IMG/VR virus record: IMGVR_UViG_3300043777_000365
Location: 1 to 64,000 of that record
Direction: 5' to 3' (one strand)
From: a virus
Length of the DNA stretch: 64,000 nt
A program made the position numbers and the translations under genes. Numbering within the stretch: position 1 is the first letter of the stretch; each line of letters starts with the position of its first letter. Below are positions 1 through 64,000 of this stretch, piece after piece. The notes beneath the pieces are model-generated. The model did not search any database. It worked only from the letters and a program-made list of their open reading frames with translations, and was not told the DNA's origin.

Positions 1-70
1 GGTTTCCAACTCCGGCTGCCTGGGGTCCACCGCCGGCTGCTGCCCGACCTGCCTCGCCGCCGCGGCGGCC

Positions 71-2482
71 TCACTCCTGCGTCGCAATGCCATGCGGCCC
101 ATCATGCCGCGCGGGCAGGAGGGACAGGCTGCGCTTGGCCGCGGGGGACTCCTTCTTCGCCCGGGGCTTCCTCGGCCGCGCCACCTTGAAGCCCGACCAG
201 TCGTGGCCCGGGAACGCCGCCACGAGCAGCCGCTCGGTCGCCGGCCACACCCGCCTGTTCCAGAGGTCCAGCCGGTCCACCGTCCCGTCGTACTGGCTCG
301 CCGGGACGATCCGCTTCGCCTCCGCGTCCACCACCACCCACTCCACCTTGATGCCCGCGTGCACCTCGTCGCCGGCCTCCTGCATCTGCTGGGCGATGCG
401 GGCCTGGATGGGCAGGGCGCTCCGCGTCCCGTCCTTCTTCAGCTTGGTCGCGTACTGGCCCACCTCGCGGTTCAGCCCCTTGCTCTGCTTCACCTCGTCG
501 AGCGAGAGCGCCTCCTCGAGCGCGTGCCGTCGGTGCCTGCGCACCACCTCCTCGTAGTCCTCCACCCGGTCCGAAGGCACCGGCACCTTGGCGACCTTGG
601 CGACCTTGAGCCCGCCGACGAGCAGGTCGATGACCTCCGCCTGCAGCCGCCTCGCGAGCAGCGCCGCGTCCCCGCGCTTGTACTCCATGCCCTTGATCTC
701 GGGCTTGCTGTCGGCGGTCGCCGGCTTGCCTTTGTAAAATTGGTAGGCCCCAACATATTTCTTTGCCGACGTGAACACGAGCCTCTCGAAGCTCTTCTCG
801 TACTCGATGGCGACGTCGCACCGGGCGCACCCCTGCGACGCGGTGAGCCGCGTGAACAGCTCCGCGTTGCACCAGGCGGCGAACTCCGCGAACGCCTCCC
901 GCGACCCTCCCGTGAAGTACACCCCGTCGGTGTCGATGTAGACGACCTTGAACCCGCGCTTGTCCGCCTCGGCCACGACCTGCTTGGTCAGCCACTCGCC
1001 CCCCTTGGTCACGGCCTCGTACACCTGCTTGTCGTACCAGCGCCCGCCCTCGAGCCCCGTGACCCCGGGGAAGCTGTTGACCACCACCTTGTAGGCCGTG
1101 CTGGTGGCGCCGGCCGCGTGCCACTCCGGCGTCCCCGGCGGCAGCGTCCCCTGCAGCTTGCGGCTCTCCTTGCGCAGCCCGCCCACCCGGAGCACCGCGC
1201 TCGCGAACATCCCGAGCGGCTCGCGCGCGAAGCACGTGCCCGTGATGGGGCTGCGGCACATCCCCTCCGGGATGGGTCCGTTGACCGGCCCGTCGCGCTT
1301 GGTGTCGGACCCGACGTTCCAGCTCGTGAGGATGGACGGGTACATGCCGGCGAAGTCGAGCACGTGCACCCCGCGCAGGATGCCGAGGCCGGGCTCGGGC
1401 TTCATCACGTAGGCGCCGGATTTCTTCTCCGCCTCGAGCGTCTCCCTCGCCTTCTTGGTGCCGAAGTGCACCCCCCGATCGCGCGCGAGCTGGAACATCA
1501 TCCCGTCCACGTGGCTGCTAGGGAAGAGCCCGTAGGTGTCCGGGAACACGTTGCAGAGCTCGCACACGCTGAAGTGCTGGTCGGCGTACTTCTTCTTGGC
1601 CTCGATCTTGGGCAGGAGGATGGTGTCCTGCGCGCAGTATCGCACCATCTCCTCGAGCCGGTCGCCGCCCGCCTGCCACGCCTCCCACGTGTGCTTCGCG
1701 TCGAACTTGTCCTTGCCCTCCCCCAAGACCGCCTGGGCGATGTTGTTCAGGGCGAGCGACTGCTTCTCCTCGCCGCTCTCGGCCGAGTGCATGTTCATCC
1801 GCTCGAACAGCTTCATCTGGTCGAGCCAGAGCCACTGCCGCAGCACCGCCGGATTCCACCCCGCGAGAGCGACCCGAGCCTTGATGACCTCGAAGTCGAA
1901 CTCCTCCCCGTTCCACGCGAGCACCTGGTCGTAGTCCTTGAGGACCGTGAACATCCCCCGCAAAAGCTCCCGCTCGTCGGCGTCCCGGTCCTCCTCGAGC
2001 ACCCCGGCCTCCACGACGCGCGGCGCGGCCCCGCCGGCCCCGTCGTCGGCCACGCACCACACCAGGATCCGCATCTCCTGCTTCCGGTGGAACGGGAGCC
2101 GGCTGTCGGTCTCGAGGTCGAGGTAGCAGCGCCGCGGCCGCTGCACCTTGAGGTCGGCCCGGTCCGCGAACAGCCGCCGCACCGGCGACACGTCCCCCTC
2201 GTGCACCTTGATCCCGAGCCGGTCGTAGCGGCCGACGATCTCCTTGCGGACCACCCATGACCGGCACCCAACCCGGAGCCACCCGGGCTCCTTGTCGTCG
2301 TACCAGCACCCGTCCTCCGCCCGTAGCTGCCGGAGCACCGAAGCCGTCAGGTCCTCCGTCCTGAGAAAGAAGCTGTACTCGGCGCGGGCCCGGACCTTCT
2401 CGACGACCCCGTCGTCCCTCCGGGTGAGCAGGACGACGTGGCCCCCGTCGACGAACGCGTTGACGACCGGGCGGGGGTTCAC
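71..2482 (-). CDS. polB: Family B DNA polymerase with 3'-5' exonuclease domain
   Basis: Exo motifs YLDLETD, WNGEEFDF and YCAQD; polymerase motifs DFAGMYPS, KVVVNS, YIDTDG and KKYVG. Confidence 0.95.
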   Translation of the reverse strand: MNPRPVVNAFVDGGHVVLLTRRDDGVVEKVRARAEYSFFLRTEDLTASVLRQLRAEDGCWYDDKEPGWLRVGCRSWVVRKEIVGRYDRLGIKVHEGDVSPVRRLFADRADLKVQRPRRCYLDLETDSRLPFHRKQEMRILVWCVADDGAGGAAPRVVEAGVLEEDRDADERELLRGMFTVLKDYDQVLAWNGEEFDFEVIKARVALAGWNPAVLRQWLWLDQMKLFERMNMHSAESGEEKQSLALNNIAQAVLGEGKDKFDAKHTWEAWQAGGDRLEEMVRYCAQDTILLPKIEAKKKYADQHFSVCELCNVFPDTYGLFPSSHVDGMMFQLARDRGVHFGTKKARETLEAEKKSGAYVMKPEPGLGILRGVHVLDFAGMYPSILTSWNVGSDTKRDGPVNGPIPEGMCRSPITGTCFAREPLGMFASAVLRVGGLRKESRKLQGTLPPGTPEWHAAGATSTAYKVVVNSFPGVTGLEGGRWYDKQVYEAVTKGGEWLTKQVVAEADKRGFKVVYIDTDGVYFTGGSREAFAEFAAWCNAELFTRLTASQGCARCDVAIEYEKSFERLVFTSAKKYVGAYQFYKGKPATADSKPEIKGMEYKRGDAALLARRLQAEVIDLLVGGLKVAKVAKVPVPSDRVEDYEEVVRRHRRHALEEALSLDEVKQSKGLNREVGQYATKLKKDGTRSALPIQARIAQQMQEAGDEVHAGIKVEWVVVDAEAKRIVPASQYDGTVDRLDLWNRRVWPATERLLVAAFPGHDWSGFKVARPRKPRAKKESPAAKRSLSLLPARHDGPHGIATQE

Positions 2483-2489
2483 CCACCCA

Positions 2490-3566
2490 TCATGCCTCGC
2501 GCTTGGCCGTCACCGTGAGCTTCATCTGCCCCGAGGGCATCCGGAGCACCTGGAAGACGAGCCGCACCCCGTTCGTCATGTCCAGCCACCCGTGCGGCAG
2601 GTCGTCGAGCTTCTTCGCCGGGACGAAGTCCCCGTGCTTGTCCTTCTTCGGGGCGTAGAGCGGCACCGTCGCCTTCTTCTCGAGCATCGTCGCGATGGCG
2701 AGCGAGTCCTTGGTCGGCTTCACCTCCGGCGCCTTCTTGGAGTTGCCCGCGCCGCCTTTGCCCGTTCGGCCCTTCGCGTCGTTCAGCTCCTTGGTGATCT
2801 GCTGGAGCTTGGCCCGGCTCGCCCCCGCCCGCGCCGCGTCCAGCACCTTGGCCCGGTGCTCCAGCGGGGCCTGCACCACGATGACGAGCCGGTTGATGCC
2901 AAACTCCTCGATGGTCGGCCGGTCGAACTCCCTCGCCGTCTTCAGCATGCGCTCGGCGTACGTGCGCGAGAACTCGAGCTCCTTGTTCGCGAAGTCCGAC
3001 CACGACTGGTAGAGCGGCGTCCCCTTGTCGTCGGTGCGCATCTTCCAGAGGTTCGAGTCGACGATCCTCCGGAACGTCATCGCGATGGCGTACATGCCGC
3101 GCGCCGCGTGGCTCTTGCCCTCGTTGATGACCGCGACCGCCTTGTCGAGCTGCTCCTCCGTCTGGGCCGTGGCCAGCCGCCCGTTGCCCCCCATCGCCTC
3201 GAGCGGGGCCCGCTCCACGTGGGCCATCGCGCGCGAGCTCGGGTCCGGCGGCTCCTCGCTCTCGGTGCCGCCCATCACGCTGCTCGGGGCGGAGCTGTCG
3301 TCGGCGGCCGCCTCCGCTCGGTCGTCGCTGCTCGTCTTCTCCTCCCGGTCCTCGTCCCCGCAGAACGGGCAGCTGCCGAGCTCCGTCGGCCACGGCCCGC
3401 CGCACACCGTGCAGTCGCCGACGTCGCCGTCGCTGTCGTTCAGCTTGGCCTTGAGAGCCTTCACCACCGTGGCGATGGTGCCGCCCGTCGGCACCTTGAA
3501 CTGCTTGGCGCTCCTCAGCACGAGCTTCTGGTCGATCTTCTTCAGGTCCACTCCGTCCGCGATCAT
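2490..3566 (-). CDS. Hypothetical protein with Zn ribbon and putative DNA-binding helical domain
   Basis: CTVC..CPFC; LYQSWSDFANKELEFSRTYAERML resembles phage HTH-like segments; ATGA overlap with the sigma-like gene. Confidence 0.6.
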   Translation of the reverse strand: MIADGVDLKKIDQKLVLRSAKQFKVPTGGTIATVVKALKAKLNDSDGDVGDCTVCGGPWPTELGSCPFCGDEDREEKTSSDDRAEAAADDSSAPSSVMGGTESEEPPDPSSRAMAHVERAPLEAMGGNGRLATAQTEEQLDKAVAVINEGKSHAARGMYAIAMTFRRIVDSNLWKMRTDDKGTPLYQSWSDFANKELEFSRTYAERMLKTAREFDRPTIEEFGINRLVIVVQAPLEHRAKVLDAARAGASRAKLQQITKELNDAKGRTGKGGAGNSKKAPEVKPTKDSLAIATMLEKKATVPLYAPKKDKHGDFVPAKKLDDLPHGWLDMTNGVRLVFQVLRMPSGQMKLTVTAKREA

Positions 3567-4231
3567 GGCGTTGCCTCCCGGGCCAGCCGGCCCAATCCCT
3601 GCTCAACCTCTCGCACGGCCTGCTCCACCGCGCGCACGCTTTGCCTGGGGCTCCTGAGCCCGTGGTCCGCCCGGGCCACCGGGTCGAACCAGAGGTCCAC
3701 CCCGGCCTCGACGACGTCGCCCCCGACGAGCATCCACACCCTCACCGCGTCGCGGTGCAGCGCCGTCGTCGACAGCCCCTCCAGCTGCGCCGCCACCTTG
3801 TCGTGGTCCACGCGCGCCTCCTGCTCCGGCTCCACGCTGGAGAACAGGTCGAACACCTCCGACTCGGAGAGCTCGCCGTCGGCGTTGACCCCGAGCGCCC
3901 CCATCGTGAGCGGGTGCCGGCTCGGCGCCTTGCCGTGCCTGGCCTTCCTTTGGCCGTGGATCCACTTCGCCGCCTTGTTGCACGCCGTCCAGCACACGAA
4001 CGTGGCGAGGGGGGTGCCCCGCGACGGGTCCCACCTGGCGACCCCTTGCCAAGCCCCGATGAGCATCTCCTGCCTCACGTCCTCGTCGCTGACCCCGGCC
4101 GGCAGCTGCCACCGGCCGAACATCTTGCCCGAGAGCCTGTCCCAATCTTCCCGGGTGTCCCTCGCGAACCTCGTGAACGTCGTCTCTTTGTGGTGCAGCG
4201 CGAGCAGCGCCGCCTCCAATCGCTTAGACAT
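3563..4231 (-). CDS. Sigma70-family RNA polymerase sigma factor (clear region 2, divergent region 4)
   Basis: DEDVRQEMLIGAWQGVARWDPSRGTPLATFVCWTACNK matches the sigma70 region 2.2-2.4 pattern EDLxQEGxIGLxxAVxxFDPxRGxxFxTYAxWxI. Confidence 0.8.
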   Translation of the reverse strand: MSKRLEAALLALHHKETTFTRFARDTREDWDRLSGKMFGRWQLPAGVSDEDVRQEMLIGAWQGVARWDPSRGTPLATFVCWTACNKAAKWIHGQRKARHGKAPSRHPLTMGALGVNADGELSESEVFDLFSSVEPEQEARVDHDKVAAQLEGLSTTALHRDAVRVWMLVGGDVVEAGVDLWFDPVARADHGLRSPRQSVRAVEQAVREVEQGLGRLAREATP

Positions 4232-4254
4232 TTACACCCTGCTTTCTTGGTCGG

Positions 4255-5048
4255 CCTCCACCTTCACTCTTGCTCCACCTTCACTCCGATTCGTTTGCCA
4301 TTACGACCCGTCGGCATCGGTGGCGAGGTGCGTGCTGCGTCCCGCCTCCACCTTCACTCCGATTCGTTTGCCATTACGACTCTTTCTGTTCGAATCCCGT
4401 TCGTCCTCCGGTCCTCCGGACTCACCATCCTCCACCTTCACTCCGATTCGTTTGCCATTACGACCCAGGAAGCGCGTGCGGGCCGCCGTGGGCCACGAGC
4501 CTCCACCTTCACTCCGATTCGTTTGCCATTACGACCGAGCAGCTGGTGCGCGAGGTCCGGCAGGCGAGCATCCTCCACCTTCACTCCGATTCGTTTGCCA
4601 TTACGACGCTCGGCGCCGTGGTCGACGCGCTCAAGGTTCTGAACCTCCACCTTCACTCCGATTCGTTTGCCATTACGACCACAAGGATGCGTTCTCGGAG
4701 GCGTACCACTCGTCGCTCCTCCAACTTCACTCCGATTCGTTTGCCATTACGACTTCCGCCGCACCGGGGACCTCCGCCGGCCCCAAGCTCCGCCTCCACC
4801 TTCACTCCGATTCGTTTGCCATTACGACCGAATCCAAGCGTTTCGTCACTTGGGCAAGTGCCCGCCTCCACCTTCACTCCGATTCGTTTGCCATTACGAC
4901 TTCGCGGTGCTCGCTTTGATCAAAGCGAGAGCACACCTCCTCCACCTTCACTCCGATTCGTTTGCCATTACGACCGTTGTCATGCCATCGGGAAGCTGGC
5001 GGGTTGGGGCGTCCTCCACCTTCACTCCGATTCGTTTGCCATTACGAC
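4255..5048 (-). CRISPR. CRISPR array: 11 x 36-bp repeats (GTCGTAATGGCAAACGAATCGGAGTGAAGGTGGAGG on minus strand), 10 spacers of 35-39 nt plus one of 48 nt included, and a truncated terminal repeat
   Basis: Repeats start at 4272, 4345, 4429, 4500, 4572, 4644, 4718 (1 mismatch), 4793, 4865, 4939 and 5013; partial repeat at 4255-4269. The degenerate end is on the left, so the leader is on the right. Confidence 0.98.
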
Positions 5049-5130
5049 CCGTCTCGCCAAAGGCGCAAAACACCGAGCACTTGCGAGGTGGTTCGCGAGC
5101 GGTCGGTTCGCAGGCCCGAGAGGGGAGGCT
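5049..5130 (-). promoter_or_regulatory. Putative CRISPR leader
   Basis: Non-coding, abuts the intact first repeat at 5048, contains two GCGAACC motifs on the minus strand. Confidence 0.5.
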
Positions 5131-5300
5131 CGGTGACGGTGGAGTGAAGGTATCCGGCGAGCCGGATGTCGCGGCAATCCCGAAGGAATCCCGCTTCGCG
5201 AGCGGAGACGGAGCTTATCCCGTCGCCCTCGCGCTCGCGCTGTGGAGTCAGCGCACCTAGCCACCACCGAAGCTCCCCAATCGGACCCGCGAACCATCGC
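5131..5300 (-). ncRNA. Putative tracrRNA (ends approximate)
   Basis: 11-nt anti-repeat at 5141-5151 (ACCTTCACTCC on minus, pairs with repeat GGAGTGAAGGT); hairpin 5237-5254 whose loop ACTCCA can pair with the repeat 3' end TGGAG; further hairpins such as 5152-5167. Confidence 0.7.
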
Positions 5301-5305
5301 CCACC

Positions 5306-5875
5306 TCACGCGTGCGCTTGCGCCGGCTCGTACTTGGCGAGCCGCTTCGCCAACTTCTCGTTCTCCTTCCTGAGCCGGCGCGCCTCCGATTCAAGCTCCT
5401 GCACCCTCGCCCGCAACTGCGACAGCTCGCCTACCTGGCGGATGGCCCCCGTCGACCCGGCTGGGGTCGACAACTCCTTGGCCCACGACTGAACCGTCTT
5501 TTCCGCCGGGGCCACGTTGTGCACTTCGAGGAATGCTCGAGCCTTGGCGGCGAACTGCTCAACGACCCCCTTGGTCGGCTCGTGCATCTTGCCCACCTGC
5601 ATCGTCCAGTGCGCCCCGTTGGCGAGCGCCTGCTCAATGCTGGTGCGCTCCACCCCCCGGGCGAAGTTCGCGTAGCGGTCGAACTCGCACAACTGGTTGC
5701 TCCGCACGAACTGCTCGAACGTCGAGCACCCGGCCTCACGCCACACGTCTTCCGCGTCCTCCTCCGCGCGCAGCAGGAAGGCGAAGAAATCCGCCTCTGC
5801 CCGCTCGCTCTTGAGTCGCAGCGCCTTTGCCGTCTCGACCAGCTCCTCGTACGTCATCTTTTTCTTGGTCACCAT
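5306..5875 (-). CDS. Hypothetical 189-aa protein with C-terminal coiled coil, inside the CRISPR locus
   Basis: Strong RBS GGAGGAGG; WREAGCSTFEQF motif; coiled coil LSQLRARVQELESEARRLRKENEKL. Confidence 0.75.
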   Translation of the reverse strand: MVTKKKMTYEELVETAKALRLKSERAEADFFAFLLRAEEDAEDVWREAGCSTFEQFVRSNQLCEFDRYANFARGVERTSIEQALANGAHWTMQVGKMHEPTKGVVEQFAAKARAFLEVHNVAPAEKTVQSWAKELSTPAGSTGAIRQVGELSQLRARVQELESEARRLRKENEKLAKRLAKYEPAQAHA

Positions 5876-7244
5876 TCGCCTCCTCCTTCGTCGTTACCGA
5901 TCGCAAACTCTCGGCCAGCTTCCGCTCCCGCTCGAACCTCTTCTCCCACGGGCCCATGTCCGCTCCACCCGATTGGAGCATCCACCAAGCGGCCACCCAG
6001 TCGGTCGGCCGCTCGAACACACATACCTTGCAGTGGAAGATGCCGGTTCGAACATTGTGGGCGCCCGCGTCGAGCGCCTTGCACCGGGGGCACTTGCTCG
6101 AGATGTACTCGCTGGGCACCTCGTCGAGACGCTTGCCTGTCTTCTCGAGTGCCGTCGCAACGCACTGCTTGAGTTGATATAGCGGACCGTGGTCGAGCAC
6201 ACGGCGGGTGGCCCGATCGTCCTCGACAATGCCGCCGTAGTCCTCGATGACCACCGACGCGCACCCGAGCTTGTCAGCCTGCGCTACGACGAACGCCGCT
6301 GCTTGCTGGCAGAACGTGTGGGTCACCCTCGCAATCTTGTCCTCGAGAGCGTCGTACGCCTCGTATCGACGCGACCGCCCATGGCCCTTGCTGCCCAACC
6401 CTCGCTCAAACTGTGACGTCCGCTTGATCTCCCGCGCCCTGGCCGAGAGCCGCCGGCGCTGAGCGAGGAGCTTCGAGCCTGGGAAGGCCATCCCTCGCTC
6501 ACCCGTCGACGCGAGCAGATAGAGCGCGTTGCGGGCGCCTCGATGCACGGCGAGCACCCGAGCGGGGTCGACCGGGACAGGTTCCGGACGCGGCTGCTTG
6601 TACGAGACGAGCGCGTACCATTTCCGCCGGCGCTCGTCGTACTGGAGCTTGGCGTCCGTGTACTCCCAAGCTTTGGAGGCCAGCGCGTCGACGACCTTTT
6701 CCTGCGCCCCCCAGCCGCGCATGACGGCGAACCGCACCGAGTTGTGCTTGCGGCCAGGCCTGAGGGTCAGCTCCAGGACGGTCCCTCGCTCGTCTCTGGC
6801 CAGATCGACGCCGGCCTGCCCGACGAGGATCCGCTTGCTGGAGAAGCGGGGGTTCCCTTGATCCCGCCGGCCATAAGCTTGGCATGCGGCGCGGGAGATC
6901 TTGGCCCCCATGTCTCCTGGGACCGAGAGGTCGCCAAACGGCCGGCCCTCTTTTTTCGCCGCCCACTCGCGCAGCTCCTCCACGGCGTGCATGACGGCCG
7001 GGTAGGTGAGCCCGTCCGCGCTGGCCGCCTTCACGGCCGGCGCGTACTCCAAGACCCTCCGGCGCAACGCCTCCGTCCCCACCACGCCCGCGGCCACCCG
7101 AGCCTCGAACGCCGCGTTGAGAAGCTTCGGGGTCGCGGCGGCGAGCTGCCGCAGCAACGGCCCCACCGTCTCCCAAGTGTCTGGAGCCAACGGCTTGACG
7201 ATCTCTAGCCGAACCGCCCGGATCAACACGTCGGCGGTGGTCAT
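5736..7244 (-). CDS. cas12f: Cas12f1-like (type V-F) effector with RuvC-I D-to-H substitution, predicted nuclease-inactive
   Basis: N-terminal RLEIVKPL..W...G..LRQL, KWYALVSY, GHGR..R, VVIED, YISSKCPRC..CKVC and DWVAA all parallel AsCas12f1; LAVHRG replaces GIDLG; adjacent array and anti-repeat. Confidence 0.88.
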   Translation of the reverse strand: MTTADVLIRAVRLEIVKPLAPDTWETVGPLLRQLAAATPKLLNAAFEARVAAGVVGTEALRRRVLEYAPAVKAASADGLTYPAVMHAVEELREWAAKKEGRPFGDLSVPGDMGAKISRAACQAYGRRDQGNPRFSSKRILVGQAGVDLARDERGTVLELTLRPGRKHNSVRFAVMRGWGAQEKVVDALASKAWEYTDAKLQYDERRRKWYALVSYKQPRPEPVPVDPARVLAVHRGARNALYLLASTGERGMAFPGSKLLAQRRRLSARAREIKRTSQFERGLGSKGHGRSRRYEAYDALEDKIARVTHTFCQQAAAFVVAQADKLGCASVVIEDYGGIVEDDRATRRVLDHGPLYQLKQCVATALEKTGKRLDEVPSEYISSKCPRCKALDAGAHNVRTGIFHCKVCVFERPTDWVAAWWMLQSGGADMGPWEKRFERERKLAESLRSVTTKEEANGDQEKDDVRGAGRDGKGAATQERAGRGGFLRLPAARGGGRGRRVA

Positions 7245-8828
7245 CTCACACCCTGCTCATGCGTCGCCTTGGACAGTTCCTGCTCTCGACCGTGCTCAAC
7301 GCACGCCCTCGCCAGCGCCTGCTGCGCCTCGGACTGCGCGGCGTTCTTGGGCCCGCCTTTGGCCAACCACACTCGGGCCAGGGCCCAAAGCGCGTCTTCG
7401 AGGCGCTCGGCCTTCGCGCTGCACACGACGAACTCCCCCTTGCCGTACGCCTTGGTGAACCGCTTCACGCTCGCGTGGAACTGCTCGCCCTGGTCGACCA
7501 CGATCCTGGCCACGTGGACCCCGGGCCCGCTCGGGTCATTCGCGTAGAACGCCGAGAGCGTCCTCGCCAGCTGCACCAGCAAAGCTTCTGCGCTCATCTC
7601 TCGTGCCCTCCTCCGTGAAACGCCTTGGTCAACGCCCCTTCCAAGCTCCAGTCGAAGTGCCACCGCCTCTGCTGCCCGACTTTGCACCTCCACACCTCGT
7701 GGATGCGGCGCTTGCCCTGCTTGAGCGCCGACCGCATCCACTCGGGCATGTCCTCGTGGATGGCGTCGAGGACGTAGGTCTTCGCCGAGTAGTTGTGCAG
7801 CTGCACCGCGTATGGGTTGTCGGCCACGTTCCGCAGGACCTCGTGCAAGCTCATGAAGCAATCCTCCCTCTGCTCTTCTCCGCGCAGACCGCGCACACGT
7901 GCTTCCCCAGCGCCGAGCTCCACGTCGGGTTGCGCTTGGGTAGCCCCTTGCCCTTGTGGGTCCGGACCCTCATCGTCGAGCTGCACTTCGGGCACGGCTC
8001 GTCGAGGCTCGCCCAGTAGTCCTTCGACCTCGCCTCCTTCTCGTCGACGTTGCGGAACGCGGCCTCGAAGGCCGGGCCCTCGCCCTTCACCTCGAACATG
8101 AGCCCGAGCGCCAGGCGCCCGACCGCGCAACGATGGAGGAACGGGGACTCCTTCTCCAGCCGCGTTTTCCGAACCATCGCGTTGGGGCCCCAACGCTTCT
8201 TCGCCTCCAGCAAGGCCTCTCGCGGGCTCACGGCCCCACCCGCTTGCGGCTCTCGAGCTCGGACTGGACCAGGTCCCTCGCCCTCGACTTGGCCGGCAAG
8301 GTCAGGAGCATCCTCGCCAGGGTCTCGTCGTCCACCCGCCGCATCCTCTCCCCCAGCTTCTTGAAAACGTCGTCGATGTCGCCCATCACCCAACCTCCTT
8401 TCGCGGCTCTTTGGCCGCCGTCTCCTCCAACAGGTCGATCACCCTCGCCACCTTCGCCGCCGCCCCCAAGAGGTCGGCGCGCGCGCGACTCTCGTCCCAG
8501 TTGTCCTTCACCTTGAGCCCGCACGCCCGGCACTCGTGCCCCGAGTCGTCGAGCTTCTCCGCCACCGAGTGCACCAGGTCGAACGCCCGGTGCAGCTTCT
8601 CCACGTCCTCGGGGTTCATCGCTTCCTCCACGGGGAGAACCCGCCACCGGACATCCACACGTCGAGCGCGTCCACCAGCTCGGCGAGTCGGAATCCGTAG
8701 TCAGCAAGGGAGCGATCTCGAGCCCCACCCTCACCGCTCCGAATGACCTTGTTGGCCAGCTCCAAGATCTGCCCCGCCAACTTCCTCTGCTCCTCTAGGT
8801 TCGCGTCGGGGTCCACGTCGAGGTCCAC
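7241..8828 (-). other. Cluster of about 6 small, translationally coupled hypothetical phage ORFs (approx. 7241-7597, 7594-7854, 7851-8231, 8228-8386, 8386-8619, 8616-8828)
   Basis: Chained ATGA/GTGA overlaps leading into cas12f; two ORFs carry CxxC motifs. Confidence 0.6.
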
Positions 8829-8928
8829 GTCGCACGTCCTTTCGTTGGGTTGGGGTCACCCGGTTGGAGAGGGGTCGGTGGCCCGGGCCCCCGACCACCC
8901 CTCCGTCCAGGTCCTTGCGAGGCTCCGC

Positions 8929-10083
8929 TCAGGCGGCCTTCAGCGCGAGGCCGGCCGCGCGCTCGAGGTCGAGCTTCTTCTCCGGGTCTTCGGCCTGCCC
9001 GGCGAGCCAGCTGAGGACGTTGCTCGCCCTCCACGTCGACTTGCCCGCGGGGAGGTTCGTGACGTCGTCCCCCTCGAACAGCTCCTTCGCCTTCTTCTGC
9101 TCCTCCTTGTTCAGGAACTTGCCGAAGCGGTTGCCGACGGCGGCCCAGCTGACCTGCTCCTCGTTGGCCTTCTGGATGGCGGCGACCGACTGCGAGATCT
9201 TCGCGGGGCCGAGCGCGGCGCGCACGACGTCGCGGAGGGCGGAGACGCTGGCCTTGGTGTCGAGGTCGTAGGTGCGCTGGGAGAACGCGATGTCGTCGGC
9301 GAGCTTCGCCCCGAGGTGGATCTGGCTGATCATGTCCTCGCCCGTCATCCCGTTGAGGCAGCGGACGCGGAGCCCGAAGGACCGGAAGCCGTTCTTGCCG
9401 TTGCCGTAGTCGGAGTTGCTCCACTCCCCTCCGAACACGAGGAACTCGCCCGGGGTCACCTCCATGACCTCGGGGCGGATGACCTTGAGGGCGGTGCGGG
9501 TCTCGGTGAACACCCCGTCGATGGGGACGGCCCCGAGCGACTGGGCCTCCTCCATGAGGGCGGTGGCGAGTGGGCGGGAGTCGAGCCGGCGGAACTTGTC
9601 GCTGAGGAACCCGCGCACCTGGCCGACGGCGGAGCGCACGAGGTGTCGCGCGTTCGGCTGGCCCTCCTGGAAGTGGCTGTGGAGGATATGCACCGCGAGG
9701 TCGCGCTCCCAGGCATCCTTCGCCGACCAGAGCTGGCGAAGATAAGGGGCGGGGACTCCTGCGCGCTCGGCGAGCTGGCCTTGCGCGAAGGTCGAGATGC
9801 CTCGCGCCCCGGCGTCCGAGTAAGCCCGGTTGCCTTGTGCGAAGTCGAGGGTCGGTTGGAACACGTCCTTGCCGACCTCGCGGTAGCCGAACGTGAGCGC
9901 CGTGCTGCGCGCGATTTGGTCGGTCGGGCACTCGCGCTCGAGCCGCTCGAACACGTTCACGGCCTCGCGCGCCCCCGCCTGGATCTTGGCGTTGAGGATG
10001 GCGACGCGGCGGTCCGCGTCGGTCTGGCCCTGGGTGCGGGTGAGGACGTCAGCGATGAGGGCGGAATGTGTCTGAGTGGTCAT
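8929..10083 (-). CDS. DUF932-family phage/plasmid protein
   Basis: AQGQLAERAGVP..Y, VRGFLSDKFRRLD, NSDYGNG, RVRCLNGM; RBS AAAGGAG. Confidence 0.75.
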   Translation of the reverse strand: MTTQTHSALIADVLTRTQGQTDADRRVAILNAKIQAGAREAVNVFERLERECPTDQIARSTALTFGYREVGKDVFQPTLDFAQGNRAYSDAGARGISTFAQGQLAERAGVPAPYLRQLWSAKDAWERDLAVHILHSHFQEGQPNARHLVRSAVGQVRGFLSDKFRRLDSRPLATALMEEAQSLGAVPIDGVFTETRTALKVIRPEVMEVTPGEFLVFGGEWSNSDYGNGKNGFRSFGLRVRCLNGMTGEDMISQIHLGAKLADDIAFSQRTYDLDTKASVSALRDVVRAALGPAKISQSVAAIQKANEEQVSWAAVGNRFGKFLNKEEQKKAKELFEGDDVTNLPAGKSTWRASNVLSWLAGQAEDPEKKLDLERAAGLALKAA

Positions 10084-10144
10084 GGTCGGTTCTCCTTTGC
10101 GGGGCTTTGCCCCGGTGCTGCTTGGTCGGGTTGAAGGGGAAAGA

Positions 10145-10688
10145 TCACTCGTCGTTCGTGACGGCGTCGACGATCGCCTGCTCCAGGGTGCGTTTGCGCG
10201 AGACGCGCTCGAGCACCGACTCGATGGCGGCCGCGATGCTGAACGCCTCGTCCTCGTCCTCGGCCGCCACGAAGAAGACCCGCCGGGGACTCCCATCGGC
10301 CCAAGGCTTGGCGTCAGTGGGGAGAAAGGTCACGCGGTACCGGTTCACACCGCCCTCCGGATCGCGAGGAGCAACCTGAGCGCGCCCAGCCGGGCGATGA
10401 CCCGCATCATGTCGAGCTCGACGGCGCTCATCGGAGCACCACGATCGTCTGCTCGCCCTCGCCCCGGCCGCCGTCCTCGTCATCCCTCGGGAGTGCGAAC
10501 TTGTCGTGGTACGCGGACCAGCTCACGTCGAGCTGGTCGACCTGCCCCACCTCGGCGACGACCGTCGTGCGCCAGTAGTCGCCGGACGGGTACGCGAACC
10601 CGACCTCGGCCTCGGGGTTGTCCAACATCTGGAGCATCTCGATGAGCTGCCCCACCGTCATCCCCTGGAACTTCCGCGGCGCGCTCAT
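10145..10688 (-). other. Two small hypothetical ORFs (approx. 10145-10348 and 10428-10688)
   Basis: ORF track; MTVGQLIEMLQ is a common start for small phage proteins. Confidence 0.55.
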
Positions 10689-10918
10689 GATTGCCCCCGA
10701 CCGTCGACCAGGGCCTCCCATGCCGCCGCAAACTCGGCGCGCTCGACAACGGCGAGATCCGCACACGTCTGCGCGTCGCCGGCCTGACCCGCGGCGCGCT
10801 CCCAGTTGTCGTACGCCTTAGCACCGTCTTGCTCGACGGGGACCTCGTCGGAGCGGCTCATGTCGTCGGCGAAAAGGATCTTGGCAAGCTGCGCGGCGGT
10901 CTTGGTCTTGGTGTCTAT
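10685..10918 (-). CDS. 77-aa hypothetical protein apparently starting at ATA (not in the ORF track)
   Basis: AAAGGAG RBS 6 nt before ATA; open frame IDTKTKTAAQLAKILFADD...; stop overlaps the next gene as ATGA. Confidence 0.5.
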   Translation of the reverse strand: MDTKTKTAAQLAKILFADDMSRSDEVPVEQDGAKAYDNWERAAGQAGDAQTCADLAVVERAEFAAAWEALVDGRGQS

Positions 10919-10960
10919 CTCGGTCTCCTTTGCGGGCCCTTTGTCCCGCCGACAAGGATC

Positions 10961-10988
10961 AATCTAGCCCATCGCGAGCTAGTTGCAA
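10961..10988 (-). promoter_or_regulatory. Sigma70-type promoter TTGCAA-N16-TAGATT with an imperfect inverted repeat in the spacer
   Basis: Minus strand ttgcaa ctagctcgcgatgggc tagatt, upstream of the RBS. Confidence 0.55.
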
Positions 10989-11017
10989 CCCGAAATCGTA
11001 CAAGCCCCCCGAAATAG

Positions 11018-11248
11018 TCACGGGAGGGCTTGTTTCGAAGCCTTTCCTGGGCGCCGGCCCACGCTCACCTTGGGCCGGATCCGCCCCAGCCGGGCGTCCT
11101 CCACGACCCACCGCTTCAGCGTCGACTCCGGCACCCCGAGCGCCTTCGCCGCCGCCGGCAGGCGCCCGTGGGACGAGATGAGCGCCGCGCTCACCTGGCG
11201 GAACCAAGTCTCCGGCTCGCACTGCCGCAAGTACGTGAGCTTGGTCAC
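11018..11248 (-). CDS. Small Fis-like HTH DNA-binding protein
   Basis: GRLPAAAKALGVPESTLKRWV. Confidence 0.75.
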   Translation of the reverse strand: MTKLTYLRQCEPETWFRQVSAALISSHGRLPAAAKALGVPESTLKRWVVEDARLGRIRPKVSVGRRPGKASKQALP

Positions 11249-11454
11249 GCTCCGCCCCGCATCCGCTCGAGGGCCATCTCCCACACCTCGCGCTCGCCGA
11301 GCAGCGACGCGTAGCCGCGGAGCGTGCACGGGTGGACACCGAGGACCCTCGCGGCGAGCGTGGTGCTGCCCGTCGTCGCGATGGCGTCGGCCACGACGCG
11401 CATCGCCCGGTGCGGCTGCGCGTGCACGAGGGGGGACAGGCTCGTCTTGATCAT
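11245..11454 (-). CDS. Small Fis-like HTH DNA-binding protein
   Basis: GSTTLAARVLGVHPCTLRGY. Confidence 0.7.
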   Translation of the reverse strand: MIKTSLSPLVHAQPHRAMRVVADAIATTGSTTLAARVLGVHPCTLRGYASLLGEREVWEMALERMRGGA

Positions 11455-11732
11455 GGCTCCCACCCCATCATGGTGCCCCGGTTGGAAACCCGGGTTTCCA
11501 AGACGGGCCTGCGGTGCACCGCGCGCAGCTCCCGCGCCCGCCGGCACTCCTCCCGGAGGAACACCGCCCACGGGGCCCGCCGCGAGTACCCGCACATCGC
11601 GCTCAAGTACTTCACCCCCAGCTCGTCGCACGTGTCGCGGCCGCGGCCACCGTGCTCCCGCGCGGCCTCGATGATCCGGGCGCGCGCCGCCTCCTCGTCG
11701 CACGCCCACCAGTCGGCGAGCGCGATGCTCAT
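11451..11732 (-). CDS. Small putative HTH protein
   Basis: RIIEAAREHGGRGRDTCDELGV resembles the two downstream HTHs. Confidence 0.5.
   Translation of the reverse strand: MSIALADWWACDEEAARARIIEAAREHGGRGRDTCDELGVKYLSAMCGYSRRAPWAVFLREECRRARELRAVHRRPVLETRVSNRGTMMGWEP
11482..11501. repeat. 20-bp palindrome TTGGAAACCCGGGTTTCCAA (representative copy of a 16-copy dispersed family)
   Basis: Perfect copies start at 11482, 15833, 19938, 21222, 24082, 29553, 32439, 43644, 45050, 54063, 59001, 60656 and 61527; variants at 38388 and 51069; truncated copy at 1-9. Confidence 0.97.
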
Positions 11733-11789
11733 GCCACCCATGCTTCCGTGTCTCCCGGACGGAAACGCTAGCACCGGATGCGGCCGCGT

Positions 11790-12734
11790 TCACCACACAT
11801 CGGCGACGGCCTCGGAGAGCTTCGTCGTGAGCAGGTCGGGCGGGGCGTTGGCCGGGTCCATCCCCTCGGGCAGCCGCGCGCGGGCCACCGGCACGTAGCT
11901 CGACAGCGCCGCGAGCAGCTGCTGGGCCGCCCTGTCCCCCGCCGGGTCCGCGTCCGTCGCCACGACCACGAACCTGAACCGCGACAGCTTGGCCACGGCG
12001 ACCGGGTCCACGCGCGAGCCGCCGAGGGCGAGCACCGGCCCCTCGCACACGCGCTCCACCGCCAGCGCGTTGAGCGCCCCCTCGACCACCACCACGCCGG
12101 CCCCGCCCGCCTCCCACGCGTGCTCCTCGCCGAACAGCACGCTCGTGTCCGGCCCCTCCTCCTCGCGCGGCGTCAGGTAGCGCACCGGCTGCCCCGCGTA
12201 GGCCCGCGCCGTGTAGCTGGCCACCCTGCCCGAGCCGTCCCGCACGGGGACCACGATGCGGCCGTCCAGGCGGCCCCCCAGCGCGTGGCCGAGCCCCCAG
12301 CGCTCCACCTGCCAGGGCTCGATGCCGCGCTTGTCCTGGGCGTACTGGCGCGCCGGCGTGGGCCAGTCCTCGAGCGGGGCAAGGATGACCTCCGGCGGCA
12401 GCTGAAACCCGCCCGGCCGGGGCGGGACGGTCACCCGGACCGCCGTCGGCGGGAGCTCGGCCACCTCCGCGTGGTCCGCGACCCACTGCCGCGCCACCCC
12501 GAACCCGACCCCGACGATGCGGGCCGCGAGCTGGACGGCGTTGCCCCCTTCTCCACAACTTCTGCATATCCACAAGCCCATCTTGTCCGGGTCGTCGTGC
12601 CGGATCGCGAAGCTTGGCTTGTTGTCCACATGGGTGCCGAGCGGGCACCGGCAGACGAGGTGGACGTCGTCGGAGAGCCTCTCGTCCACCTGCACCTCGA
12701 GCGAGGCTAGGAGCCTGCGGACGTCGAGGGTCAT
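11790..12734 (-). CDS. DnaG-like DNA primase (Zn finger plus TOPRIM)
   Basis: CPLGTH..DNKPSF..CRSC; GRIVVPV; VVVEG; TDADPAG; GMDP. Confidence 0.9.
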   Translation of the reverse strand: MTLDVRRLLASLEVQVDERLSDDVHLVCRCPLGTHVDNKPSFAIRHDDPDKMGLWICRSCGEGGNAVQLAARIVGVGFGVARQWVADHAEVAELPPTAVRVTVPPRPGGFQLPPEVILAPLEDWPTPARQYAQDKRGIEPWQVERWGLGHALGGRLDGRIVVPVRDGSGRVASYTARAYAGQPVRYLTPREEEGPDTSVLFGEEHAWEAGGAGVVVVEGALNALAVERVCEGPVLALGGSRVDPVAVAKLSRFRFVVVATDADPAGDRAAQQLLAALSSYVPVARARLPEGMDPANAPPDLLTTKLSEAVADVW

Positions 12735-13143
12735 CAGCTGGACGGGAGCCCCAAGGCGACTCGCCCCGCCGGCGTGAGCACCCACAGTCGCCTCGGGACG
12801 CTGGGGCCGTCGACGAAGCCGATGCTCTTCAGCTGCCGGAACACCATCTCCACCGGGGGGTCGGCCGCCGTGCACGGCCCTCGCTCCCCGAGCAGGACTA
12901 GGGCTTTGAGCTGCGGCGGGGTCAGCGCCGCCCGGAGCGAGGGGTGGATGCTCACCCTTCCTCCGCCAGGACGGCGACCCGCAGCGACGCCTCGCTCAGG
13001 ATGCGGTCGCACTTCGCCCGCATCGTCTCGAACTCGTCCACCCCGCGCGCCCCGGCGAGGAGCCCGAGCTCGAAGTTCAGGACCAGCTCCCTGGCGACGT
13101 CGATCTGCTCGACGATGTCGATGGCCGTGTCGCGCTTGCTCAT
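12734..13143 (-). other. Two small hypothetical ORFs (12734-12955 winged-helix-like; 12952-13143)
   Basis: Coupled ORFs; the second begins 7 nt after a CATGAT motif. Confidence 0.5.
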
Positions 13144-13209
13144 GACCCCCATCATGCCGCGCTTTGTTCCGATGCGTGGCATGATGATCCTCGGAGTGAA
13201 GGTAGAGGG

Positions 13210-14664
13210 TCAGCGCTTGCTCTTTCCCTTGCGGCCCGCCGGGGGCTGGCTCACGTTGCCGTCCGCGTCGAGGAAGTCCCCGATCTCGCCGGACGGCCCC
13301 TCCTGCCTCGCCGCCCGCACGAACGGCACCGTCGTCCCCTGCCCGTACCAGCCCTTGTCCGGGTCGTAGGAGACCTCGACCCTCTGCGGGTAGGGACCGT
13401 AGCGGCGCTTCAGCACGTCGACCTCGAGCACGTCGTCCGGGATCTCCTTGAACTGCGACGGCCGGTGGATGCCGAGCTGCGTGTCGCCCACGTCCGTCCA
13501 CGAGCTCGACCCCTTGATGCCCTCGCGCGTCGGGTGGGGGTCGTCCCGGGTCTCGATGTCCTTGAGCCGCTGCTGGGCGAGCAGGATGAGGTGGCTCTGC
13601 GTCTCCTGCGCGATGGCCTGCGTGCGCTCGAGCGCGCGCTTCTCCTCCTCGGGCCGCTGGTCCACGAGGCACCGGTCCCAGAGGTCGCACACCATCACGT
13701 CGGCCCCCGTGTCGGCGACGTACTGGTGGATCAGGTCGAGGTTGGCCGCGTTGCTGCTGCGCTCCTTCTGCTGCCGCCCGAAGGGGTTCTGCATGAACCT
13801 CACGTGCCGCCCGACGACGGCGGCGGCCTTGCCGACGAGCTCCTGCTCCTCGTCGGAGTGCTCGCCGTGGAGGAACCGGGTCCGGCTCACGGCGTAGCCC
13901 TTCAGCGCGAGGAACATGATCGCCAGGAGCTCGAGGCTTATCCGGTCCCCCATCTCCCACGCCCCGTAGAGCACCCGCCGGCCGCGCATCGCCTGGCCGA
14001 GCGCGATGCGCGCGGCCATCGTGCTCTTGCCCCCTCCCGAGACCGCCGTCAGCACCGTGAGCATCCCCGGCTTGGCCCCCGGGGCCAGCCGGCTCTTGCC
14101 CGTGCGCTCGTCCACGTCGAGCGCCTCGATGCCGTACGGGTAGACGGCCTCGCCGCGCCTCCGGGCCTCGAGCTCGTCGAGCATCTCGGTCACGACCGCG
14201 GACGAGTCGCGCAGGTAGCGGCGGTCCCGGTGCTCGCCGAGCGCCTCCGCCACCTGTCGCGCCAGCGCCTTCACCCGCTCGTGCGGGGTGGAGCGGTCCT
14301 TCAGCGCGCCGAGCAGGGCGTTGAGCGGGCCGCGCGTGCACTCCGCCCGGGCCGAGTCCCAGAGCAGGCTCTCCACGGCGTGCTCGAGGTTGCGGGGCGG
14401 CCCGCCGAGCGCGAGCTGCTCGGCGTAGGCGACGTCGAGCTCGGGGAAGAGCCCCTTGGCCGTCTGCGGGTCCCACTCGAGCCGCCGCCGCTGCACCTCC
14501 TCGATCGCCTGCCACGCCACCTGGTGCTGCCGGTGCTGGAAGCGGTCGCTCTTGATCCGCCGCACCAGCGACGCTCTCGCCTCGGGGTCGCGCATCGCGG
14601 CGGCCACCACGATGCTCTCCCCCAGGACGTCGACTTGGACCTCCGCCTCGCGCGGGTCGCTCAC
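13210..14664 (-). CDS. DnaB-like replicative helicase
   Basis: Walker A AVSGGGKST; WEM; Walker B VMVCD; LLAQ; IKGSS; KRRYGP. Confidence 0.9.
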   Translation of the reverse strand: MSDPREAEVQVDVLGESIVVAAAMRDPEARASLVRRIKSDRFQHRQHQVAWQAIEEVQRRRLEWDPQTAKGLFPELDVAYAEQLALGGPPRNLEHAVESLLWDSARAECTRGPLNALLGALKDRSTPHERVKALARQVAEALGEHRDRRYLRDSSAVVTEMLDELEARRRGEAVYPYGIEALDVDERTGKSRLAPGAKPGMLTVLTAVSGGGKSTMAARIALGQAMRGRRVLYGAWEMGDRISLELLAIMFLALKGYAVSRTRFLHGEHSDEEQELVGKAAAVVGRHVRFMQNPFGRQQKERSSNAANLDLIHQYVADTGADVMVCDLWDRCLVDQRPEEEKRALERTQAIAQETQSHLILLAQQRLKDIETRDDPHPTREGIKGSSSWTDVGDTQLGIHRPSQFKEIPDDVLEVDVLKRRYGPYPQRVEVSYDPDKGWYGQGTTVPFVRAARQEGPSGEIGDFLDADGNVSQPPAGRKGKSKR

Positions 14665-14800
14665 GCGGAATGTTCGGACTTTTTGATCATCGCAACGGCC
14701 CGCTCGTAAACCACCGGGAGTCGCGCGTTCGCAGGACTCGGAATCCTCGCAAGTGCCGCGTCATCCGGAATCTTCGATTCATCGAAACCGAACGCCTCGC

Positions 14801-15148
14801 TCACAGCCTCACCTCATAAAGCGCATCATCCAACGCGGTGTTGCCAAGTCCGTTTACAGCCCCATTGTCCTCGCGGATGCCTTCTTTGGCGTTCCAAACC
14901 TTCACGATTCGCTTCGCCTCCAAAAACTTCCGCATCGCCATCCCGATTGGAATGACTTGCAGCTCAGGTTTCCCGGCCTCTGCACTCGCGATCACGATCG
15001 CAGGTCCATTTACGAACGCGATGTCATCCGGATAGCCACCCTTACCGTTCTCTACGCATCGCCTCGCCCTACCTTGCAACGCTTTCACGAGATCCATCGG
15101 GCGGGCACTCGTCGAGGTCTTCTTCGAAATCTTCTTCAACGTCTTCAT
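14801..15148 (-). CDS. Hypothetical protein (lower GC)
   Basis: ORF directly downstream of a GCGGCATGATG motif. Confidence 0.55.
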   Translation of the reverse strand: MKTLKKISKKTSTSARPMDLVKALQGRARRCVENGKGGYPDDIAFVNGPAIVIASAEAGKPELQVIPIGMAMRKFLEAKRIVKVWNAKEGIREDNGAVNGLGNTALDDALYEVRL

Positions 15149-15231
15149 TGTCAACCATCATGCCGCGCGGCCTTCTTTCGGATCGCCGAATCTTCGAACG
15201 GTCCACTTGTACCAACTCGCACCGTCGCTCA

Positions 15232-15699
15232 TCACCCCACCTTCCCCGCGGTGGCCACCCTCCAGTCGGACACGAGCCCGGCGCAGAACTGGAGCCGGGC
15301 CCCGATTCGCCGCCCGTCGGGCCGGCGCTTCTTCTGCTCCACCTCCCGCCGCCACACCCACCGCATGAACCCGACCATCCTCGCCGCGTCCCCGCCGAAC
15401 GACTCCCTCAGCGTCCGGCCCGCGAGCAGCGTGCTCGCCGAGAACGCCTTGGGGGACATGTCCCCCGGCTCCGGCGCCACCTTGTAGACCTGCTCGTGCA
15501 GCCACGCCCAGAGCGCGACCAGGTGCGACGGCCTCATCTCCCCCCACCGCTGCGCCCTCCGGAGCTCCTCGGCCTCCGCCCTCACCACCTCCACGTGGGC
15601 CCTGCTCCCGATGCAGCTCGTCGCCTTTCTCTTCGGCCGCTTGAGCCTGATGGAACTCTCCAGCTCGTTGGCGCAGAAGTCGATCGAGAGCATCGCCAT
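15232..15699 (-). CDS. Hypothetical protein
   Basis: RBS AAGGAGG upstream of MAMLSIDF. Confidence 0.55.
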   Translation of the reverse strand: MAMLSIDFCANELESSIRLKRPKRKATSCIGSRAHVEVVRAEAEELRRAQRWGEMRPSHLVALWAWLHEQVYKVAPEPGDMSPKAFSASTLLAGRTLRESFGGDAARMVGFMRWVWRREVEQKKRRPDGRRIGARLQFCAGLVSDWRVATAGKVG

Positions 15700-15853
15700 G
15701 GGCACTACCTCCTTCGGGTTGGTCGGGGACGCGGACACCATCATGCCGCCGACGGATGAGCCGCCGTCGGCGCGCAAGGAGACGACTATGCGCCGGCGCT
15801 CAGGCGGTGGGAACCGCGCGGCGCGTCACCCGTTGGAAACCCGGGTTTCCAAA

Positions 15854-16099
15854 CTAGTCCCCGATCGTCACGTCCAACTCAATCCACCGGAACGGCTCGA
15901 CGACGTCGACCATGCACCGACCCTTCCAGACGCCGGTCTTGCAATCATCCGGGCTGGACGTGCAGGCGAGCTCGCCGAACCGGAGCGCGCTCCTCGGCAC
16001 CCACCCGCAGTCCGGGATGTCGGACGGGATCTCGCAGCCCATCCCGCGCAGCTCCCCAGCCGTGATGCACGTCCGCTCGTCGTACTCGGGCTCGGTCAT
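15854..16099 (-). CDS. Hypothetical protein
   Basis: MTEPEYDERTC; coupled to the helicase stop. Confidence 0.5.
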   Translation of the reverse strand: MTEPEYDERTCITAGELRGMGCEIPSDIPDCGWVPRSALRFGELACTSSPDDCKTGVWKGRCMVDVVEPFRWIELDVTIGD

Positions 16100-17577
16100 T
16101 CGGCCACCGTCACCTGCTTCGCCCACGCTCGCATGTTGCGCAGGTGCTCGTAGAACACCCGCTCGTCCCAGAGGTAGTGGAGGACCGCGTCGACCTTGCC
16201 CGCGCTGTTCCTGCAGAGCCGCCCTCGCACCTGGTTGAACAGCTGCTTGTTCGCCGCGATGGGCATCGCGCACACGCCGCGGCTCACCGTCGGCAGGTCG
16301 AGCCCGAGCCCCACCGCCTGCACCGTGCCCACGGCGCAGGCGAGCTCGCCCGCCTTCATCCTCCTCACCGTCTCCCGGAACTCCGTCCGGTTGTCCTGCC
16401 CCCCGAGCAAAAGCCCCGAGCGCACCCCGCGCGCGTTGAGCTGCACGTCCATCCGCCGGCAGTGGTCCACCCGGTGGCTGAAGACGAGCACCTGGTGGCC
16501 GGCGCGCGCCTCCCGCTCGGCCACGTCGACGGCGAGCTTGGTGCGCGAGGCGTCCGCCTCCATCGCGTCGAGCAGTGGCTTGTAGTCCTTGGCGAAGTCG
16601 AGCTCCCGCGGGCCGAGCAGCGCGTCCGCCTCGGGGTCGCCGGCGAGCGTCGGCCTCCAGCCCGTCTCGTACACGACCACCGCCACGTCGACCACGCGCC
16701 CCAGCCTCACCAGCTCGTCGTGCCCGACCTCGAGCGACACGTCGCCGAACTCGTCCTTGATGAGGAACGTCATCCCGTCCTTCCTCCGCTCGTCGGCCGT
16801 GATCCCGATCCGGTAGCGGGACGCGAACGGGTCGATGCTCGCGACGAACGTCTTGGCCGCGAAGCGTGACAGCTCGTCCGCCCCGACCATCCCCCACCAC
16901 CTGTAGAACTTGGGGTCCTTGATGCGGGCGATGGTCTGCTGCATCGCGACCGTCACCGGCGAGTAGGTGGGCGCCTTGCCGCCGCCCACCCGCCCTATAA
17001 GCCTCCGGTCCACCCCGAGCTCCGACTCGACTCGGTCCACCCACTGGTCGAGCAGGGCCGCGCTCCACACCACCACGAGCGTGGGGAACTTCTTCCGCAC
17101 CGCGCACGCGAGGAACGACGTCGTCTTGCCGCCGCCGACTCCGCCGCGGATGGAGCAGTTCTCCTCCGCGAGCATCGCCTGCACGAGCCGCTCTTGGTCC
17201 GGGTAAAGCGCGCGGTCGTCGTTCGGGAAGATGTCCTTGGGCCACTCGAACCCGGTCCGGTACCGCTCCGGCAGCTCCCCCTCCGTCCGCTCGTCGACCA
17301 CGTGCATCGCTTGGCCGGCGGCCTCGAGCGCCTCGCGCACGCGCCCCAGCCCGCCGCGGGGGAAGGACGCCTCGTCGTCGACCTCGGACCGCCACGTCGC
17401 GATCGTGGGGGGGTGCTCGCGGTGGTCGAACCGCTTGCCCATCGCCTTGAGCTTCCAGTGCCTCGGGTTGCGGTGGGTGAACGCCGCCTTGAGGGCGGCC
17501 ATCGCCTCGGGCTCGACCTGGCTGGGGGAGAGCCGGATGCGGTCGTCGACGACCACCCGGGCGACGCGGTCCGCCAT
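16096..17577 (-). CDS. Superfamily 2 (ResIII/UvsW-like) helicase
   Basis: LYPDQ; GGVGGGKT; variant motif II DELSR; GITA..RKDG; GLDLP; QVRGRLCR. Confidence 0.88.
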   Translation of the reverse strand: MADRVARVVVDDRIRLSPSQVEPEAMAALKAAFTHRNPRHWKLKAMGKRFDHREHPPTIATWRSEVDDEASFPRGGLGRVREALEAAGQAMHVVDERTEGELPERYRTGFEWPKDIFPNDDRALYPDQERLVQAMLAEENCSIRGGVGGGKTTSFLACAVRKKFPTLVVVWSAALLDQWVDRVESELGVDRRLIGRVGGGKAPTYSPVTVAMQQTIARIKDPKFYRWWGMVGADELSRFAAKTFVASIDPFASRYRIGITADERRKDGMTFLIKDEFGDVSLEVGHDELVRLGRVVDVAVVVYETGWRPTLAGDPEADALLGPRELDFAKDYKPLLDAMEADASRTKLAVDVAEREARAGHQVLVFSHRVDHCRRMDVQLNARGVRSGLLLGGQDNRTEFRETVRRMKAGELACAVGTVQAVGLGLDLPTVSRGVCAMPIAANKQLFNQVRGRLCRNSAGKVDAVLHYLWDERVFYEHLRNMRAWAKQVTVAE

Positions 17578-20394
17578 CAGTCGACCGCGACGCACTCCCC
17601 GCCGGGCTCGCGCGGCAGCCAGACGCGGGCGTTCGGCTTGGGGTAAGCGCCGAACAGAACATCGCTCAACCGGGCCCGGAAAAACCCGTCCCACTCTCCA
17701 TCGTACCGATTCCACGAGATGCGCTTCCCCACGGCGTCGAGGTCGGCGCCCATCAGCACCAACAACAACTTCCTCCACAACGGAGCCTTGCCCGCCAGCA
17801 CGTCGGACAAGGACGGAGCGCGCTCGAGATAAGTCCGCGCGGAATCGGTTGCGGCGTCGACCTCGGCCTTCGACTTCTTCGGCCGGACGGCGGCCGTCGC
17901 CTCCACCGGCTCAACGTGGAGACCGATCCCGTCGAAGGCCATGCGCTTGAAGTCCACCCCTTGGGCGAGCAGGTCGCCGGCCCGGTGCCTGCGGACCCAC
18001 TCCTCCTTGTCGAGCTGGACGCCGACGTGGAGCTCACCACGCCACCCCAGCCCGCTCCTCGCCCCGGCCCGCTGCCTCGCGGCCCCCTTGCACGACTCCA
18101 GGTCGCACGTCCCGGGCCGGTCGACGCTCCTCAGGCAAACCTTGCAATAGCTCTGCAGCGGCATGCCCCCATCATGCCGCGCTACCGGGCCGGCACGAGG
18201 CGGGAACCGCACATGTTGCAGCACCCGGCCCAGACCCGGTGTGGGGGGTGCGGGCAGCCGAGCCCGAGGTCGGCGCGCGCCCAGAGGTAGACCTGGTCGT
18301 CCGAGACCTCGATCTTCCTCTCGTCCCGGACCTGGAGCAGCCGGACCACATGCCTCCCGAGCAGCACCTCGAACATCCGCTCCGTGCGCTCCCTAAGGTC
18401 GTCCTCCTCCTCGTCATCGCTCACGGGTCCGCTCCTCCACCTCGCCGGGCCTCTTCCCCGGGAGCACGTAGTGCTGCCGCACCCCTCCCCTCCACTGCCG
18501 GATCGCGTCGAGGCAGTCGTCCACGAACCTCCTCGCGTCGTCGACCATGCCCACCTCGTAGCCCGCGTGCTGGAGCATCGACGACGCCGTCCCCGACTGC
18601 GACGCCACCATCCGGAACCGCGACAGCATCGCCTCGAGCTTGCCCATCGCCCGGTAGATGTCCGCCTCCGCGTACCCGTGCATCCCCTCCGTCGGCTCCC
18701 AGTTGTACCAGCGCACCCGCGTCTGCCCGTGGCTCAGACCCATCTGCACCGGGCGGAACCGGATGTACTGCATGTACCGGGAGCCGAAGTTGAGGCTGCC
18801 CTCCAGCACGCTTTGCGCGTAGTGCCGCTCCATCACCGGCACCTCGACGACCGGCCTCCTCGGCACCCACCGGTCGCCCCGCTGCTCCATCCCGAAGAAG
18901 TCCACCTCGTAGAGGCCCTCGTGCGTCCGCGGGTCGCCGAACCACCGGCCGAGCTCCACGGCCGGCTCGACTCGGGCGGGGTGCCGCTCCGCCCACGCCC
19001 GGAGCTTCTCCTGCCGCTTGGCCTCCGCCGTCATGCGGCGGGCGCGCTTTTTCTCCTGCCTGTGCGTCATCGCAACACCCTCCCCCGCTTGGCCACCACG
19101 TTCAGCAAGTTCAGGAGAGCCAGGTCCCACGCGCACGGCTCCGCGTTCGGGTTCGCGTTCAAGCTCGCCAAAGAGATGCCGTTCACGTCCACGATGTCCG
19201 CATGCTCGATGGTGTACGGGCCGTGCTCCACGAGCGGGCTCTTGCTCCTCTTCAGCTTCTTCATCCCCCCATCATGCTCACCCGAAGGATCCTTCTCGGC
19301 GGGATCGGCGGATGACCTCGAGCAGCGCCGGGGCCGACATCGCCATCGCCCGGGCCAGCGCCTCCGTCTCGTGGTGTTCCACCCCCAGGCCGAAGTCGCG
19401 GTCGTCCAGCGCCCGCTCCACGTGGGCCGCCAGCGCCTCCAGGTTCGGCCGGTACAGCTCAGAGAGCCCGCTCACTTGCCCACCCCGTCGATGAACGCGA
19501 CGAGCTCGTCGTCCAGCTTCGACCCCGTGGGCTGGTTCTCCCACCCCCGGACCCGGCCGAACGCGGCCAGGGCAGCCTGGCGGTACCGGGAGAGCTTCTC
19601 CCCCTCCTTCGTCACGGCCGGGTCCCGCATCCCGTCGTTGTGCCCGGCCGTGTCCGGCCAGTGCAGACCGGCCGCGTTCCCCTCCGGCAGGTAGACCGCC
19701 GTCACCTCCGGCCTGCCCACCATCCTCCAGCCCCGGATCGCGTGCGGGTGCGAGCCGATCGACCCGCTCGTCGCGTTCTGCACCCGCTGCTCGCAGCTCC
19801 TCGCCGCCTCCTCGTACACCTGCTTCGCGGTGCACTTCGTCCCCCACACGTCCGGGAGCAGAGCCTCCAACCGCACCGTCACCACCGCCCGAGCCGACAC
19901 GTCCTTCTCTTCGCCCATGCCCCCCATCATGCCCTCGTTGGAAACCCGGGTTTCCAACACCCCCCTCAGGAGAGCAGCGTCGTCCACCACCGGTGCAAGC
20001 ACGCCGGGCAGCCCACCAGGGTCAGCGTCCGCAGCACCGACCCCCGCCGCGTCGACCTCCACGCCTTCCGCTGCTCGGCCAACACGATCCGGACCGGGCT
20101 CTGCTCCCCCGACCTGCCCTCGTGCAGGTACATCCCCCGCTTGCACGACGGGCACTTCAACGAGAGCGGGCGGCCCGTGGGCACCGGTCAAGCCTTCCTG
20201 CTCTGCTCGTCGAGCTTAGCCACCTGCCCCGCCGCCGCCTCCCGCTCCGGGGTGCTCAGGGTCAGGTTGTTCGACCGCTTTGCCCAGTAGACCCGCTGGT
20301 CTTGCAAGAGCACCCGCTTCGTCATCCGGTCCGCCACCACCAGTGCCCCCACCATCACCGCCCCGACCACCACCATCCCCAGCTCGATGATCAT
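17577..20394 (-). other. Cluster of about 8 hypothetical accessory ORFs (17577-18164, 18182-18424, 18414-19070, 19067-19264, 19278-19475, 19472-19918, 19966-20184, 20188-20394)
   Basis: Coupled ORFs; several start 6-7 nt after CATGAT. Confidence 0.55.
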
Positions 20395-20432
20395 CCGCGC
20401 ACCTCTCCCCCTTCTTCTTCCTCCAACCACTT

Positions 20433-20551
20433 CCTCAGGTCTTAGATTTTGTTTTCGAGATCCCCGGAAAGGGTTTGAGCTGAAGAGAACCCCCCTACCC
20501 CCCATAGAACTTTGGTGGAGGGTAGGAAGCTCAGCTCGGGGAACCCTGAGG
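20433..20551. other. Long imperfect intergenic stem-loop (possible ncRNA or origin)
   Basis: Nested complementary blocks CCTCAGG/CCTGAGG, TCCCC/GGGGA, GAGCTGA/TCAGCTC and CCTACCC/GGGTAGG. Confidence 0.5.
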
Positions 20552-20903
20552 CGCCTATTCGGAGCCCTTTTCGGAAATGGGAATCGCCGCGTCGAACCAC
20601 ACACCGCCGTGGATGTGCACCCCCCATGATGCCGCGGCATGATGAGGCCCCATGAGCGAGCCAACGTTCCGATGACCGGTCCCCCGCGCTTCCAGAAGGG
20701 GGGCAAGAGCCTCAGCTACGCCGGCCAGGCGAGGCTCACCCGCATCTTGCGCACCCACACCCAGGCCTGGGCGAGCGAGCTCGTCGGGGCCAGCTACACG
20801 ACGCTGCTCAAGCTCGCCGACGGCGGCCACGGCATGCCGACACCGTCGCCTGCATCGAGGCGAGGCTCGAGTCTTTGGTGGAGCCGCCCCCGCTCTCGAA
20901 GGC

Positions 20904-21197
20904 TTAGGGGGCCGGCGGGGGGATGGTCGACTGCCGCCTCGCGGAGATGTCGGCCGCGCGGGACTTCGCCCCGGCGATCTCCTGCTCGGGGGTCTTCGTG
21001 GGGAGGAGCGGCTTGAAGAGCGGCGACTGCATCAGCCAGAGGGCCGTCGCGCAGGCTACGACGATCAGGTGGTACGCAGTCGCTGGCAGGAGCGGCTGCA
21101 GGTACGGGAGCTGGGGGGCGAACGTCGCGACGCCGGTCACCACCAGGACGGCGTAGTGGACGAGCATCTTGGGCTGGAGCCAGGCGGGGAGACTCAT
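20904..21197 (-). CDS. Small membrane protein, holin-like
   Basis: 97 aa, two hydrophobic segments and a charged C-terminus, at the end of the tail operon. Confidence 0.45.
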   Translation of the reverse strand: MSLPAWLQPKMLVHYAVLVVTGVATFAPQLPYLQPLLPATAYHLIVVACATALWLMQSPLFKPLLPTKTPEQEIAGAKSRAADISARRQSTIPPPAP

Positions 21198-21320
21198 GCC
21201 CCGGAGGGTACCATGGGGAGGTTGGAAACCCGGGTTTCCAACCCCCGGCGAGCTTTCTGGTTCACCGTGAGCTATATATTGGGGGTGCGGCCAAGCCGGC
21301 CGCGAAAGGAACCCCCCGCC

Positions 21321-22409
21321 ATGAGCAAGCCCACCAAGCCCCTCTGCGTCGTCCTCGACCGGCCCGGGCTAGCCCCGACCGTCCACCGCTTCGACGACCT
21401 GGCCAAGGCCAACCCGGAGGCGTTCGTCGAGGGGGACGAGCAGCTCCTGCGCGACGGCCGGACCATCGCCTGGGCGGAGGGCTCCACCCTCTCGCGCGAG
21501 GAGTGCGACCTGTGCCGCGGCTGCGGCGCCCCCATCGCGGTCCGCGCCCTGCGCTGCCACGCGTGCGCCCACGCCGACGAGGGCAAAGGCTACGTCGCCA
21601 ACTGCCGCATGGCCGACCTGAAGGCCAGGCTGTTCGCCGGGGTGGTCGGGGCGCTGGCCCTGCTGGTCGCCGGGTGCAGCGGGGCCTCTCCGGGGACGCT
21701 CATCGAGCCCTTGGACAAAGCCCCCAGGACGCCCCAGGACGCCGCCGCGGACCCGGACGGGGCAACCCACGGGCCCGGCGGGCCGGACGCGTCTCCGCCA
21801 GGCCACGACGCCGCGTTGCCACCTCCCGACTCCTCCGCGCCGGACGCTCCAGACGCCGGGCCCGGCCCGACCTGCCCGACCGGGACGTGCGGCAGCTACG
21901 CCTACATGGGGCTGACCTGCGGCGGAGCTTGCCCGCCCGGGGACGGGTGCTCCACGTTCGCGTTCGGCGGGGACTCCGGGACCTGCGGGGCGCTCCCCTC
22001 GTGCGACGGGACCACCTGCGGCCCCGTCACCAACAGCTACGGCTCGGTCGACTGCTCGTGCGCGGCCGGCTCGGTCTGCACCTCGGCGTCCCCTCCGCCC
22101 AACGCGGGGTTCTGCTGCACGACGGACACCGCCCTGAACGCGACCTGCGCGAGCAACGGCTACCCAGGCACCGTCGGCCACGTGTGCCCCACGGGAGGCT
22201 TCGCCGTGCCGGGGTGCACGGAGGTGACGACGTCGGAGATCTACTGCTGCGGCGGGTTCGACGCCGGCCCGGGCACCTGCTCCCTCGACCTCGGCGACGA
22301 CGCCCTCTGCGCCGACGCCGGCCCGGGCGTCCACGCCTACGAGTGCACGGGCTCGGGGGACATGGCCGGGTGCACCTACGCCGCCCCCGGCGTCTACTGC
22401 TGCGGGTGA
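21321..22409 (+). CDS. Cys-rich putative lipoprotein of myxobacterial style
   Basis: Internal hydrophobic helix with lipobox LVAGC, Pro/Asp-rich DAG linker, many Cys with repeated YCCG; RBS AAAGGA. Confidence 0.7.
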   Translation: MSKPTKPLCVVLDRPGLAPTVHRFDDLAKANPEAFVEGDEQLLRDGRTIAWAEGSTLSREECDLCRGCGAPIAVRALRCHACAHADEGKGYVANCRMADLKARLFAGVVGALALLVAGCSGASPGTLIEPLDKAPRTPQDAAADPDGATHGPGGPDASPPGHDAALPPPDSSAPDAPDAGPGPTCPTGTCGSYAYMGLTCGGACPPGDGCSTFAFGGDSGTCGALPSCDGTTCGPVTNSYGSVDCSCAAGSVCTSASPPPNAGFCCTTDTALNATCASNGYPGTVGHVCPTGGFAVPGCTEVTTSEIYCCGGFDAGPGTCSLDLGDDALCADAGPGVHAYECTGSGDMAGCTYAAPGVYCCG

Positions 22410-22410
22410 C

Positions 22411-24045
22411 TCAGAACTCCCACTCGACGCAGGCGATGGTGGGGGTGACGCCCGTGTTGATGATCGAGCTCCCCACCGCCAGCGTGCCCAGGTAGCTCTG
22501 CGCCGCGGTGAGGATCGGGTAGGCCGTCTCCAGAGCCAGCCAGGGGGAGAGGATGTTCTTGACGATGCTGACGGGGCTCCCGGTAGAGTTGGGCAGGTAC
22601 ATCGAGTCGCCCGGGACGGTGTAGCCGTCGCCGGTGGAGGTGTCGGCCGAGTTGCGGAGCGACCAGTTGACGGTCGCCTCGATCGAGGTGGTGGACGGGA
22701 GGGTCAGCTCCAGGCCGACCTGGAGGCGCACGCGCTTGGCCCCCGCGGGCATGCCGCCGACGGCGTTCTCTGCCAGCGTGAACGAGACCGCGCCGGTCGT
22801 GACGCCGGTGGCGTTCGCGAGCGACGCCGGGTTGGCGTTGGGGGACTGCGCCCGGTTGGAGCTCGTGATCGACGTGAACGTCGAGGAGCTCGTCTTGTAG
22901 ACGGCCCCGATGCACACCCCCGAGGTGCTCGCCGCCCCGGCGAACCCGAACACCGCCGGCAGCACGATCCCGGCGCTCTGGCTGCCGGTCCAGTGCAGCG
23001 GCCCCGTCGCCGAGAGGATGGGGATGCCCCGGGGGGAGCGCGGCTGGCGCACGCCGAAGGACGCGTCCGTGTACCGGGCCCACCGCGGCAGGGAGAACAT
23101 CGTGACCAGGTAGAGGAAGCTCATCCCCGCGGGGAACGCGTAGCCGGACTCCTGGTTCGCCGAGTCGTAGAAGTCGACGTAGCCAGCGTGGTCGACGCCG
23201 GGGCTGCCCCGCTCGAGCCACCCCCCGAGCCTCCGGGTGCCCAGCGTGGCCGACGCCTCGACGAAGCCGTTCGCCCGGTACTGCCCCGACGTGGCCGTGT
23301 TCGAGGAGAAGTCGAGCCGCGTGTAGACGGGCAACGCGCGCGACGTGTTCCACGGGGTGAAGATCCGGTCGTTGAGGAGCGGCCTCACGTCCCAGACGGT
23401 GACCGTGTCCCAGGTGGTGGTGCCGGTGGGCACGCTCATCACCGCGATGGGCATCCACCCGGCCGCCGTCCCGGGGAAGCCCGCGCCCGCGGTGCCCGTG
23501 CGGATGCGGTACTGCAGCTGGCCCTGGCTCACCTTGTTCACGGCGGCCGCCGCGAACGTCCCGGTGACGGTGTTGAACACGTCGCGGCTGTCGGTCTCGA
23601 CGACGGTGTCCGGCTGCACGCGGGCGCACTCGAGCACGTCGACGCGGATGCTGCCCGAGGCGTTGGCCGTGAGCGTGAGCGACGGGGTGAGCGCGCTCGT
23701 CGTGCCCGGGTCGAGCAGGTACTTGTACTGGCTGTCGTCCGTGCTCGGGATGGTGTCCGGGTCGTACATGAACATCGCCCCGGCGCTCACCGCGCTGGAG
23801 GTGCCCCCGACCACCGGCGTGAACACGAGCCCGCTCAGCACCTCGGCCCACGCCGGGTTGCCCTGGCTGGTGTTCTGCGACCACGACCCGGCGGCCGACT
23901 CGTCGTCCGAGCCCTGGCCGGTGTCCAGGATCGCCCGCATCATCTCGCTCATCATCGCCTGCGAGAAGTTCTGCAGCCGGACGATGTCCCCGCTCAGGGC
24001 CCGCTCCAGAGGGTTGACGATGAGCTCTTTGCCGGCGCTGGACAT
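22411..24045 (-). CDS. Tail fibre or baseplate-attached structural protein
   Basis: Follows the baseplate wedge genes; RVDVL and WDVRP motifs; Thr/Gly/Ser-rich. Confidence 0.6.
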   Translation of the reverse strand: MSSAGKELIVNPLERALSGDIVRLQNFSQAMMSEMMRAILDTGQGSDDESAAGSWSQNTSQGNPAWAEVLSGLVFTPVVGGTSSAVSAGAMFMYDPDTIPSTDDSQYKYLLDPGTTSALTPSLTLTANASGSIRVDVLECARVQPDTVVETDSRDVFNTVTGTFAAAAVNKVSQGQLQYRIRTGTAGAGFPGTAAGWMPIAVMSVPTGTTTWDTVTVWDVRPLLNDRIFTPWNTSRALPVYTRLDFSSNTATSGQYRANGFVEASATLGTRRLGGWLERGSPGVDHAGYVDFYDSANQESGYAFPAGMSFLYLVTMFSLPRWARYTDASFGVRQPRSPRGIPILSATGPLHWTGSQSAGIVLPAVFGFAGAASTSGVCIGAVYKTSSSTFTSITSSNRAQSPNANPASLANATGVTTGAVSFTLAENAVGGMPAGAKRVRLQVGLELTLPSTTSIEATVNWSLRNSADTSTGDGYTVPGDSMYLPNSTGSPVSIVKNILSPWLALETAYPILTAAQSYLGTLAVGSSIINTGVTPTIACVEWEF

Positions 24046-24106
24046 GTTCGGTTGGCCTCCTAGGACCTTCTACCAGGCAAGTTGGAAACCCGGGTTTCCA
24101 AACCCC

Positions 24107-26047
24107 TCACACGCAAGGTCCGGTCATGAGCCCGACCTCGAAGAAAACCCCGGCCGCGCGGATGGCGTCCACCGCGTGGTACGCGTTCAGGTACGCGGTC
24201 GCCGCCGTCTCCGCCCACCCGTCGTAGAACGTGAGGAACGGAGCGTCGTCCCAGTAGTCGAAGCCCCCGCCCACCCCGCTCGCCGCCCCGCCCCAGAAGA
24301 ACCCGAACTCGCCGAAGTCGCTCGGCTGCACCTCCACCCGGAAGTACGCCCGGAAGCGCAGGTAGTCCAAGAACACCCGGTTGGTGGTGGGCCCGGCGTC
24401 GAGCCCGGCGGCGAAGGTCATCGGGTTGGAGCCGACCCCCGTCGCCGCCGACGACGCCCCGCTGTTCTTGCCCACGATGGGCAGCCCCGCCACGAACGCC
24501 CCGCCCGGCTGCGGGTTGATGTTCGCCACCCCGTAGAAGACCGACGGCCCCGGGATGCCCGTGGTGCCGGCCTGCCCCGGGACGAACGGCGTCGACGGGA
24601 CGGCGCTCGACACGAGCGCGTGCCCCTGGGCCACCTGCCCGTTGGAGAGCGTCTGCCAAGCCCGCTCCCCGTCGACGAACGTCCCGGTCACGGTCCCCAC
24701 GACGACGATCGCGTCGTAGTCGAACGCGTCGTGGTCGTAGAAGAACCCGGGCAGCAGCGGCGTGCCCACCTCGCGGAAGCACCAGGAGAGCCCGTCGCCC
24801 TTGGTGAGCGTGCGGTTGAGCATCCGCTTGACGGCGTTGGGGCTCACCGTGTCGGCCGGCACGGCCACGCGCTGCCGGTACACGGAGTCGGGCTCGCCGC
24901 TGTTCCTGGGCAGCTTCCGCTCGTAGCCGAGCTCGTCGAGCATGGGGCTCGTGCCGCCGGACGGCTGGGCCGCGTTGGTCACGGACAGCCCGAAGTCGAG
25001 CACCCAGTCGAGGATGCGCCAGCTGCTCGCGCCGGGCGCGTACGACACCGCCGGCGTCGGGTCGCCGAGCGGCACGGCGATGGTGAAGGTGGCGCCGCTG
25101 CTCTGCCCCGTGACGGTGTAGCCGGCGACGATCGCGGACGACACGTTCGCCACCCGGAGGATGCCGACCACGACCATCGACGAGCCGACCTGCTGCGCGG
25201 CCCGCATCGTCAGGTAGGCGACGGGCGTGCCGCCGCTGGCCACGGTCAGGATCTCCCCCGCGGCGAACGTCCCCGAGAACGTCGTGCCCGAGAACGACAG
25301 GTCGTTCTCGACGTTGACCGAGCCGCCGTTGCCCGACGCCGGCGCGACGTACGAGGTGACCCGGTAGGCCGTCGGCGTGGAGACGCTCGACAGCGTGACG
25401 TACTGGCCGACGTGCTGGGGGAGGAACACCTCGGCCTGGTTGGCGGAGGCGAGGGTGATGGTCTGCAGCGCGCTCTTGGAGAAGGTCGGGTTGACGACGC
25501 TCAGCGTCGCCCCGGAGTTCGCGTACTGGGTGCCGGGCTGCTCGACGAGGTTGATGCTGCCCGGCTGCGGGTTGTTGTAGCCGTAGCCGGGCCGCTCCGC
25601 GATGGCGGAGGCCGTGAGCGGGCCGGACTGCCCGGGCAGGAACACGAGGTCCTGCTGCAGGGTGAAGCGGCGCCCGGTGTTGACGGTGGTGCCCTGGCCC
25701 ACGGCGGGCTCGGGCTCGACCTCGTCGTACCAGACGGTGCCGGCGCCGAGCACGAGCGGCTCCTGCAGCCGCAGGGTCCTGGAGAACGTGAGCTGCACGG
25801 TGGCCTGCTGCGCGCCGGAGGCCGGCGGGGCCACCTGGCCGCTCCACGGCAGGATGTACATCGCCCCCATCGTCGTGCTGATGGCGGAGCTCACCCGGGC
25901 CAGCTGCGCCATGCCCTGGGTGTAGGCCTCGTAGCCGTTGCCCTCGCCCGCGTTGGAGAACCCCTGGCCGAAGCCGGGGTCCACGACCGACTGCCACACG
26001 GCCTCGAACTGCGCGATGGTGAGGGGGGACTGGACGTAGGCGGGCAC
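24107..26047 (-). CDS. Baseplate wedge (gpI-like) protein
   Basis: LDELGYERKLPRNSGEPDSVYRQRV; C-terminal IRAAGV; follows baseplate J. Confidence 0.65.
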   Translation of the reverse strand: MPAYVQSPLTIAQFEAVWQSVVDPGFGQGFSNAGEGNGYEAYTQGMAQLARVSSAISTTMGAMYILPWSGQVAPPASGAQQATVQLTFSRTLRLQEPLVLGAGTVWYDEVEPEPAVGQGTTVNTGRRFTLQQDLVFLPGQSGPLTASAIAERPGYGYNNPQPGSINLVEQPGTQYANSGATLSVVNPTFSKSALQTITLASANQAEVFLPQHVGQYVTLSSVSTPTAYRVTSYVAPASGNGGSVNVENDLSFSGTTFSGTFAAGEILTVASGGTPVAYLTMRAAQQVGSSMVVVGILRVANVSSAIVAGYTVTGQSSGATFTIAVPLGDPTPAVSYAPGASSWRILDWVLDFGLSVTNAAQPSGGTSPMLDELGYERKLPRNSGEPDSVYRQRVAVPADTVSPNAVKRMLNRTLTKGDGLSWCFREVGTPLLPGFFYDHDAFDYDAIVVVGTVTGTFVDGERAWQTLSNGQVAQGHALVSSAVPSTPFVPGQAGTTGIPGPSVFYGVANINPQPGGAFVAGLPIVGKNSGASSAATGVGSNPMTFAAGLDAGPTTNRVFLDYLRFRAYFRVEVQPSDFGEFGFFWGGAASGVGGGFDYWDDAPFLTFYDGWAETAATAYLNAYHAVDAIRAAGVFFEVGLMTGPCV

Positions 26048-26051
26048 GCGG

Positions 26052-27179
26052 TCACACCAGGGTGATGCCCGAGGCGAGCGCGCGGAGCGTCTGCCCGGGG
26101 GTGGGGACGAGGTCGCCGGTGGGGCTGACGATGGTGCCCGGGGTGCTGACGATGAGCCCCTGGCTCGCGTACCGCTGCAGCACGCTGTAGAGCGCGGAGA
26201 GCTGCAGCGTGCCGTTGGCGGGCAGCGAGTTGACGTAGTTGAGCACGGCCGCCTGCACCGACGCGCTGAGCGCCGACGTGTTCACCCCGGCCGCGAACAC
26301 CAGGTGCATCGACACCGACACGATCTGCGGGACGGTCGGGAAGACGATGACCTGGATGCCGGCGGCCCTCCAGTTGCCCAGGTTCTGGACGACCGTGGCG
26401 GCGAGCACCAGGTTCGCCACCCCGCTCGAGTCGGCGATGTAGAGGTAGACGAGCCGCGCCGGGGCCCCCGTGTTCGTGATGACCTCGACGGCCTGCGCGC
26501 TGACGACGCCCGGGGTCTGGATGGCGCCGTACTGGATGGCGGAGAGGATGCCGCGCTGCTGCGCGGTCCAGTAGCCGCGGACGCGCTCGCGGAACGTGTC
26601 GTCGTCCTCGACGTCCTCGCCGCCGGCCGTGGCGAACAGGTTGTTGCACGTGATGGACGGGTCGAAGACCTGCGACGGGTTCGCGAAGGCCGTGAGGCTG
26701 TTCGCCCCCACCTGCGACAGCTTGCCCGCCTGCACCGCGCGCACGGCCGCCACGGCCACCGTGTCGCTCACGGCCCCCGTCCCCGAGGTGAAGGTGGCGC
26801 TCGTCGTCGTCAGGTAGTTGAAGCCGCTCTGGCTCTTGAGGACGGTGCCGGCGGGGATGGTGCCGGCGGGGTTGGTCGCGAGCACCCGCGAGAACGTCTC
26901 GAGCCCGAGCGCGGCCGAGGCCCCTTTGCGCAGGAGCTGGTAGCGGTCCCACGCGTAGCGGTCGAGGTCGTCGCCCTCGGCCCCGTCGAGGAAGAGCCGG
27001 TTGATGCTGTAGGCGAGCTGGAGGATGCAGAGGTAGGCGATCTCGCTGACGGACCCGACGAAGATGTTCGCGTCGGTGCCCTGCACGTCGACCTGCTGCG
27101 GGTCGATCTTGATGGCCTTCGCGATGAGATACGAGCGCCCGACCTGGTACAGGTCATTTCGGCTCACGAGATCAGCCAT
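26052..27179 (-). CDS. Baseplate J-like protein
   Basis: AEGDDLDRYA, TIPAGT, GGEDVEDDDTFRER, PGVVSA. Confidence 0.9.
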   Translation of the reverse strand: MADLVSRNDLYQVGRSYLIAKAIKIDPQQVDVQGTDANIFVGSVSEIAYLCILQLAYSINRLFLDGAEGDDLDRYAWDRYQLLRKGASAALGLETFSRVLATNPAGTIPAGTVLKSQSGFNYLTTTSATFTSGTGAVSDTVAVAAVRAVQAGKLSQVGANSLTAFANPSQVFDPSITCNNLFATAGGEDVEDDDTFRERVRGYWTAQQRGILSAIQYGAIQTPGVVSAQAVEVITNTGAPARLVYLYIADSSGVANLVLAATVVQNLGNWRAAGIQVIVFPTVPQIVSVSMHLVFAAGVNTSALSASVQAAVLNYVNSLPANGTLQLSALYSVLQRYASQGLIVSTPGTIVSPTGDLVPTPGQTLRALASGITLV

Positions 27180-27217
27180 GGTTTTGACCCATCGCCTGCC
27201 GAAGCTACCACCGACCC

Positions 27218-28213
27218 CTAAGTCTGAGGGCCGGTCGGGGCGAGCGGAGTGGCTCCGGCGGTCGGCGGGAGGGCCTGGCCGGTCTGCGTGTTGAAAGGCA
27301 TGTTGAGCTGGCGGCTCACACCCTGCCGCGTCTGCACGTACGCGGAGAACCTCGTGATCTGCGGGGTCACCGGGTCGGAGTAGGCCTGCACCGCGCACTT
27401 CAGGACCTCGGGCTCGAGGGAGAACTGCGACTGGAGCGCCGCGGCGAGCTGGTTGCGCACGGCGGCCGTGCCCAGCGTCTTCACCTTGTCGGCGAGCCCC
27501 ACCCCGTACGTGAGCGGCAGGTGCGCGAATGCCCCGGGCCGGCTCATCGCCCGGCGGTAGAGCCGCTTGAGCAGGGCGACGATCCCCTGCTCGACGGCGT
27601 AGTCGCCCGAGTCGTCCACGACGAAGGCCCCGAGCGTCACGAGGCCCCCGCCCACGCTCGTCGCGACGGCGGCGGTGCTCGCGCCGATGGTCGACCCGGC
27701 GATGCCGGACTGGCTCTGCGGGTTGGCGAAGTCGCGCGTGGGCAGAGCCTGGTCCGAGCTCGCGACGACCAGCTGCTTGAGCACCCCGTAGAGCGTGTAC
27801 GACTGGGTCAGCGGGAACATCGGCACCCCGCCCGACGTCGTCAGCCCTGAGAGCGTGATGGTGTACTGCGCCGGGTACGGGCTCATCGGCCGGTCCATCA
27901 CGACGTCGATCTCGGAGCTTTGAATGGTGTCGGAGTAGTCGACGGTGGTGCCGGCCGAGACCGCCGTCACCGTGCGGACCGGGTTGTTGTCGTAGCCGAC
28001 CGTGCCGGCCACCGCGGCGACCGTGTAGTGGGACGGGTCGGCGCCGTCGGCCGGGTCGAGCACGCCGGACACGTACGGGACGACGTTGAAGTAGAGCCGC
28101 ACGACGTTCTCGGCGACGGCGACCGCGTAGAGCAGCTCGAGCCCGCCCGTGGAGGAGTCGGGGGTGCCGCCCCAGTTCGACCCGCCCCAGTTGGCTTCGC
28201 CCCAGCCGGGCAT
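27218..28213 (-). CDS. Baseplate protein (Ig-like N-terminus, gp25/W-like C-terminus)
   Basis: DDSGDY..LLKRLYRR..PGAFAHLP.YGVGL..EPEV; position between spike and J. Confidence 0.6.
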   Translation of the reverse strand: MPGWGEANWGGSNWGGTPDSSTGGLELLYAVAVAENVVRLYFNVVPYVSGVLDPADGADPSHYTVAAVAGTVGYDNNPVRTVTAVSAGTTVDYSDTIQSSEIDVVMDRPMSPYPAQYTITLSGLTTSGGVPMFPLTQSYTLYGVLKQLVVASSDQALPTRDFANPQSQSGIAGSTIGASTAAVATSVGGGLVTLGAFVVDDSGDYAVEQGIVALLKRLYRRAMSRPGAFAHLPLTYGVGLADKVKTLGTAAVRNQLAAALQSQFSLEPEVLKCAVQAYSDPVTPQITRFSAYVQTRQGVSRQLNMPFNTQTGQALPPTAGATPLAPTGPQT

Positions 28214-28572
28214 CAGGCCGCCAGCTCGAAGTCGTCGAGGTCGGGAACGCACGCGCTCACGCGCCCGCCGACCGCCGGGAGGGTGAGCCCCGCGGTGATG
28301 TTGAAGCCGTTGCAGTTGAGCAGGAACTTCAGGAAGAAGGTCGGCAGGTTGAGGATGAACTTGATCTGCAGCGCGAAGCCCGGGAGGGCGAACGAGAAGA
28401 AGAAGCTGAAGCTCAGCGTGAACGGGATGCACGGGATGGGGATGGTGATCGAGCCGCTGAAGCCCGCGCCGACCACCCCGCCGCATCCCCCCGTCCCGAC
28501 CGACACCCCGCCCGAGGCCCCGACGAAGGTGCCGGAGCCCGGCGGCGGCAGGTCGACGATCGGCGCTCCCAT
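28213..28572 (-). CDS. Small hypothetical virion protein
   Basis: Lies between spike and wedge genes. Confidence 0.45.
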   Translation of the reverse strand: MGAPIVDLPPPGSGTFVGASGGVSVGTGGCGGVVGAGFSGSITIPIPCIPFTLSFSFFFSFALPGFALQIKFILNLPTFFLKFLLNCNGFNITAGLTLPAVGGRVSACVPDLDDFELAA

Positions 28573-28582
28573 GGCGGCGAGC

Positions 28583-29539
28583 TTACACCAAGACCCCCCC
28601 GCACCCGACGCCGGAGCTGACGCCGGGAACGCGGGGCGTGGCGAGCGCGGTGGCGACGACGGGGTACACGGTGGAGTCGGGGATGACCGCGCCCAGGGGC
28701 AGGCCGGCGAGGACGTACGCGAGCGTCGTCGCCGGGGTCATCGTCGCGGCGAGGGTCGCCCCGGTGAGCGGCCCGGCCAGCGCGGCGACCGCCGCCGCCC
28801 ACGGCACCATGAAGCCCATGATGATGTTGCACACCCCCTCGATGGTCGCGACGTGGTCGGTGGGCTGGGCCCCGGCCGCCCCGAGGTAGATGCTCCCGGA
28901 CGGGTTGAGCATCGTGATGGAGCTGGTCGACGGGTCGATGGTGAACAGGATGGGCGAGTCGCCGCCGGCGACGATCGCGACGGCGTTCGACTGGGTGGAG
29001 AGCTTGATCCCGTTGGAGTCGAGCCGGACGTAGTCGCCCTCGCCCGACTGCATCGCCCAGTTGCCGCTCGCGTCCATCGCCAGCTGGGACTGCGTCGTGT
29101 CGTTGAGGACCATCCACCCGTTCTCGAACTCGAGGATGGTGTTCGGGATGGTGCGCTGGACGTTGATGTTGTTCTGGGTGACGTCGAGCCCGGCGACGAC
29201 GTTCGGCCACGTGTCGACCCCGTTGGACAGGTGCCCGGTGATGATCCCTCCCGCGCGCTCGTCCCCCTGGGGGATCTGGACGATGACCTCGTCGCCGGCC
29301 TGGATGGCGTGCCAGCTGCCCTCGCCCACGCCCGCGCTCGCCTGGGCCACGCGGCAGCGGACGGGGATGTCGCTCGGGTGCAGCCGCACGTTGACCAGCG
29401 GGTAGCCGTTGGTGAAGTCCACGGGGCTCGTGCCGCCGATGGCGTTCTCGACGATGCCGATGCTCGTCCACTGCCGGGTGTCCATGCCCGGGCGGGCGAC
29501 CGACTGGCCGATGTCGCTGGAGTCGAAGTCGTCGGGCAT
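28583..29539 (-). CDS. Baseplate spike (gpV/gp5 OB-fold)
   Basis: AGVGEGSW..IQAGDEVIV..PQGD, followed by beta-helix-like repeats. Confidence 0.75.
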   Translation of the reverse strand: MPDDFDSSDIGQSVARPGMDTRQWTSIGIVENAIGGTSPVDFTNGYPLVNVRLHPSDIPVRCRVAQASAGVGEGSWHAIQAGDEVIVQIPQGDERAGGIITGHLSNGVDTWPNVVAGLDVTQNNINVQRTIPNTILEFENGWMVLNDTTQSQLAMDASGNWAMQSGEGDYVRLDSNGIKLSTQSNAVAIVAGGDSPILFTIDPSTSSITMLNPSGSIYLGAAGAQPTDHVATIEGVCNIIMGFMVPWAAAVAALAGPLTGATLAATMTPATTLAYVLAGLPLGAVIPDSTVYPVVATALATPRVPGVSSGVGCGGVLV

Positions 29540-29577
29540 GGCCGGAGCTTAGTTGGAAACCCGGGTTTCCAAACCCC

Positions 29578-32424
29578 TCAGGTGACCCCGCTCGACTGCT
29601 GGGTCGAGGTCGGCTTCGTCCCCGCCTGCGGCATCAGCGTCGAGTCGTCGAAGCCGCTGTTCGCGTCAAGCGCCACCTCGACGAAGTTGACCGCGTCGAC
29701 CTCGATCGTGAGCCCCTGGTCCACGTCCCACGCGAGCGAGTCGCTCTTCACGACGAACTGGCTCTGGAAGCTCGTGGACGAGAACGCCTTGAGGTACGCG
29801 CTGATGAACTGCGGGTCGAACCCGAGCGCGGACAGCTGCTGCTGGGCGGCGGCCTGCTGGGTGGCGGCGTCCTCGAGCTCGCCGATGGAGTGCTGCACGG
29901 CGGTGGGCTGGCTCGTGTCCACCCGGTCGACCAGGTACTCGATGCGGTCGCCGGCGAGCATGTCGAGCACGTCCGGGTCGGAGTTGTCGCCGCCGTAGCT
30001 CGCGGTGTTGCGCGCGGTGAGCTTCACCTGCAGCTCCCCGCGGTTCAGCCCCTCGTAGTAGTGCTGCGCCGCCACCTGGAGCGTGTTGAGGTCGGTGATG
30101 CCGCTGACGGTGTAGACGCAGTACTTGGTGACGTTGCCGCCGTCGCCGGGGAGGGTGGAGACGGGGCGGATGTTCTTGGTGGGGGTGCCGGTGGAGCTGC
30201 CCTGCTTCAGCGGGGGGTGGCGCGCGACGAGAGTTTGCTTCTTGGACTCGTCGTAGCAGTTGTGGGTTATGATCCCGTCCGACGTGAACCAACCCGACCG
30301 AGTCTGGAGATTGTAGACGTGCCCCGACCAAGCAGAACGCTCGACCTTGAGGACCTTGCTCGTCGTTACGCGGACGGAGCCACGTTCGCCGAGCTCGAAC
30401 GCGCCGAGAACCTCCCGCACAACGCCTTGTGCAGGCACTTCCGACGAGCTGGGATTCCGACTCGCACCGGTGGCGTGGAGCGGAATCGCAAACATCGAAG
30501 AGAGCTGGCGATGTTGCTGGAGAAGCTTCCAGACCTTCCGCAACAATATGCGACCGGGGCCGCCTCCATCCGAGACTTGTCGAGGTCGTTCCACCTGGAC
30601 AGCAAAGTCGTCCGAGACTTGCTCGTCCTCGCCGGGGTCGAGGTCCGAACTTTGTGCGCCGCCAGCCAAAACCGCTTCCGAAAACTCGGACCAGAGGGAG
30701 CCAAAGCCCTCACCGAGCCCATGCACGCCGCCGTGCGCGGTCGCCGCTGGCCTCGTGAGCTCGTGCGCCGAATGCAGGAGGAACGAGCAAAGGCGCTGCA
30801 GAAGTCTCGTCGCCACGAAGGTCGGTTCGAGGCCGAGCTTGCCAAAATGCTTCGGCGCCGAGGACTGCGGCCCGTCCCGCAGCAAGCCGTTGGTCGTTAC
30901 AACCTCGACCTCGGACTCCATCCCATCGCCGTGGAAGTCCACCTTTCCGGTGGGTCTCCTCTCCACTCCGCCCGCCTTCGAAAGCGAGTCAAAGACCTTG
31001 CCGATCTCGGTTGGTCCAGCGTCTTCGTTTGGCTCAACCCCAGGTCCCCGCTTCGGGAGGGCGCAGCAGACAAGATCGTCGCCCTCCACGAGCTCGCCCA
31101 TCGCGACCCATCCGCGCGCCGTGAGCACTGGGTGATTCGGGGTTCCGGAGAGGACCCGCCCGTTCCAGGCACGTGCGGTTACAAGGGTCCCTGAGTACCA
31201 CCGCCGATAGGCCTTCTCGACGTCCCTGGCCGCGACGACCGAGTCGCCCACCAGGCAGCGAAGCTCGATGGCCTTGCGGGCGGTGCGGGTGTACTTGCGC
31301 CCGCACTTCGCGCTCTTGAGGTTCCGCCCCCAGACGAACGTGCGCAGCGGGTGCACCTGGCCGTCGGCCCACGTGTAGCCGGTGAACGGGTCGTCGTAGC
31401 GGGGAGGGAACCCCTTGCTCGTCGCGGAGCGGACCCGCTGGATGACGACCGTGGTCCCCTCGACGCGGCAGTTGTGCCCGACGAGGAGCATGATCTCGAC
31501 GAGGTAGTCCCACACGCTCATCTTGTTGGTGCCGCTGGTGCCGCCGCCCTTGTTCGCGGTGGGGCCGCCGAGGTCGGGCCGGTACGCGCTCGGCCCCATC
31601 GACGTCGAGAGCATCGGGATGCTGCCGGAGGGGACCGCCGGCCGGTACTCGACCGACAGCCCCTGGAACTGGGGGAAGTTGGTGAGCAGCTGGGCCACGG
31701 CCTGGTCCAGGGGCTTGGTCACGTCGATGGAGAGCATCGGCGGCATCTCCTGGTCGAGCAGGAGGCGCGTGTTGTCGACGCACTTCATCCGCACGAGCGC
31801 CGTGCCCTCCGACGAGAACTCGTAGTCCCAGTCGTCGACCCAGCCCTGGAAGCGGAGGTTCGTGCGGGGGTTGCCCTTGGAGTCGACCCACGTGTCCGGG
31901 ACCATGTTCACCGGGGTGGCGGTCTGCGTCTGGCCCTGCGTGGCGGTCTGCGTCTGCCCGGCCACCCCCTGGGAGAACTGGTCTTGGGTGAGCATGCCCA
32001 GGTAGAACTCGATGGCGACGGAGCGGAACGCGCGCGGGTCCACCGGCAGGTCGATGTAGCGGAAGGCGACGTCGAGCGTGTCGCCCTGCTTCCAGCCGTT
32101 GCGGCCCATCTTCGCGTCGTGGGGGATGATGCCCGCGACCACCTGGGTGAGCCCGTCGGAGCTCGAGCTCTGCGCCTGCGGCCCGCCGGGGGCGGCCTGG
32201 GCGCCGGCCGCCGCGATGACGTAGCGGGTGATCCCCGCCGGGGCGGTGGGGTCCTGCTGGTAGGTGAGGGGGGCGTTCTGGGAGACGGTGCCCTTGAGCA
32301 GCTGCGGGGGCTGGAGCGTGGACGGGTCGACGATGCTGTCCGCGTACTCCTCGAGCCGGAGGATGAGCCGGATCTTCGCCCCCGGGAAGTACGACTGGTC
32401 GGTCGGGTAATCTTGGTTGGGCAC
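29578..32424 (-). CDS. Baseplate hub (gpD/gp27-like) protein containing an intein
   Basis: Position between LysM and spike genes; FQGWVD and SVWDYL; intein motifs. Confidence 0.75.
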   Translation of the reverse strand: MPNQDYPTDQSYFPGAKIRLILRLEEYADSIVDPSTLQPPQLLKGTVSQNAPLTYQQDPTAPAGITRYVIAAAGAQAAPGGPQAQSSSSDGLTQVVAGIIPHDAKMGRNGWKQGDTLDVAFRYIDLPVDPRAFRSVAIEFYLGMLTQDQFSQGVAGQTQTATQGQTQTATPVNMVPDTWVDSKGNPRTNLRFQGWVDDWDYEFSSEGTALVRMKCVDNTRLLLDQEMPPMLSIDVTKPLDQAVAQLLTNFPQFQGLSVEYRPAVPSGSIPMLSTSMGPSAYRPDLGGPTANKGGGTSGTNKMSVWDYLVEIMLLVGHNCRVEGTTVVIQRVRSATSKGFPPRYDDPFTGYTWADGQVHPLRTFVWGRNLKSAKCGRKYTRTARKAIELRCLVGDSVVAARDVEKAYRRWYSGTLVTARAWNGRVLSGTPNHPVLTARGWVAMGELVEGDDLVCCALPKRGPGVEPNEDAGPTEIGKVFDSLSKAGGVERRPTGKVDFHGDGMESEVEVVTTNGLLRDGPQSSAPKHFGKLGLEPTFVATRLLQRLCSFLLHSAHELTRPAATAHGGVHGLGEGFGSLWSEFSEAVLAGGAQSSDLDPGEDEQVSDDFAVQVERPRQVSDGGGPGRILLRKVWKLLQQHRQLSSMFAIPLHATGASRNPSSSEVPAQGVVREVLGAFELGERGSVRVTTSKVLKVERSAWSGHVYNLQTRSGWFTSDGIITHNCYDESKKQTLVARHPPLKQGSSTGTPTKNIRPVSTLPGDGGNVTKYCVYTVSGITDLNTLQVAAQHYYEGLNRGELQVKLTARNTASYGGDNSDPDVLDMLAGDRIEYLVDRVDTSQPTAVQHSIGELEDAATQQAAAQQQLSALGFDPQFISAYLKAFSSTSFQSQFVVKSDSLAWDVDQGLTIEVDAVNFVEVALDANSGFDDSTLMPQAGTKPTSTQQSSGVT
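30259..31257 (-). mobile_element. Intein (333 aa) in the baseplate hub
   Basis: Block A CLVGDS; block B GTPNHPVLT..GW; block F VYNLQT; block G GIITHN followed by +1 Cys. Confidence 0.92.
30319..31194 (+). CDS. HTH plus DUF559/Vsr-like endonuclease encoded antisense inside the intein
   Basis: GGAGA RBS 8 nt before GTG 30319; two HTH-like repeats; FEAELAKML..QQAVGRYNLDL..IAVEV..H..L.DLGWSSVFVW. Confidence 0.78.
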   Translation: MPRPSRTLDLEDLARRYADGATFAELERAENLPHNALCRHFRRAGIPTRTGGVERNRKHRRELAMLLEKLPDLPQQYATGAASIRDLSRSFHLDSKVVRDLLVLAGVEVRTLCAASQNRFRKLGPEGAKALTEPMHAAVRGRRWPRELVRRMQEERAKALQKSRRHEGRFEAELAKMLRRRGLRPVPQQAVGRYNLDLGLHPIAVEVHLSGGSPLHSARLRKRVKDLADLGWSSVFVWLNPRSPLREGAADKIVALHELAHRDPSARREHWVIRGSGEDPPVPGTCGYKGP

Positions 32425-32480
32425 GCTCCTGAGCTTAGTTGGAAACCCGGGTTTCCAACCGATGGCGGCATGATGGGCCT

Positions 32481-33479
32481 ATGTCAGGCCACGTCGACCA
32501 GCGGAACCGAGACCTGCGCGTGCTGCGCGAACTCTGCGAGGAGGGAGAGGTCGAAGGGACCTCGCTCGACGTGCCAGAGGCGTTCTACGAGATGCTCGTG
32601 CGGGTCGAGGAACGAGGCCTGGTCCTCACCCCGAAGCAGCGCAAGTGGGTGAACGACGTCGCCGCCAAGTCGGGCTTCATCGAAGAGAGCGCTGGCCCAG
32701 AAGAGGACGGGGGACCCGAGCCCGCGTGCTTCACCGACGGCCCCATCCCTCGCGGCAAGGAGGTCGAGCTGCTCGTGCGCGACAAGCCGCTGCGTCCGCC
32801 GGCGAGGACCCCAGACCGATGACTCGCAGACGGGAGGCCACCGTAACCATCGAGGGCTACCACCTCGGCTCCGGGCAGGTGACGGCCCTGCGGGTCGCGT
32901 GCACGAGCTGGCTGTGCGAGCTGGACGAGGGCCACGCCGCGGAGCTCGGGGAGATTGGCCGGCTCTACCAAGAGCGACTACGCGAAGTCCTCGCGATGTT
33001 GGTCGACTGATGCCCGACTCGGAAGCGCCCGACCCGCCCGAATCCGACCCCTACTGCCGGCATTGGTCGGCGATCTGGGACTGCGAGGTCAAGTGCGCAA
33101 GGTGTGGGCACGAGTGCCGCAAGCACGACCACGATGTCTCCTTCGTGGAGGGCGAAGGAATCTCGTGCGAGGAGTGCGGGTGTCCGGCCTGGGTGGAACC
33201 ATTGGAACCATGAAATTAGAGATGCTCTATGCCGAATGCTGGAAGCTAAGCGGGCGAACCTTTCACTTGGAGGTCCTCACCGACCGGTTGGGATGTTGCA
33301 CGACCATCAACTGGACCGCGTTGGTGCGTGGCGTCCCTTATCAGCTCATGATCCCGATCCTCGAGAATGGTCGCACGACGGGAGACCCGATCGACTTGCT
33401 CCGGACTCTCCTCGAGCAGGCGCACTCCTGCCTGCAAGAAGTCGCCGCTAGACCGTCGTCGCCGACTGCTGGCTCGTAA
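32481..33479 (+). other. Opposite-strand accessory cassette of 4 small ORFs (32481-32822, 32819-33010, 33010-33213, 33210-33479)
   Basis: Begins 6 nt after CATGAT, just downstream of the palindrome at 32439; coupled ORFs. Confidence 0.6.
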
Positions 33480-34788
33480 GCGCCGGGACGAGCAGCACGT
33501 CCCCGCCCACGAACGTCGCGAGCCCCCAGGGCAGGTGGTTCGCCCGCAGGAGGAACAGCGCCTGCTCCGCGCTCCCGTAGAACTTCCTCGCGATCCACTG
33601 CGGCGTGTCGCCGGCCTTGGCCGTGTACACCGCGACGAGCCCCGCGGTGGTCATGCCGGCCGTCTGTTGCCCGCTCACGCGGCCGCCGCCCGGGTTGCTC
33701 GAGATGCGAGGCAGCGCCTTCGTCCGGGTGTCGCTCGCGGTCTTGGCCAGCTGCGCCGCGCTCGTCATCAGGTCGGACACGTACTTGGACGCGCGCAGGT
33801 AGTCCGCCAGGCTCGACCCGTTCTGCACGTCGAGCTCGAACGGCACCGCCGACAGGCTCTGGCGGAAGTTGTTCGCCGCCACGATGGTCGTCGAGCACAT
33901 CGCGACGACGTTCTGCGACTGGGCGATGGGGGTGGTCTTCAGCTTGTTGGCGAGGGCGCTCGCCTGCGCGTAGCGGTTCTGGATCTGCTGGAGGTTGGTG
34001 TTGAGCGTGGACACGGCCGCCGTGAGCGCCGGGCTCACCGCCTCGAGCCGGCCGAGCGTGGTCGCCGTCGCCCCGAAGCCGATGCCGCTGGAGAAGCCGC
34101 TGCCCCCGCTCACCACCCCGAAGCCGAAGCTACCCCCCAACGAGGCGGACAGCCCGATGGACGCGCTAAAGAACGCCGCCGTCGGGGCCGTGAGGACCAT
34201 CGTGTCGTTCAGGGCGCCGATGACGGCGCTGCCGAGCGTGGCGACGTCGGTGTCGCGGGTGCTCGCCGCCACCTGCTGTGCGCCGCCCCGACCGTCCCAG
34301 TCGAACTTGATGGTCCAGTGGATGTCGTCGACGTCGTCGTGCGGGAACTCCCACTCCGTCGCCCGCCCCGTCCGCACGACGCTGTACTGGTAGGCGGACA
34401 CGTCCCCGCTGATCGGGTCGACCTCCTCCTTGTCCACGGTCCAGGTCACCTGCAGCCGCGCCCCCTGGAAGAACATCAGGTCGAGGAAGTTCTTCAGCAC
34501 CGTCGGGGTCGCCGTGGCCTGGTCCCCCTGCTGCGAGGAGCCGTACGTGGACGGGGCGCGCGCCATCATGTTGCGGCGCCACTGCCCCTCCCACGTGGAG
34601 GGCATCTCGCGCGGGCCGAGCACCTGCTGCGTCGCGGTGGTGCCGTTGCCCGGGTACCAGTCGGTGATGACCTTCTGCGAGGTCTTCCACGACGCCCCCC
34701 AGTTGGGCAGTGCCGGGCCGATGAGGCTGACGCGCCGCCCTTGGCTGCCGCTGATCTCGACGATGCTGATGACCGACCCGGCCGCCAT
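33448..34788 (-). CDS. Tail tube initiator/baseplate protein with C-terminal LysM
   Basis: YTAKAGDTPQWIARKFYGS..LLRANHL..LLVP. Confidence 0.8.
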   Translation of the reverse strand: MAAGSVISIVEISGSQGRRVSLIGPALPNWGASWKTSQKVITDWYPGNGTTATQQVLGPREMPSTWEGQWRRNMMARAPSTYGSSQQGDQATATPTVLKNFLDLMFFQGARLQVTWTVDKEEVDPISGDVSAYQYSVVRTGRATEWEFPHDDVDDIHWTIKFDWDGRGGAQQVAASTRDTDVATLGSAVIGALNDTMVLTAPTAAFFSASIGLSASLGGSFGFGVVSGGSGFSSGIGFGATATTLGRLEAVSPALTAAVSTLNTNLQQIQNRYAQASALANKLKTTPIAQSQNVVAMCSTTIVAANNFRQSLSAVPFELDVQNGSSLADYLRASKYVSDLMTSAAQLAKTASDTRTKALPRISSNPGGGRVSGQQTAGMTTAGLVAVYTAKAGDTPQWIARKFYGSAEQALFLLRANHLPWGLATFVGGDVLLVPALTSQQSATTV

Positions 34789-34797
34789 GGACCGACC

Positions 34798-35412
34798 TTA
34801 CAGCAGGGACCGGAACCCCGGGCGGGAGCGGACCGGCCGCCTGGCCCGCCGCGCGCCCAAGCGCCCCTTGGGGACGCGCCGAGGGAGGACCGGGGCGTTG
34901 GGCAGGGGAGGCTCGGGCGGGGCCGCGGAGGCCAGCCAGAGCGCCGCGGGAGGGCAGCTCTTGCCCTTCGCCCCCTGCCGGTAGTGCGGCGGGGGCTCGA
35001 CCCTTGGCGGCGGGGGGATGTTGCTGGCCGCCTGGGCGTACGAGTGGCTGTACCCGAAGCTGTCCACGTAGAGGAACGTCGACGACGTCCCTTGGTACCA
35101 CTGCTGCTGGAAGCCCCCGGTGGGGAGCGGGTTCGAGACCACGACGCCTCCCCCTCAGTGTGTGAACCGACCTTGGTCGTCCCTCGGTTGGTCCCCGCCA
35201 GACCCGGCCAGCCCGAACTTCTCCGCGTCCGCCTTCGAGTGCACGTAGGCGGTCTTGCCTTGGGCCCTCAACTCTTTGCCGTAGGCGTGGGCTTCCTTCT
35301 TCGACGCGTGGTCCTTCACCGTCCTCGTGCCATCGGCGTTGTGCACGACCGAGACGTAGGGCGTCCCCTTGCCCTTGGGACTTTTCGACTTGGCCCAGCT
35401 GCTCAGCGACAC
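34798..35412 (-). other. Two small hypothetical ORFs (34798-35142, 35155-35412)
   Basis: The second ends in QPRDDQGRF. Confidence 0.5.
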
Positions 35413-35422
35413 GGGCGCGGCC

Positions 35423-35896
35423 TTACTTGATGCCGGCCCACTTCTTCAGCGGGTTGGTCGACGCGCCGGCCCCGCCAGGAGACTTGCCGGGGACCGGGAG
35501 GCCAGCCGCGGCGGCCGCCGCCCGGTCGCTGCTCGAGGGGCCGTCGCTGCCCATCGGGTTGCTCGACCCCGAGGAGCTGGAGCCGGACGAGCCGGAGCTC
35601 CCGCTCGAGGACCCGCTCGACCCCGACGACGAGTCGCTCGAGTCGCTCGAGTCGCTCGACGAGGAGGACGAGTCGCTGCTGGAGCTGCTGTCGCTCGAGT
35701 CCGAGGACGACGAGCTGCTGTCGCTCGAGTCGCTGGAGCTCGAGGATGAGCCAGAGGAGCCGCTCGACCCGCCGCTGGAGTCGGAGCTGCCGCTCGAGGA
35801 CGAGTCGCTGGAGCCCGAGGAGCTGGAGCCAGACGAGCCCGAGCTGGAGCCTCCGGACGAGGGGAAGGGCATGGGGTCGAGCGGTGCGTTTGCCAT
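35423..35896 (-). CDS. Ser/Gly/Asp low-complexity protein
   Basis: About 100 aa of SSG/SSD repeats. Confidence 0.55.
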   Translation of the reverse strand: MANAPLDPMPFPSSGGSSSGSSGSSSSGSSDSSSSGSSDSSGGSSGSSGSSSSSSDSSDSSSSSSDSSDSSSSSDSSSSSSDSSDSSDSSSGSSGSSSGSSGSSGSSSSGSSNPMGSDGPSSSDRAAAAAAGLPVPGKSPGGAGASTNPLKKWAGIK

Positions 35897-35938
35897 GCGC
35901 CTACCCATACCAACGTCTGGGGAAACCCGCACCCAGGG

Positions 35939-36553
35939 CTACCCGTACAGGCGCAAGATCTCTCTGGCCCAGGCGACTTTGTCGGACACCCGTTGACCGG
36001 CCGGCTGGGAGCTCGTCCAGAGCTCGAGGTTGCAACACGTGGCCGGACAACCCCCGAACTCGTGCCCCTTCTTGAGCCGGTTGTCATCCTTCACTCCGTT
36101 CTTGTGGTGGGGTGTCTCGTGCTTCTCGAGTGGGCGGCCTAGCGAACGCGCCATCACGAGGCGATGCTCGAACACGTATCCAGACGTGTTCGATGGTCGA
36201 CTGCGACTCATCGCAAACAAAGGATCCGTGTGGTCAATCCACACTTCGACGTAGCCATGTTTGGTGAGTTGTCGTCCGCCCTTCCACCGCCCGCTACTTT
36301 TCCCCACGCCACCCCGGCTAGGCTGCCCGGTGAGTTCCGCTCGCAACCGGTCCCCGCGGAAACACCCACAAGATCTGCTTCTCCCGGTGAGCAAAGAAGT
36401 TCGAAGAACGATTTTGGTCCGCCCGCATTGACAACGACACATTGCCGCCGGCCAAAGATCAGATCTTCTTCCCACCAACTTCGTCGTGAGGCCCAACACC
36501 GTCCAACGATCGAACCGGGCTCCCACCTTGAGAGGTTCCACATGTCTGAACAT
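35939..36553 (-). CDS. HNH homing endonuclease
   Basis: CRCQCG..SRSCGC; WKGG; YVFEHRLVM..LGRPL...E..HHKNGVKDDNR..NLEL; lower GC. Confidence 0.9.
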   Translation of the reverse strand: MFRHVEPLKVGARFDRWTVLGLTTKLVGRRSDLWPAAMCRCQCGRTKIVLRTSLLTGRSRSCGCFRGDRLRAELTGQPSRGGVGKSSGRWKGGRQLTKHGYVEVWIDHTDPLFAMSRSRPSNTSGYVFEHRLVMARSLGRPLEKHETPHHKNGVKDDNRLKKGHEFGGCPATCCNLELWTSSQPAGQRVSDKVAWAREILRLYG

Positions 36554-36577
36554 GGGATAAAGCTTACTACGATTCGT

Positions 36578-38371
36578 CTAAAAAGAAGATTGTGGCACTT
36601 GGGTTGAAGCCGACACCTTGCTTCGTGCTGCTCTACCAAACCCCTCTTTCATCACAGCGACCAGGCGGTCCGGGTCGGTGTCCTTGAAGTCCTGCTGGAT
36701 CGTGATCGCCCCCGTGAAGTTGTAGACGGGGGGAGCCTTGATGGCGCCGACCTCGGGCTCGCCCCCGCCCGCCACGCCCGTGCGCATCGCCCCGGGCCGG
36801 TCGTGCGCCATGCCGGCCCCCTGGATCTCGTGCCCGATGTCGAACGCCTCCTCGACGGTGTGCAGGAGGTCCACGAGGTGATGCTCCAGGAACGCGAACG
36901 CGTGCGCCAGGTCCGCGACGACGAAGGAGACCTCCTTCACCTTGTCCAGGAGCTCCATCCCGAGCCACTCGGCCAGCCCCTTCAGGTCCGCGCCCACGGA
37001 GTCCGACCCCTGCGTCAGCGCGTCCCACGCCTCCATCAGGTTCGACTCGATGACCTCCATCGCGACCTGCGCCTCGCCGTAGTACTCGCTCGTCTCGTCG
37101 GTCAGGTCCACGAACGCCCCGTAGACGGCCGCCACGGCCCCCGCGAGCGCGACGGCCGCCACCGCCTCGGCCGCGAGGGTGACCGGGTCGAACGCCGCGG
37201 CCACGGCCTCGCCGAGCTCGGTGACGGACGCGGACAGCCCCTTGGAGAAGAGCCCGCCGATGGCGTCCGCCGCCCCCGTCGCCGCCGCCGTGCCGACATT
37301 GGCCACGCCCGGGGCCGCCTGGAGGATCTTCCCCGCGGCGAACGCCTCCGCGATGGCCGCCTTGTGCGCGAGGATGAAGTCGACGACGGCCTTGACGTCG
37401 TGCGCCCCCTTGGAGAACGCCTCCTTGATCTGCTCGGCGTGGTCCTGCAGGTACTCGAACCCCTCCTGGATCTTGTCGGCGGCCTCGCCGATCCACTCGC
37501 CGACCTTGTCCCCCACCGTCGAGGCGAACGCCTCGATGGCCTCCTTGTGGTCCTGGAAGTAGCCGCGCAGCCGGTCGAGCGGCCCGCCCAGCGCCTTGAG
37601 GATGGGGGCGCCGAGGCTCTCGAAGATCTCCTCGCGCATCGTCTTGAGCGAGGTGACCAGCTCGTTGAAGGTGAGCGGCAGCCCCTTCATCTTCGCCCCC
37701 ATCTTCTCGACGGCGTCGATGCCGAGCTGCATCGCCTGCTCCGGGCTCATCTTCGTCATCTGCGCGGCGACCTGCTTGGCCGTGCCGGCGAGCATCCCGG
37801 TGGCCGAGATCATCTGCACGATGGGGTTGCGGGCCCGGATGATGCCGGAGGAGAGGTTGGAGAACCCCGTGGAAAGCGCGCTGATGCCGCCGGGGACGGC
37901 CTTGCCCGCGTTCGCCATCTGCTCGGTGAGCTGCTCGACGTCCTTGGTGGCGAGGCCGGTGCGCTCCGCCATCTCGTCGAACGCCGCGACCACATCCCCC
38001 TTCGCCTGGCCGGTGGTCTCGGCGAGCTCAGCGAAGCTCTCGTTCAGCTCGTGCGCCTCGCCGCCGAGCTCCTCGAGCGACGCCCCCTCCTCGTCGATCA
38101 TCGCGAGCACGCCGCGGATGGCCTTCTCCTGCTCCTCCATCCCCGCGGCGGCCTCGAACGCCTCGTGCCCGAGCTCCTTGATGCTCTCGACCGCCCCCTC
38201 CAGCTGGAACCCGAGCGCGACGGCGGCCGCGTTCTTGAACATCTCGACCAGCTCGTGGCCGGTCTCCATCACCTTCTCGTCCAGCGCCTCGAAGCCCTCC
38301 CCGATGTGGTGGAGGGCCTCGGACATGTGGTCTTCCAACCGGAGGGAAGTCTTCACCTCGTGTTCGGCCAT
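36578..38371 (-). CDS. Tape measure protein
   Basis: Ala/Glu-rich helical 597 aa directly downstream of the tail chaperone. Confidence 0.75.
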   Translation of the reverse strand: MAEHEVKTSLRLEDHMSEALHHIGEGFEALDEKVMETGHELVEMFKNAAAVALGFQLEGAVESIKELGHEAFEAAAGMEEQEKAIRGVLAMIDEEGASLEELGGEAHELNESFAELAETTGQAKGDVVAAFDEMAERTGLATKDVEQLTEQMANAGKAVPGGISALSTGFSNLSSGIIRARNPIVQMISATGMLAGTAKQVAAQMTKMSPEQAMQLGIDAVEKMGAKMKGLPLTFNELVTSLKTMREEIFESLGAPILKALGGPLDRLRGYFQDHKEAIEAFASTVGDKVGEWIGEAADKIQEGFEYLQDHAEQIKEAFSKGAHDVKAVVDFILAHKAAIAEAFAAGKILQAAPGVANVGTAAATGAADAIGGLFSKGLSASVTELGEAVAAAFDPVTLAAEAVAAVALAGAVAAVYGAFVDLTDETSEYYGEAQVAMEVIESNLMEAWDALTQGSDSVGADLKGLAEWLGMELLDKVKEVSFVVADLAHAFAFLEHHLVDLLHTVEEAFDIGHEIQGAGMAHDRPGAMRTGVAGGGEPEVGAIKAPPVYNFTGAITIQQDFKDTDPDRLVAVMKEGFGRAARSKVSASTQVPQSSF

Positions 38372-38418
38372 CGCGCCTTAGACCTTACTGGAAACCCAGG
38401 TTTCCAACCCAGGGTGGC

Positions 38419-39329
38419 TCACTTCCCGTTCTCGGCCTGGATGATCCTCGACAGCTCCGCGTACGCCTCCAGGAGCTCGACCACCGGCCGGTCGCCCCAG
38501 CTGCCGATGGGCTCGCTCGCGTAGTGCGAGAGGTACACTCGCTGGTGCAGCCGGCGCTCGAGCCTCTCCCCCGGGTCGATGTCGATCCGGGCCTCCCAGC
38601 CGTCCCCGTCGACCTCCTCCGCCCAGCGGCGGAGGCCGCCTACCCCACCGTCCGGTCGTCGAGACAGTTGGCGAAAAAATCCAACCGGTCCTCCTTCGCG
38701 AGCACGTGCGTCTTCACGTACCAGCTCTCGATGAGCCTTCGGTAGGCCGCCCCGATGTCGTTCCAGAACTGGTCCAAGTGCCGCGGCGACTGCTTGTTCA
38801 CCCACTCGGGCCGCTCCCCGTCGATGACCGCGATCTGCCACTTCGCCAGGACCCCGACCACCCCGCTCGAGGGCATCCCCTGCGCCTGCTTGTAGGCAAA
38901 GCCCTCGAGCTTCACCGTCAGCGGCACGAGCAGGCACTGCCGCTCGCCCAGCGCCGGCTTGGCCGTGTGCGCGGCGCGCAGCCGGAGGAACGCCACCCGT
39001 GTGCCGGGCTCGAGCTCCATGCCCTTCGGCATGTGGAACCAGTCCGGGACCCCCACGCGCGGGCCCGGGGACGGCGCCTGCGGGCTCCCGCCCCCGCCGA
39101 GCGCGGCCAGCGCGGCCTCGGCCTCCGGGTCGGTCTCGTCGTCGCCCAGGGCCGCCGCCTCGGGCCCCGGCGGGCCGTCCTCGACTTTCATCCCCGCCCC
39201 GGCGGCCAGGGAGAGGAGCGTGGCGAGGTCCTGCTTCTGCTTCTCGTTCTTCTGCATCAGCCCCGGCTGGGCGGGCGACGGCTCGGTCGCCCCCGCGGCC
39301 GGAGCGGGTCCGGTGGTGGGTTGGTGCAT
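38419..39329 (-). CDS. Tail assembly chaperone (38640-39329) with -1 frameshift extension to 38419
   Basis: Slippery heptamer T TTT TTC at 38679-38673; -1 frame stays open to 38419; lies between tube and tape measure. Confidence 0.75.
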
Positions 39330-39402
39330 CGTGCGTGTCCTCCGGGGACGAGCAGTAGCAGAAGGTCAGAGCTTCCGGCCACGGCGCGGCATGATGAGGA
39401 CC

Positions 39403-39774
39403 ATGAGCATCTCGTTCTACGCGAGGCTGCAAGGTGACGCGTTCTTCTCCTCCGCCGCCGAGGAGCGGGGGCCGCGGTACTTCAACCTCTGCAACGCGAA
39501 CGCGGCGGCGCTCCTCGGCTGGCTGGGCTTCTGCGACGAGAAGGGCGGCGGCCTCTGGGACCACGACCCGGTCCCCATCCCCGACGTCCGCCGGGCCATC
39601 GTGCGGGCCCGCAACACCGACGGGGCGGGGGCGTGGGTCCGCAAGACGGGGTACGCCAAGAACCTCACGGCCTACGGCATCGACGAGGAGAGCCTGCGCG
39701 GCCACCTCGACCGGCTGGAGGCGTTCCTGCTCGAGGCGGAGTCGAAGGGGGCGCGGGAGGTTTACTGGGCCTGA
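39403..39774 (+). CDS. Hypothetical accessory protein
   Basis: Starts 7 nt after CATGAT. Confidence 0.65.
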   Translation: MSISFYARLQGDAFFSSAAEERGPRYFNLCNANAAALLGWLGFCDEKGGGLWDHDPVPIPDVRRAIVRARNTDGAGAWVRKTGYAKNLTAYGIDEESLRGHLDRLEAFLLEAESKGAREVYWA

Positions 39775-39898
39775 AGGAAGGCCGAGTGAGCCCAGGCGAC
39801 CACGGGGTTGGGAGGCACGCCGGCCGCGAGCGGAGCCCTCGGGACCGTGAGCAGTCACCCGCCGCCGCCTGGGCTCGCTCGGCCCCCCTTCCGGGCCG

Positions 39899-40354
39899 CT
39901 ACAGGTTCCCGATCGAGAACTCGCCGCACTGCCAGTCGAGCTCGATGGTGACGTAGTCCTTCGCGCTCCCGATATCGAGCGGGAAGTCGCCGAAGTTCAG
40001 GTCCGGGAAGGTGATGGTCGGGGCCTGCGGCCCGGTCACCCCTCCCGAGTTGGGGAAGTTCAGCGTCGTCACGCACGCGAACGTCACCGTCGGGCTCACC
40101 CGCCGCGCCCGGTTCTCGAGCGCCTGCAGGTACGGGAGGAAGGACTCGGTGAAGACCCTCAGCTTGATCTTGCCCTCGCACCCGCCGAAGATCTCGTCGG
40201 TGCGGATGGTGGTCTCGCCGAGGTTCCTCCGCTGCAGCTTCTCGAACTTGAAGACGGCGTTGAAGGCGTCCACCTCGGTGAGCTGGTCCTCCAGGTTGCC
40301 GGACCGGAGGATGGTGACGACCGTCTCCTGGCCCTTTATTGCTAGCTGGCCCAT
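39899..40354 (-). CDS. Tail tube protein
   Basis: 151 aa, beta-rich, downstream of the sheath. Confidence 0.7.
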   Translation of the reverse strand: MGQLAIKGQETVVTILRSGNLEDQLTEVDAFNAVFKFEKLQRRNLGETTIRTDEIFGGCEGKIKLRVFTESFLPYLQALENRARRVSPTVTFACVTTLNFPNSGGVTGPQAPTITFPDLNFGDFPLDIGSAKDYVTIELDWQCGEFSIGNL

Positions 40355-40434
40355 GGCGACACCCCCATCTCTTGGCCCTTGGCGATAGTCATCTTTCGGC
40401 TCCGGTTCGACGGGTATGCAATATAATGGGGGTT

Positions 40435-41193
40435 ATGAAGAAGCTCGATTTGTCCGGTGAGAAGTTCGGTCAGCTCGTGGTCCTCGGACCCGGTGAGACG
40501 TTGCCCAACGGAAAAACGACCTGGCAATGCGGATGCAAGTGCGGCCACATCCGCGACTTCCGTACGAACGACCTCCGCAGCGGGAAGACCACCTCGTGTG
40601 GGTGCGCGAAGGTGGAGCGGATGAGGTCCGTTGGCCTCTCGCGCAAAGGCAAACCAAGGCACGACATCGCACTCGACCTTGTCGGGAGAACGTTCGGTCG
40701 CCTCGTGGTGCTCGAGCGGGGCCCGAACAACTCGCACAACAAGACGACGTGGATCTGCCGTTGCGTCTGCGGCGCGGAGCGCGCTTTTCTCACTGCCCTC
40801 TTGGTGAGCGGCAAGACGAGCTCGTGTGGATGTCGCCGAACAGACAGCGCCGTGCAAATGGGCACCGCGAACCTCCGACATGGTCACGCCAGACACGAAA
40901 CCATCGTTGTCGACAAACACACTCCCGAGTACGCCGTTTGGAGAGGCATGAAGGCCCGCTGCTACAACCCAAGAACTTGGAACTTCCGCGACTACGGTGG
41001 CCGAGGGATCCGCATCTGCGAGCGGTGGCTGAACTCGTTCGAGAACTTCCTCGCAGACGTTGGGCCCCGTCCCTCGGCAAGCCACACCATCGATCGGTTC
41101 CCCAACAACGATGGGAATTACGAACCGGGGAACGTCCGGTGGGCGACGAAGCGAGAGCAAGCGAACAATAGGCGACATAGAAGCTCCCGTTAG
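40435..41193 (+). CDS. HNH homing endonuclease with duplicated N-terminal CxCxCG domains
   Basis: MKARCYNP..YGGRGI..CERW..FENF..D.GPRP..TIDR..NDGNYEPGNVRWAT; TATAAT 7 nt upstream. Confidence 0.92.
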   Translation: MKKLDLSGEKFGQLVVLGPGETLPNGKTTWQCGCKCGHIRDFRTNDLRSGKTTSCGCAKVERMRSVGLSRKGKPRHDIALDLVGRTFGRLVVLERGPNNSHNKTTWICRCVCGAERAFLTALLVSGKTSSCGCRRTDSAVQMGTANLRHGHARHETIVVDKHTPEYAVWRGMKARCYNPRTWNFRDYGGRGIRICERWLNSFENFLADVGPRPSASHTIDRFPNNDGNYEPGNVRWATKREQANNRRHRSSR

Positions 41194-43478
41194 TTCGCCA
41201 GGTTGACGTTGACGCTGTCCCCGATTGTGGTATCCAAGACTATATCGTCCATCGACGGGATGGTCTGCACGAGGATGGTCGCGCGCCACAAGCCCAGCGT
41301 GGTCGGGGCCACCCCGCCGGGCGGGGCGAGGTTGGGGGTCTTCGTGTCGAGGTAGAAGCCGTTGATGCGCTGGGAGTTGCTGTTCGTCGGCGACAGCAGC
41401 CCGATGAGGAACTGCTGGATGACGAGCGTCGCGGCGGCCTGCCGGTTGATGGTCATCAGCTGCTTGACGAACGGCTGGAGCGCGATGGCGAGCGAGTCCT
41501 GGATGTAGTCCGCCATGCGGCGGCGGTGGATGGGCGCCTGGCTCGGGTAGCTCGCGTAGAGCACCGAGGTCACCCCGCTCTGGAACTGCATCACCCCGTT
41601 GGTGAACGTCGGGGCCGCGATGCCGTTGGCCTTGAAGTTGATGTAGTCCTGCAGCGCGAACGGCACGCCGTTGTTCACGGCGGTGCCGGCGCTCGTCACC
41701 TCGAAGCCGACGGCCCCGGTCGTGTAGCTCGTGAGCTGCCCCGGGTTCTGCTCCGGGTTGAGCTGGCTGAGGATGCTCGCCATGAACCCGTCCGAGCCGA
41801 TGCTCGCCGTGCCGATCGCCTGCCCCGGGATGGAGAAGCCCGTGCCCCCGGCCGACCCCACCGTCTGGATGGCGCTGATGGTCGTCGTGACCCCGGGGTA
41901 GTTGTAGATGATCCGCTCCGTCGTGTACGCGCCGACGCCCGGCTGCAGCGTGGAGCTCTCGGCCTGGGAGGCGAGGGTGCCGATGGGGGGGCGGATGCAC
42001 GCCATGCGGCCCACGACGCCCGCGCCGCCACCGCTGCCGACGGTGTTCACGTTCTGGAGCAGCTGGTTGCGCACGCTGTTCGACTGGCGAGCGCTCCAGA
42101 GGATGTTGATGCCCTGGGCGACCTGGTTGGACGACTGCAGCGTCGCGAGGATGGCCGTCGTGTAGGCGGCGTCGATGGCCGACTCGGAGAGGGCCGCCGT
42201 CGTGGGCAGGAGGTTCGTGCACGCGAAGCTGTCGAGCAGGATCGGGTTCGTGACCTGGGTGATGGTGCCGGCCGTGGCGACGGTGGAGCCGGAGTTGTCG
42301 TCCTGGGCGAAGCGGATGACCACCGGGTAGGGGCCGGCGCCGGACGGGGTCACCCCGGTCTGCGTGGCCGAGGTCACGTTGACGTCCTGCATCGTGACGT
42401 ACACGTTGCCCGACGGCACCTGGACCACCGTGCCCGCGGGGATGGTCCCCGCGTTGCCGACGGCGGCCGCGTCGGTCACCCCGATGGGGAAGCTGAAGCC
42501 GGTGGCCGTGGTCGCCGCGGTGAGCGCGATCGAGTCGGTCGCCGGGGTGGAGCTGGTCCGGTACATGCGGATCTGCCCGGTTGGGAGCAGCTCCACGTTG
42601 GCGGTGGAGACGGCCGCGTGCACGACCGTGTTGAGCTCGGCGGGGGCCACCGCGCTGATGTTCGAGACGTTGCCCGTGCCGTTGGTGGTCGCCGCGGTGA
42701 GCCCGAGGTCGGTCAGGGCGGAGCCGCCCGCGCCGATGATGATCTGGCCGCCGGTGCCGGCCTGGATGCCCGTGAGCTTGAGCTGGCCGGCCGAGTTGGA
42801 CGCGAACGTGAACCCGGCGAACGAGTTGATGCGCGAGATGACGTTTGCGATGGTCGTGTCGCCCGTCTGGAACACGACGGTGAAGGCGACGTTCTGGTCG
42901 ACGGTGAACGTTGCCGACAGCCCGGCCGTGATGCTGCCGAAGGCCGCGCCGGTGCCGGTGACGGTCGCCGCCACCCCGGTGAACGTCGCGTTGACCGCGC
43001 CGCCGCCGTCGATGGAGATGGCGAGCACCTGGCCGGTGAGCAGCGAGTAGCGGAACTGCGAGCCGCCGACGAGGTTCGCCTGCCGGGTGAACTGCACCGT
43101 GCCGACGCTCGTGTTCACGCGGCAGATGCAGAGCTGCGCGAACGCCTTGCCGTTGAGCTGCGCCGCCCCGTTGCCGTTCCAGTACTCGGCGAGCACCGCC
43201 CCGTCCGCGAAGCGCTGGCGCGCGCAGGGGTTGTTGCCGACCGTGTTCCCGTACGTGTAGCCGAACGTGCCGAAGGTGCTCTTCATCTGGGTGAAGGAGG
43301 TCACCTGCGTCACCGTGTTGAACGGCCCGTTCTCGAACTCGCCGACGATGCAGGCGAGCCCCGTGTTGACCCCGATGACCTGCTGCGGGGGCGTGTTGTC
43401 GATGATGTCGACGCCCTCGATCTGGGTGAGAACCGTGTTCCCAGGGTCATAGGTCCAGCGCCTCACAATGTTGGGCAT
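41190..43478 (-). CDS. Tail sheath protein
   Basis: GV.IID..P, IVGEFENGPFN, C-terminal IHRRRMADYI. Confidence 0.88.
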   Translation of the reverse strand: MPNIVRRWTYDPGNTVLTQIEGVDIIDNTPPQQVIGVNTGLACIVGEFENGPFNTVTQVTSFTQMKSTFGTFGYTYGNTVGNNPCARQRFADGAVLAEYWNGNGAAQLNGKAFAQLCICRVNTSVGTVQFTRQANLVGGSQFRYSLLTGQVLAISIDGGGAVNATFTGVAATVTGTGAAFGSITAGLSATFTVDQNVAFTVVFQTGDTTIANVISRINSFAGFTFASNSAGQLKLTGIQAGTGGQIIIGAGGSALTDLGLTAATTNGTGNVSNISAVAPAELNTVVHAAVSTANVELLPTGQIRMYRTSSTPATDSIALTAATTATGFSFPIGVTDAAAVGNAGTIPAGTVVQVPSGNVYVTMQDVNVTSATQTGVTPSGAGPYPVVIRFAQDDNSGSTVATAGTITQVTNPILLDSFACTNLLPTTAALSESAIDAAYTTAILATLQSSNQVAQGINILWSARQSNSVRNQLLQNVNTVGSGGGAGVVGRMACIRPPIGTLASQAESSTLQPGVGAYTTERIIYNYPGVTTTISAIQTVGSAGGTGFSIPGQAIGTASIGSDGFMASILSQLNPEQNPGQLTSYTTGAVGFEVTSAGTAVNNGVPFALQDYINFKANGIAAPTFTNGVMQFQSGVTSVLYASYPSQAPIHRRRMADYIQDSLAIALQPFVKQLMTINRQAAATLVIQQFLIGLLSPTNSNSQRINGFYLDTKTPNLAPPGGVAPTTLGLWRATILVQTIPSMDDIVLDTTIGDSVNVNLAN

Positions 43479-43536
43479 CGCGAAAGACTCCTACGGGGCG
43501 AGTTCGTCCGGGTGGACGGTTCCGCGGCTCCCTGGG

Positions 43537-43587
43537 GTCCACGCTGGTCTCGATCGACCTGTCCGCCGTGGTAGCGGTGTTCGGGGG
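43537..43587 (-). ncRNA. Conserved structured 5' UTR motif, copy 1 (sheath)
   Basis: Near-identical to 55662-55711; two hairpins plus a potential pseudoknot. Confidence 0.65.
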
Positions 43588-43694
43588 CTTGGCTTGGGGG
43601 AGAGAGTCGCGCGCGGAGGCCGGATCCGTCAAGGAGCCCACCTTTGGAAACCCGGGTTTCCAACCCCGCCCCCGAGCGCGGCATGATGCTCCCC

Positions 43695-44159
43695 ATGAGC
43701 ACCAACGGGATCACCACACGGGACAAGAAGATGCCTCTGGAGGCCTACGTCCTCGCGCACGCGTGCGGCCGGCTCGTCGTCGGGGCGGCGTGGCAGGAGG
43801 ATGAATGGCAGCCCATCCCGCCGACCATCGACCTGACCGGGCCGCACCTGCACCGGGCGCCCCTCGTGCTCTTCCCCGCCTACGACCTGCGGGTGGACCT
43901 CGTGCGCAACGGCCCCGGCATCGCCCAGAACTTCCAGGTGCTGCCGCTCTTCAACCTGCTCAACCCGGGGTCGGTCCGGGTCCTCCCCGACGACTGGCGC
44001 ATGTCGATCATGCACTGCACCGGCGAGGAGCGGCGCGTGCTCGCCGCCCAGCTCGAGAACGTGCAGGTCCTCGTCGCCGACATGCGCGCGTCGCACGAGC
44101 GGGCCACCGCCGAAGGCGGCGGCGGCGGGGCCCCCCGCATCATCGTCCCGGGCCGCTAG
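43695..44159 (+). CDS. Hypothetical accessory protein
   Basis: 7 nt after CATGAT, downstream of the palindrome at 43644. Confidence 0.65.
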   Translation: MSTNGITTRDKKMPLEAYVLAHACGRLVVGAAWQEDEWQPIPPTIDLTGPHLHRAPLVLFPAYDLRVDLVRNGPGIAQNFQVLPLFNLLNPGSVRVLPDDWRMSIMHCTGEERRVLAAQLENVQVLVADMRASHERATAEGGGGGAPRIIVPGR

Positions 44160-45034
44160 ACCGCCTCGTCCTCGGCGGTGGAGGCGCTCGCGTAGGCGGG
44201 GGTCTCCACGTCGACGGTGACGTTCGGCGTCATGAGCGCGTACGCGACGAGCCGCACGACGTTGAAGTCGAGGCGGACCTTGTGCACGGCCGAGCGCCGG
44301 TTGCGGATGGCTCCGTCGTCGCGCTCCCACTCCGACCCGGTCAGCGTGAAGCGCGCCGTCTCCCCGTAGTAGTCGGGCATCACCAGGAGGGTGCCGCCGA
44401 CCCCGTCGGCCGGGACGAGCATCTGCTCCACCATGCTCATCAGCCCGCGCAGGAGGCCGAGCTGCGACGCGTAGACGTGGAGGGTGACCTCCTCCGAGTG
44501 CGTCCACATCGGCACGACCACCGTGCCCGCGCCGTACACGTCGACGGTCGTGGCGTCCGGGTTGGGGGTGAAGCCGTGCGGCGTCTTCTCCACCGGCCCA
44601 CCCGCGCACGTGATGGACGGGTAGACCATGTCGGTCTCGGGGTCGGGGTCGTCGACGTAGAAGTTGCCCGGGGGCAGCAGCCCGGAGGCGGCCGGGGGCA
44701 GCCCCGGCTGGGCGGACGGGTCCACCTTGTTGCCCCGCCGCCGGTAGGGGACCTCGGTCAGGTACCGCCCGAGCGCCTGCAGGGCGCACGTGCGCCCGTC
44801 CACCGGGGCGCTGCCGGGGTCGGCGATGAGCGGGAGCACGTTGCCGAGCAGCGTCCCGGAGGAGGTCTGGAACTGGTACTGGGCCCCCTGCGCGAGGATC
44901 TGCGAGTGGCCGGTGGGGACGGTGGCCGGCACGAGCGGCTGCGGGGGCATGCGCGCGGGGGGCCGCGGCGGCTGCGCGGCCGAGTCGTAGGGCCAGCGCG
45001 GGTCGCGCCTCGGCGGGTTGTAGGTCGGGCGCAC
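44156..45034 (-). CDS. Tail terminator/neck protein (putative)
   Basis: YPSIT motif; upstream of the sheath; GTG 7 nt after TAAGCT. Confidence 0.55.
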   Translation of the reverse strand: MRPTYNPPRRDPRWPYDSAAQPPRPPARMPPQPLVPATVPTGHSQILAQGAQYQFQTSSGTLLGNVLPLIADPGSAPVDGRTCALQALGRYLTEVPYRRRGNKVDPSAQPGLPPAASGLLPPGNFYVDDPDPETDMVYPSITCAGGPVEKTPHGFTPNPDATTVDVYGAGTVVVPMWTHSEEVTLHVYASQLGLLRGLMSMVEQMLVPADGVGGTLLVMPDYYGETARFTLTGSEWERDDGAIRNRRSAVHKVRLDFNVVRLVAYALMTPNVTVDVETPAYASASTAEDEAV

Positions 45035-45087
45035 GCAGCAGAGCTTACCTTGGAAACCCGGGTTTCCAAGACGGCATGATGGGACCC

Positions 45088-45468
45088 ATGCCGAAGAACC
45101 CACCGGATGACATCTTGGGCGAGGTGATGTCGGGGGCTTGCCTCGCGACGTACGAAGGGTTCGTCCGGTGGGACGCTGCGCTCGACGACCGGGCCGTCCA
45201 CCACTGCGGCCACTGCATGGGGCACTTCGTGTACGTGCCGAAGGGAGCACCCCGCCGGATGAGCGACGCGTCCAACGTCGAGGGCTTGCGCATCCACGAC
45301 CTCGGCGACGAGTGCTTCGTCGTGACCAGGCGGCACCGGATGGTCCACTTCTCCCTCACCGACGAGCTGCTCGGCCGCAGGTCCCCGGTCTTCGAGGATT
45401 CGGACATCGTCTCCGTGACCACGACGCTGGCTGCGGCCGAGGCCGCGCTCAGGCTCGCGTCCCTCTAG
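45088..45468 (+). CDS. Hypothetical accessory protein
   Basis: 7 nt after CATGAT, next to the palindrome at 45050. Confidence 0.6.
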   Translation: MPKNPPDDILGEVMSGACLATYEGFVRWDAALDDRAVHHCGHCMGHFVYVPKGAPRRMSDASNVEGLRIHDLGDECFVVTRRHRMVHFSLTDELLGRRSPVFEDSDIVSVTTTLAAAEAALRLASL

Positions 45469-45489
45469 CGCACCTTCTTGAGCTCCCGC

Positions 45490-46107
45490 TCAGAGCGAGA
45501 GTCGGAGCTGCGCGTGCCTCTCGATGTACTCGGCGAGGGCCCGAAGCTTGCTCGGGCTGCCTTTCATGTGGCCCTCGGCGAGATTGCAATGCGTGCACAA
45601 GAATCCACGGACCTGCCTGGTTACGTGATCATGGTCGAGGTGAGTACCCCTCCCAGGCTTCAGCTTGTCTCTACAAGCCGCGCATCGTCCCTTCTGTTTT
45701 TCCAAGAGCCTCGCTTGGTCCTCCTTGGATATCCCGTACACGATCTTCCGCTTGGTGGCGGCTTGGCGCTCCGTGTGTCCAGGGCGAGCTCGGTGGGCAG
45801 TCGCTGCACGTTGGGCGCAATCCAAACAGTTGCCCAACCACGTAGTCCCCTTTTTAGGCTGCCCTCTTCGCAGCGATCCGCACTTCGAGCATGACCTGAG
45901 AACACCTGGCGGAGGTCGAGGCTTCATCCCTTTTTCCCTCCGCTCTTGCTCCCGTTCCGCTCGGACCTTCACGGCGTTGGCCGGCACCTTGTACCAAGCT
46001 CGGCTCCAAGCCTTCCGGTACTCGCGGATGCAAGGTGAACAATGTCCTTGCGAGTCGCGCTCACTTCCACCGCACTTGCCGCACGGATGTCGTCTACGAT
46101 CACTCAT
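45490..46107 (-). CDS. Endonuclease VII-like (His-Me finger) endonuclease, probably a free-standing homing endonuclease
   Basis: YGIS..Q.GRCAAC..HLDHDHVT..VRGFLCTHCN..EG; N-terminal Zn fingers; lower GC. Confidence 0.88.
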   Translation of the reverse strand: MSDRRRHPCGKCGGSERDSQGHCSPCIREYRKAWSRAWYKVPANAVKVRAEREQERREKGMKPRPPPGVLRSCSKCGSLRRGQPKKGTTWLGNCLDCAQRAATAHRARPGHTERQAATKRKIVYGISKEDQARLLEKQKGRCAACRDKLKPGRGTHLDHDHVTRQVRGFLCTHCNLAEGHMKGSPSKLRALAEYIERHAQLRLSL

Positions 46108-46173
46108 CGTCGCCTCTCATCCAGGTGATGGTCGGGCCCGGAGCGTTAGTAGCGCTGCCGGGCTCACTTCATT

Positions 46174-46725
46174 TTACTTCACCTTCGCCAACTCCCGCTC
46201 TACTTCCTCTTTGATGAACGTGGGCACCCTCTTTTCCGCCTTCTCCAAAATGCGAAGACCGGTACCTCCGAAGATGCCCTTGGCCTGCATGCTCTTGGCG
46301 ATAGCCCAGGCTATGGACGTTGCCTCGGCCTTGCTGGCCTTCACTTGTCGAACTCTCCCACTCGCGCTGGTAACGGTTCTCCCGCCCAAGCCTTTCCGTT
46401 GGACCCACTCTGTGAGCGCAGCGATGAGCTTACGACCGATCTTCACATGACCAGGCCGGACTCCTAAATCCACAAACGGTGCGTGCGGCGACGAGTTTTG
46501 GACGATGACCTCACCCTCGCTCTTCACCGGCTGCACGCGCCAGCCAGCTCGGTAGGCCCCCTTGTCGACGGGCATCCGCGAGCCGAAGGACGGGATGACG
46601 TCGGCGACGATGTGCTCGACGGTCTTGTGGCCGGCCGCGACGAGGCCCCGGAACGCCGCCTCGCGGAGCCCGCCCTTGATGTCCTCGAGCATCACCCCGG
46701 CGTCCTTGAGCGAGTAACTCTTCAC
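46174..46725 (-). CDS. HK97 gp10-like neck/tail completion protein
   Basis: PVDKGAYRAGW..N.SPHAPFVDLGVRPG. Confidence 0.7.
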   Translation of the reverse strand: MKSYSLKDAGVMLEDIKGGLREAAFRGLVAAGHKTVEHIVADVIPSFGSRMPVDKGAYRAGWRVQPVKSEGEVIVQNSSPHAPFVDLGVRPGHVKIGRKLIAALTEWVQRKGLGGRTVTSASGRVRQVKASKAEATSIAWAIAKSMQAKGIFGGTGLRILEKAEKRVPTFIKEEVERELAKVK

Positions 46726-46742
46726 CGAGGCATCATAAGGGC

Positions 46743-47261
46743 ATGCCCAACAACGTCGAGCACCCGTACCGACCCGAGCCCGTCGTCCAGCTCAGCTATC
46801 CCGGCCGAGCCCAGCTCGGGCTCATGGCCGCGGCGATCCTCGTGCTCGTCGGTTGGTGCGCGCTCGAGATGAACAAGGTCGGGCGACTCGAGCACCGGCT
46901 GGACGAGATGGCCGCGGCGCAAGCGGCGTGGCTGGCCAACTTCCCGCCGACGTCGTCCCACCCCTTGGCGATGACCGACGGCCTGGGGGTCCTGCACCTC
47001 GAAGAGGCCGCGGCGTTCAACAAGGAGGCCCACCCGACGAGCGGGGTCATCCTCTGGGTCACCGACGACGGAGACTACGAGACGCTGCACCTCCGGGGCC
47101 CGGGCAACGGCGGCGACATCTTGTTCACGCTCGCCAAGGGTGGGGTGCGGTCGGCTTCGCCGACCGACCTCGTCATGGGACCACCGTTCATCCCGGGGCA
47201 GGCCCTCAACCTTTCCTTCCAAACTCAGGGTGGGGCTCAGCCCTCGTCGCCCAGCCCGTAG
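46743..47261 (+). CDS. Hypothetical membrane protein
   Basis: One hydrophobic helix; divergent from the neck gene. Confidence 0.55.
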   Translation: MPNNVEHPYRPEPVVQLSYPGRAQLGLMAAAILVLVGWCALEMNKVGRLEHRLDEMAAAQAAWLANFPPTSSHPLAMTDGLGVLHLEEAAAFNKEAHPTSGVILWVTDDGDYETLHLRGPGNGGDILFTLAKGGVRSASPTDLVMGPPFIPGQALNLSFQTQGGAQPSSPSP

Positions 47262-47857
47262 GCGCTCGACCCGTCGCGCGCGGGGTCCTCCGAGATCCTC
47301 TCGAGCACCAGCCTCCACTGCACGCTGGTCTCGTCGAGCGCGGGCTGGGCCGCGAGCCGGTACTTCTGCCGCAGCGGCAGCCCCTCGTGGCGGCCGTCCT
47401 CGACGATCTCGTAGAAGAAGCTCACCGGCTGCGGGACGCGGTCGGCCGGGTGCGGCCCGCACGGGAGCAGCTGGACCGTCGGGCTCGACGCGTTCACCTC
47501 CTCGAACACCCCGGCCTTGACGCTGTAGAGCCCCGTGAGCTGGCTCTCGGTGAGGGTGGCGCTCACCTCCTCGAGCCTCACCGACCCCGTCGCCAGGTAG
47601 CCGGCCCCTCCCGCCTGGAACCCGACGGAGTCGAGCCCGACGACCTTGGGCGTGGGCAGGAGCTCGAACCGGTCCACCTCGTACGGGGTCCCGTCCCCGC
47701 GCTCGTTGCCGCCCCACCGCACCCACACGAGGAACACCCGGCGCGAGCGGGCCCCGAGCCGCACGGCCATCTGGCGGATGCGGTCGACGGGGCGGGCGAG
47801 CCGGTTGGCCAGGCTCCGGGTCGCCGCGCGCGGGGTGAGCGGCTTGGGCTCGGACAT
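47237..47857 (-). CDS. Head closure/head-tail joining protein (putative)
   Basis: Position in the neck module; ATG 6 nt after TACGT-like TACGCT hexamer. Confidence 0.5.
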   Translation of the reverse strand: MSEPKPLTPRAATRSLANRLARPVDRIRQMAVRLGARSRRVFLVWVRWGGNERGDGTPYEVDRFELLPTPKVVGLDSVGFQAGGAGYLATGSVRLEEVSATLTESQLTGLYSVKAGVFEEVNASSPTVQLLPCGPHPADRVPQPVSFFYEIVEDGRHEGLPLRQKYRLAAQPALDETSVQWRLVLERISEDPARDGSSAYGLGDEG

Positions 47858-48228
47858 CTCAGAAGCGTACTGCGTCGTCGGACAGCTTGCTCCTCAACGT
47901 CGCCCGGAGGCATGCCCAGCAGCCAGCGACCCACCCGACGAACGTCGCCGAGTAGTACTCGCGGAAGGGGACCTTCCAGCCGAGCGAGGTCTTCACGCCG
48001 GCTCCAGGTCGACCGGCTCGTCCGCCGGCGGCTCGTGGGCCGCCTGGGGCTCCTCGAGCTTCTCGAGCGGGACGGGCTTGGGCTTCTGCCGGCCTTGGAC
48101 CATGTCGCCGAGCTCGGAGCAGAGCCGGACCATCGCGGCGGTCACGTCGTGCCCGACCCCGACCGCGTCGACGCCCTCGACGCGGGCCTCGTGCTGCCCG
48201 TGCTCGTTCTTGGTGAAGACGACCTCGC

Positions 48229-48597
48229 TCACTTGGGGCTCGCTTTCTTGGCGGCCTTCTTGGCCTGGACGAACGGCGCCGGCTGGTACGCGGCCCCGGC
48301 CGGCGGGACGGTGCCTGCGTCGGCCTGGGAGGCCTCGAAGGACGCGACCACCTTCTCGAGGTCGGGGACGAGCGCCTCGACGAGGCCGCAGCCGACCTGG
48401 ACGTCGGCCGCGACGATGCCCACCGGGGTCCCGGCCGGGATGACGCTGCCGGCGAGGGCGGCCGAGATGCAGGCCGTGTCCGCGTCGTTGAAGATCGCGT
48501 CCGCCTCCGCGACCTCCTTCGCCGTGCAGCCCATCCACGCCCCCCAAGCGACCACCAAGAGCACGCACGCCGCCATGAAGCTCACCACGGTTTTCAT
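48229..48597 (-). CDS. Putative lipoprotein
   Basis: Signal peptide MKTVVSFMAACVLLVVAWGAWMGC. Confidence 0.55.
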   Translation of the reverse strand: MKTVVSFMAACVLLVVAWGAWMGCTAKEVAEADAIFNDADTACISAALAGSVIPAGTPVGIVAADVQVGCGLVEALVPDLEKVVASFEASQADAGTVPPAGAAYQPAPFVQAKKAAKKASPK

Positions 48598-48637
48598 CTG
48601 GACCTCTTTCCTGAAGGTCGGGGTATAACAGCCCCGT

Positions 48638-49036
48638 TCAACCCACGCGAGCGTTGATGCCGCTTGCACCGATGCCGCCGAACCTCGCGTCGAACGGGTT
48701 GCGGTAGCAGCTCATGATCTGGAGCATGTCGTCGACGAAGAAGATGTACCGCTGCACGAGCTGCTCGAACTGCTGGGGGTTGATCTCGATGTCCCCGACC
48801 TTCGAGGCCACGAGGGTGTCCGTGTCGTCGAAGATGATCGCGTAGACCCGGTCGCACCGGTCGAGCCCCTCTCGGAGCAAGAACTCCGCGCTCGGGATGA
48901 TGGCGTCCATCGCCGCCTCGAGGATGAAGAACGGCTCCATCGCGGCCGGGTTCCCCAAGAAATACGTCTGGGCCGCGCTCACGTTGGGCCAGCCACCGTG
49001 TTTCCGAACCCTTGCCTTCTCTTCCGGGGTGAGCAC
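48638..49036 (-). CDS. Head-tail adaptor/connector (putative)
   Basis: LTPEEKARVRKHGGW; SKVGDIEIN; 132 aa. Confidence 0.55.
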   Translation of the reverse strand: MLTPEEKARVRKHGGWPNVSAAQTYFLGNPAAMEPFFILEAAMDAIIPSAEFLLREGLDRCDRVYAIIFDDTDTLVASKVGDIEINPQQFEQLVQRYIFFVDDMLQIMSCYRNPFDARFGGIGASGINARVG

Positions 49037-49071
49037 GGGACGAGGCTACCACGCGCGGCATGATGGGCCGC

Positions 49072-49887
49072 ATGGACACCCCGACCTCGTTCCGCCGCCA
49101 TCTCCTCGACCACGGTTACCTGAAGCTCGTGGACGCTTGGGGGCGAGACGGGCTCGAGGAGGCGGTCGGCGAGGAGTCGATCATCGCGGCCGCGCGCATG
49201 TCGACGGGCAAGGGCTTCCTCGGGTGGGGTAAGTCGACATGTCGACTTTGTCGGTGGGAAGGTCAACCGGCGGACTTCCAAAGAGGCTGCCCAGGTTGTT
49301 CTCACGAAAAGACCTATGACTATCAACCTGGCGATGAGAAGCTCCTGCGCTTCCTCTACGAGAACAAGCACGCGACCCCGTTCGAGATGGCCGGAATCAC
49401 CGTCGAGGTCATGGCTCCCATCTTCGTCTTCCGGGAATGGCACCGCCACCGCACACAATCTTTCAATGAAATGAGCGCCCGCTACATCCCGCTCCCCGAC
49501 GTGAACCACGTCCCCTCGGTCGATCGCCTGATGCTCAACTCGAAGACGAACAAGCAGGCGGGGACCGTTCAAGGCGCAGAAGAGCTGACCCCGGGGGTCG
49601 CCGAGCTCGACAGGCGGGAGCTCGAGGAGGAGTGGGCGAGGCAGGAGGCGTTCTACCAACGTCGGCTGAAGCGCGGGGTGCCGAAGGAGCTCGCGCGCAC
49701 GCACATCGGGACGGGCCGCTACTCGCGCATGAGGGCGAGCGCGAACCTCCGCAACTGGCTCGGCTTCGTGACGCTGCGCTCCGCCCCCGCCGCCATGTGG
49801 GAGATCCGGATGTACTCGGACGCGCTCGGCGAGCTCGTCGGGCAGCTCTTCCCGCGCACGTGGGCCCTCTTCCAGGAGAGGCGATGA
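49072..49887 (+). CDS. thyX: Flavin-dependent thymidylate synthase
   Basis: HATPFE, PIFVFREWHRHR..SFNEMSARY, KELAR, NLRNW..F..LR..A.WEIR. Confidence 0.95.
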   Translation: MDTPTSFRRHLLDHGYLKLVDAWGRDGLEEAVGEESIIAAARMSTGKGFLGWGKSTCRLCRWEGQPADFQRGCPGCSHEKTYDYQPGDEKLLRFLYENKHATPFEMAGITVEVMAPIFVFREWHRHRTQSFNEMSARYIPLPDVNHVPSVDRLMLNSKTNKQAGTVQGAEELTPGVAELDRRELEEEWARQEAFYQRRLKRGVPKELARTHIGTGRYSRMRASANLRNWLGFVTLRSAPAAMWEIRMYSDALGELVGQLFPRTWALFQERR

Positions 49888-50047
49888 GCACCTGGAACGA
49901 CGAGCAGTCGGCCAACTGGATCGTGGTGGGCCTCGCGCTCTTCCTGTTCGTCGCGACCTCGTGCGTGCAGTGCGCCGGCCCGTGCTCCTGGCTCATGTGG
50001 GAGCCGGTGACGGACCTGCCCGCCCGCTGCCTGCCTGGGACGGGTCG

Positions 50048-50479
50048 CTAGAGCGAGTCGAACCGCCTCGGCGCCGCCTGCGGCCGCAGTGGGGCGATCG
50101 GCGGCGGGGGAACGGCCGACGGGGCGGCGAACGCCCGGACGATGCTCGGAGGCGGCAGCGCTGACTGCGGCACCCCGGCGTCCGCCGGCTGCACCGGCAC
50201 CGTCAGCACCTCGTGCTCCCGGGTGTAGCCCTCGACGTACTGGCGCAGGCGCTCGAGGTCGTCGTGCTGCTGGCGCACCTCGGCCTGCGTCTCGAGGATG
50301 CTCTTGGTCAGCTCGAGGTAGCCGGCGCGCGCCCCTTCCTCGGGCTTGAACACCGCCCCCACCGCCGTCACCAGCCCGGCCGCCGCGAGCAGCAGCGCCG
50401 CGTACCCGCGCAGGCTCGACGAGCGCGCGTGCCGCAGCGCCTCGAGCGCCGCCTCCTCCGCCTCCAAGACCTCGCCCAT
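50048..50479 (-). CDS. Membrane-anchored coiled-coil protein
   Basis: TM helix followed by coiled coil; ATG 7 nt after TAGGCT. Confidence 0.5.
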   Translation of the reverse strand: MGEVLEAEEAALEALRHARSSSLRGYAALLLAAAGLVTAVGAVFKPEEGARAGYLELTKSILETQAEVRQQHDDLERLRQYVEGYTREHEVLTVPVQPADAGVPQSALPPPSIVRAFAAPSAVPPPPIAPLRPQAAPRRFDSL

Positions 50480-50736
50480 GCCACCGAGCCTACCCCAAGC
50501 CCCGGCGCGAGCATTGCTAGCTCGCCCTCCCGGAGGCACGAAACCAAGATGGTCAACCACCGGCAGCAGTGGCAGGCAGAGGTGCGCGCGCGGCAGCTCA
50601 GGCTCGCCAAGTGCGAGCAACTAGGGCACTTGTGGGACGCGGGGTTCTTCGGGAGGGAGGTGCGGTGCGACCGGTGCGGCGCCTGCGCCGACCCCCCGGC
50701 CGTCGGCGAGATGCCTCCCGCCGTTGGCGAGATGCC

Positions 50737-51964
50737 TTAGCTCCCGACCACCCCGCCGCCCGACTGCCACGTGAACTCGCCCACCGGGCGCTTGGCCCGG
50801 CAGTGGGGGCACGTCAGCTGCCCGATCACCCCTGGGTTGCGGGCCATCTCCTTGGCCACGTCCTGGGCGAGCACCGACAGGATGCCGCACTGCTTGTGCA
50901 CGACCGCGTCACGAACGGGCCGGGGGCCGGCCTGGGCTGGCTTAGGCGCGCCTGCGGCGTCGGCCTGGGGCTTTGCCGCGTCCGGGGCCGTCGGGGCTTC
51001 CTGGGGCGGGCTGGGGGCGGCGGGCGGGGGTGCTTTCGGGTCGGCCATGGGGGGACTGTACACCAGCGTTGGAAGCCCGGGTTTCCAACCCGCGCGGCGG
51101 GACGCGGGGCGGGTCCGCGTGCACGACCACCCAATCGTTCGCGACCTCGCTCCACGCGACGTCCTTGCGGAACGCCCAGGGTGGGTGCTCCGGGAAGCTC
51201 ACGCGGGCTTGGGCCCGGGGCAGGTGCCTGGTCGGTCGGGGAGGTCGCCCGCGCAGAGGCAAGGTGGCCGATGCCCGACCTTTAGGCAGCACGGGCCGCC
51301 GCACGCGAGCTTCGTCCTGCACCACGGCCCCTCGCGGTTGTCGGTGGCGGGGGTGGGCCTCGGCCTCGTCGGGTCGGTGCTCATCGGCCGGTCCTCCGGA
51401 TCTCCTCCAGGATGGCGCGGGCGCGACGCACCATGGCGGCCTGGTGGAGGTCGCTCATCGACCGCACCTCCATGCGGACCTCGGCCTCGCCGAGGTTGCG
51501 GACCGGACTCCGTTGGTGTTCGCCACCATGCTTGTGGCAGAGGAGGTCCCCCACCGAATCGTCGGGGTAAACCTCGGCCGGCTCCTGGCAAAAGACGCAG
51601 GTGGCGAGGTTCCGGTTGTTGTGGAGGAACGCGAGCGCGGTCATCTCCGTGTTGAGGTCGAGGCTCCTGCGCAGCTCGTCGCTCATCGGGAGAGCCCTCG
51701 ACGCCGCAGCTCCTCGACGGCGTCGTCCACCTCGCGCTGCAACCGCCTGGCGAAGTTCCCGAGGTGGTCCGGGTTGAAGTCGTCCTCCGGCACACGGATG
51801 ACCGCGCTGCACTCGTGCCGGGCCATGCGCACCTCCACGACGGCCGCGTGGATCATGAGCGTCAAGAGGACCACGGCACATTCCCGTGGGGTCCAGTTCT
51901 TCGACCCAGACTCGAGCTGCACGACGAGCCTCAGCTTGGAGCAAACCTCGTTCACGGTCGGCAT
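50737..51964 (-). other. Cluster of small hypothetical ORFs (50737-51048, 51199-51384, 51381-51686, 51683-51964)
   Basis: Coupled ORFs, several with CxxC. Confidence 0.5.
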
Positions 51965-53253
51965 CAGACCAGCTCCGGGTTCTTGAACAGCTCCGCGAAC
52001 GTGAACGGTGGCGCGCTGACGGCCGGGTTCCACTGCTGCATCGCGGCGCAGTACTTCGCCATGATGAGGTCCTGCGACTCGGGGGCGAGCCCGGACCACC
52101 TCCGCAGCTCGTCCCCCTCCAGCGTCGACGCGAGCCGCAGGCGCAGGTCGGGGCACGTCGGCAGGTGCTGCTCGCCGGGGATGCACCGGCAGGTCGACGA
52201 CTTGCCGTGCCGGTCGGCAAGAACGGGTCCACCATCTCCAGTCCGGGTTGTGATCGTGTTCATCGCCTCCAGGTTCTCGGGGGTGTTGGGCTTGGCGACG
52301 TAGGTCTTCACCGCCTCCTCCACCTGCCGCTGGACCACGTCCTTCAAAGCTCGCTCGGCCTTCTCGAACCTGCCCCTCCAATAATCCTCGTTCGTCGCGT
52401 GGAAAGCCGCCGTCTCGACCCAGTTGGTCGCGAACTTCTCGAGCATCGCCACGTAGTCGGCCGCCGGCCCGGGGATGTCCTTGAGGTTGGGGAACCACTT
52501 GGGCCGTAACGCCTCGACGATCTCCTCGGCCATCTTCCTCCGGTCTCGGTCGATGTCCGCCTGCGGCTTGTCGAGCTGGCCGCTCGCGCTCTCGTCGACG
52601 AGGTATGCCGGGTATGCCGTGCGGCCGATCCCGCAGCGGTTGCACACCAGCATCTTCCCGTCCTCCGTCGACCAGTCGTGCTGCTCGCACGGTCGCGACG
52701 GCTGCCTTTCAGGCTGGCTGACGTCGCCCCGCGCGAGCGAGTTTCCGTAGCCCTCGGCCCGACGACGCGCGGGCTCCCGGGCCATGACCTCCTCGAACTT
52801 CTCCTTCCAATACCTCGCCCCCTTCCAGTCACACTCGGGCACGTCGACGACGGTGGTCGCGTCCCCCATGTCGACGTGGACGGTGCACGGTGGCCCGCTT
52901 CGCCCCTCTAGGTAGAGGGTCACCCGATGGGGCATCGGGGTGCCAGCGTCCACCGCGTAGAGGGTCACCCGATGGGGCATCGGGGTGCCAGCGTCCACCG
53001 CCCCCAGCGGGATCGGGACGCTGCCGACGATCCTCCCGTCGAGCGCGACGTGCACCGCGGGCCCGTCCACCTTCGCCGGCTCCTCCCGCGGGTCCAGGTG
53101 GCGGAACAGCACCCACGTCCCCTCGAGCAGAGACGGCTGCCCCGTCCCGTCGAGCCCCGTCACGTACTCGAGCCCGTCCGACCTCGCGTCGTTCAGGAAC
53201 TTGACCCTCGCCTCCCGAGAGGACCCGACGAACTGCTTGTACACGTAACCCAT
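51964..53253 (-). CDS. Hypothetical mosaic protein containing a 15-aa tandem duplication
   Basis: Starts MGYVYKQF; AVDAGTPMPHRVTLY occurs twice. Confidence 0.55.
   Translation of the reverse strand: MGYVYKQFVGSSREARVKFLNDARSDGLEYVTGLDGTGQPSLLEGTWVLFRHLDPREEPAKVDGPAVHVALDGRIVGSVPIPLGAVDAGTPMPHRVTLYAVDAGTPMPHRVTLYLEGRSGPPCTVHVDMGDATTVVDVPECDWKGARYWKEKFEEVMAREPARRRAEGYGNSLARGDVSQPERQPSRPCEQHDWSTEDGKMLVCNRCGIGRTAYPAYLVDESASGQLDKPQADIDRDRRKMAEEIVEALRPKWFPNLKDIPGPAADYVAMLEKFATNWVETAAFHATNEDYWRGRFEKAERALKDVVQRQVEEAVKTYVAKPNTPENLEAMNTITTRTGDGGPVLADRHGKSSTCRCIPGEQHLPTCPDLRLRLASTLEGDELRRWSGLAPESQDLIMAKYCAAMQQWNPAVSAPPFTFAELFKNPELV
52912..53001. repeat. Perfect 45-bp tandem duplication
   Basis: 52912-52956 is identical to 52957-53001. 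Confidence 0.9.
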
Positions 53254-53366
53254 TGCCTGCCTCCGACCCTGAAATAGGAAAGGCCGGCCGAGCAAACCGT
53301 TAGCGCCCAGGCCGGCCTGGCGCCCGGACCATCCGGCCGCCTCCCCCATCATGCCGCGAGGACCGC

Positions 53367-53762
53367 TCAGCCCGCGGCCTCCGCCGCCTCGGCCGCCTGG
53401 TCGATCTCCTCGAGCTTCACCCCCTGCCGGCGGATGGACGGGATGTCGAAGTACCTCTCGTCGAGCTCCTTGCCCTCGTTGATCTTGAACTGCCGGCCGC
53501 CGCGGCCGACGACGAGCTGCACCATCCCGTCCTGGTTCCGGGGCACCTTGGTCACCCGGTACTTCCTCGGGAGGGGGACGGCGTCGACCCGCTCCTGCCG
53601 CTCCTGCTGGAAGGTGCGCTGCACCTCCTGGCGGGCGAGCGGGGGCAGCGGCTGGCGCGGGCCCCCGTTCATCCCGGAGCCGGACAGCTCCTGGTCGTCG
53701 GGGTTCCCGCTGCCCCCGCCCTCCTCGTACACCTGGTTCGGCTTGCGCTCCGCTCTCGGCAT
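53367..53762 (-). CDS. Hypothetical protein downstream of the capsid gene
   Basis: RBS GGAGG; 131 aa. Confidence 0.6.
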   Translation of the reverse strand: MPRAERKPNQVYEEGGGSGNPDDQELSGSGMNGGPRQPLPPLARQEVQRTFQQERQERVDAVPLPRKYRVTKVPRNQDGMVQLVVGRGGRQFKINEGKELDERYFDIPSIRRQGVKLEEIDQAAEAAEAAG

Positions 53763-53810
53763 GTTCGTGGCCTCCGGAGGACGAAGCTACCACGCGGCAT
53801 GCTGGTGGGC

Positions 53811-54053
53811 ATGGGAGATGTCCACGCGAGCGTCTGCATCTTCTGCCTCCGGCCCGAGGGCGACGCCCGCGCCTGGTGCCCTGACAACCCCGGCCGCGGC
53901 TGCACCTACGGGCTCGCCCACGAGCACCCGGCCGGGCCGAGGCCGAAGCCCAAGACGGCCACCGTCGCCAACGCGAGGTGCCTCAAGTGCGGGCTCCACC
54001 CCAAGAACCCGGCCTACCGCGTCATCGTGTGCGCCCACGAGCACGCGGCTTGA
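53811..54053 (+). CDS. Small Cys/His-rich accessory protein
   Basis: 7 nt after CATGCT; two CxxC motifs. Confidence 0.5.
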   Translation: MGDVHASVCIFCLRPEGDARAWCPDNPGRGCTYGLAHEHPAGPRPKPKTATVANARCLKCGLHPKNPAYRVIVCAHEHAA

Positions 54054-54171
54054 ACCAAGGGTTTGGAAACCCGGGTTTCCAAAAAGCACGAGGGTCCGGA
54101 GGCCGTGGCCGCCGAGCCCTCGTCCGGCCATGCGCCGGTTGCCTAGCTCAGACAGAAGCTAAGTAGCTATG

Positions 54172-55578
54172 TCACGTGGCACTTTGTAGGACCACGGCCC
54201 GCTTGAAGAGGGCCGTGCTGGTCGTCGCCCCGAGGTCCGTCGGCACCGGGAAGCAGGTGCTGATGGACCAGGTCGCGCGGACCATGTCCTGCAGTCGGTC
54301 GATCGGGCTCGCGATGACCAGGCGGATGCGGTCCGTCTGGATCGAGATGCCCTGGTTGACGACGTCGAACTCGCCCACCTTGCCCGTGACGCCGGCCTCC
54401 GAGACGTACTGGTTCTCGTTGACCCAGCGCTCGTAGAGGGCGCCGCGGCCCGTGATGAGGGTCTGCGAGATCTGCACCCCCGTGTAGTTGATGATCTCGC
54501 TGCCGAGCTCCTGCGCGTACAGCGCCGGCTGCCCGGAGACCGTGAGCGTCTGGTTGCCCGTGTTGATGGGCGCCGGCGACTCCGTGTTCATGAAGAACTT
54601 GATGCCGACCTGCGGGACGGGGAAGCCGTTGATGTAGCTCTCCGACTGGGGCAGGGCGGTGTAAAGGCGCTGGTAGGCCGGGTCCGCGAACAGCTGGGCC
54701 GCGACGTTCGGGGCCAGGTGCGCGTGGTAGAAGCCGTCCTCGTGCGGCTGGACGTTGTTCGCCCGGAGCACGGTGGCCGCGTTCAGGAAGTCCTGCATCA
54801 CGACGATGTCGGCGCTGCTGATGGCGTCGATGCTGTTGCCGCCGCCCGACCGGATGACCACCGGGGCGTTGTTGCTGTAGATGGGCGTGCGGACCGCGAG
54901 CGCCGAGCCGATCTGCGCGGACAGCTGGAGGATGCCCGGGCCGTTCAGCGGGTCGGCCGGGTTCAGGCTCGTGTACCCGATGACGTTCGCCGTCACCGTC
55001 ACCGTCGGGCTGACGATGATGCTGATGGGCAGCGGGTTGGCCGAGGACACGCCCACCGGGCGCACCGTGGAGCCCATCTGCACGACCGTCGTGAACCCGT
55101 TGAGCGACGCCACGTTGAGGACCGTGTCGGTCGTCAGCTGGGTCGCCGTCGTGAGCGTCTGCCCGGACAGGTACGCCTGGAAGAGCGCGTCGCGGGAGAC
55201 CCGGTTCACCGTCTGCCCGGCCTGCAGGCCGAGCTGCTGCAGGTTCCTCATGAACTGGTCGGCGTTCGACCAGACCGAGGTCGGCATGTGCGTGTCGATG
55301 CCGCTGCCGTAGCGCAGGAGGTTGACGTACCACTGCTCGTACTGGAGCGCCTGCGGCTGCGGGTCCTGCCCCGCGATGAGCGGGGTGATGGCCGGCGCGA
55401 GCAGGCTCGGGCGGGTCTCGATGGTCTGCACGCCGGTGTGCGCCGGCCACTCCTCGGCCATCGCCTCGGTGCGGTACAGGAGGGCGGGGTAGAGGGCGTC
55501 GTGGAACGCGCGCTCGAGCAGGCCGGTCTGCACCAGCTGGACGATCGACGGGGGGATGCCGAGGATTACACCGGCCAT
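54172..55578 (-). CDS. Major capsid protein
   Basis: 468 aa downstream of a scaffold-like gene; LERAFHDALYP, LRANNVQP..DGFY, FKRAVV; long structured UTR. Confidence 0.8.
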   Translation of the reverse strand: MAGVILGIPPSIVQLVQTGLLERAFHDALYPALLYRTEAMAEEWPAHTGVQTIETRPSLLAPAITPLIAGQDPQPQALQYEQWYVNLLRYGSGIDTHMPTSVWSNADQFMRNLQQLGLQAGQTVNRVSRDALFQAYLSGQTLTTATQLTTDTVLNVASLNGFTTVVQMGSTVRPVGVSSANPLPISIIVSPTVTVTANVIGYTSLNPADPLNGPGILQLSAQIGSALAVRTPIYSNNAPVVIRSGGGNSIDAISSADIVVMQDFLNAATVLRANNVQPHEDGFYHAHLAPNVAAQLFADPAYQRLYTALPQSESYINGFPVPQVGIKFFMNTESPAPINTGNQTLTVSGQPALYAQELGSEIINYTGVQISQTLITGRGALYERWVNENQYVSEAGVTGKVGEFDVVNQGISIQTDRIRLVIASPIDRLQDMVRATWSISTCFPVPTDLGATTSTALFKRAVVLQSAT

Positions 55579-55661
55579 GGTTGTGGACTCCTAACTTCGG
55601 GATGAACGACGACGAGAGAGGGCTTTCGCTCCTCGATCCGCTCGCTCACTTCGCCCCGGGA

Positions 55662-55711
55662 GTCCACGCTGGCCGCTGGGGGCCTGTCCGCCGTGGTCGC
55701 GGTGTTGGGGG
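55662..55711 (-). ncRNA. Conserved structured 5' UTR motif, copy 2 (major capsid)
   Basis: Matches 43537-43587 with a compensatory base-pair change. Confidence 0.65.
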
Positions 55712-55780
55712 TCCGTGCTCTTACGTTGGCGCCAGAATGCGGGCAGCCCCGCGGCTAAGTCAAGCGCCGGGGTTGCCCCG

Positions 55781-56612
55781 TCACTTCCCGGGCGGCCTCT
55801 TGTCCAGGCCCTTCTCGGCCAGGAGCGCGGCGAGGTCCTCCTCGTGGAGGCAGTCGACCATGCACGCGCCGCTCATGCCGGCGGTCGTGGTCGGAGCGAT
55901 GTAGCCGTTGCAGTAGTCGTTGCCGGGGGTCGCGTCGACCAGCACTCCGACAGCCGTGATGCGCCCCGTGTTGCCGAGCTGGATGACCCTGTCGCCGTTC
56001 TTCGCTTCTCTTCCGTTTCGGTAGTGCATGGTCGTTTCTCCTATGGTTCGAACGTGAAAACTTGCCGGGGGCAGGCCAACCCGATGCCGGGGACGTCCAT
56101 GTGGCGGGCCTTCGGCTGGTCGCAGCGCCGGCAGACTCGGTCGTTGTCCGGGTCCTCGCCCCGCTTCCTCGCCTGCTCGATCAACCTCTCGAACTCGGAG
56201 AGCCTCTCGCCCAGGGGCGGAGGGCCGCCGTACATCAGCCTCACGGGAGCACGATCTCGGCCACCGACCTGGGGAAGGAGACCCCCGCAGCCGGGGACCC
56301 GCCCCCGTCGACGGGCACCGGCGCGAAGCCGAAGTCCTCGTCGCGCCTGTAGCCCTTCGGGACGAGCGCGCCGTAGTAGCGGCGGGCCTCCTCGGGGGTC
56401 AGCTCGTCGACCCCCCTCCCCTCGAACATTACGCTGAGCAGCTTGTCGGAGAGGTGCTTCACCTCCGCCGACAGCTCGAGGATCTTGTCCTGGTCCCGCT
56501 CCCACGCGACCTCGAGCCTGCGCATGCACCTCGGGCACTCCGCCACGTGAGACGTCGCGATGGCGAGGCCCGCCCGGTGCTGGTCGCAGGCGAACGTCCT
56601 CGGCCAGCTCAT
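55781..56612 (-). other. Three small hypothetical ORFs (55781-56029, approx. 56041-56234, 56241-56612)
   Basis: ORF track; the first begins MHYRNGREAKNGD. Confidence 0.55.
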
Positions 56613-57598
56613 TGCTGCTGGACGGGCGGGGGCGCTCGCATGATGGCCTGCTGCACCTGCGCCACCTCGGCCGGGGTCAGGCTGTTCGGCCTGCCGCTCG
56701 CCATGGTCTTCCCGGGGAACATCTGCTGCACGATGCTGCTCTCCCCGGACGACGGCCGCTGCGGCGTCTGGCGGTTGTTGTTCGGGGGCGCGCCGCTGCT
56801 CATCGGCCGGCCGTTCTGCGGCTGCGCTTGGGCCGGCGGCTGCTGCGCCGGGGGCTGCTGCTGGTGCTGCGCGTCGGGCTGACCGCCGGCGTCGTCCGCC
56901 GGGGCCTGCTGCTGCGCCTGCTTGAAGCCGAGGCTCACGCACTTCTTGTCGAACCACTCGCGCAGCCGGCGCTCGCCGTGGCCGCGCTTCGGGTTGAGCT
57001 TCTTCAGGAGGTGCCGGTCGCTCCGGAGCTCGGTCTTCAGGATCTTGATGACCTCGCCCATCTTGTCGGTGGGCACGACGTCTCCGGCGACGCGCGAGAT
57101 GCGCCTGTCCCAGCGCTGCACGCTCACCTTGTCCTTGTACTTCTCCATCCGGCGGACGGCGTGGCGGGCGTGGCGCTCGGCGGCGGCCTTGTCCGCCTCG
57201 TACTTCTGCTTCTCCGTCATCGAGTCGCGCTGCCGCTGCTCCTCCGCCTCCTTGAGCTTCGCGTACTCCTGCTGCCGCGCCTTCAGCGCCTCGCGCATCT
57301 GGTCGCTGTTCGTCCCGCTCGGGAAGTCCAGCCCCATCTCCTTGCCCCACGAGCGCAGCTCCTTGCGGCCGTACTTGGACAGCTGCTTCTGGAACTCGCG
57401 CCGCGACAGCCGGTAGAAGCCGTCCTTGTCCGGGGCCGGGGGCTCGCCCGAGTCGACCGGCGGGGGCTGTCCCCCGGCCGCCTGCTGCGTCTGCGCGGGC
57501 GGAGCCGCGGGGGTCCCCGTCGCCGGGGGTGCTGCCGGCGGGGCCGCCGGCGGCGCTCCCCCCACGGGCTGGTTCGGCTGCTCCACGACCTCGGCCAT
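56609..57598 (-). CDS. Capsid scaffolding protein (putative)
   Basis: Pro/Ala-rich ends, central coiled coil with ..MTEKQK; upstream of the capsid gene. Confidence 0.65.
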   Translation of the reverse strand: MAEVVEQPNQPVGGAPPAAPPAAPPATGTPAAPPAQTQQAAGGQPPPVDSGEPPAPDKDGFYRLSRREFQKQLSKYGRKELRSWGKEMGLDFPSGTNSDQMREALKARQQEYAKLKEAEEQRQRDSMTEKQKYEADKAAAERHARHAVRRMEKYKDKVSVQRWDRRISRVAGDVVPTDKMGEVIKILKTELRSDRHLLKKLNPKRGHGERRLREWFDKKCVSLGFKQAQQQAPADDAGGQPDAQHQQQPPAQQPPAQAQPQNGRPMSSGAPPNNNRQTPQRPSSGESSIVQQMFPGKTMASGRPNSLTPAEVAQVQQAIMRAPPPVQQQ

Positions 57599-57674
57599 GC
57601 GTGCTTCTCCCTTGTGCTCTCTTCGTTGTGTGCTGCTCGGGGCCCGGCTCCGGGGCCCCTTCCGTCTTCCGACC

Positions 57675-58484
57675 TTAGGTGAACAGGGCCGTGTTCGGCA
57701 CCGCGCCGCCGTTGGCCTGCTCGAGGATGGAGTTGAGGTCGGTCGTCTGGGCGCTCGCCCCGGTGAGCTGCGCCCCCGGGATCTGCGTCGTCGACACGAG
57801 CCCGCTCGCGACGAGCAGGTCGACCTGGCACTGGGTCACCACGTCGGTGGCGCTGTTGAAGTAGACCTTCGTCCCGTCCTTGGAGAGGGCGGCGGTGAGG
57901 GTCGCGGTGTTCGTGGTCGCCGGCACGAGGATCTGCTTCTGGCCGGTGAAGGTCGCGACGGTGGCGTTCGCCTGCAGCAGCAGGATGGCCAGCCCGGAGT
58001 AGGGGGCCGGGATGGTCGCGACGCCGGCCGGGGCGGCGAGCGTGAGGCTCGTGATGCCGAGCTTGCTGTTCGCCTGGTTGCCGAGCACGTCGCCCTTCTG
58101 CGGCGTGTAGATGACGTCCACGCTCGTGACCGCGTCGGACGTGAGGAAGACGATGTCGCCGTTGGGGGCGATGGCCGCCTGCGTGGTGGTCGGCGTGGTG
58201 CCGTACGCGACGATGGTGAACTCGCCCGCGGCCGCGGTCGCCGTGCGGACGGTGACGCGGTGGAGGATGGCGGCCTTCGCGTCCTGCGGCAGCTGGATGG
58301 CCGAGAGCGTCGAGACCTGCTGCGGGTAGGCCGCGACGGGCGTCCTGCCGCGCAGGTAGACCGGCATCCCGCGGAGCGCGTCGCCGAAGGCGATGCTTCG
58401 CAGCATGTCGGCGAGCACGTTGGGGTCGGCGCGGTTGAGCGCCTCACGGACCGACTCGTTGCTGGAGGTCTGCGCGATCGTCAT
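57675..58484 (-). CDS. Virion structural protein (head decoration-like)
   Basis: Thr/Ala-rich, in the head module. Confidence 0.5.
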   Translation of the reverse strand: MTIAQTSSNESVREALNRADPNVLADMLRSIAFGDALRGMPVYLRGRTPVAAYPQQVSTLSAIQLPQDAKAAILHRVTVRTATAAAGEFTIVAYGTTPTTTQAAIAPNGDIVFLTSDAVTSVDVIYTPQKGDVLGNQANSKLGITSLTLAAPAGVATIPAPYSGLAILLLQANATVATFTGQKQILVPATTNTATLTAALSKDGTKVYFNSATDVVTQCQVDLLVASGLVSTTQIPGAQLTGASAQTTDLNSILEQANGGAVPNTALFT

Positions 58485-58543
58485 GGCTTGGAATCTCCCT
58501 CGGGGGTGTTGCTGAGACTTCTATCAGCGCTCGGGCGCGCTTG

Positions 58544-60548
58544 TCACTGGGGGCCGCTCACGACGTACTCGACGTCGGCCGCCCCGGCGATGGCGATGCC
58601 CGTGCAGTAGCCCCCGCTCGGCGCCTCCCAGAGGAACGTCCCGTACACCGGGACGACGCTCGTGATGGTGCCCGAGCCCCCGAGGTTCTGGATGGTGAGC
58701 TGCACCTGCACCGGGCCGTCGGTGCGGATGTAGACCGTGTCGGCGGTGGTGACGTTGTCGGTCGCGCCCACCCCCGAGAGCGCGACGTAGGTGCCGTACG
58801 CGCTCGTGTTCGTCTTGTAGCCGCGCGCCTGCTTCGCGCTGTTCTTCGGGTTGGGCGTCGTAGCGAGCCCGGTCTGCACCGTGCCGGCGGGGATGGTCCC
58901 CTGCGCCGACACGCTCGTCGTCGTGCCCTGCACGCTCTGGGGCGTGAGGGTGAGCGTGCCGGTGAGGAGGATCTGCGCGGCGGCCATGGAATCTCCCTAG
59001 TTGGAAACCCGGGTTTCCAACCTCAGCGGCTCGAGACCTTGAAGGGCTTGTGCGCCGGCATGATCTTCGGGGCGCCAAGGTCGCGCGCGGGCGTCTGGAT
59101 GCTCGCGTCGATCTGCTCCTGCGGCCAGATGCCCCCGGCCGGGATGCTGTCCTCGCACCGGGGCGTGCCCTCAGGCTGAGCGCCCTTCTCGGTCTTCGCC
59201 GGGTTGACGGTGCCCTGGCCCGAGTCCGCGCCCGGGGGCTTCTGCCCGTCCTTGACGAAGTTGTGCCCGGCGCTCGGCCCGCCCGAGCCCGCCGGCTTCT
59301 GCACGAAGTTGTTGCCCGTGCTGGGGCCGCCGGTCTTGCCACCGGGGGCTCCGCCTCCGTTGCCGAAGGGGCTGCTCACTCCACCACCGCTGGTCTTTCC
59401 ATCGCCGGGCATTTGGTTTGCTCCTTGTTTCCTTGGACTCTACTTGACCTTGAACGGCTTGCGGGCGGCCGGCGCCTCCGGGTACGGCATCGTCGCGTGG
59501 AAGCTCGGGGTCAGCCCGGTCTTCTCGGGAGGGGCCGGGATGGGCATGTCCGGCACCCGCTCCATCGGGTCCGCGGTCGTCTTCATCGACTCGTCCTGGA
59601 TGACCCGCTGCCCGTCGTGGGGGAACTTGGCGGCGGCCGCCTTCGCGGCCCCCTGCTGCCCTGGCTTGAAGTTGCTCCTCATCGGCGGCCTCCAAGCGCA
59701 GAGGCTACAGCCTCCGGCGGCTGCTTGAACAGCTGCTGGCCGGCCTGGAGGATCACCTCGGTCCTCCAGCCCTGCTCGTTGGCGTCGGCCGCCCTGACGA
59801 GGCACACCGCGTCCGGGTTGAGCCACACCCCTTCGATCTCCACGAGCTCCATCTCGAGCTAGGGGAGAACAAAGTAGAGGATGTCGATGGTGACCGAGCC
59901 CGCGGTGGCCGCGTTAACGTTCGCGCTCGTCGACGTGAAGAGCACCGTCACCTGCGTGGACGCCGAGTAGAGCGGCTGCGGGTTGGTGCCCGAGGTGCCG
60001 GCCACGAGCCCGACCGCCGTGAAGACGGACTGGCTCGACACGATGTCGATGCTCGACACCCCGCCGACCCCGATGGTCATCGCGGTCAGGCCGCCGCCGG
60101 TGAAGGCCACCGTGCCGTTGATCTCCCTCGAGACCACGCGAGCGTTCGCCGGCAGGAGCAGCGAGCCCGTGATGCCGGTCGCCGTGCCGTTGGGGCTCAG
60201 CGTCTGGGTGGTCGCGGCCGACGTGAGCGCCGCGTTGGTGATGGTGGTCGTGGCCTTCTGGATGGTGCCGTAGACGTTCGGCGTGGCCCCGCCCAGCGTG
60301 CTGCCGTTGGTGGCGGCCTCGGCCGCCGCGAGCATGAGCGGGGCGAGGATGTCGCTCGGGACGCCGCGGCGCTTCATGAGCGTGATGTTCGCGGAGGCCG
60401 CCGCGACCACCGGGTCGGCCGCCGGCCAGAGCACCCCGCCGTTCGCCTGGATCTTGGGCGTCGAGTAGATGGCGTCGTTGATCTGCTTGCCGGCGCGCAG
60501 GAGGTAGACGCCGTACTGCGTGTCGTTGAGGAGGTACCAGAGGGCCAT
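58544..60548 (-). other. Four putative virion or hypothetical ORFs (58544-58987, 59023-59412, approx. 59440-59682, 59859-60548)
   Basis: Thr/Gly-rich or disordered; two end in KPFKV. Confidence 0.55.
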
Positions 60549-60621
60549 GGGGGTCCGAATCCTTCGCCGGGCTTGGTGTGTTGCCGGCCGCACTTGCAGC
60601 GTGGACGTGACCCCTAGACCG

Positions 60622-61498
60622 CTACGCGCTTCCCTCGTCCTCCGCAAGGCCGGGGTTGGAAACCCGGGTTTCCAACCTGGCCCGGTTCGCCCCGCGCACC
60701 TCCTCGAGCAGCGCCCTCACCGACCGCGCGCGCCTGCGCCGCTTCACCACCGACTTGGGCAGCTCCGGCTTGGCCGGCGGGGGCCGCTTGGCCTCCTTGA
60801 AGAACAACGACGCCGGGTACGGCACCACCGCCGCCTTGTGCGTCTCGTCCGAGGCCGACTCGAACCATCCCCCGTCGTGGCACCTGAGATGCCCTCCTCG
60901 GTTCACATGCTCGCGGTGGTGCCGCCTGCAGTGCCTGCAGAGCAGCATCGAGAGGGCGAACTCTTGGAGCCTGTTCATGTCCCGCTAAACTTTACAGCCC
61001 CCCGCGACCTGGCGAGGTCGCCGCGGATGGCCTTCTCGCGCTTGCTCAGCTCCACGAGCTCCCTCCGGACGCACACGTCTTGGTACTGGGAGAGCTGGGA
61101 CCGGAGCAGCTTGGTCAGCTTCTCCTTCATCGACGCGATGCGATCGTCCTCGGTGGTCATCGACGGGGACCGTGCTCGAGGACGACGACGGCCTCGCCCA
61201 CGTCGAGCGAGGCCCACTGCTTGAACGCCTTGCGCACGACGACCCACCGGTGCGCGGCCTCCTCGGCGTGCTTGGCGACCCAGCGCGCGTGGGCCATGGC
61301 GGCGTGCGCGTCGGGCTCGGACAGGGCCAGCAAGCAATGATCGAGGAGCTCCCGGCGCATCCGCTCCGCCTCCTCCACCTCGCGGCGGGCCCAGCCTTCC
61401 GGCATCGCCCGCTTGAACCTGGACCACGCGTCGTGCTCGGCGTTCGCCATCAGCTGCAGCGCCAGCGCCTGGTAGCCCGCGTCCCCGTGCTCTCCCAT
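60622..61498 (-). other. Three accessory ORFs (60622-60978, 60975-61160, 61157-61498) bracketed by palindromes at 60656 and 61527
   Basis: First ORF starts 7 nt after CATGAT; ORFs are coupled. Confidence 0.55.
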
Positions 61499-61551
61499 GC
61501 CCCCCATCATGCCGCCCGCCCAGGGTTTGGAAACCCGGGTTTCCAAACCCT

Positions 61552-62550
61552 TCACCCGAAGCGGCTCGCCGGGATGGTCGACATCACTCGGGGCCTGCCG
61601 GGGAACTTCTTCAGCCCGTCGCGGACGGCGCGCGCGTGCACCTCGCCGGTGCCCTTGGGCCGAAGCTGCTGCGGGACGGGCCACGAGAGCCGGTGCGCCA
61701 CGACGATCTCGCGATCGTTCGGCCTGTTCGGGGGGGTGAGGAAGAGCTCGTGCTCGCCGTCGTAGGTCACGTACTCGAACGGCTCGGAGACGCGCCGCAC
61801 CTCGCCGTGCACGTTGTAGCTATCCCAAGATGTGCGGTCGTCGAACGTCGCGCTGACGATGCGCACGACGTCGCCGAGCTCTCGCTGCGCCGCCTTGTGC
61901 GTCTCGTGGGCGGCGCGGTTGCTGGCCCCGTGCAGCTCGGTCCTCGCGATCCGCTCGGCCCACGAGGCAGGCGCACCCTGGAGGAACGGGCTGGCCTCGA
62001 TGAGCTCGCCCCTCACCTCCGCGGTCGACTTGCCCTGCGCCACCCCCTGCTGGAGGACCCGCTCGAACTCGCCGACGGTGGCCTCGCCGTAGCGGGCCAG
62101 CACCCCGGGATCCCCCTGCGTCCCCAGCCGCCTCAGCAAGCTCGCCTTGGCCCCTTGGGCGGCCGCGTCGAGCATCATCGCCTCGTTCAGGGCCAGCGGG
62201 CTCGAGCCCACCCCGCGGAAGGCCTGCTCGGCGGCCTTGAGGTAGCCCAGGGCCCCCTCGCCGGCCTTGTGGGCCACCTCCCCCGCCCGATCGGAGAGGA
62301 CGTCCCTCAGGTCGTCCTCGAGCCCGCGCACCACCTCCCGCACCTGGGCGAGTGAGGCGCGCATCCTCGCCTCGGTGAAGGTCTCGGCCCTCTTGCCGCG
62401 CAGCCCCTCGGCCTGGTGCAGGCGCCGGGCGAGCTCGCCCTCGGACTGGCGGAGCACCCGGAGGAGCGCGCGCCGGCCGGTGGAGGAGGCGACGTCGAGC
62501 GCCTGCTGGCGGTTGGCGGCGAGCGCGTCGCGGATGCGGTCGATGGGCAC
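61552..62550 (-). CDS. MuF/SPP1 gp7-like minor head morphogenesis protein
   Basis: AERIARTE..A.N; DDRT; PPNRPNDR. Confidence 0.82.
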   Translation of the reverse strand: MPIDRIRDALAANRQQALDVASSTGRRALLRVLRQSEGELARRLHQAEGLRGKRAETFTEARMRASLAQVREVVRGLEDDLRDVLSDRAGEVAHKAGEGALGYLKAAEQAFRGVGSSPLALNEAMMLDAAAQGAKASLLRRLGTQGDPGVLARYGEATVGEFERVLQQGVAQGKSTAEVRGELIEASPFLQGAPASWAERIARTELHGASNRAAHETHKAAQRELGDVVRIVSATFDDRTSWDSYNVHGEVRRVSEPFEYVTYDGEHELFLTPPNRPNDREIVVAHRLSWPVPQQLRPKGTGEVHARAVRDGLKKFPGRPRVMSTIPASRFG

Positions 62551-62725
62551 GGTGGGGAGGTTACTCCCACTCGTAGTAGGGCCACGTCGCCAGCCCGAAC
62601 CGCACCGCACGGCGCCAGGCATCGAGCTCGCCCTCTAGCTGTACGATCCGCGCCTTCAATCGCTTCACGCACACGAATCACTCATCGGCTGATCTCCTTC
62701 GTTTGGGCCTGAATCGCGCGCACGG

Positions 62726-63281
62726 TCACGCGCCGGCTTTCGATTCTGCACACGCAGGCACGTACGCCTCGCACGCGCATCGAGCGCATGCGTGAGGTGG
62801 GAAGCGATAGTGCTTGTGCGGTGTCGCAGCTCGCGGGTCAGACGCATTCCCCTGACATACGCATCTGTCGGGATGCTCGGCTGCACTCCGGTAGTTCCAT
62901 GACAAGCACCCCGTGGTGTCATTGAAACGTTCACTCCGCTCCCATATCGGAGTCGGTCGGAAGATGCGCTCCCATCCCTCACGGTATGCCTGCGTCACTT
63001 CGTCCTCCTCTCAATCGCGCGCACGGTCACGCGCTCTTGTCCGAGATCCATCGTCCTCGCTTCTCGTCGATTCGAGGCTGCATGAGGTAGCGCAACGCCT
63101 CCGCGACGGTGCGCATGTCCTCGTCGAGGTCCCGGCGACGGAGGACTCGGCCGGCAGCTTCGTAGAGAGGTCGATTGGCGCGTTGCCGTTGCACCGCATA
63201 GCACCAGTGGCACCCGCCCTGGCATCCGGGGAAGTCGCAGAACTTTCGTGGGTTCCCCTTAGCTGCCCTTACCGCTGCCAT
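62726..63281 (-). other. Small lower-GC hypothetical ORFs
   Basis: 62726-62998 (Cys-rich) and 63027-63281. Confidence 0.4.
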
Positions 63282-63314
63282 GTCTCGCCTTCCTTCGCGC
63301 GCATTTTCGGTGAC

Positions 63315-63497
63315 CTACTTACCGTCGCTTCCGAGCCTCGCCCGGCGAATGAGTTGCTCGACGGCGCCGCTCCGAGACTGTCCGCGCTCATACGCAATTG
63401 CGTCGAGGCGGGCGAGCGCTTCGGGCGAGAGGGTAAGCGTCACCATGGGGCGCTTGCGGCGGTCGTTCGTGTAGGTGGGATCGGGGGCCCGGCTCAC
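63315..63497 (-). CDS. CopG/ribbon-helix-helix DNA-binding protein
   Basis: VTLTLSPEALARLDAIA..GQSRSGAVEQLIR. Confidence 0.8.
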   Translation of the reverse strand: MSRAPDPTYTNDRRKRPMVTLTLSPEALARLDAIAYERGQSRSGAVEQLIRRARLGSDGK

Positions 63498-63808
63498 ACC
63501 TCTACCTCGTAGGTTTTGCCTTCGGCGCCGCGCAGGTACGTCTCTATCTCCTCGTCCACCTCACGTCCGGCAAAGGCTCCCTCGTTGAGATCGCTGTCGT
63601 CTGGGATCCGGTCGACAAGCTCGATCTCGACGGCCAGGCCGAGCGCGTCGGCGGCGGCCATTCGGTGGACGCCTTCGACCGCGATCAGGTCGCCGCACGA
63701 CTCGTACACTCGGATGACCGGGGCTCCCCGCCCGCGCATCTCGCCGATCACTTCGGCGAGATGCGCTGGGTCGGGCCGGTGAAGCGTCGTAACGTAGCGC
63801 GTTGCCAT
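63494..63808 (-). CDS. Small ParB/Srx-like N-domain protein
   Basis: PVIRV..IAVEGVHRMAAA..LG; RBS GGAGG. Confidence 0.6.
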   Translation of the reverse strand: MATRYVTTLHRPDPAHLAEVIGEMRGRGAPVIRVYESCGDLIAVEGVHRMAAADALGLAVEIELVDRIPDDSDLNEGAFAGREVDEEIETYLRGAEGKTYEVEV

Positions 63809-63827
63809 AACCTTACCTCCAGAAGTA

Positions 63828-63903
63828 ACTATACGTGCTCTGTACGTACAGCGCAAGGGGTCCGATGTCGATTCTTGAAAGTACAGCCAGACTGTACGTA
63901 CAG
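63828..63903 (-). promoter_or_regulatory. Sigma70 promoter TTGCGC-N17-TATAGT with two CTGTACGTACAG operator-like palindromes
   Basis: -10 at 63828-63833, -35 at 63851-63856; palindromes at 63840-63851 and 63892-63903. Confidence 0.7.
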
Positions 63904-64000
63904 GGCGAAGCGCGCAAAACCGGGTGTTTACTTCCGCTGGTTATGGCTCTCGTGCCAGAGACTCGGAGAGCCGTCCGAGCCCCGCATGACGTCGATGACG

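Follow-up and report, generated by a model that had tools for sequence, protein, structure and literature searches.

In the two-metal chemistry of RuvC nucleases the first Asp of the active site bridges both ions, and His is known as a metal ligand in other nucleases of the RNase H fold. A natural site that opens with His has been described for the type V-M effector Cas12m2: its His317-Asp485-Asp579 triad binds one Mg ion as well as the non-target strand, and the protein silences but does not cut (PMC10442227). In the available text of that study the His contacts metal A only, metal B is absent and the pocket holds the non-target strand; the authors name the Glu-to-Asp change at RuvC-II among the reasons for the loss of metal B, and cleavage was not regained when the site was restored to Asp-Glu-Asp (PMC10442227). 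Subtype V-U24, predicted by Altae-Tran et al. (PNAS 2023, PMC10691335), is described in a single sentence of the accessible text, which gives no residue, host or function. Here we analyse a locus of a soil phage that encodes a Cas12f1-like effector with His at the first RuvC position, and compare it with these and other miniature type V systems.

Results

A Cas12f1-like effector with a His-Glu-Asp site

The stretch of DNA under study (the window) makes up the first 64 kb of an IMG/VR record of 86,753 bp, whose completeness CheckV estimates at 93%. The features of the locus are collected in Table 1. In the sequencing-run look-up one soil-metagenome DNA entry is listed for the window, and no RNA entries are listed.

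Table 1. Positions of the features of the locus within the window
Feature	Position	Strand	Remarks
Sigma70_r2 protein, directly after the array	3563..4231	(-)	222 aa; Pfam E 1.4e-8
Degenerate partial repeat at the far end of the array	~4256-4270		
CRISPR array	4273..5048	(-)	11 repeats (35-36 nt), 10 spacers (~35-48 nt); on the effector's strand
Putative tracrRNA/leader region, between partner gene and array	5049..5305	(-)	anti-repeat segments ~5141-5151 and 5167-5214
Conserved partner gene	5306..5875	(-)	189 aa; first ~140 nt overlap the tail of the effector ORF
Cas12f1-like effector gene	5736..7244	(-)	uninterrupted ORF including stop, 502 aa (translation)
Effector RuvC-III Asp415	6000-6002	(-)	PTDWVAA
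Effector CCCC zinc finger, Cys385-Cys408	6021-6092	(-)	C385, C388, C405, C408
Effector RuvC-II Glu334	6243-6245	(-)	VVIEDY
Effector RuvC-I His234	6543-6545	(-)	CAT codon; LAVHRG

The only Pfam match of the effector is to the Cas12f1-like TNB zinc-finger domain (PF07282, E 4e-8), and its best matches in a phmmer search of all PDB chains are the AsCas12f entries 8j12, 7wju, 8dzj, 8j1j and 8j3r (E ~1e-28). In these phmmer alignments the segment 'vlavHrgarn' pairs with 'imgiDlgvav' of AsCas12f (8j12), which places His234 on the RuvC-I Asp, and in 8dzj and 7wju, entries of D-to-A mutants, the equivalent residue is Ala; 'vviEDygg' pairs with 'iqmEDltn' and 'erptDwvaa' with 'eanaDynaa'. The family profile matches AsCas12f with E 2.6e-46, in an alignment that covers positions 4-412 of the 446 in the profile. 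A preliminary description of this DNA had read the triad as H234-E334-D415 instead of D-E-D, in an uninterrupted frame and beside intact VVIED, PTDWV and four-Cys zinc-finger motifs. That reading is exact by both the AsCas12f alignment and the codon numbering, with the interval it assigned to the site (6000-6545) spanning the triad; translation gives the full 502 aa, and the motifs pair with those of AsCas12f, E334, D415 and the four Cys being invariant in 40 sequences.

The AlphaFold2 model of the effector, built on 40 homologues, has a mean pLDDT of 84.2, and Foldseek ranks AsCas12f chains first (8j12, E 1.2e-25), other Cas12f next and Cas12m2 from rank 24 down. Since its last ~37 residues (466-502) have a pLDDT below 50, share their DNA with the beginning of the next gene, which is read in a different frame, and are missing from most homologues, the functional effector is probably ~455-465 aa long, shorter than the 502-aa open reading frame.

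The RuvC-I residue across the family

A word-indexed search of 5.8 billion proteins gave 39 close homologues with 33-80% identity. His stands at RuvC-I in 39 of the 40 aligned rows, the exception (P0040) having Asn, and R235 and G236 are as invariant as the two acidic residues and the zinc-finger Cys. Among 28 loci fetched from IMG/VR and JGI metagenomes (L001-L029 less L006, some of them duplicated between the two collections), 27 carry His, and Asp is present only in L005, which is remote and TnpB-like. A profile search of 1.84 billion representatives, from a library clustered at 50% identity, found 4013 proteins at E <=1e-3 and 257 at E <=1e-30, which makes the family a large one. In the 178 representatives whose RuvC-I position is aligned, out of 186, the residue is His in 132, Arg in 20, Asn in 16, Lys in two, Leu and Val in one each and Asp in six; these six rows all score at or below 161 bits, are the most distant and read D-L/M-G like ordinary Cas12f. 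The preliminary description had left it to an alignment whether His is fixed or whether close homologues have Asp: His is fixed among the close homologues and the fetched loci and predominates among the representatives, and Asp appears only in the most distant rows.

A FastTree phylogeny was built from 161 full-length rows, with 25 fragmentary rows excluded and the root assumed on the six Asp rows. The 155 non-Asp rows all fall to the same side of a branch whose local support is 100%, and no reversion to Asp is seen among them. Under the assumed root, and with 62 of the 158 inner branches unsupported, many deep forks among them, the Asn-Glu-Asp groups are basal and are followed by Lys/Asn, Arg and His groups. 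The non-Asp clade is larger, with His as one of its states (N, H, R, K), and in several of its branches His has given way to Arg, Lys, Asn, Leu or Val. Branches of the Arg type later change RuvC-III to Glu, His or Gln, and in some His branches, those of the MAG loci L030 and L031 among them, RuvC-II carries Gly or Asp; within the His subclade Glu-II and Asp-III are nearly invariant.

Purifying selection on the effector

The dN/dS ratios (Nei-Gojobori) of five informative pairs are 0.062 (L017-L019), 0.10 (L017-L018), 0.093 (L018-L019), 0.26 (L004-L029) and 0.20 (L009 and the window), at dS values of 0.86-1.33 that are near saturation; one further pair is saturated and three are identical. Of 24 distinct loci, 13 use CAC for the His and 11 use CAT, and six different codons serve for the Arg that follows it. 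The low ratios, the use of both His codons and the six Arg codons reveal purifying selection on the amino acids of the effector rather than decay, which the preliminary description had likewise discounted, and the recurrence of His in independent contigs with both CAC and CAT means that it is due neither to chance nor to sequencing error. The opposing view, a decaying gene or an error in one codon, can draw on the single substitution itself and on nothing else, and is set against a full-length frame, the same residue in independent contigs with synonymous codons and dN/dS far below 1. We regard it as refuted by the homologue counts, the dN/dS ratios and the codon variation, and assign it next to no probability.

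CRISPR array and putative tracrRNA

The RNA of the region that separates the array from the partner gene (5049-5305, 257 nt) is predicted to fold with a minimum free energy of -145 kcal/mol (z -6.5), and none of 200 shuffled sequences is as stable. It contains a long inverted repeat (5105-5135/5265-5295) and, as read from the sequence, an 11-nt complement of the CRISPR repeat; the duplex between the window's repeat and the upstream region has an energy of -34.2 kcal/mol (z -2.5). For 16 of the 28 loci an array was found in the flanking sequence fetched with them; many of the others are short contigs. The repeats of the related loci are oriented as in the window and have a GGAG-type 3' end in common, and anti-repeat duplexes upstream of the arrays reach z <=-2.5 in five of the nine loci tested, those of the other four being weak. 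No Rfam family was matched in the window. With its 11 repeats, its anti-repeat duplex and the strong upstream fold, the array and its putative tracrRNA look maintained, in agreement with what had been said of them from the sequence.

No Cas1 was found in the 86.7-kb phage record, which has no adaptation genes. Spacers of the window have no self-target in this genome with up to 7 mismatches, and a comparison of the array with 50,697 phage records produced matches at chance level only. The arrays of L003 and L014 have no matches in cultured-phage records, none of the spacer matches in five family-bearing viral records is convincing, and IMG/VR contains no match to a 20-nt palindrome in spacer 9. 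The suggestion of the preliminary description that rival phages or host defence genes are silenced thus finds no support in these spacer comparisons.

Systems of the tracrRNA type usually rely on host RNase III, which counts against the idea that the altered RuvC pocket has been kept for RNA work, for instance pre-crRNA maturation, with DNA only being bound. The idea gains some appeal from the acidic residues retained in the effector and from Cas12c and Cas12j, which process pre-crRNA in the RuvC site (PMC10442227), yet both of these enzymes have an intact Asp-Glu-Asp site, and mutation of Asp485 in Cas12m2 barely affects processing according to the same text (PMC10442227). We consider such a role improbable.

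A conserved partner and a sigma factor beside the array

Matches to the partner gene adjoin the effector in 11 other loci (tblastn), lying either before or after the array. With a profile (A2) built from 12 members, exactly one copy was found next to the effector in each of five viral records; these include a 298-kb phage whose effector is only ~28% identical, and in one of the five the adjacency spans the ends of a terminally repetitive contig. By hmmsearch the partner is adjacent to the effector in 16 of 25 distinct loci, and of the nine loci that do not have it most break off no more than ~1 kb from the effector; long flanks are present only in L017/L020 and L026. In a close relative on a 97-kb contig the partner is 98% identical to that of the window and the effector only 80%. 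On this synteny the partner belongs to the CRISPR system, of which the preliminary description had not counted it as a part.

The partner family has 20 members in a large protein collection, all of them unnamed and devoid of Pfam domains, and the partner itself returns coiled-coil noise only in Pfam. Its AlphaFold2 model (pLDDT 86.8) is all-helical, with an N-terminal domain and a long C-terminal coiled-coil helix (residues 143-182); in Foldseek the fold of the partner has no PDB match at E <=1e-3. Atlas neighbours carry DUF3102/ParB (0.89), and the SopB DNA-binding domain is matched with a Foldseek probability of 0.41 and E 1.2. These comparisons weakly suggest a DNA-binding helix-turn-helix, which we treat as only a lead.

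The sigma gene that directly follows the array on the same strand invites another explanation, namely that effector and sigma factor together form an RNA-guided transcription activator similar to the dCas12f-sigmaE systems known from Bacteroidota (PMC13472631). No match to the sigma gene was obtained by tblastn in the fetched loci (L001-L029 less L006), and Sigma70_r2 was found in 0 of four other family-bearing viral records; a sigma link as a family feature is rejected on these two counts. Moreover, the dCas12f described in the accessible text is C-terminally truncated and comes without arrays (PMC13472631), whereas the effector here is intact and accompanied by an array. An activator of this kind is therefore very improbable, and the sigma gene is probably context rather than part of the system.

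Distribution of the family

The contigs on which members of the family were found are either viral or short ones from metagenomes. When 185,579 species-representative genomes were scanned, no more than three loci were confirmed, each of them in a MAG (one of Gemmatimonadales, one of Methylobacter and, as a remote match, one of Pirellulaceae). This count is a lower bound, as the scan was seeded with motifs of the close subfamily.

Discussion

We propose a model for this system in which the RuvC-I Asp of a type V-F1 (AsCas12f-like) ancestor would have disappeared in a single ancient loss, its place being taken by Asn, His, Arg or Lys, in the window by a His within a conserved H-R-G motif, with Glu-II, Asp-III and the zinc finger being retained. 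The effector would be loaded with crRNAs from the 10-spacer array, paired with a tracrRNA whose gene lies immediately upstream of the array, and would then find PAM-flanked complementary DNA and form an R-loop. Since His, when it stands first in the site, is unable to bridge a pair of metal ions, the pocket, in a one-metal or metal-free state, would most likely hold the displaced strand instead of cutting it, as in Cas12m2. Thus bound, the effector would block transcription or replication of its target. The partner, a helical coiled-coil protein of ~190 aa, would serve the module as a co-factor or regulator, and the spacers would be inherited or acquired in trans, given that the phage lacks cas1.

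On balance we lean slightly towards an effector of this sort, an RNA-guided DNA clamp of V-F1 origin that binds without cutting, and favour it over a still-active nuclease, which we rate as rather unlikely. Our preference is founded on the analogy with Cas12m2 and on the stepwise erosion of the site by later substitutions. The Arg and Lys swaps that arise within the clade, together with the changes at RuvC-III and RuvC-II, look like the drift expected of a non-catalytic pocket, and this stepwise erosion resembles the 'gradual inactivation' described for type V-M (PMC10691335).

Were the His-Glu-Asp site still a nuclease, it would act as a nickase, as a slow cutter or in dependence on Mn or Zn, and would destroy target DNA like ordinary Cas12f. 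His can ligate Mn, Zn or Ni, and the conservation of E334, D415 and the CCCC finger, with Glu-II and Asp-III near-invariant in the His subclade, fits retained chemistry. R399 lies near the position of the catalytic Arg in a nearly invariant HN-RT motif, and Glu is kept at RuvC-II, unlike in Cas12m2. Against this, the first Asp normally bridges both metals, and in the clade Arg, Lys, Asn, Leu or Val has taken the place of His, with no return to Asp. Conserved replacements in TnpB and Cas12 sites are read as often active by Altae-Tran et al. in the text available to us (PMC10691335), but the only His-first RuvC site to have been solved, that of Cas12m2, does not cut (PMC10442227). Binding without cleavage is the reading that we carry forward.

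A more speculative extension, which we offer as possible but doubtful, is that phages silence rival mobile elements or host genes by means of a two-protein, RNA-guided module composed of the effector and a dimeric helical partner. In it the His-Arg-Gly pocket would clamp the displaced strand, the partner would be required for repression, and the module would have arisen from Cas12f independently of Cas12m. The analogy for the partner is Vap1, an accessory protein that is required in the VIPR systems of phages (bioRxiv 10.64898/2026.10.15.759431); by the accessible text VIPR systems are unrelated to the present one in both protein and repeat type, and we use them as an analogy only. If such a module exists it would represent an uncharacterised mode of CRISPR action.

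Should the effector prove to be a binder that does not cut, natural 'dead' miniature Cas12 proteins whose RuvC pocket opens with His would have originated a second time and independently, in this case carried by phages and equipped with a dedicated partner protein, and the effector would provide a natural test of the roles of the retained Glu and Asp. With its ~450 aa it would also be a programmable DNA binder of very small size, of use for repression or for base-editing scaffolds, and would serve as a case study of phages that employ CRISPR to silence, not to destroy.

No functional or biochemical study of the family was found in full-text literature that came mostly from outside the subscription journals. 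Three further candidates were set aside on the text accessible for each: the Cas12p 'hacker' is an Asp-Glu-Asp nuclease of a different family (bioRxiv 10.1101/2025.01.20.633832), and neither the text on Myxophage Cas12m (bioRxiv 10.64898/2026.09.14.751636) nor that on Cas14-like proteins of landfill viruses (PMC12607003) describes a His-Glu-Asp Cas12f. The sole mention that we found in print is the one sentence on V-U24, and the locus is of an uncharacterised kind. [quoted passage not shown] Since this feature matches the family and the conserved partner, as a possible helix-turn-helix protein, would match the second one given for V-U24, in a comparison made by description only, the family has very probably been catalogued already as this predicted subtype (PMC10691335).

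The closest characterised relatives are the V-F1 effectors of the AsCas12f type (8J12, 7WJU, 8DZJ), which the present effector resembles in size, domain order, fold, CCCC finger, Glu-II and Asp-III, and whose loci likewise have a 35-36 nt repeat, an anti-repeat of the tracrRNA type (putative here) and an array on the effector's strand. It departs from them in having His in place of the RuvC-I Asp, followed by Arg in place of a hydrophobic residue, and in belonging to a phage-borne system with a conserved extra partner and no adaptation genes. Of the features by which V-F1 membership is judged, whole-protein homology, the CCCC zinc finger and an array with a putative anti-repeat tracrRNA are present and the Asp-Glu-Asp triad is absent; judged by homology the family is a derived branch of V-F1 that fails the Asp-Glu-Asp criterion. 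The dCas12f-sigmaE and CRISPR-linked dCas12f proteins of Bacteroidota (PMC13472631) are also derived from Cas12f with a disabled RuvC and are RNA-guided binders, as the present effector putatively is. As far as the accessible text goes they have lost the C-terminal part of RuvC and mostly their arrays (PMC13472631), whereas here the domain is intact and the array is kept, and the family has neither the conserved linkage to an rpoE-type sigma factor nor the C-terminal RuvC truncation that characterise dCas12f-sigmaE.

Finally, Cas12m2 and the type V-M systems (8HHL, 8HIO) share with the family a His at the first RuvC position and the retention of acidic residues. The preliminary description had cited Cas12m as a non-canonical His-containing site that binds without cutting, which is correct for Cas12m2 in the available text (PMC10442227). 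Cas12m2 differs in its His-Asp-Asp site (His-Glu-Asp here), in using crRNA only and in its length of ~600 aa. Membership of Cas12m is rejected for want of sequence homology: the family profile, so strongly matched by AsCas12f, reaches only one Cas12m chain, UnCas12m4a, at E 0.34 and matches no Cas12m2 chain, and Cas12m2 stands no higher than rank 24 in Foldseek. As the two are not sequence relatives and rank low in structural similarity, their likeness would be convergent, and the earlier suggestion of convergence with Cas12m, itself inferred, is a reasonable one. By this analogy the family, a branch of V-F1 by descent and not a member of Cas12m, would nevertheless work most like Cas12m.

Effector and partner among close relatives

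The two adjoining genes of the module differ in how closely they match the nearest relative, as the partner is 98% identical to its counterpart, P0187, and the Cas12f1-like effector just 80% identical to P0002. For each of these two database proteins the longest contig on record has 97,077 bases, and they therefore probably reside on one contig. On sequence comparison, the gap in identity would reflect either uneven constraint on the two genes or recombination within the module. A difference of another kind is seen among the fetched loci that carry the effector family, where the effectors of L017/L020 and L019 are 89% identical, yet the loci are unlike in their partner. L019 has the partner gene after an array of 8 repeats, whereas in L017/L020, with 4 repeats, no partner was found although the flanks span several kb. 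This difference may represent a recent loss.

The effector reading frame continues for about 47 codons beyond the point at which most homologues stop, and this tail overlaps the start of the partner gene in a different frame. The structure model leaves the tail disordered (pLDDT below 50), and in the homologue alignment similar Arg/Gly-rich tails are present in P0002, P0011, P0029 and P0030. Either the two genes truly overlap here, or the tail is a read-through that matters little.

Array, palindromes and neighbouring gene

Features of the module and its surroundings
Feature	Position	Strand	Remark
Sigma-70 region-2 protein	3563-4231	(-)	222 aa; directly after array, same strand
Long spacer	4381-4429		second from distal array end
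Spacer 9	4901-4939		20-bp perfect palindrome at 4910-4929
Partner gene	5306-5875	(-)	189 aa
Effector ORF	5736-7244	(-)	502 aa
Effector tail	5736-5878		
TTGGAAACCCGGGTTTCCAA copies in window (G000, whole phage record)	11482, 15833, 19938, 21222, 24082, 29553, 32439, 43644, 45050, 54063, 59001, 60656, 61527		

One spacer, at 48-49 nt, exceeds the rest in length by about 11 nt. The palindrome within spacer 9 returned no exact match in the IMG/VR search, and its target could be a regulatory or terminator sequence that is repeated in another element. It differs in sequence from the phage's own multi-copy palindrome, TTGGAAACCCGGGTTTCCAA, which is likewise perfect over 20 bp and occurs in 18 copies across the 86.7-kb genome, five of them outside the window. 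Linkage of the Sigma-70 region-2 gene to the CRISPR system is not conserved in the other viral records carrying the effector family.

A related RuvC site

The combination of a RuvC-I His with a RuvC-II Gly is found at L030 (a Gemmatimonadales MAG contig) and L031 (a Methylobacter MAG contig), as well as in the homologues P0051, P0070, P0072, P0073 and P0077. They constitute a His-Gly-Asp sub-branch in which the RuvC site has eroded further.

Follow-up and report, generated by a model that had tools for sequence, protein, structure and literature searches.

We favor, with a probability of roughly 0.8, the interpretation that the locus described here is a mobile class-1 intein in a probable baseplate-hub gene, whose homing endonuclease is encoded by a distinct gene located on the other strand. 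The window, by which we mean the whole stretch of 64,000 nucleotides of viral DNA that was analyzed, carries the host gene on the minus strand, and the features of the locus are collected in Table 1. The interpretation draws on the anatomy of the intein, the predicted folds, conservation patterns that differ between the strands, biased codon choice at the putative expression signals, and the patchy presence of the intein among close relatives.

Table 1. Features of the intein locus and its neighbors (positions in the window)
Feature	Position	Strand	Description or basis
Host gene	29578..32424	-	948-aa precursor, 615-aa mature protein; probable Mu gp44-like baseplate hub
N-extein	31258..32424	-	389 aa, ending KAIELR; alignment with intein-less homologues
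C-extein	29578..30258	-	226 aa plus stop, starting CYDESKK; alignment with intein-less homologues
Class-1 intein	30259..31257	-	333 aa; CLVGD to IITHN, then Cys (+1)
Sense-frame linker	30394..31053	-	Intein residues 69-288; open, poorly conserved, structure mostly low-confidence
Putative antisense homing-endonuclease gene	30319..31194	+	291 aa plus TGA, GTG start; ORF, homology, predicted fold
Two helix-turn-helix DNA-binding modules	30346..30630	+	Nuclease residues ~10-43 and ~73-104
Vsr/MTES_1575-type nuclease core	30811..31158	+	Residues 165-280; E171, N195, D197, E206, R223
-10-like hexamer TATGAT	30268..30273	+	Mirror of block G Ile-Ile codons ATC-ATA
Shine-Dalgarno GGAG	30306..30309	+	Mirror of block F Leu-Gln codons, 9 nt before GTG
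Phage_base_V-like spike gene	28583-29539	-	Same strand as the host gene, which lies upstream
Baseplate_J gene	26052-27182	-	Same strand as the host gene

The sense strand contains the residues of a class-1 intein, namely Cys1, T39-P-N-H42 of block B, GHVYNLQT of block F at residues 312-319, and IITHN of block G ending in H332-N333, and the two intein ends together give the HINT fold of this class. Its boundaries are exact, as five homologues (P0154-P0158; 614-617 aa, 79-83% identity) are without precisely these 333 residues, reading IE[IL/V]R before the insertion point and C[YW] after it, and more distant host homologues also lack exactly the same residues. Therefore, the complete intein that had been recognized from the DNA letters alone (hereafter the sequence-only reading) is confirmed. 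Of 83 aligned intein loci (80 of them the best 80 of 222 in IMG/VR), 82 have Cys1, and T39, N41, H42 and N333 are invariant among the 50 inteins compared. A Pfam search of the sense frame returned Intein_splicing as the sole match (E 1.8e-6, below the gathering score) and neither LAGLIDADG nor HNH, in agreement with the earlier statement that both motifs are missing from the intein center. Within the sense linker, pLDDT is below 50 at residues 131-144, 172-186, 188-236, 256-267 and 269-292. The low confidence of the model and the lack of a match support the view that the central sense insert is not itself a nuclease.

The 81 homologues of the host protein (213-681 aa) are every one annotated "hypothetical," and the protein itself has no match in Pfam, PHROG, NCBIfam or a PDB-profile search. 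Its ESM-Atlas neighbors, at 0.97, carry the Mu gp44-like domains PF22255/PF21683/PF21929, and the gene is located directly upstream of the spike gene in the baseplate module, which is the position of a Mu gp44 / P2 gpD-type hub. Given its location beside the spike and Baseplate_J genes and these structural neighbors, the protein is probably a Mu gp44-like baseplate hub; the sequence-only reading had called it a baseplate hub outright, for which position and structural neighbors speak, although no HMM library names the protein.

All 876 nucleotides of the antisense ORF are contained within the intein, its GTG start mirroring the block F His313 codon and its TGA stop mirroring the Ser22 TCA codon, such that both frames are indeed open over the ~870 bp originally noticed, and the ORF is preceded by a putative ribosome-binding site of its own as had been described. 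The AF2 model of the encoded protein is confident (pLDDT 92.7, pTM 0.69), with a Vsr-like catalytic fold. Foldseek matched this model to 3r3p and 1vsr with probabilities of 0.98-0.99 but weak E-values of 0.02-0.6, whereas VIA-align gave a clear fold match, closest to the homing enzyme I-Bth0305I. At the sequence level, phmmer found no relative of the window nuclease among PDB sequences, 3R3P being absent at E<=10, no NCBIfam or PHROG model matches it, and with Pfam MTES_1575 it reaches 21.7 bits, short of the gathering score of 38.2. MTES_1575 matches 38 of 48 family members (E<=0.01, best 1.5e-11) and HTH_7 matches 26 of the 48, in line with the helix-turn-helix-like repeats and DUF559/Vsr-like signature noted for the ORF. 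MTES_1575 and DUF559 belong to the PD-(D/E)XK clan. The family is large, with 1,520 clusters (at 50% identity) matching at E<=0.001, 908 of them at E<=1e-10. Among the 48 members, N195 and D197 are invariant, E171, Q188 and Y194 are conserved in 47, and E206 and R223 in 46. Position 213 is more variable, with His in 29 members and Ser or Asn in 14, including near relatives; because the window nuclease has Ser213, the H of the EDxHD motif is not secured in it.

The two reading frames are in exact antiparallel register, with codon position 2 of the plus strand facing position 2 of the minus strand. In order to compare loci, we assembled 83, consisting of the best 80 of 222 found in IMG/VR by nuclease motifs only, together with Vivi2, Aaphi23 and the window; the window's own record (L003) was left out of all counts, two loci (L051 and L053) are without the C-terminal end, and identical intein DNA was counted once, giving 75 loci for codon avoidance and 73 for conservation and signals. 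There are no stops over the nuclease match in the antiparallel register in 83 of 83 loci (80 being the best of 222), compared to 1-28 in the other two frames, and in nine of nine further loci the nuclease is antisense to the intein in the same codon-for-codon register. Across the 75 distinct loci, TTA, CTA and TCA are observed 0 times in the nuclease frame against 193 expected. The arrangement holds down to a GC content of 0.43, and is kept by loci at GC 0.43-0.47 even though ~7-9 blocking codons are expected in each. The three codons never occur in the window exteins, and therefore the avoidance test is blank for the window locus. Likewise, an open antisense frame alone proves nothing here, because the GC content of the window is 0.69 and long antisense ORFs are common in it; that this ORF is beyond chance is confirmed by homology, the confident predicted fold and the arrangement in 83 of 83 loci.

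The pattern of variation indicates which strand appears to be selected in each segment. In the sense-frame alignment of the linker, variation is highest at sense position 1 (0.620, versus 0.524 at position 3), and amino-acid identity is lower in the sense frame (0.237) than in the nuclease frame (0.359), with the opposite pattern at the splicing parts of the intein. This comparison of codon positions across homologues supports the view that selection tracks the nuclease frame in the center, whereas at the splicing blocks it tracks that of the intein. Sense GC3 is 0.987 for the exteins and 0.72 for the insert, and GC3 of the nuclease frame is 0.70 where resident genes are at ~0.98; within the window, values of 0.72 and 0.70 do not discriminate between the frames.

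Both candidate expression signals of the nuclease gene mirror splicing blocks. The pattern TAnnnT is found at the block G mirror position in 39 of 73 distinct inteins, versus 0.0023 in exteins, and GGAG or GAGG at the block F mirror in 49 of 73. In codon tests that were restricted to loci having the named residue at the position in question and five or more reference codons, and that treated related loci as independent, the rare codon ATA encodes Ile(-4) in 26 of 37 inteins (3.0 expected) and CTC encodes the block F Leu in 51 of 70 (21.9 expected). The window's own -10-like box has no TGn ahead of it, a consensus promoter scan of positions 29500-31700 returned 0 promoters, and a terminator scan gave one terminator-like site, on the minus strand and within chance. 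The codon bias supports a double role for the splicing blocks, block G as a predicted -10 box and block F as a predicted Shine-Dalgarno and start. The sequence-only reading had proposed that nuclease expression is uncoupled from late tail expression; the embedded signals and the biased codons in 73 inteins speak for this, and the uncoupling itself is something that we infer.

Among close relatives of the host gene, one has the intein (P0235) and five do not, and two loci with 38-40% host identity (L004 and L005) have it at the same site. At the protein level, sense identity between the window and P0235 is 0.83 and 0.81 for the exteins, 0.75 and 0.64 for the splicing ends, and 0.53 for the linker. 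The nuclease is located inside an intein in 92 of 92 loci (the IMG/VR part being the best 80 of 222), at no fewer than four different host-gene sites. In the Gordonia phages Vivi2, Fosterous and Angelicage, tblastn detected homologues of the nuclease on the strand opposite MuF-like genes, at 35-37% identity (E 6e-38 to 9e-31). Vivi2, Aaphi23 and a Jerseyvirus are cultured carriers of the element. The phage carrying the host gene is an uncultured soil phage, and contigs of the source soil run cover the whole stretch. Among the sequencing runs listed as containing the stretch, none was an RNA run. A lake-water run contains a 188-nt piece matching positions 30343-30530 with two differences. No joint across 30258/31258 was detected in contigs of three DNA runs, and since no source-sample contig joins across the intein, these data give no direct indication that homing is still under way.

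In the mechanism that we propose, the late tail message would be translated through the entire insert, the N- and C-terminal thirds would form the HINT domain, and the insert would be spliced out to yield the 615-aa hub, leaving the middle ~220 sense codons as a passenger linker. The linker would stay open because the nuclease gene, in its antiparallel register, avoids TTA, CTA and TCA, the mirrors of stop codons. Block G (I-I-T-H-N) would mirror the -10 box and block F (H-V-Y-N-L-Q) the Shine-Dalgarno and start codon, such that the nuclease gene would carry its own signals in the best-conserved codons of the intein and could be transcribed and translated on a timing independent of the late operon. 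The nuclease, with its two helix-turn-helix modules and Vsr-like core, would then cut intein-less hub alleles (IE[LI]R/CY) of co-infecting relatives, and recombinational repair after the cut would copy the intein into the empty allele.

A broader reading, to which we give slightly better than even odds, is that the HTH-Vsr nuclease resides obligatorily in inteins, that the two strands have co-evolved, with the nuclease signals in the splicing motifs, and that the element invades late genes. On this broader reading, the whole family of >1,500 clusters would exist only as the mirror of one intein lineage in one register, with the splicing motifs serving as nuclease promoter (block G, TGnTATAAT) and as Shine-Dalgarno and start (block F). 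"Ghost" motifs would appear on opposite strands, TPNH mirroring VIRG and PIAVEVH mirroring VDFHGDG. The element would invade the late structural genes MuF and baseplate hub, and also a DNA polymerase gene, in phages that infect Actinobacteria and Proteobacteria, and the nuclease would be expressed on its own schedule.

The antisense gene could instead be an intact-looking relic, in which case the intein would splice, the nuclease would be unmade or non-cutting, and inheritance would be only vertical. Ser213, the GTG start, the weaker -10 box and the lack of an intein-less joint in the source sample are consistent with decay, and vertical patterns are reported for some VSR-like HEN inteins in the available text of a 2025 preprint (Gosselin, Arsenault, Gogarten, bioRxiv 10.1101/2025.01.02.630785). 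However, the ORF is full length with E171, N195, D197, E206 and R223 in place, the occurrence of Ser or Asn at position 213 in near relatives points to a family variant and not a private lesion, and the intein is patchy among ~80%-identity relatives, all of which make a relic unlikely. We consider it more improbable still that the protein is real but has a role other than homing, either as a nuclease in inter-phage competition, as a helix-turn-helix regulator, or through pairing of its transcript with the late tail message. Two helix-turn-helix modules could regulate, and convergent transcription over a late gene would reduce hub output; nevertheless, its position inside inteins in all 92 loci, at several host-gene sites, is the distribution of a homing partner and not that of a regulator bound to a single pathway, and its predicted fold is closest to a proven homing enzyme.

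Finally, the ORF might be a chance frame of a high-GC genome lying over a degenerate in-frame endonuclease, as the many long antisense ORFs of the window and the missing TTA, CTA and TCA codons of the exteins would allow. The less conserved and mostly disordered sense center, the confident Vsr-like model, and the persistence of the arrangement at GC 0.43-0.47 all argue against chance, and we regard this explanation as refuted by family size, the register in 83 of 83 loci, codon avoidance and conservation in the nuclease frame.

Intein homing endonucleases are normally translated within the host protein and their presence is therefore limited to the times and places of host-gene expression. This tie would be broken by an antisense gene that has a promoter and a ribosome site of its own, and an uncoupled nuclease may account for the residence of the lineage in late structural genes. 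The locus also offers a clean, naturally occurring example of dual coding over a long antisense overlap, in which the selected strand can be read segment by segment. Conserved "motifs" seen on either strand are here shadows of the opposite one, a pitfall for annotation and for structure prediction alike. Because gene callers report only one gene of the pair, inteins of this type come to be filed as decaying, and the nuclease family is left without its own family model. A compact nuclease with modular helix-turn-helix domains and conserved phage-gene targets could be of use in phage genome editing.

The precedent for out-of-frame endonucleases in phages that had been suspected is now in print, as the available text of the 2025 preprint (bioRxiv 10.1101/2025.01.02.630785), a survey limited to PhagesDB, describes inteins with an "anti-sense VSR-like HEN" in actinobacteriophages. 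The window endonuclease is likewise antisense inside its intein and Vsr-like in fold; however, the non-canonical HENs of that text are in DNA polymerase, minor capsid, TerL and thymidylate synthase genes, whereas the window host is a probable baseplate hub. Its main text contains no match for "promoter" or "ribosom" and leaves a fixed register undescribed. For antisense Vsr-like endonucleases in full inteins, the openly readable literature gave this preprint only, and the main texts of Kelley 2016 and Dassa 2009 contain no antisense case. Antisense LAGLIDADG inteins in Synechocystis DnaX and a Chloroflexus SpoVR-like protein (Gorbalenya 1998, Gogarten 2002, as cited in the preprint) share an endonuclease opposite the intein strand, but of another nuclease family. 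I-Bth0305I and other EDxHD endonucleases, and the Vsr-like free-standing genes in "fractured genes" with split inteins, are, in the available accounts (PMC3239194, PMC2677866), encoded on the same strand as the host, either between the halves of a split intein or in a group I intron, with the host frame broken. Their relation to the window nuclease is by fold only: E171 and D197 of the motif are conserved, the candidate His is partly conserved in the family and is Ser in the window, and by Pfam the family is nearer to MTES_1575/DUF559. The "ShiLan" domain, an out-of-frame HNH in a phage methylase insertion (PMC11855218), is similar in being a homing insertion with an endonuclease hidden in another frame of a still-open host gene, but according to the available text it is on the same strand, its nuclease is HNH, and its intein status is not established. 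The architecture of an antisense VSR-like HEN intein is therefore already known from the preprint, and what is new here is the host gene, a probable Mu gp44-like hub, together with the fixed register, the embedded putative expression signals, and the spread beyond actinophages.

The source record, from a soil metagenome assembly, is 86,753 bp long in IMG/VR and 93% complete by CheckV. A complete intein had been proposed within one of its genes from sequence alone, and this is borne out: the element starts with CLVGD, holds TPNH, ends in IITHN and is followed by a cysteine. A search with the N-extein as query returned 81 homologues of 213-681 amino acids. Five of these, of 614-617 amino acids and 79-83% identical to the whole precursor, join IE[IL/V]R directly to C[YW] and lack exactly the 333 intein residues, and therefore confirm the intein and its boundaries.

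Coordinates of the intein, the antisense nuclease gene and its putative expression signals in the window
Feature	Position	Strand	Detail
Host ORF	29578-32424	-	948 aa
Intein	30259-31257	-	residues 390-722 of host ORF
Nuclease gene	30319-31194	+	291 aa; stop TGA 31192-31194
-10-like TATGAT	30268-30273	+	
Shine-Dalgarno-like GGAG	30306-30309	+	
Start codon GTG	30319	+	

The codons of the intein and of the nuclease gene opposite it are exactly antiparallel, so a stop in one frame corresponds to TTA, CTA or TCA in the opposite one. At a genomic GC content of 0.69, an open antisense frame means little by itself, and a test for avoidance of these mirrored stops is empty at the window locus, TTA, CTA and TCA being absent also from the exteins of the host gene. 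A full-library HMMER search with the antisense frame, a check that the sequence-only reading had suggested, revealed a large family, mostly of 220-300 amino acids, with 1,520 clusters at E<=0.001, 908 at E<=1e-10 and 25 at E<=1e-30. When 48 members are aligned, two HTH repeats and a nuclease core stand out; numbered as in the window protein, the core has N195 and D197 in every member, E171, Q188 and Y194 in 47 and E206 and R223 in 46. Pfam recognizes MTES_1575 in 38 of the 48, resolvase-type HTH_7 in 26 and DUF559 in six; the window nuclease itself falls below the gathering cut-off (21.7 vs 38.2 bits). Family alignment and Pfam thus uphold the antisense ORF with HTH repeats and a nuclease signature. 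Residue 213 (30955-30957, + strand) is serine in the window, and in the family it is histidine in 29, asparagine in 10 and serine in four of 48. Among the 48 representatives, taken as proteins only, positions 272-275 are V/M/I, I/V, mostly R/W/G (41/48, with L and D among the exceptions) and G/S/R/C. These are, few exceptions aside, the residues that the mirror of the T-P-N-H codons can encode, and 127 of the 150 best nuclease matches carry the motif.

The antisense arrangement is the rule for this nuclease family. Searching 50,697 phage records with tblastn, we found 111 that match the nuclease (Salmonella 60, Gordonia 15, Pseudomonas 15, Vibrio 4 and others), and in all five inspected (Vivi2, Aaphi23, a Pseudomonas phage, Jerseyvirus jersey and a Vibrio phage) the matching stretch is opposite a gene annotated as head-morphogenesis, MuF-like or hypothetical. 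A scan of IMG/VR with two nuclease motifs only yielded 222 relatives, the best 80 of which, with Vivi2, Aaphi23 and the window, make up 83 loci. In 83/83 the nuclease match is free of stops in the exactly antiparallel frame, compared with 1-28 stops in the other two opposite frames, and the antiparallel frame extends into long ORFs on both sides. Block A and B splicing motifs (C[FLV]xG, TPNHP) occur in all 83, and block F and G (GHVYNLQT, HN/C) are reached in 81, the remaining two ending at contig ends. Across 75 distinct loci, TTA, CTA and TCA were observed 0 times in the nuclease frame vs 193 expected from host codon usage, 7-9 being expected per locus at a GC content of 0.43-0.47. Nine of nine further loci agree; six of these are not independent because they were retrieved through the intein itself.

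Selection on the two strands was compared in 73 distinct inteins aligned by their sense translation, which biases the comparison against the nuclease. Within the linker (intein residues 69-239), variation peaks at sense position 1, equivalent to nuclease position 3 (0.620 vs 0.524 at sense position 3), and amino acid identity is 0.359 in the nuclease frame vs 0.237 in the sense frame. The splicing parts (residues 1-21, 22-68 and 314-333) show the reverse, with sense position 3 most variable and sense identities of 0.36, 0.46 and 0.54 vs mirror-frame values of 0.19, 0.35 and 0.29. A nuclease-based alignment agreed. Codon-position conservation across homologues, another suggested check, therefore shows the nuclease frame conserved in the linker and the intein frame at the splicing parts. 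With P0235, the only close intein-bearing relative, the window has sense identities of 0.83 and 0.81 for the exteins and of 0.53 for the linker. Sense residues 81-121 (30895-31017, - strand) mirror the nuclease active-site strands, 'VDFHGDG' being the mirror of 'PIAVEVH'; F108, H109, G110 and D111 of the sense mirror are nearly invariant, and pLDDT is 65-94 over the segment. The segment could be genuinely structured, or could reflect opposite-strand conservation that misleads the predictor.

In the same 73 inteins, we examined the block G and F codons as a candidate promoter and ribosome-binding site. The hexamer opposite the codon pair that precedes T-H-N reads TAnnnT in 39, matches TATAAT at five or more of six positions in 32 and perfectly in 14, and is preceded by TGn in 17; among 34,136 extein codon pairs the frequencies are 0.0023 for TAnnnT and 0.0007 for at least 5/6 matches. 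There is a strong bias towards codons that produce the signals: the rare ATA encodes Ile(-4) in 26/37 (3.0 expected), Thr(-3) is ACA in 13/34 (3.9 expected), and Ile(-5) is ATT in 27/52 (9.0 expected; P 5e-11 with related inteins counted as independent). The mirror of the block F histidine codon is ATG in 40, GTG in 19 and TTG in one; this histidine is CAT in 33/45 vs 14.4 expected, the leucine of N-L-Q is CTC, giving GAG, in 51/70 vs 21.9 expected, and GGAG or GAGG is present in 49/73. The codon-bias P-values ignore shared ancestry; mean column identity among the inteins is ∼31%, so synonymous sites should be saturated. A generic promoter scan gave no match at the window's putative signals.

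Most insertion sites in the family are MuF-type ('HPx/CRC', 'EVxN/CRC'; the slash marks the junction), with Phage_Mu_F confirmed in loci L001, L002 and L032. At L006, L007, L013, L014 and L020 the intein and antisense nuclease lie in a family-A DNA polymerase with a UDG-like N-domain (site '..N..|C[RH]PP', the bar again being the junction), and at L030 in a head-morphogenesis protein. The window shares the site 'N[VI]E[VL]R/CY' with L004 and L005. The L032 ORF is a 1,397-aa portal and MuF fusion (3899-8089, - strand) with two inteins, a LAGLIDADG/Hint_2 intein in the portal part and the antisense-Vsr intein at the MuF site. The window host had been called a baseplate hub. No Pfam, PHROG or NCBIfam model and no PDB profile matches it, but its gene directly precedes those for a Phage_base_V-like spike and Baseplate_J, and its ESM-Atlas neighbours (0.97) are Mu gp44-like baseplate hubs, which makes the assignment probable. 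Its 81 homologues (P0154-P0234) are all annotated 'hypothetical'; NCBI lists P0155 under a Thermoplasmata archaeon MAG, probably a binning artefact of a phage contig.

Among relatives ∼80% identical to the window host, one carries the intein and five do not, and two hosts at 38-40% identity carry it at the same site. Both exteins have a sense GC3 of 0.987; the value is ∼0.98-0.99 for neighbouring genes (26052-34788) and 0.72 for the linker. Patchy presence, same-site carriers and this drop in GC3 together point to horizontal gain of the intein, though they are no proof of present-day activity. GC3 is 0.72-0.79 within the intein except over the first 21 codons (0.95), a stretch that does not overlap the nuclease gene, and GC1 is 0.40 over the last 20 codons, which mirror the -10 and Shine-Dalgarno sequences. 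A 188-nt contig from a lake-water metagenome run corresponds to window 30343-30530 with two differences, so a near-identical element occurs outside the source soil sample.

Overall, the original observation is confirmed and a dual-coding interpretation is supported at the level of sequence, with expression, cleavage and splicing as predictions. Dassa 2009 (PMC2677866) and Taylor 2011 (PMC3239194) describe Vsr-like homing enzymes whose genes share the strand of the split inteins or the intron that house them, whereas the window nuclease is opposite to its intein. Inteins of this antisense Vsr-like kind are already known at preprint level (Gosselin, Arsenault, Gogarten, bioRxiv 10.1101/2025.01.02.630785). 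Relative to the preprint's main text, the window adds a probable tail-structure host gene, and our survey extends the range to phages infecting Salmonella, Pseudomonas, Vibrio and Aggregatibacter and to many uncultured viruses, although the preprint's supplementary tables may already include some of these hosts or phages. The survey also adds a putative promoter, Shine-Dalgarno sequence and start written into splicing-block codons, the words 'promoter' and 'ribosom' having no occurrence in that main text, as well as one fixed register in every locus seen, with selection that switches between strands.

Follow-up and report, generated by a model that had tools for sequence, protein, structure and literature searches.

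Riboswitches of the preQ1-I type (RF00522) act on the ribosome-binding site (RBS) through an H-type pseudoknot that is very small and has an A-rich linker. The put RNAs of phage HK022, two stem-loops acting on RNA polymerase in cis, are present in two copies per genome just after promoters and were first recognised by compensatory differences between the copies. In the Com/mom system of phage Mu, a late gene has its ribosome site masked by structure in the leader, which a factor opens. Small ribozymes often lie near phage genes; to our knowledge, very few regulatory RNAs have been described on phage structural genes. According to a survey of viral RNA candidates, the phage T4 gene 32 leader forms an H-type pseudoknot that serves translational control via a bound protein, and 8,495 'DNAVirus_X' csRNA models, predicted by covariation in intergenic regions of IMG/VR, include five candidates described as preceding a major-capsid domain (PMC10690425). 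Our full-text literature search for a regulatory RNA of a major capsid gene found none; all that it returned was an unrelated review and a broad catalogue of candidate viral RNAs.

In the 64,000-nt stretch of phage DNA analysed here (the window), two genes, one for the major capsid protein and one probably for the tail sheath, each have in their leader an H-type pseudoknot, consisting of a hairpin (P2) whose loop pairs with a downstream strand (P3), inside a variable closing helix (P1). The likeness to preQ1-I, a hairpin loop that pairs a downstream strand across an A-rich linker, is one of topology only: our motif has no covariance-model match to that family, has the extra enclosing helix P1, and precedes capsid or sheath genes, not queuosine genes, in 21 of 21 matches, with a ligand only hypothetical here. 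Moreover, the downstream strand is part of the RBS in preQ1-I and a putative anti-RBS in our motif, whose folding would turn translation on, not off. With the T4 gene 32 leader, as described in the survey, it has in common that a phage gene carries an H-type pseudoknot in its 5' leader (PMC10690425), but gene 32 encodes an autoregulated single-strand DNA-binding protein and there is no sequence relation. Like put, our phage has two copies of a cis-acting RNA just after promoter-like boxes; unlike put, the motif forms a knot, is complementary to the RBS and is single-copy in most relatives. The proposed hiding of a late gene's ribosome site by leader structure recalls Com/mom. No Com-like gene was found next to the capsid leader; the 82-aa ORF just upstream of it was rejected as a Com-like zinc ribbon, having by inspection only three cysteines and no paired CxxC. 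The survey, as described, flagged candidates no more than 25 nt away from the start codon (PMC10690425), whereas the spacer from our motif to the start codon is 46 to 196 nt, a comparison by description only; its models may include our motif.

The motif could not be matched to a named family in the earlier note, and a search with Rfam 15 (4227 models) gave the same answer, with no hit at gathering score in the window or in the loci of 20 relatives; relaxing the threshold to E<=10 added nothing but low-scoring, unrelated families (F6, MIR535, a plastid 3'UTR motif, mir-1224 and an IRES). Two CRISPR-based origins were also rejected: local alignment to the array leader and repeat gave 22–25 against a background median of 24–26, and no spacer of the phage's own array matches the motif or the promoter-like boxes.

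Two copies in one phage

Both in the window and in the entire 86.7-kb phage record the motif occurs exactly twice, on the minus strand each time. The 24-mer AACACCGCKACCACGGCGGACAGG, with up to three mismatches, has two matches in the window vs. none in 100 shuffles; the 14-nt core CCACGGCGGACAGG, with at most one mismatch, has two copies only within the 86,753-nt record; and the two motif stretches of the window are 81% identical across 57 nt. Their parts, with pairs verified base by base in both copies, are:

55654..55711, minus strand: capsid-leader copy; covariation among relatives supports its P2 and P3
55711-55707 and 55657-55654, minus strand: capsid-copy P1, CCCC (within the first interval) with GGGG
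55702-55699 and 55691-55688, minus strand: capsid-copy P2, CCGC with GCGG
55696-55692 and 55668-55664, minus strand: capsid-copy P3, CCACG with CGUGG
55684-55681 and 55674-55671, minus strand: capsid-copy lineage-specific hairpin, GGCC with GGCC
43530..43587, minus strand: sheath-leader copy
43587-43583 and 43532-43530, minus strand: sheath-copy P1, CCC (within the first interval) with GGG
43577-43574 and 43566-43563, minus strand: sheath-copy P2, CCGC with GCGG
43571-43567 and 43543-43539, minus strand: sheath-copy P3, CCACG with CGUGG
43559-43556 and 43549-43546, minus strand: sheath-copy lineage-specific hairpin, GGUC with GACC

Direct reading and the 24-mer search bear out the two minus-strand copies that the earlier note had described, and its first hairpin (CCGC with GCGG, the loop CCACG being complementary to a downstream CGUGG) held on base-by-base checking. 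The second hairpin that it proposed, from which its compensatory change came, does pair in both copies, as GGUC/GACC in one and GGCC/GGCC in the other, but is absent from relatives and so is no feature of the family: it is a ~15-nt insertion in the P2-P3 linker of the window's two copies only, and loci L157, L167 and L168 are without it. Two things had been overlooked: the enclosing helix P1, and that the 3' half of the knot is complementary to the RBS. A generic pseudoknot parser found chance knots as good as the true one in GC-rich flanks and leaders and was discarded as evidence; because of such knots, pairing within the two copies alone would be non-significant, and the structural support comes from relatives.

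Downstream genes and leader layout

The genes and leader signals, all on the minus strand, are:

54172..55578, minus strand: major capsid protein gene, 468 aa (PHROG 1357, major head protein, E 2.3e-14)
41190..43478, minus strand: probable tail sheath gene, 762 aa (look-alike clusters in ESM Atlas carry Phage_sheath_1/Phage_sheath_1C)
55734..55763, minus strand: promoter-like box of the capsid leader, TTGACT (55763-55758), 18-nt spacer, CATTCT (55739-55734)
43603..43632, minus strand: promoter-like box of the sheath leader, TTGACG (43632-43627), 18-nt spacer, GACTCT (43608-43603)
55576..55592, minus strand: capsid RBS, Shine-Dalgarno AGGAG (55592-55588), GGAGUCCAC (55591-55583), ATG (55578-55576)
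43476..43492, minus strand: sheath RBS, Shine-Dalgarno AGGAG (43492-43488), ATG (43478-43476)

The placement of the motif before capsid and sheath genes, as the note had it, is confirmed for the capsid by the PHROG 1357 match; the capsid protein has 895 homologues at E<=1e-50. The 762-aa product, which has 40 homologous loci in IMG/VR and no Pfam match, is a probable tail sheath protein, its ESM Atlas resemblance being a lead and no proof. The leaders are indeed long (~200 and ~150 nt) compared with the gaps at neighbouring genes (~11 to 76 nt, or overlaps, by predicted ORF ends). In the window copies P2 is preceded by promoter-like boxes of the form TTGACN-18-nAnnnT, which end 25 and 31 nt ahead of it. 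A looser pattern, TTGAnn-N16-19-nAnnnT, is present in 20 of 72 leaders, and in 17 of these 20 the end of the -10-like hexamer falls 20-39 nt before P2; a strict sigma-70 scan returned no promoter at the capsid or sheath leader. A terminator scan found none at either leader and none between motif and gene, and inspection by eye of class-A leaders revealed no conserved small upstream reading frame after the motif. Among the sequencing runs listed as holding this sequence none was RNA, and read mapping from four metagenome runs gave next to no cover over 55572-55763.

A family across uncultured phages

In a large clade of uncultured tailed phages the motif is conserved ahead of the capsid gene. 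Of 93 capsid-homologue loci that offer 150 nt or more of upstream sequence, it was identified in 90 (among unique leaders, in 69 of 71), at a size of ~35-60 nt; beyond the 44-sequence alignment used below, instances were located by eye and delimited by a parser that favours pairing. A scan of IMG/VR that began from the motif instead gave 21 matches, 20 before capsid homologues and one before a sheath homologue, all in the same orientation to the gene. The class-A covariance model R1 had exactly one match, in the capsid leader, in each of five near-complete genomes; 853 kb of unrelated viral DNA gave it no match at E<=0.01. Motif-bearing phages span GC contents of 0.46-0.73, and their MAG labels, from different phyla, suggest many hosts.

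Most relatives have a single copy; a second, before the sheath gene, is found in at least four phages and only in some lineages. In two-copy genomes the capsid and sheath cores are the same within a genome and different between genomes. As a detector of window-type copies R1 was rejected: with filters off it scored the sheath copy at 7.5 bits and the capsid copy not at all, and its scores for L157 (15.8 bits) and L168 (14.7 bits) are within noise. The window copies are joined to the family because of homologous position, the same topology and a near-identical core (13 of its 14 nt are common to L158, L166 and L230), not by a model score.

Structure and covariation

Compensatory change maintains all three helices. 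Covariation was tested on a sequence-only MAFFT alignment of 44 leaders, in which P2 is 100% paired, with a third pair read as CG 34, UA 7, AU 1, GC 1 and UG 1, and P3 97% paired, with one pair read as AU 20, GC 19 and GU 3 and another as CG 31 and AU 10. The covariation score was 0.301 vs. 0.136 for shuffles, none of 500 reaching 0.301, and slid controls stayed at or below 0.083; P3 was also predicted independently by RNAalifold. Homologues of the RNA proposed in the earlier note do, then, covary in both crossing helices. MAFFT alignments of all variants (A3, A6 and A7) shift the P2 5' strand or the P3 3' strand by 1-2 columns and were left out of the pair counts. P1, which varies in sequence and distance, is not aligned by MAFFT (only 44.7% paired) and was hence tested by comparing cognate with non-cognate flanks, whose complementarity was 13.04 vs. 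10.55 (0 of 5000 permutations; 54 de-duplicated leaders).

In a strand test on P2 and P3 the sense strand was favoured, at six G-U against one A-C. An ACG just ahead of P2, the CGG that closes P2 on its 3' side and the A-rich P2-P3 linker (5-19 nt, mostly GUCAACA-like) are invariant or nearly so in phages whose capsids are only ~50% identical. Covarying helices with conserved junction bases are aptamer-like features.

Complementarity to the ribosome-binding site

In the capsid leader the P3 3' strand overlaps a segment complementary to the RBS:

55659..55667, minus strand: anti-RBS segment GUGGACUCC

This segment is a perfect 9-bp complement of 55591-55583, and in the predicted minimum-free-energy fold of the capsid leader (z -2.12) it pairs with that stretch. 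The sheath copy has a weaker anti-RBS, either 6 bp with G-U or GGAC.CC with one C-A mismatch, and the sheath leader folds no better than shuffles (z -0.48).

Across the family, the knot 3' half was more complementary to the cognate RBS window (14.19) than to non-cognate ones (12.26; 0 of 5000 permutations), and both controls were flat (1851 and 3115 of 5000). Anti-RBS duplexes of at least 8 bp occur in 16 of 67 cognate pairs vs. 7.3% of non-cognate ones, and duplexes of at least 7 bp in 24 of 67 leaders vs. 16.6% by chance pairing; their sequences differ from lineage to lineage. For the P3 3' strand alone the test against the RBS was non-significant (187 of 2000). This cognate pairing is new in the present analysis and not universal: only some one in four leaders has a long one.

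A putative translational switch and its alternatives

Sense orientation in leaders, promoter-like boxes upstream, covariation among relatives and the lack of an Rfam match support the earlier reading of a cis-regulatory RNA, and complementarity to the RBS narrows its 'enhancer, stability element or protein switch' toward a translational switch. The motif probably sets the amount of capsid and tail-sheath protein made. For the more specific proposal, which the RBS complementarity suggests, that the copies are structured RNAs acting in cis at the mRNA 5' end and would work as a translational switch, we put the chances at about even. The P3 3' strand and the stretch that follows it, including the P1 3' strand, could pair instead with the gene's own Shine-Dalgarno-to-start-codon region; because the same bases would serve in either pairing, knot and hiding helix would be mutually exclusive, the site being free when the knot is folded and hidden when it is open. 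On paper, the capsid leader of the window is more stable with the site hidden (knot energies being rough sums without a knot term), and expression would therefore need a knot trapped during transcription or held by an effector, candidates for which are a small molecule and a protein of phage or host.

A constitutive booster of expression would do without switching, its 5'-end knot blocking 5'-end-dependent decay or aiding ribosome loading, and could have been copied onto high-demand genes. We think this rather unlikely. It would account for the tie to capsid and sheath genes alone in the motif-first scan (21/21), for the closeness of the promoter-like boxes and for a sheath copy that, like an added module, is confined to some lineages; a mere stabiliser, however, needs no conserved unpaired bases such as the near-invariant ACG, CGG and A-rich linker, and cognate RBS complementarity would be left unexplained. 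It would be equally unexplained by a transcription-level element resembling the put RNAs, in which nascent RNA would bind RNA polymerase for read-through of structural-operon terminators. One or two copies per genome, just after promoter-like boxes heading structural gene blocks, would suit such an element, as would a 20-bp palindrome, a possible terminator, that is scattered in the late region with one example ~90 nt past the capsid stop. Yet there is no terminator-like site from motif to gene, the fold is a knot enclosed by a helix and not two adjacent stem-loops, and the spread of GC content and multi-phylum MAG labels make contact with a specific host polymerase less likely; this reading we regard as improbable.

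That the motif acts as DNA, as an operator whose interleaved inverted repeats a regulator binds, with no RNA role, seems to us very improbable. Dimer-bound inverted repeats can mimic covariation, and the sharing of cores within but not between two-copy genomes fits a sequence-reading factor, but three helices in a crossing topology with variable spacing, the toleration of G-U pairs on the sense strand only (6 vs. 1), a fixed orientation to the gene (21/21) and the location after promoter-like boxes all argue against it. Just as little credence goes to a self-cleaving ribozyme or a nuclease processing site trimming the leader: the small knotted fold has conserved junction bases, and the long leader-RBS helix of the capsid leader could serve as a double-strand nuclease site, yet no Rfam ribozyme family matches even at E<=10.

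If the motif is a translational switch, it might further be the sensor of a new class of ON-switch, one that in a widespread clade of myoviruses from soil and freshwater would gate translation of the two virion proteins made in the largest amounts. Such a sensor would be an orphan riboswitch or else be bound by an RNA-binding activator that the phage encodes, a proposal we make tentatively. Effector binding would hold the knot and free a ribosome site otherwise locked by the knot's 3' strand, and co-evolution with a sequence-reading partner could make cores alike within a genome and different between genomes. The motif is compact, backed by covariation and tied to one gene family, that of the capsid, with a concrete testable mechanism. 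A switch would offer a handle on the timing and dosing of capsid and sheath synthesis in these phages and a small portable ON-switch for engineering, and even a mere booster would be a natural high-output leader for GC-rich hosts.

One locus, L246, has an extra copy before a scaffold-like gene, in which the Shine-Dalgarno itself is the 3' strand of P1, an arrangement that would reverse the proposed switch logic.

A repeated leader motif and the genes it precedes

The minus strand of the window carries the motif twice, before the major capsid and the probable tail-sheath genes, and both leaders read there as the earlier note had claimed.

Features of the two motif copies and their genes
43587-43530, minus strand: motif, sheath-leader copy (sequence reading)
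55711-55654, minus strand: motif, capsid-leader copy (sequence reading)
54172-55578, minus strand: major head protein gene (PHROG 1357, E 2.3e-14)
41190-43478, minus strand: probable tail-sheath gene with a 762-aa product (ESM Atlas look-alikes with phage sheath domains)

The 762-aa protein gave no match in a Pfam search. The two motif stretches (57 nt) are 81% identical in a repeat comparison of the window; a 24-mer common to both, sought with up to three mismatches, has two matches in the window and none in 100 shuffles, and the 14-nt core has no further match, at one mismatch or fewer, in the whole source record (an IMG/VR virus of 86,753 nt with a completeness rating of 93%). Upstream of each copy, sequence reading gives promoter-like boxes, in which TTGACN is followed after 18 nt by a weak -10-like hexamer whose end lies 25 or 31 nt 5' of the first hairpin; a strict sigma-70 scanner called these boxes in neither leader.

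Several other features lie nearby. A GUG-initiated 27-codon frame (55649-55566, minus strand) begins 5 nt past the 3' strand of the outer closing helix, overlaps the capsid start codon in another reading frame and terminates 13 nt beyond it; by eye it is not conserved among leaders of class A, the variant modelled below, and it is probably a chance product of GC-rich DNA. The 20-bp perfect palindrome TTGGAAACCCGGGTTTCCAA has at least 14 copies in the window between 11481 and 61546 (for example 43643-43664, 54063-54082 and 51068-51087), one of them directly 5' of the sheath promoter-like box and another about 90 nt past the capsid stop; the similar GGAACCCGGGTTCC occurs upstream of the capsid leaders of two relatives, L161 and L162, and the palindrome may serve as an operator or, in the manner of a terminator, as punctuation. 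On the plus strand, 35519-35845 holds direct repeats with a period of roughly 39 nt (families D5, D6 and D19).

The motif family in relatives

Loci with capsid homologues were drawn from JGI metagenomes (12), IMG/VR (the best 80 of 109 relatives) and GTDB genomes (3), and 93 of these 95 were assessed, two being excluded for too short an upstream sequence. The motif, spotted by eye and with its limits set by a parser, was present in 90 of the 93 (69 of 71 unique leaders), at loci ranging in GC from 0.46 to 0.73. Counted as exceptions were L248, which is the most distant capsid homologue, and the single sequence shared by L229 and L245, in which the first hairpin is recognisable and the pairing of its loop is degenerate (this sequence still matches our covariance model at 26.9 bits). 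A separate scan of IMG/VR that started from the motif itself, taking one common core variant as query, returned 21 matches in 20 stretches, of which 20 had a capsid homologue 58-161 nt downstream and the remaining one a sheath homologue at 59 nt. The class-A covariance model, R1, built from 44 leaders, matched 45 times at E<=0.01 on 63 capsid loci and not at all at that threshold on 853,080 nt of unrelated viral contigs (best score 21.2 bits); on five relatives of 89-101 kb that are 97-100% complete it matched once in each. Extra copies occur in some relatives: in tandem 5' of the capsid gene in L197 (764-828 and 884-951) and L277, and in L246 (32-89 and 886-952), where the extra copy precedes a scaffold-like gene of 268 aa.

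Because R1 scores neither window copy, the two are assigned to the family by their position, the match of their core and their topology. Of the 14 core nt, 13 are also found in leaders L158, L166 and L230 of class A; the window copies have a C in place of the usual A before the first hairpin, giving it a fourth pair, five pairs between its loop and the downstream strand, and a 19-nt linker that includes a second hairpin instead of the short A-rich linker. The nearest relatives by capsid identity (L157, 82%; L168, 73%; L167, 63%) keep the first hairpin and the loop pairing, the latter as CCACC/GGUGG in L167 where the window copies have CCACG/CGUGG, but have other linkers without the second hairpin, which is therefore a lineage-specific insertion. 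The compensatory U-A to C-G change described earlier for this second hairpin is a real difference between two copies (n = 2), in a hairpin that these relatives lack.

Fold and covariation

We label the first hairpin P2, the pairing of its loop with the downstream strand P3, and the outer closing helix P1. Forty-four leaders were picked by sequence pattern and aligned with MAFFT with no structure input; the first two pairs of P2 are part of that pattern and so uninformative. Every P2 cell (100%) was paired, the third pair varying among CG (34), UA (7), AU, GC and UG (1 each); P3 was paired in 97.2% of cells, with one pair changing among AU (20), GC (19) and GU (3) and another among CG (31), AU (10) and UG (1). 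The covariation score was 0.301 against 0.136 for shuffles, none of 500 of which reached it, and was at most 0.083 with partners slid by 1-3 columns; RNAalifold predicted P3 on the same alignment. The covariation that had been proposed as a check on homologues is thus found in both helices and, because P2 and P3 cross, the fold is an H-type pseudoknot. Among 72 unique instances, a set that leans towards pairing, there were 18 distinct P2 duplexes and 25 distinct P3 duplexes.

P1, whose sequences are highly diverse among leaders, was not aligned by MAFFT. Its flanks, before P2 and after P3, complemented each other better when taken from one leader than from different leaders (13.04 vs. 10.55; 54 de-duplicated leaders), a value reached in none of 5000 permutations. 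The P2 and P3 cells of the alignment comprised 297 Watson-Crick, 6 G-U and 1 A-C combinations, and the excess of G-U over A-C is consistent with an RNA of the same sense as the gene. Comparative sequence evidence strongly supports the predicted fold, and the unpaired bases that do not vary point to a particular tertiary fold or a particular partner.

Known RNAs and other origins

No Rfam family reached threshold in the window or in 20 relatives' loci, and permissive scans around the window capsid copy and a class-A copy gave unrelated low scores only. The claim of a cis-regulatory RNA that matches no named family is supported and sharpened; we place the motif as a new family among the cis-acting leader RNAs, a known kind. 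Full-text literature searches found no description of a capsid-leader pseudoknot. The closest paper is a catalogue of 10,006 candidate structured RNAs of viruses (PMC10690425), which reports five as "typically found upstream of" a major-capsid domain and may already include this motif without a name; in that study candidates were sought within 25 nt of start codons, whereas the motif here lies farther upstream.

The phage carries a CRISPR array (4273-5048; 11 repeats and 10 spacers of 36-49 nt), and we rejected derivation of the motif from it, as similarity to the CRISPR locus was no higher than to random parts of the genome. The ten spacers matched neither the motif, the promoter-like boxes nor the phage's own leaders; the best self-match, of the first 18 nt of spacer 1 with one mismatch, falls within the sheath gene (42026-42043; E 0.008 within this genome). 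Also rejected was a Com-type zinc ribbon, the small ORF 5' of the capsid leader having three cysteines only and lacking paired CxxC.

Genomes with two copies

The capsid copy stands alone in most relatives. A copy was visible by eye at only 3 of 40 sheath loci (L004, L005 and L006), a variant that escapes R1, which gave no match on the 40. Two relatives' records, G006 and G007, have the motif ahead of both a capsid homologue (55-57% identical) and a sheath homologue (58-61%), one copy each, and the contig behind L269 is arranged likewise. In the window, G006 and G007, which were found without fixing the core, the core is the same in both copies of a genome and differs among genomes (CCACG/CGUGG, CCGAC/GUCGG and CCGGC/GCCGG, respectively), the common core of L269 having been required by the search pattern; the flanks differ between the copies of two-copy genomes. 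Judged from these sequences, the within-genome identity of capsid and sheath cores is concerted evolution, whose source could be gene conversion, repeated capsid-to-sheath copying or a shared sequence-reading partner. That the motif is tied exclusively to the two most abundant virion proteins accords with control of dosage.

Complementarity to the ribosome-binding site

The distance from motif end to start codon is not conserved (46-196 nt, median 73), and terminator scans of the two window leaders found no terminator-like site 3' of the motif. We compared a segment comprising the P3 3' strand and the next 14 nt, including the P1 3' strand, with the ribosome-binding site (RBS) window from -20 to +3. 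Its complementarity to the RBS window of its own gene exceeded that to the windows of other leaders, at 14.12 vs. 12.33 (0 of 2000 permutations), or 14.19 vs. 12.26 for de-duplicated leaders (0 of 5000); controls from the same genomes were flat, both for this segment against a coding stretch (1851 of 5000) and for an upstream segment against the RBS window (3115 of 5000). Duplexes of at least 8 bp occurred in 16 of 67 cognate pairs vs. 7.3% of non-cognate pairs. Their sequences vary by lineage: GUGGACUCC with GGAGUCCAC in the window capsid leader, GGUGGAAAC with GUUUCCACC in L185 and GGGCUUUCC with GGAAAGCCC in L167, with lengths of 11 bp in L237 and L251 and 12 bp in L188; in most leaders the pairing is short. 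The P3 3' strand alone was not significantly complementary to the RBS (187 of 2000 permutations). Complementarity to the RBS was also seen for the flank before P2 (6 of 2000), so that the competing helix is defined only approximately.

In the fold predicted for the window capsid leader (-64.6 kcal/mol, z -2.12), P2 forms and the 3' half of the knot pairs with the start codon and the Shine-Dalgarno region; a knot-compatible fold comes to about -54.5 kcal/mol as a sum without a knot term; for the sheath leader the two folds were equal (-40.5 and -40.2), and folding was no better than for shuffles. From the cognate complementarity and the predicted capsid-leader fold we read the element, with moderate support, as a switch of translation in which formation of the knot would preclude an RBS-hiding helix and vice versa; the balance may be tipped by the order of folding as the RNA is transcribed, by a protein or by a small molecule. 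In the extra copy of L246 the Shine-Dalgarno GGAGG is itself the P1 3' strand; with P1 holding the Shine-Dalgarno, the switch logic would be the opposite.

A GCGAAG-like hexamer, sought with a loose pattern, was present in 36 of 72 leaders, 7-56 nt past P3 (e.g., L164, L183, L213, L235 and, in the window, 55654-55649). In several leaders it caps a short hairpin whose loop is GAA or GAAG, and this may be an optional second module of the leader.
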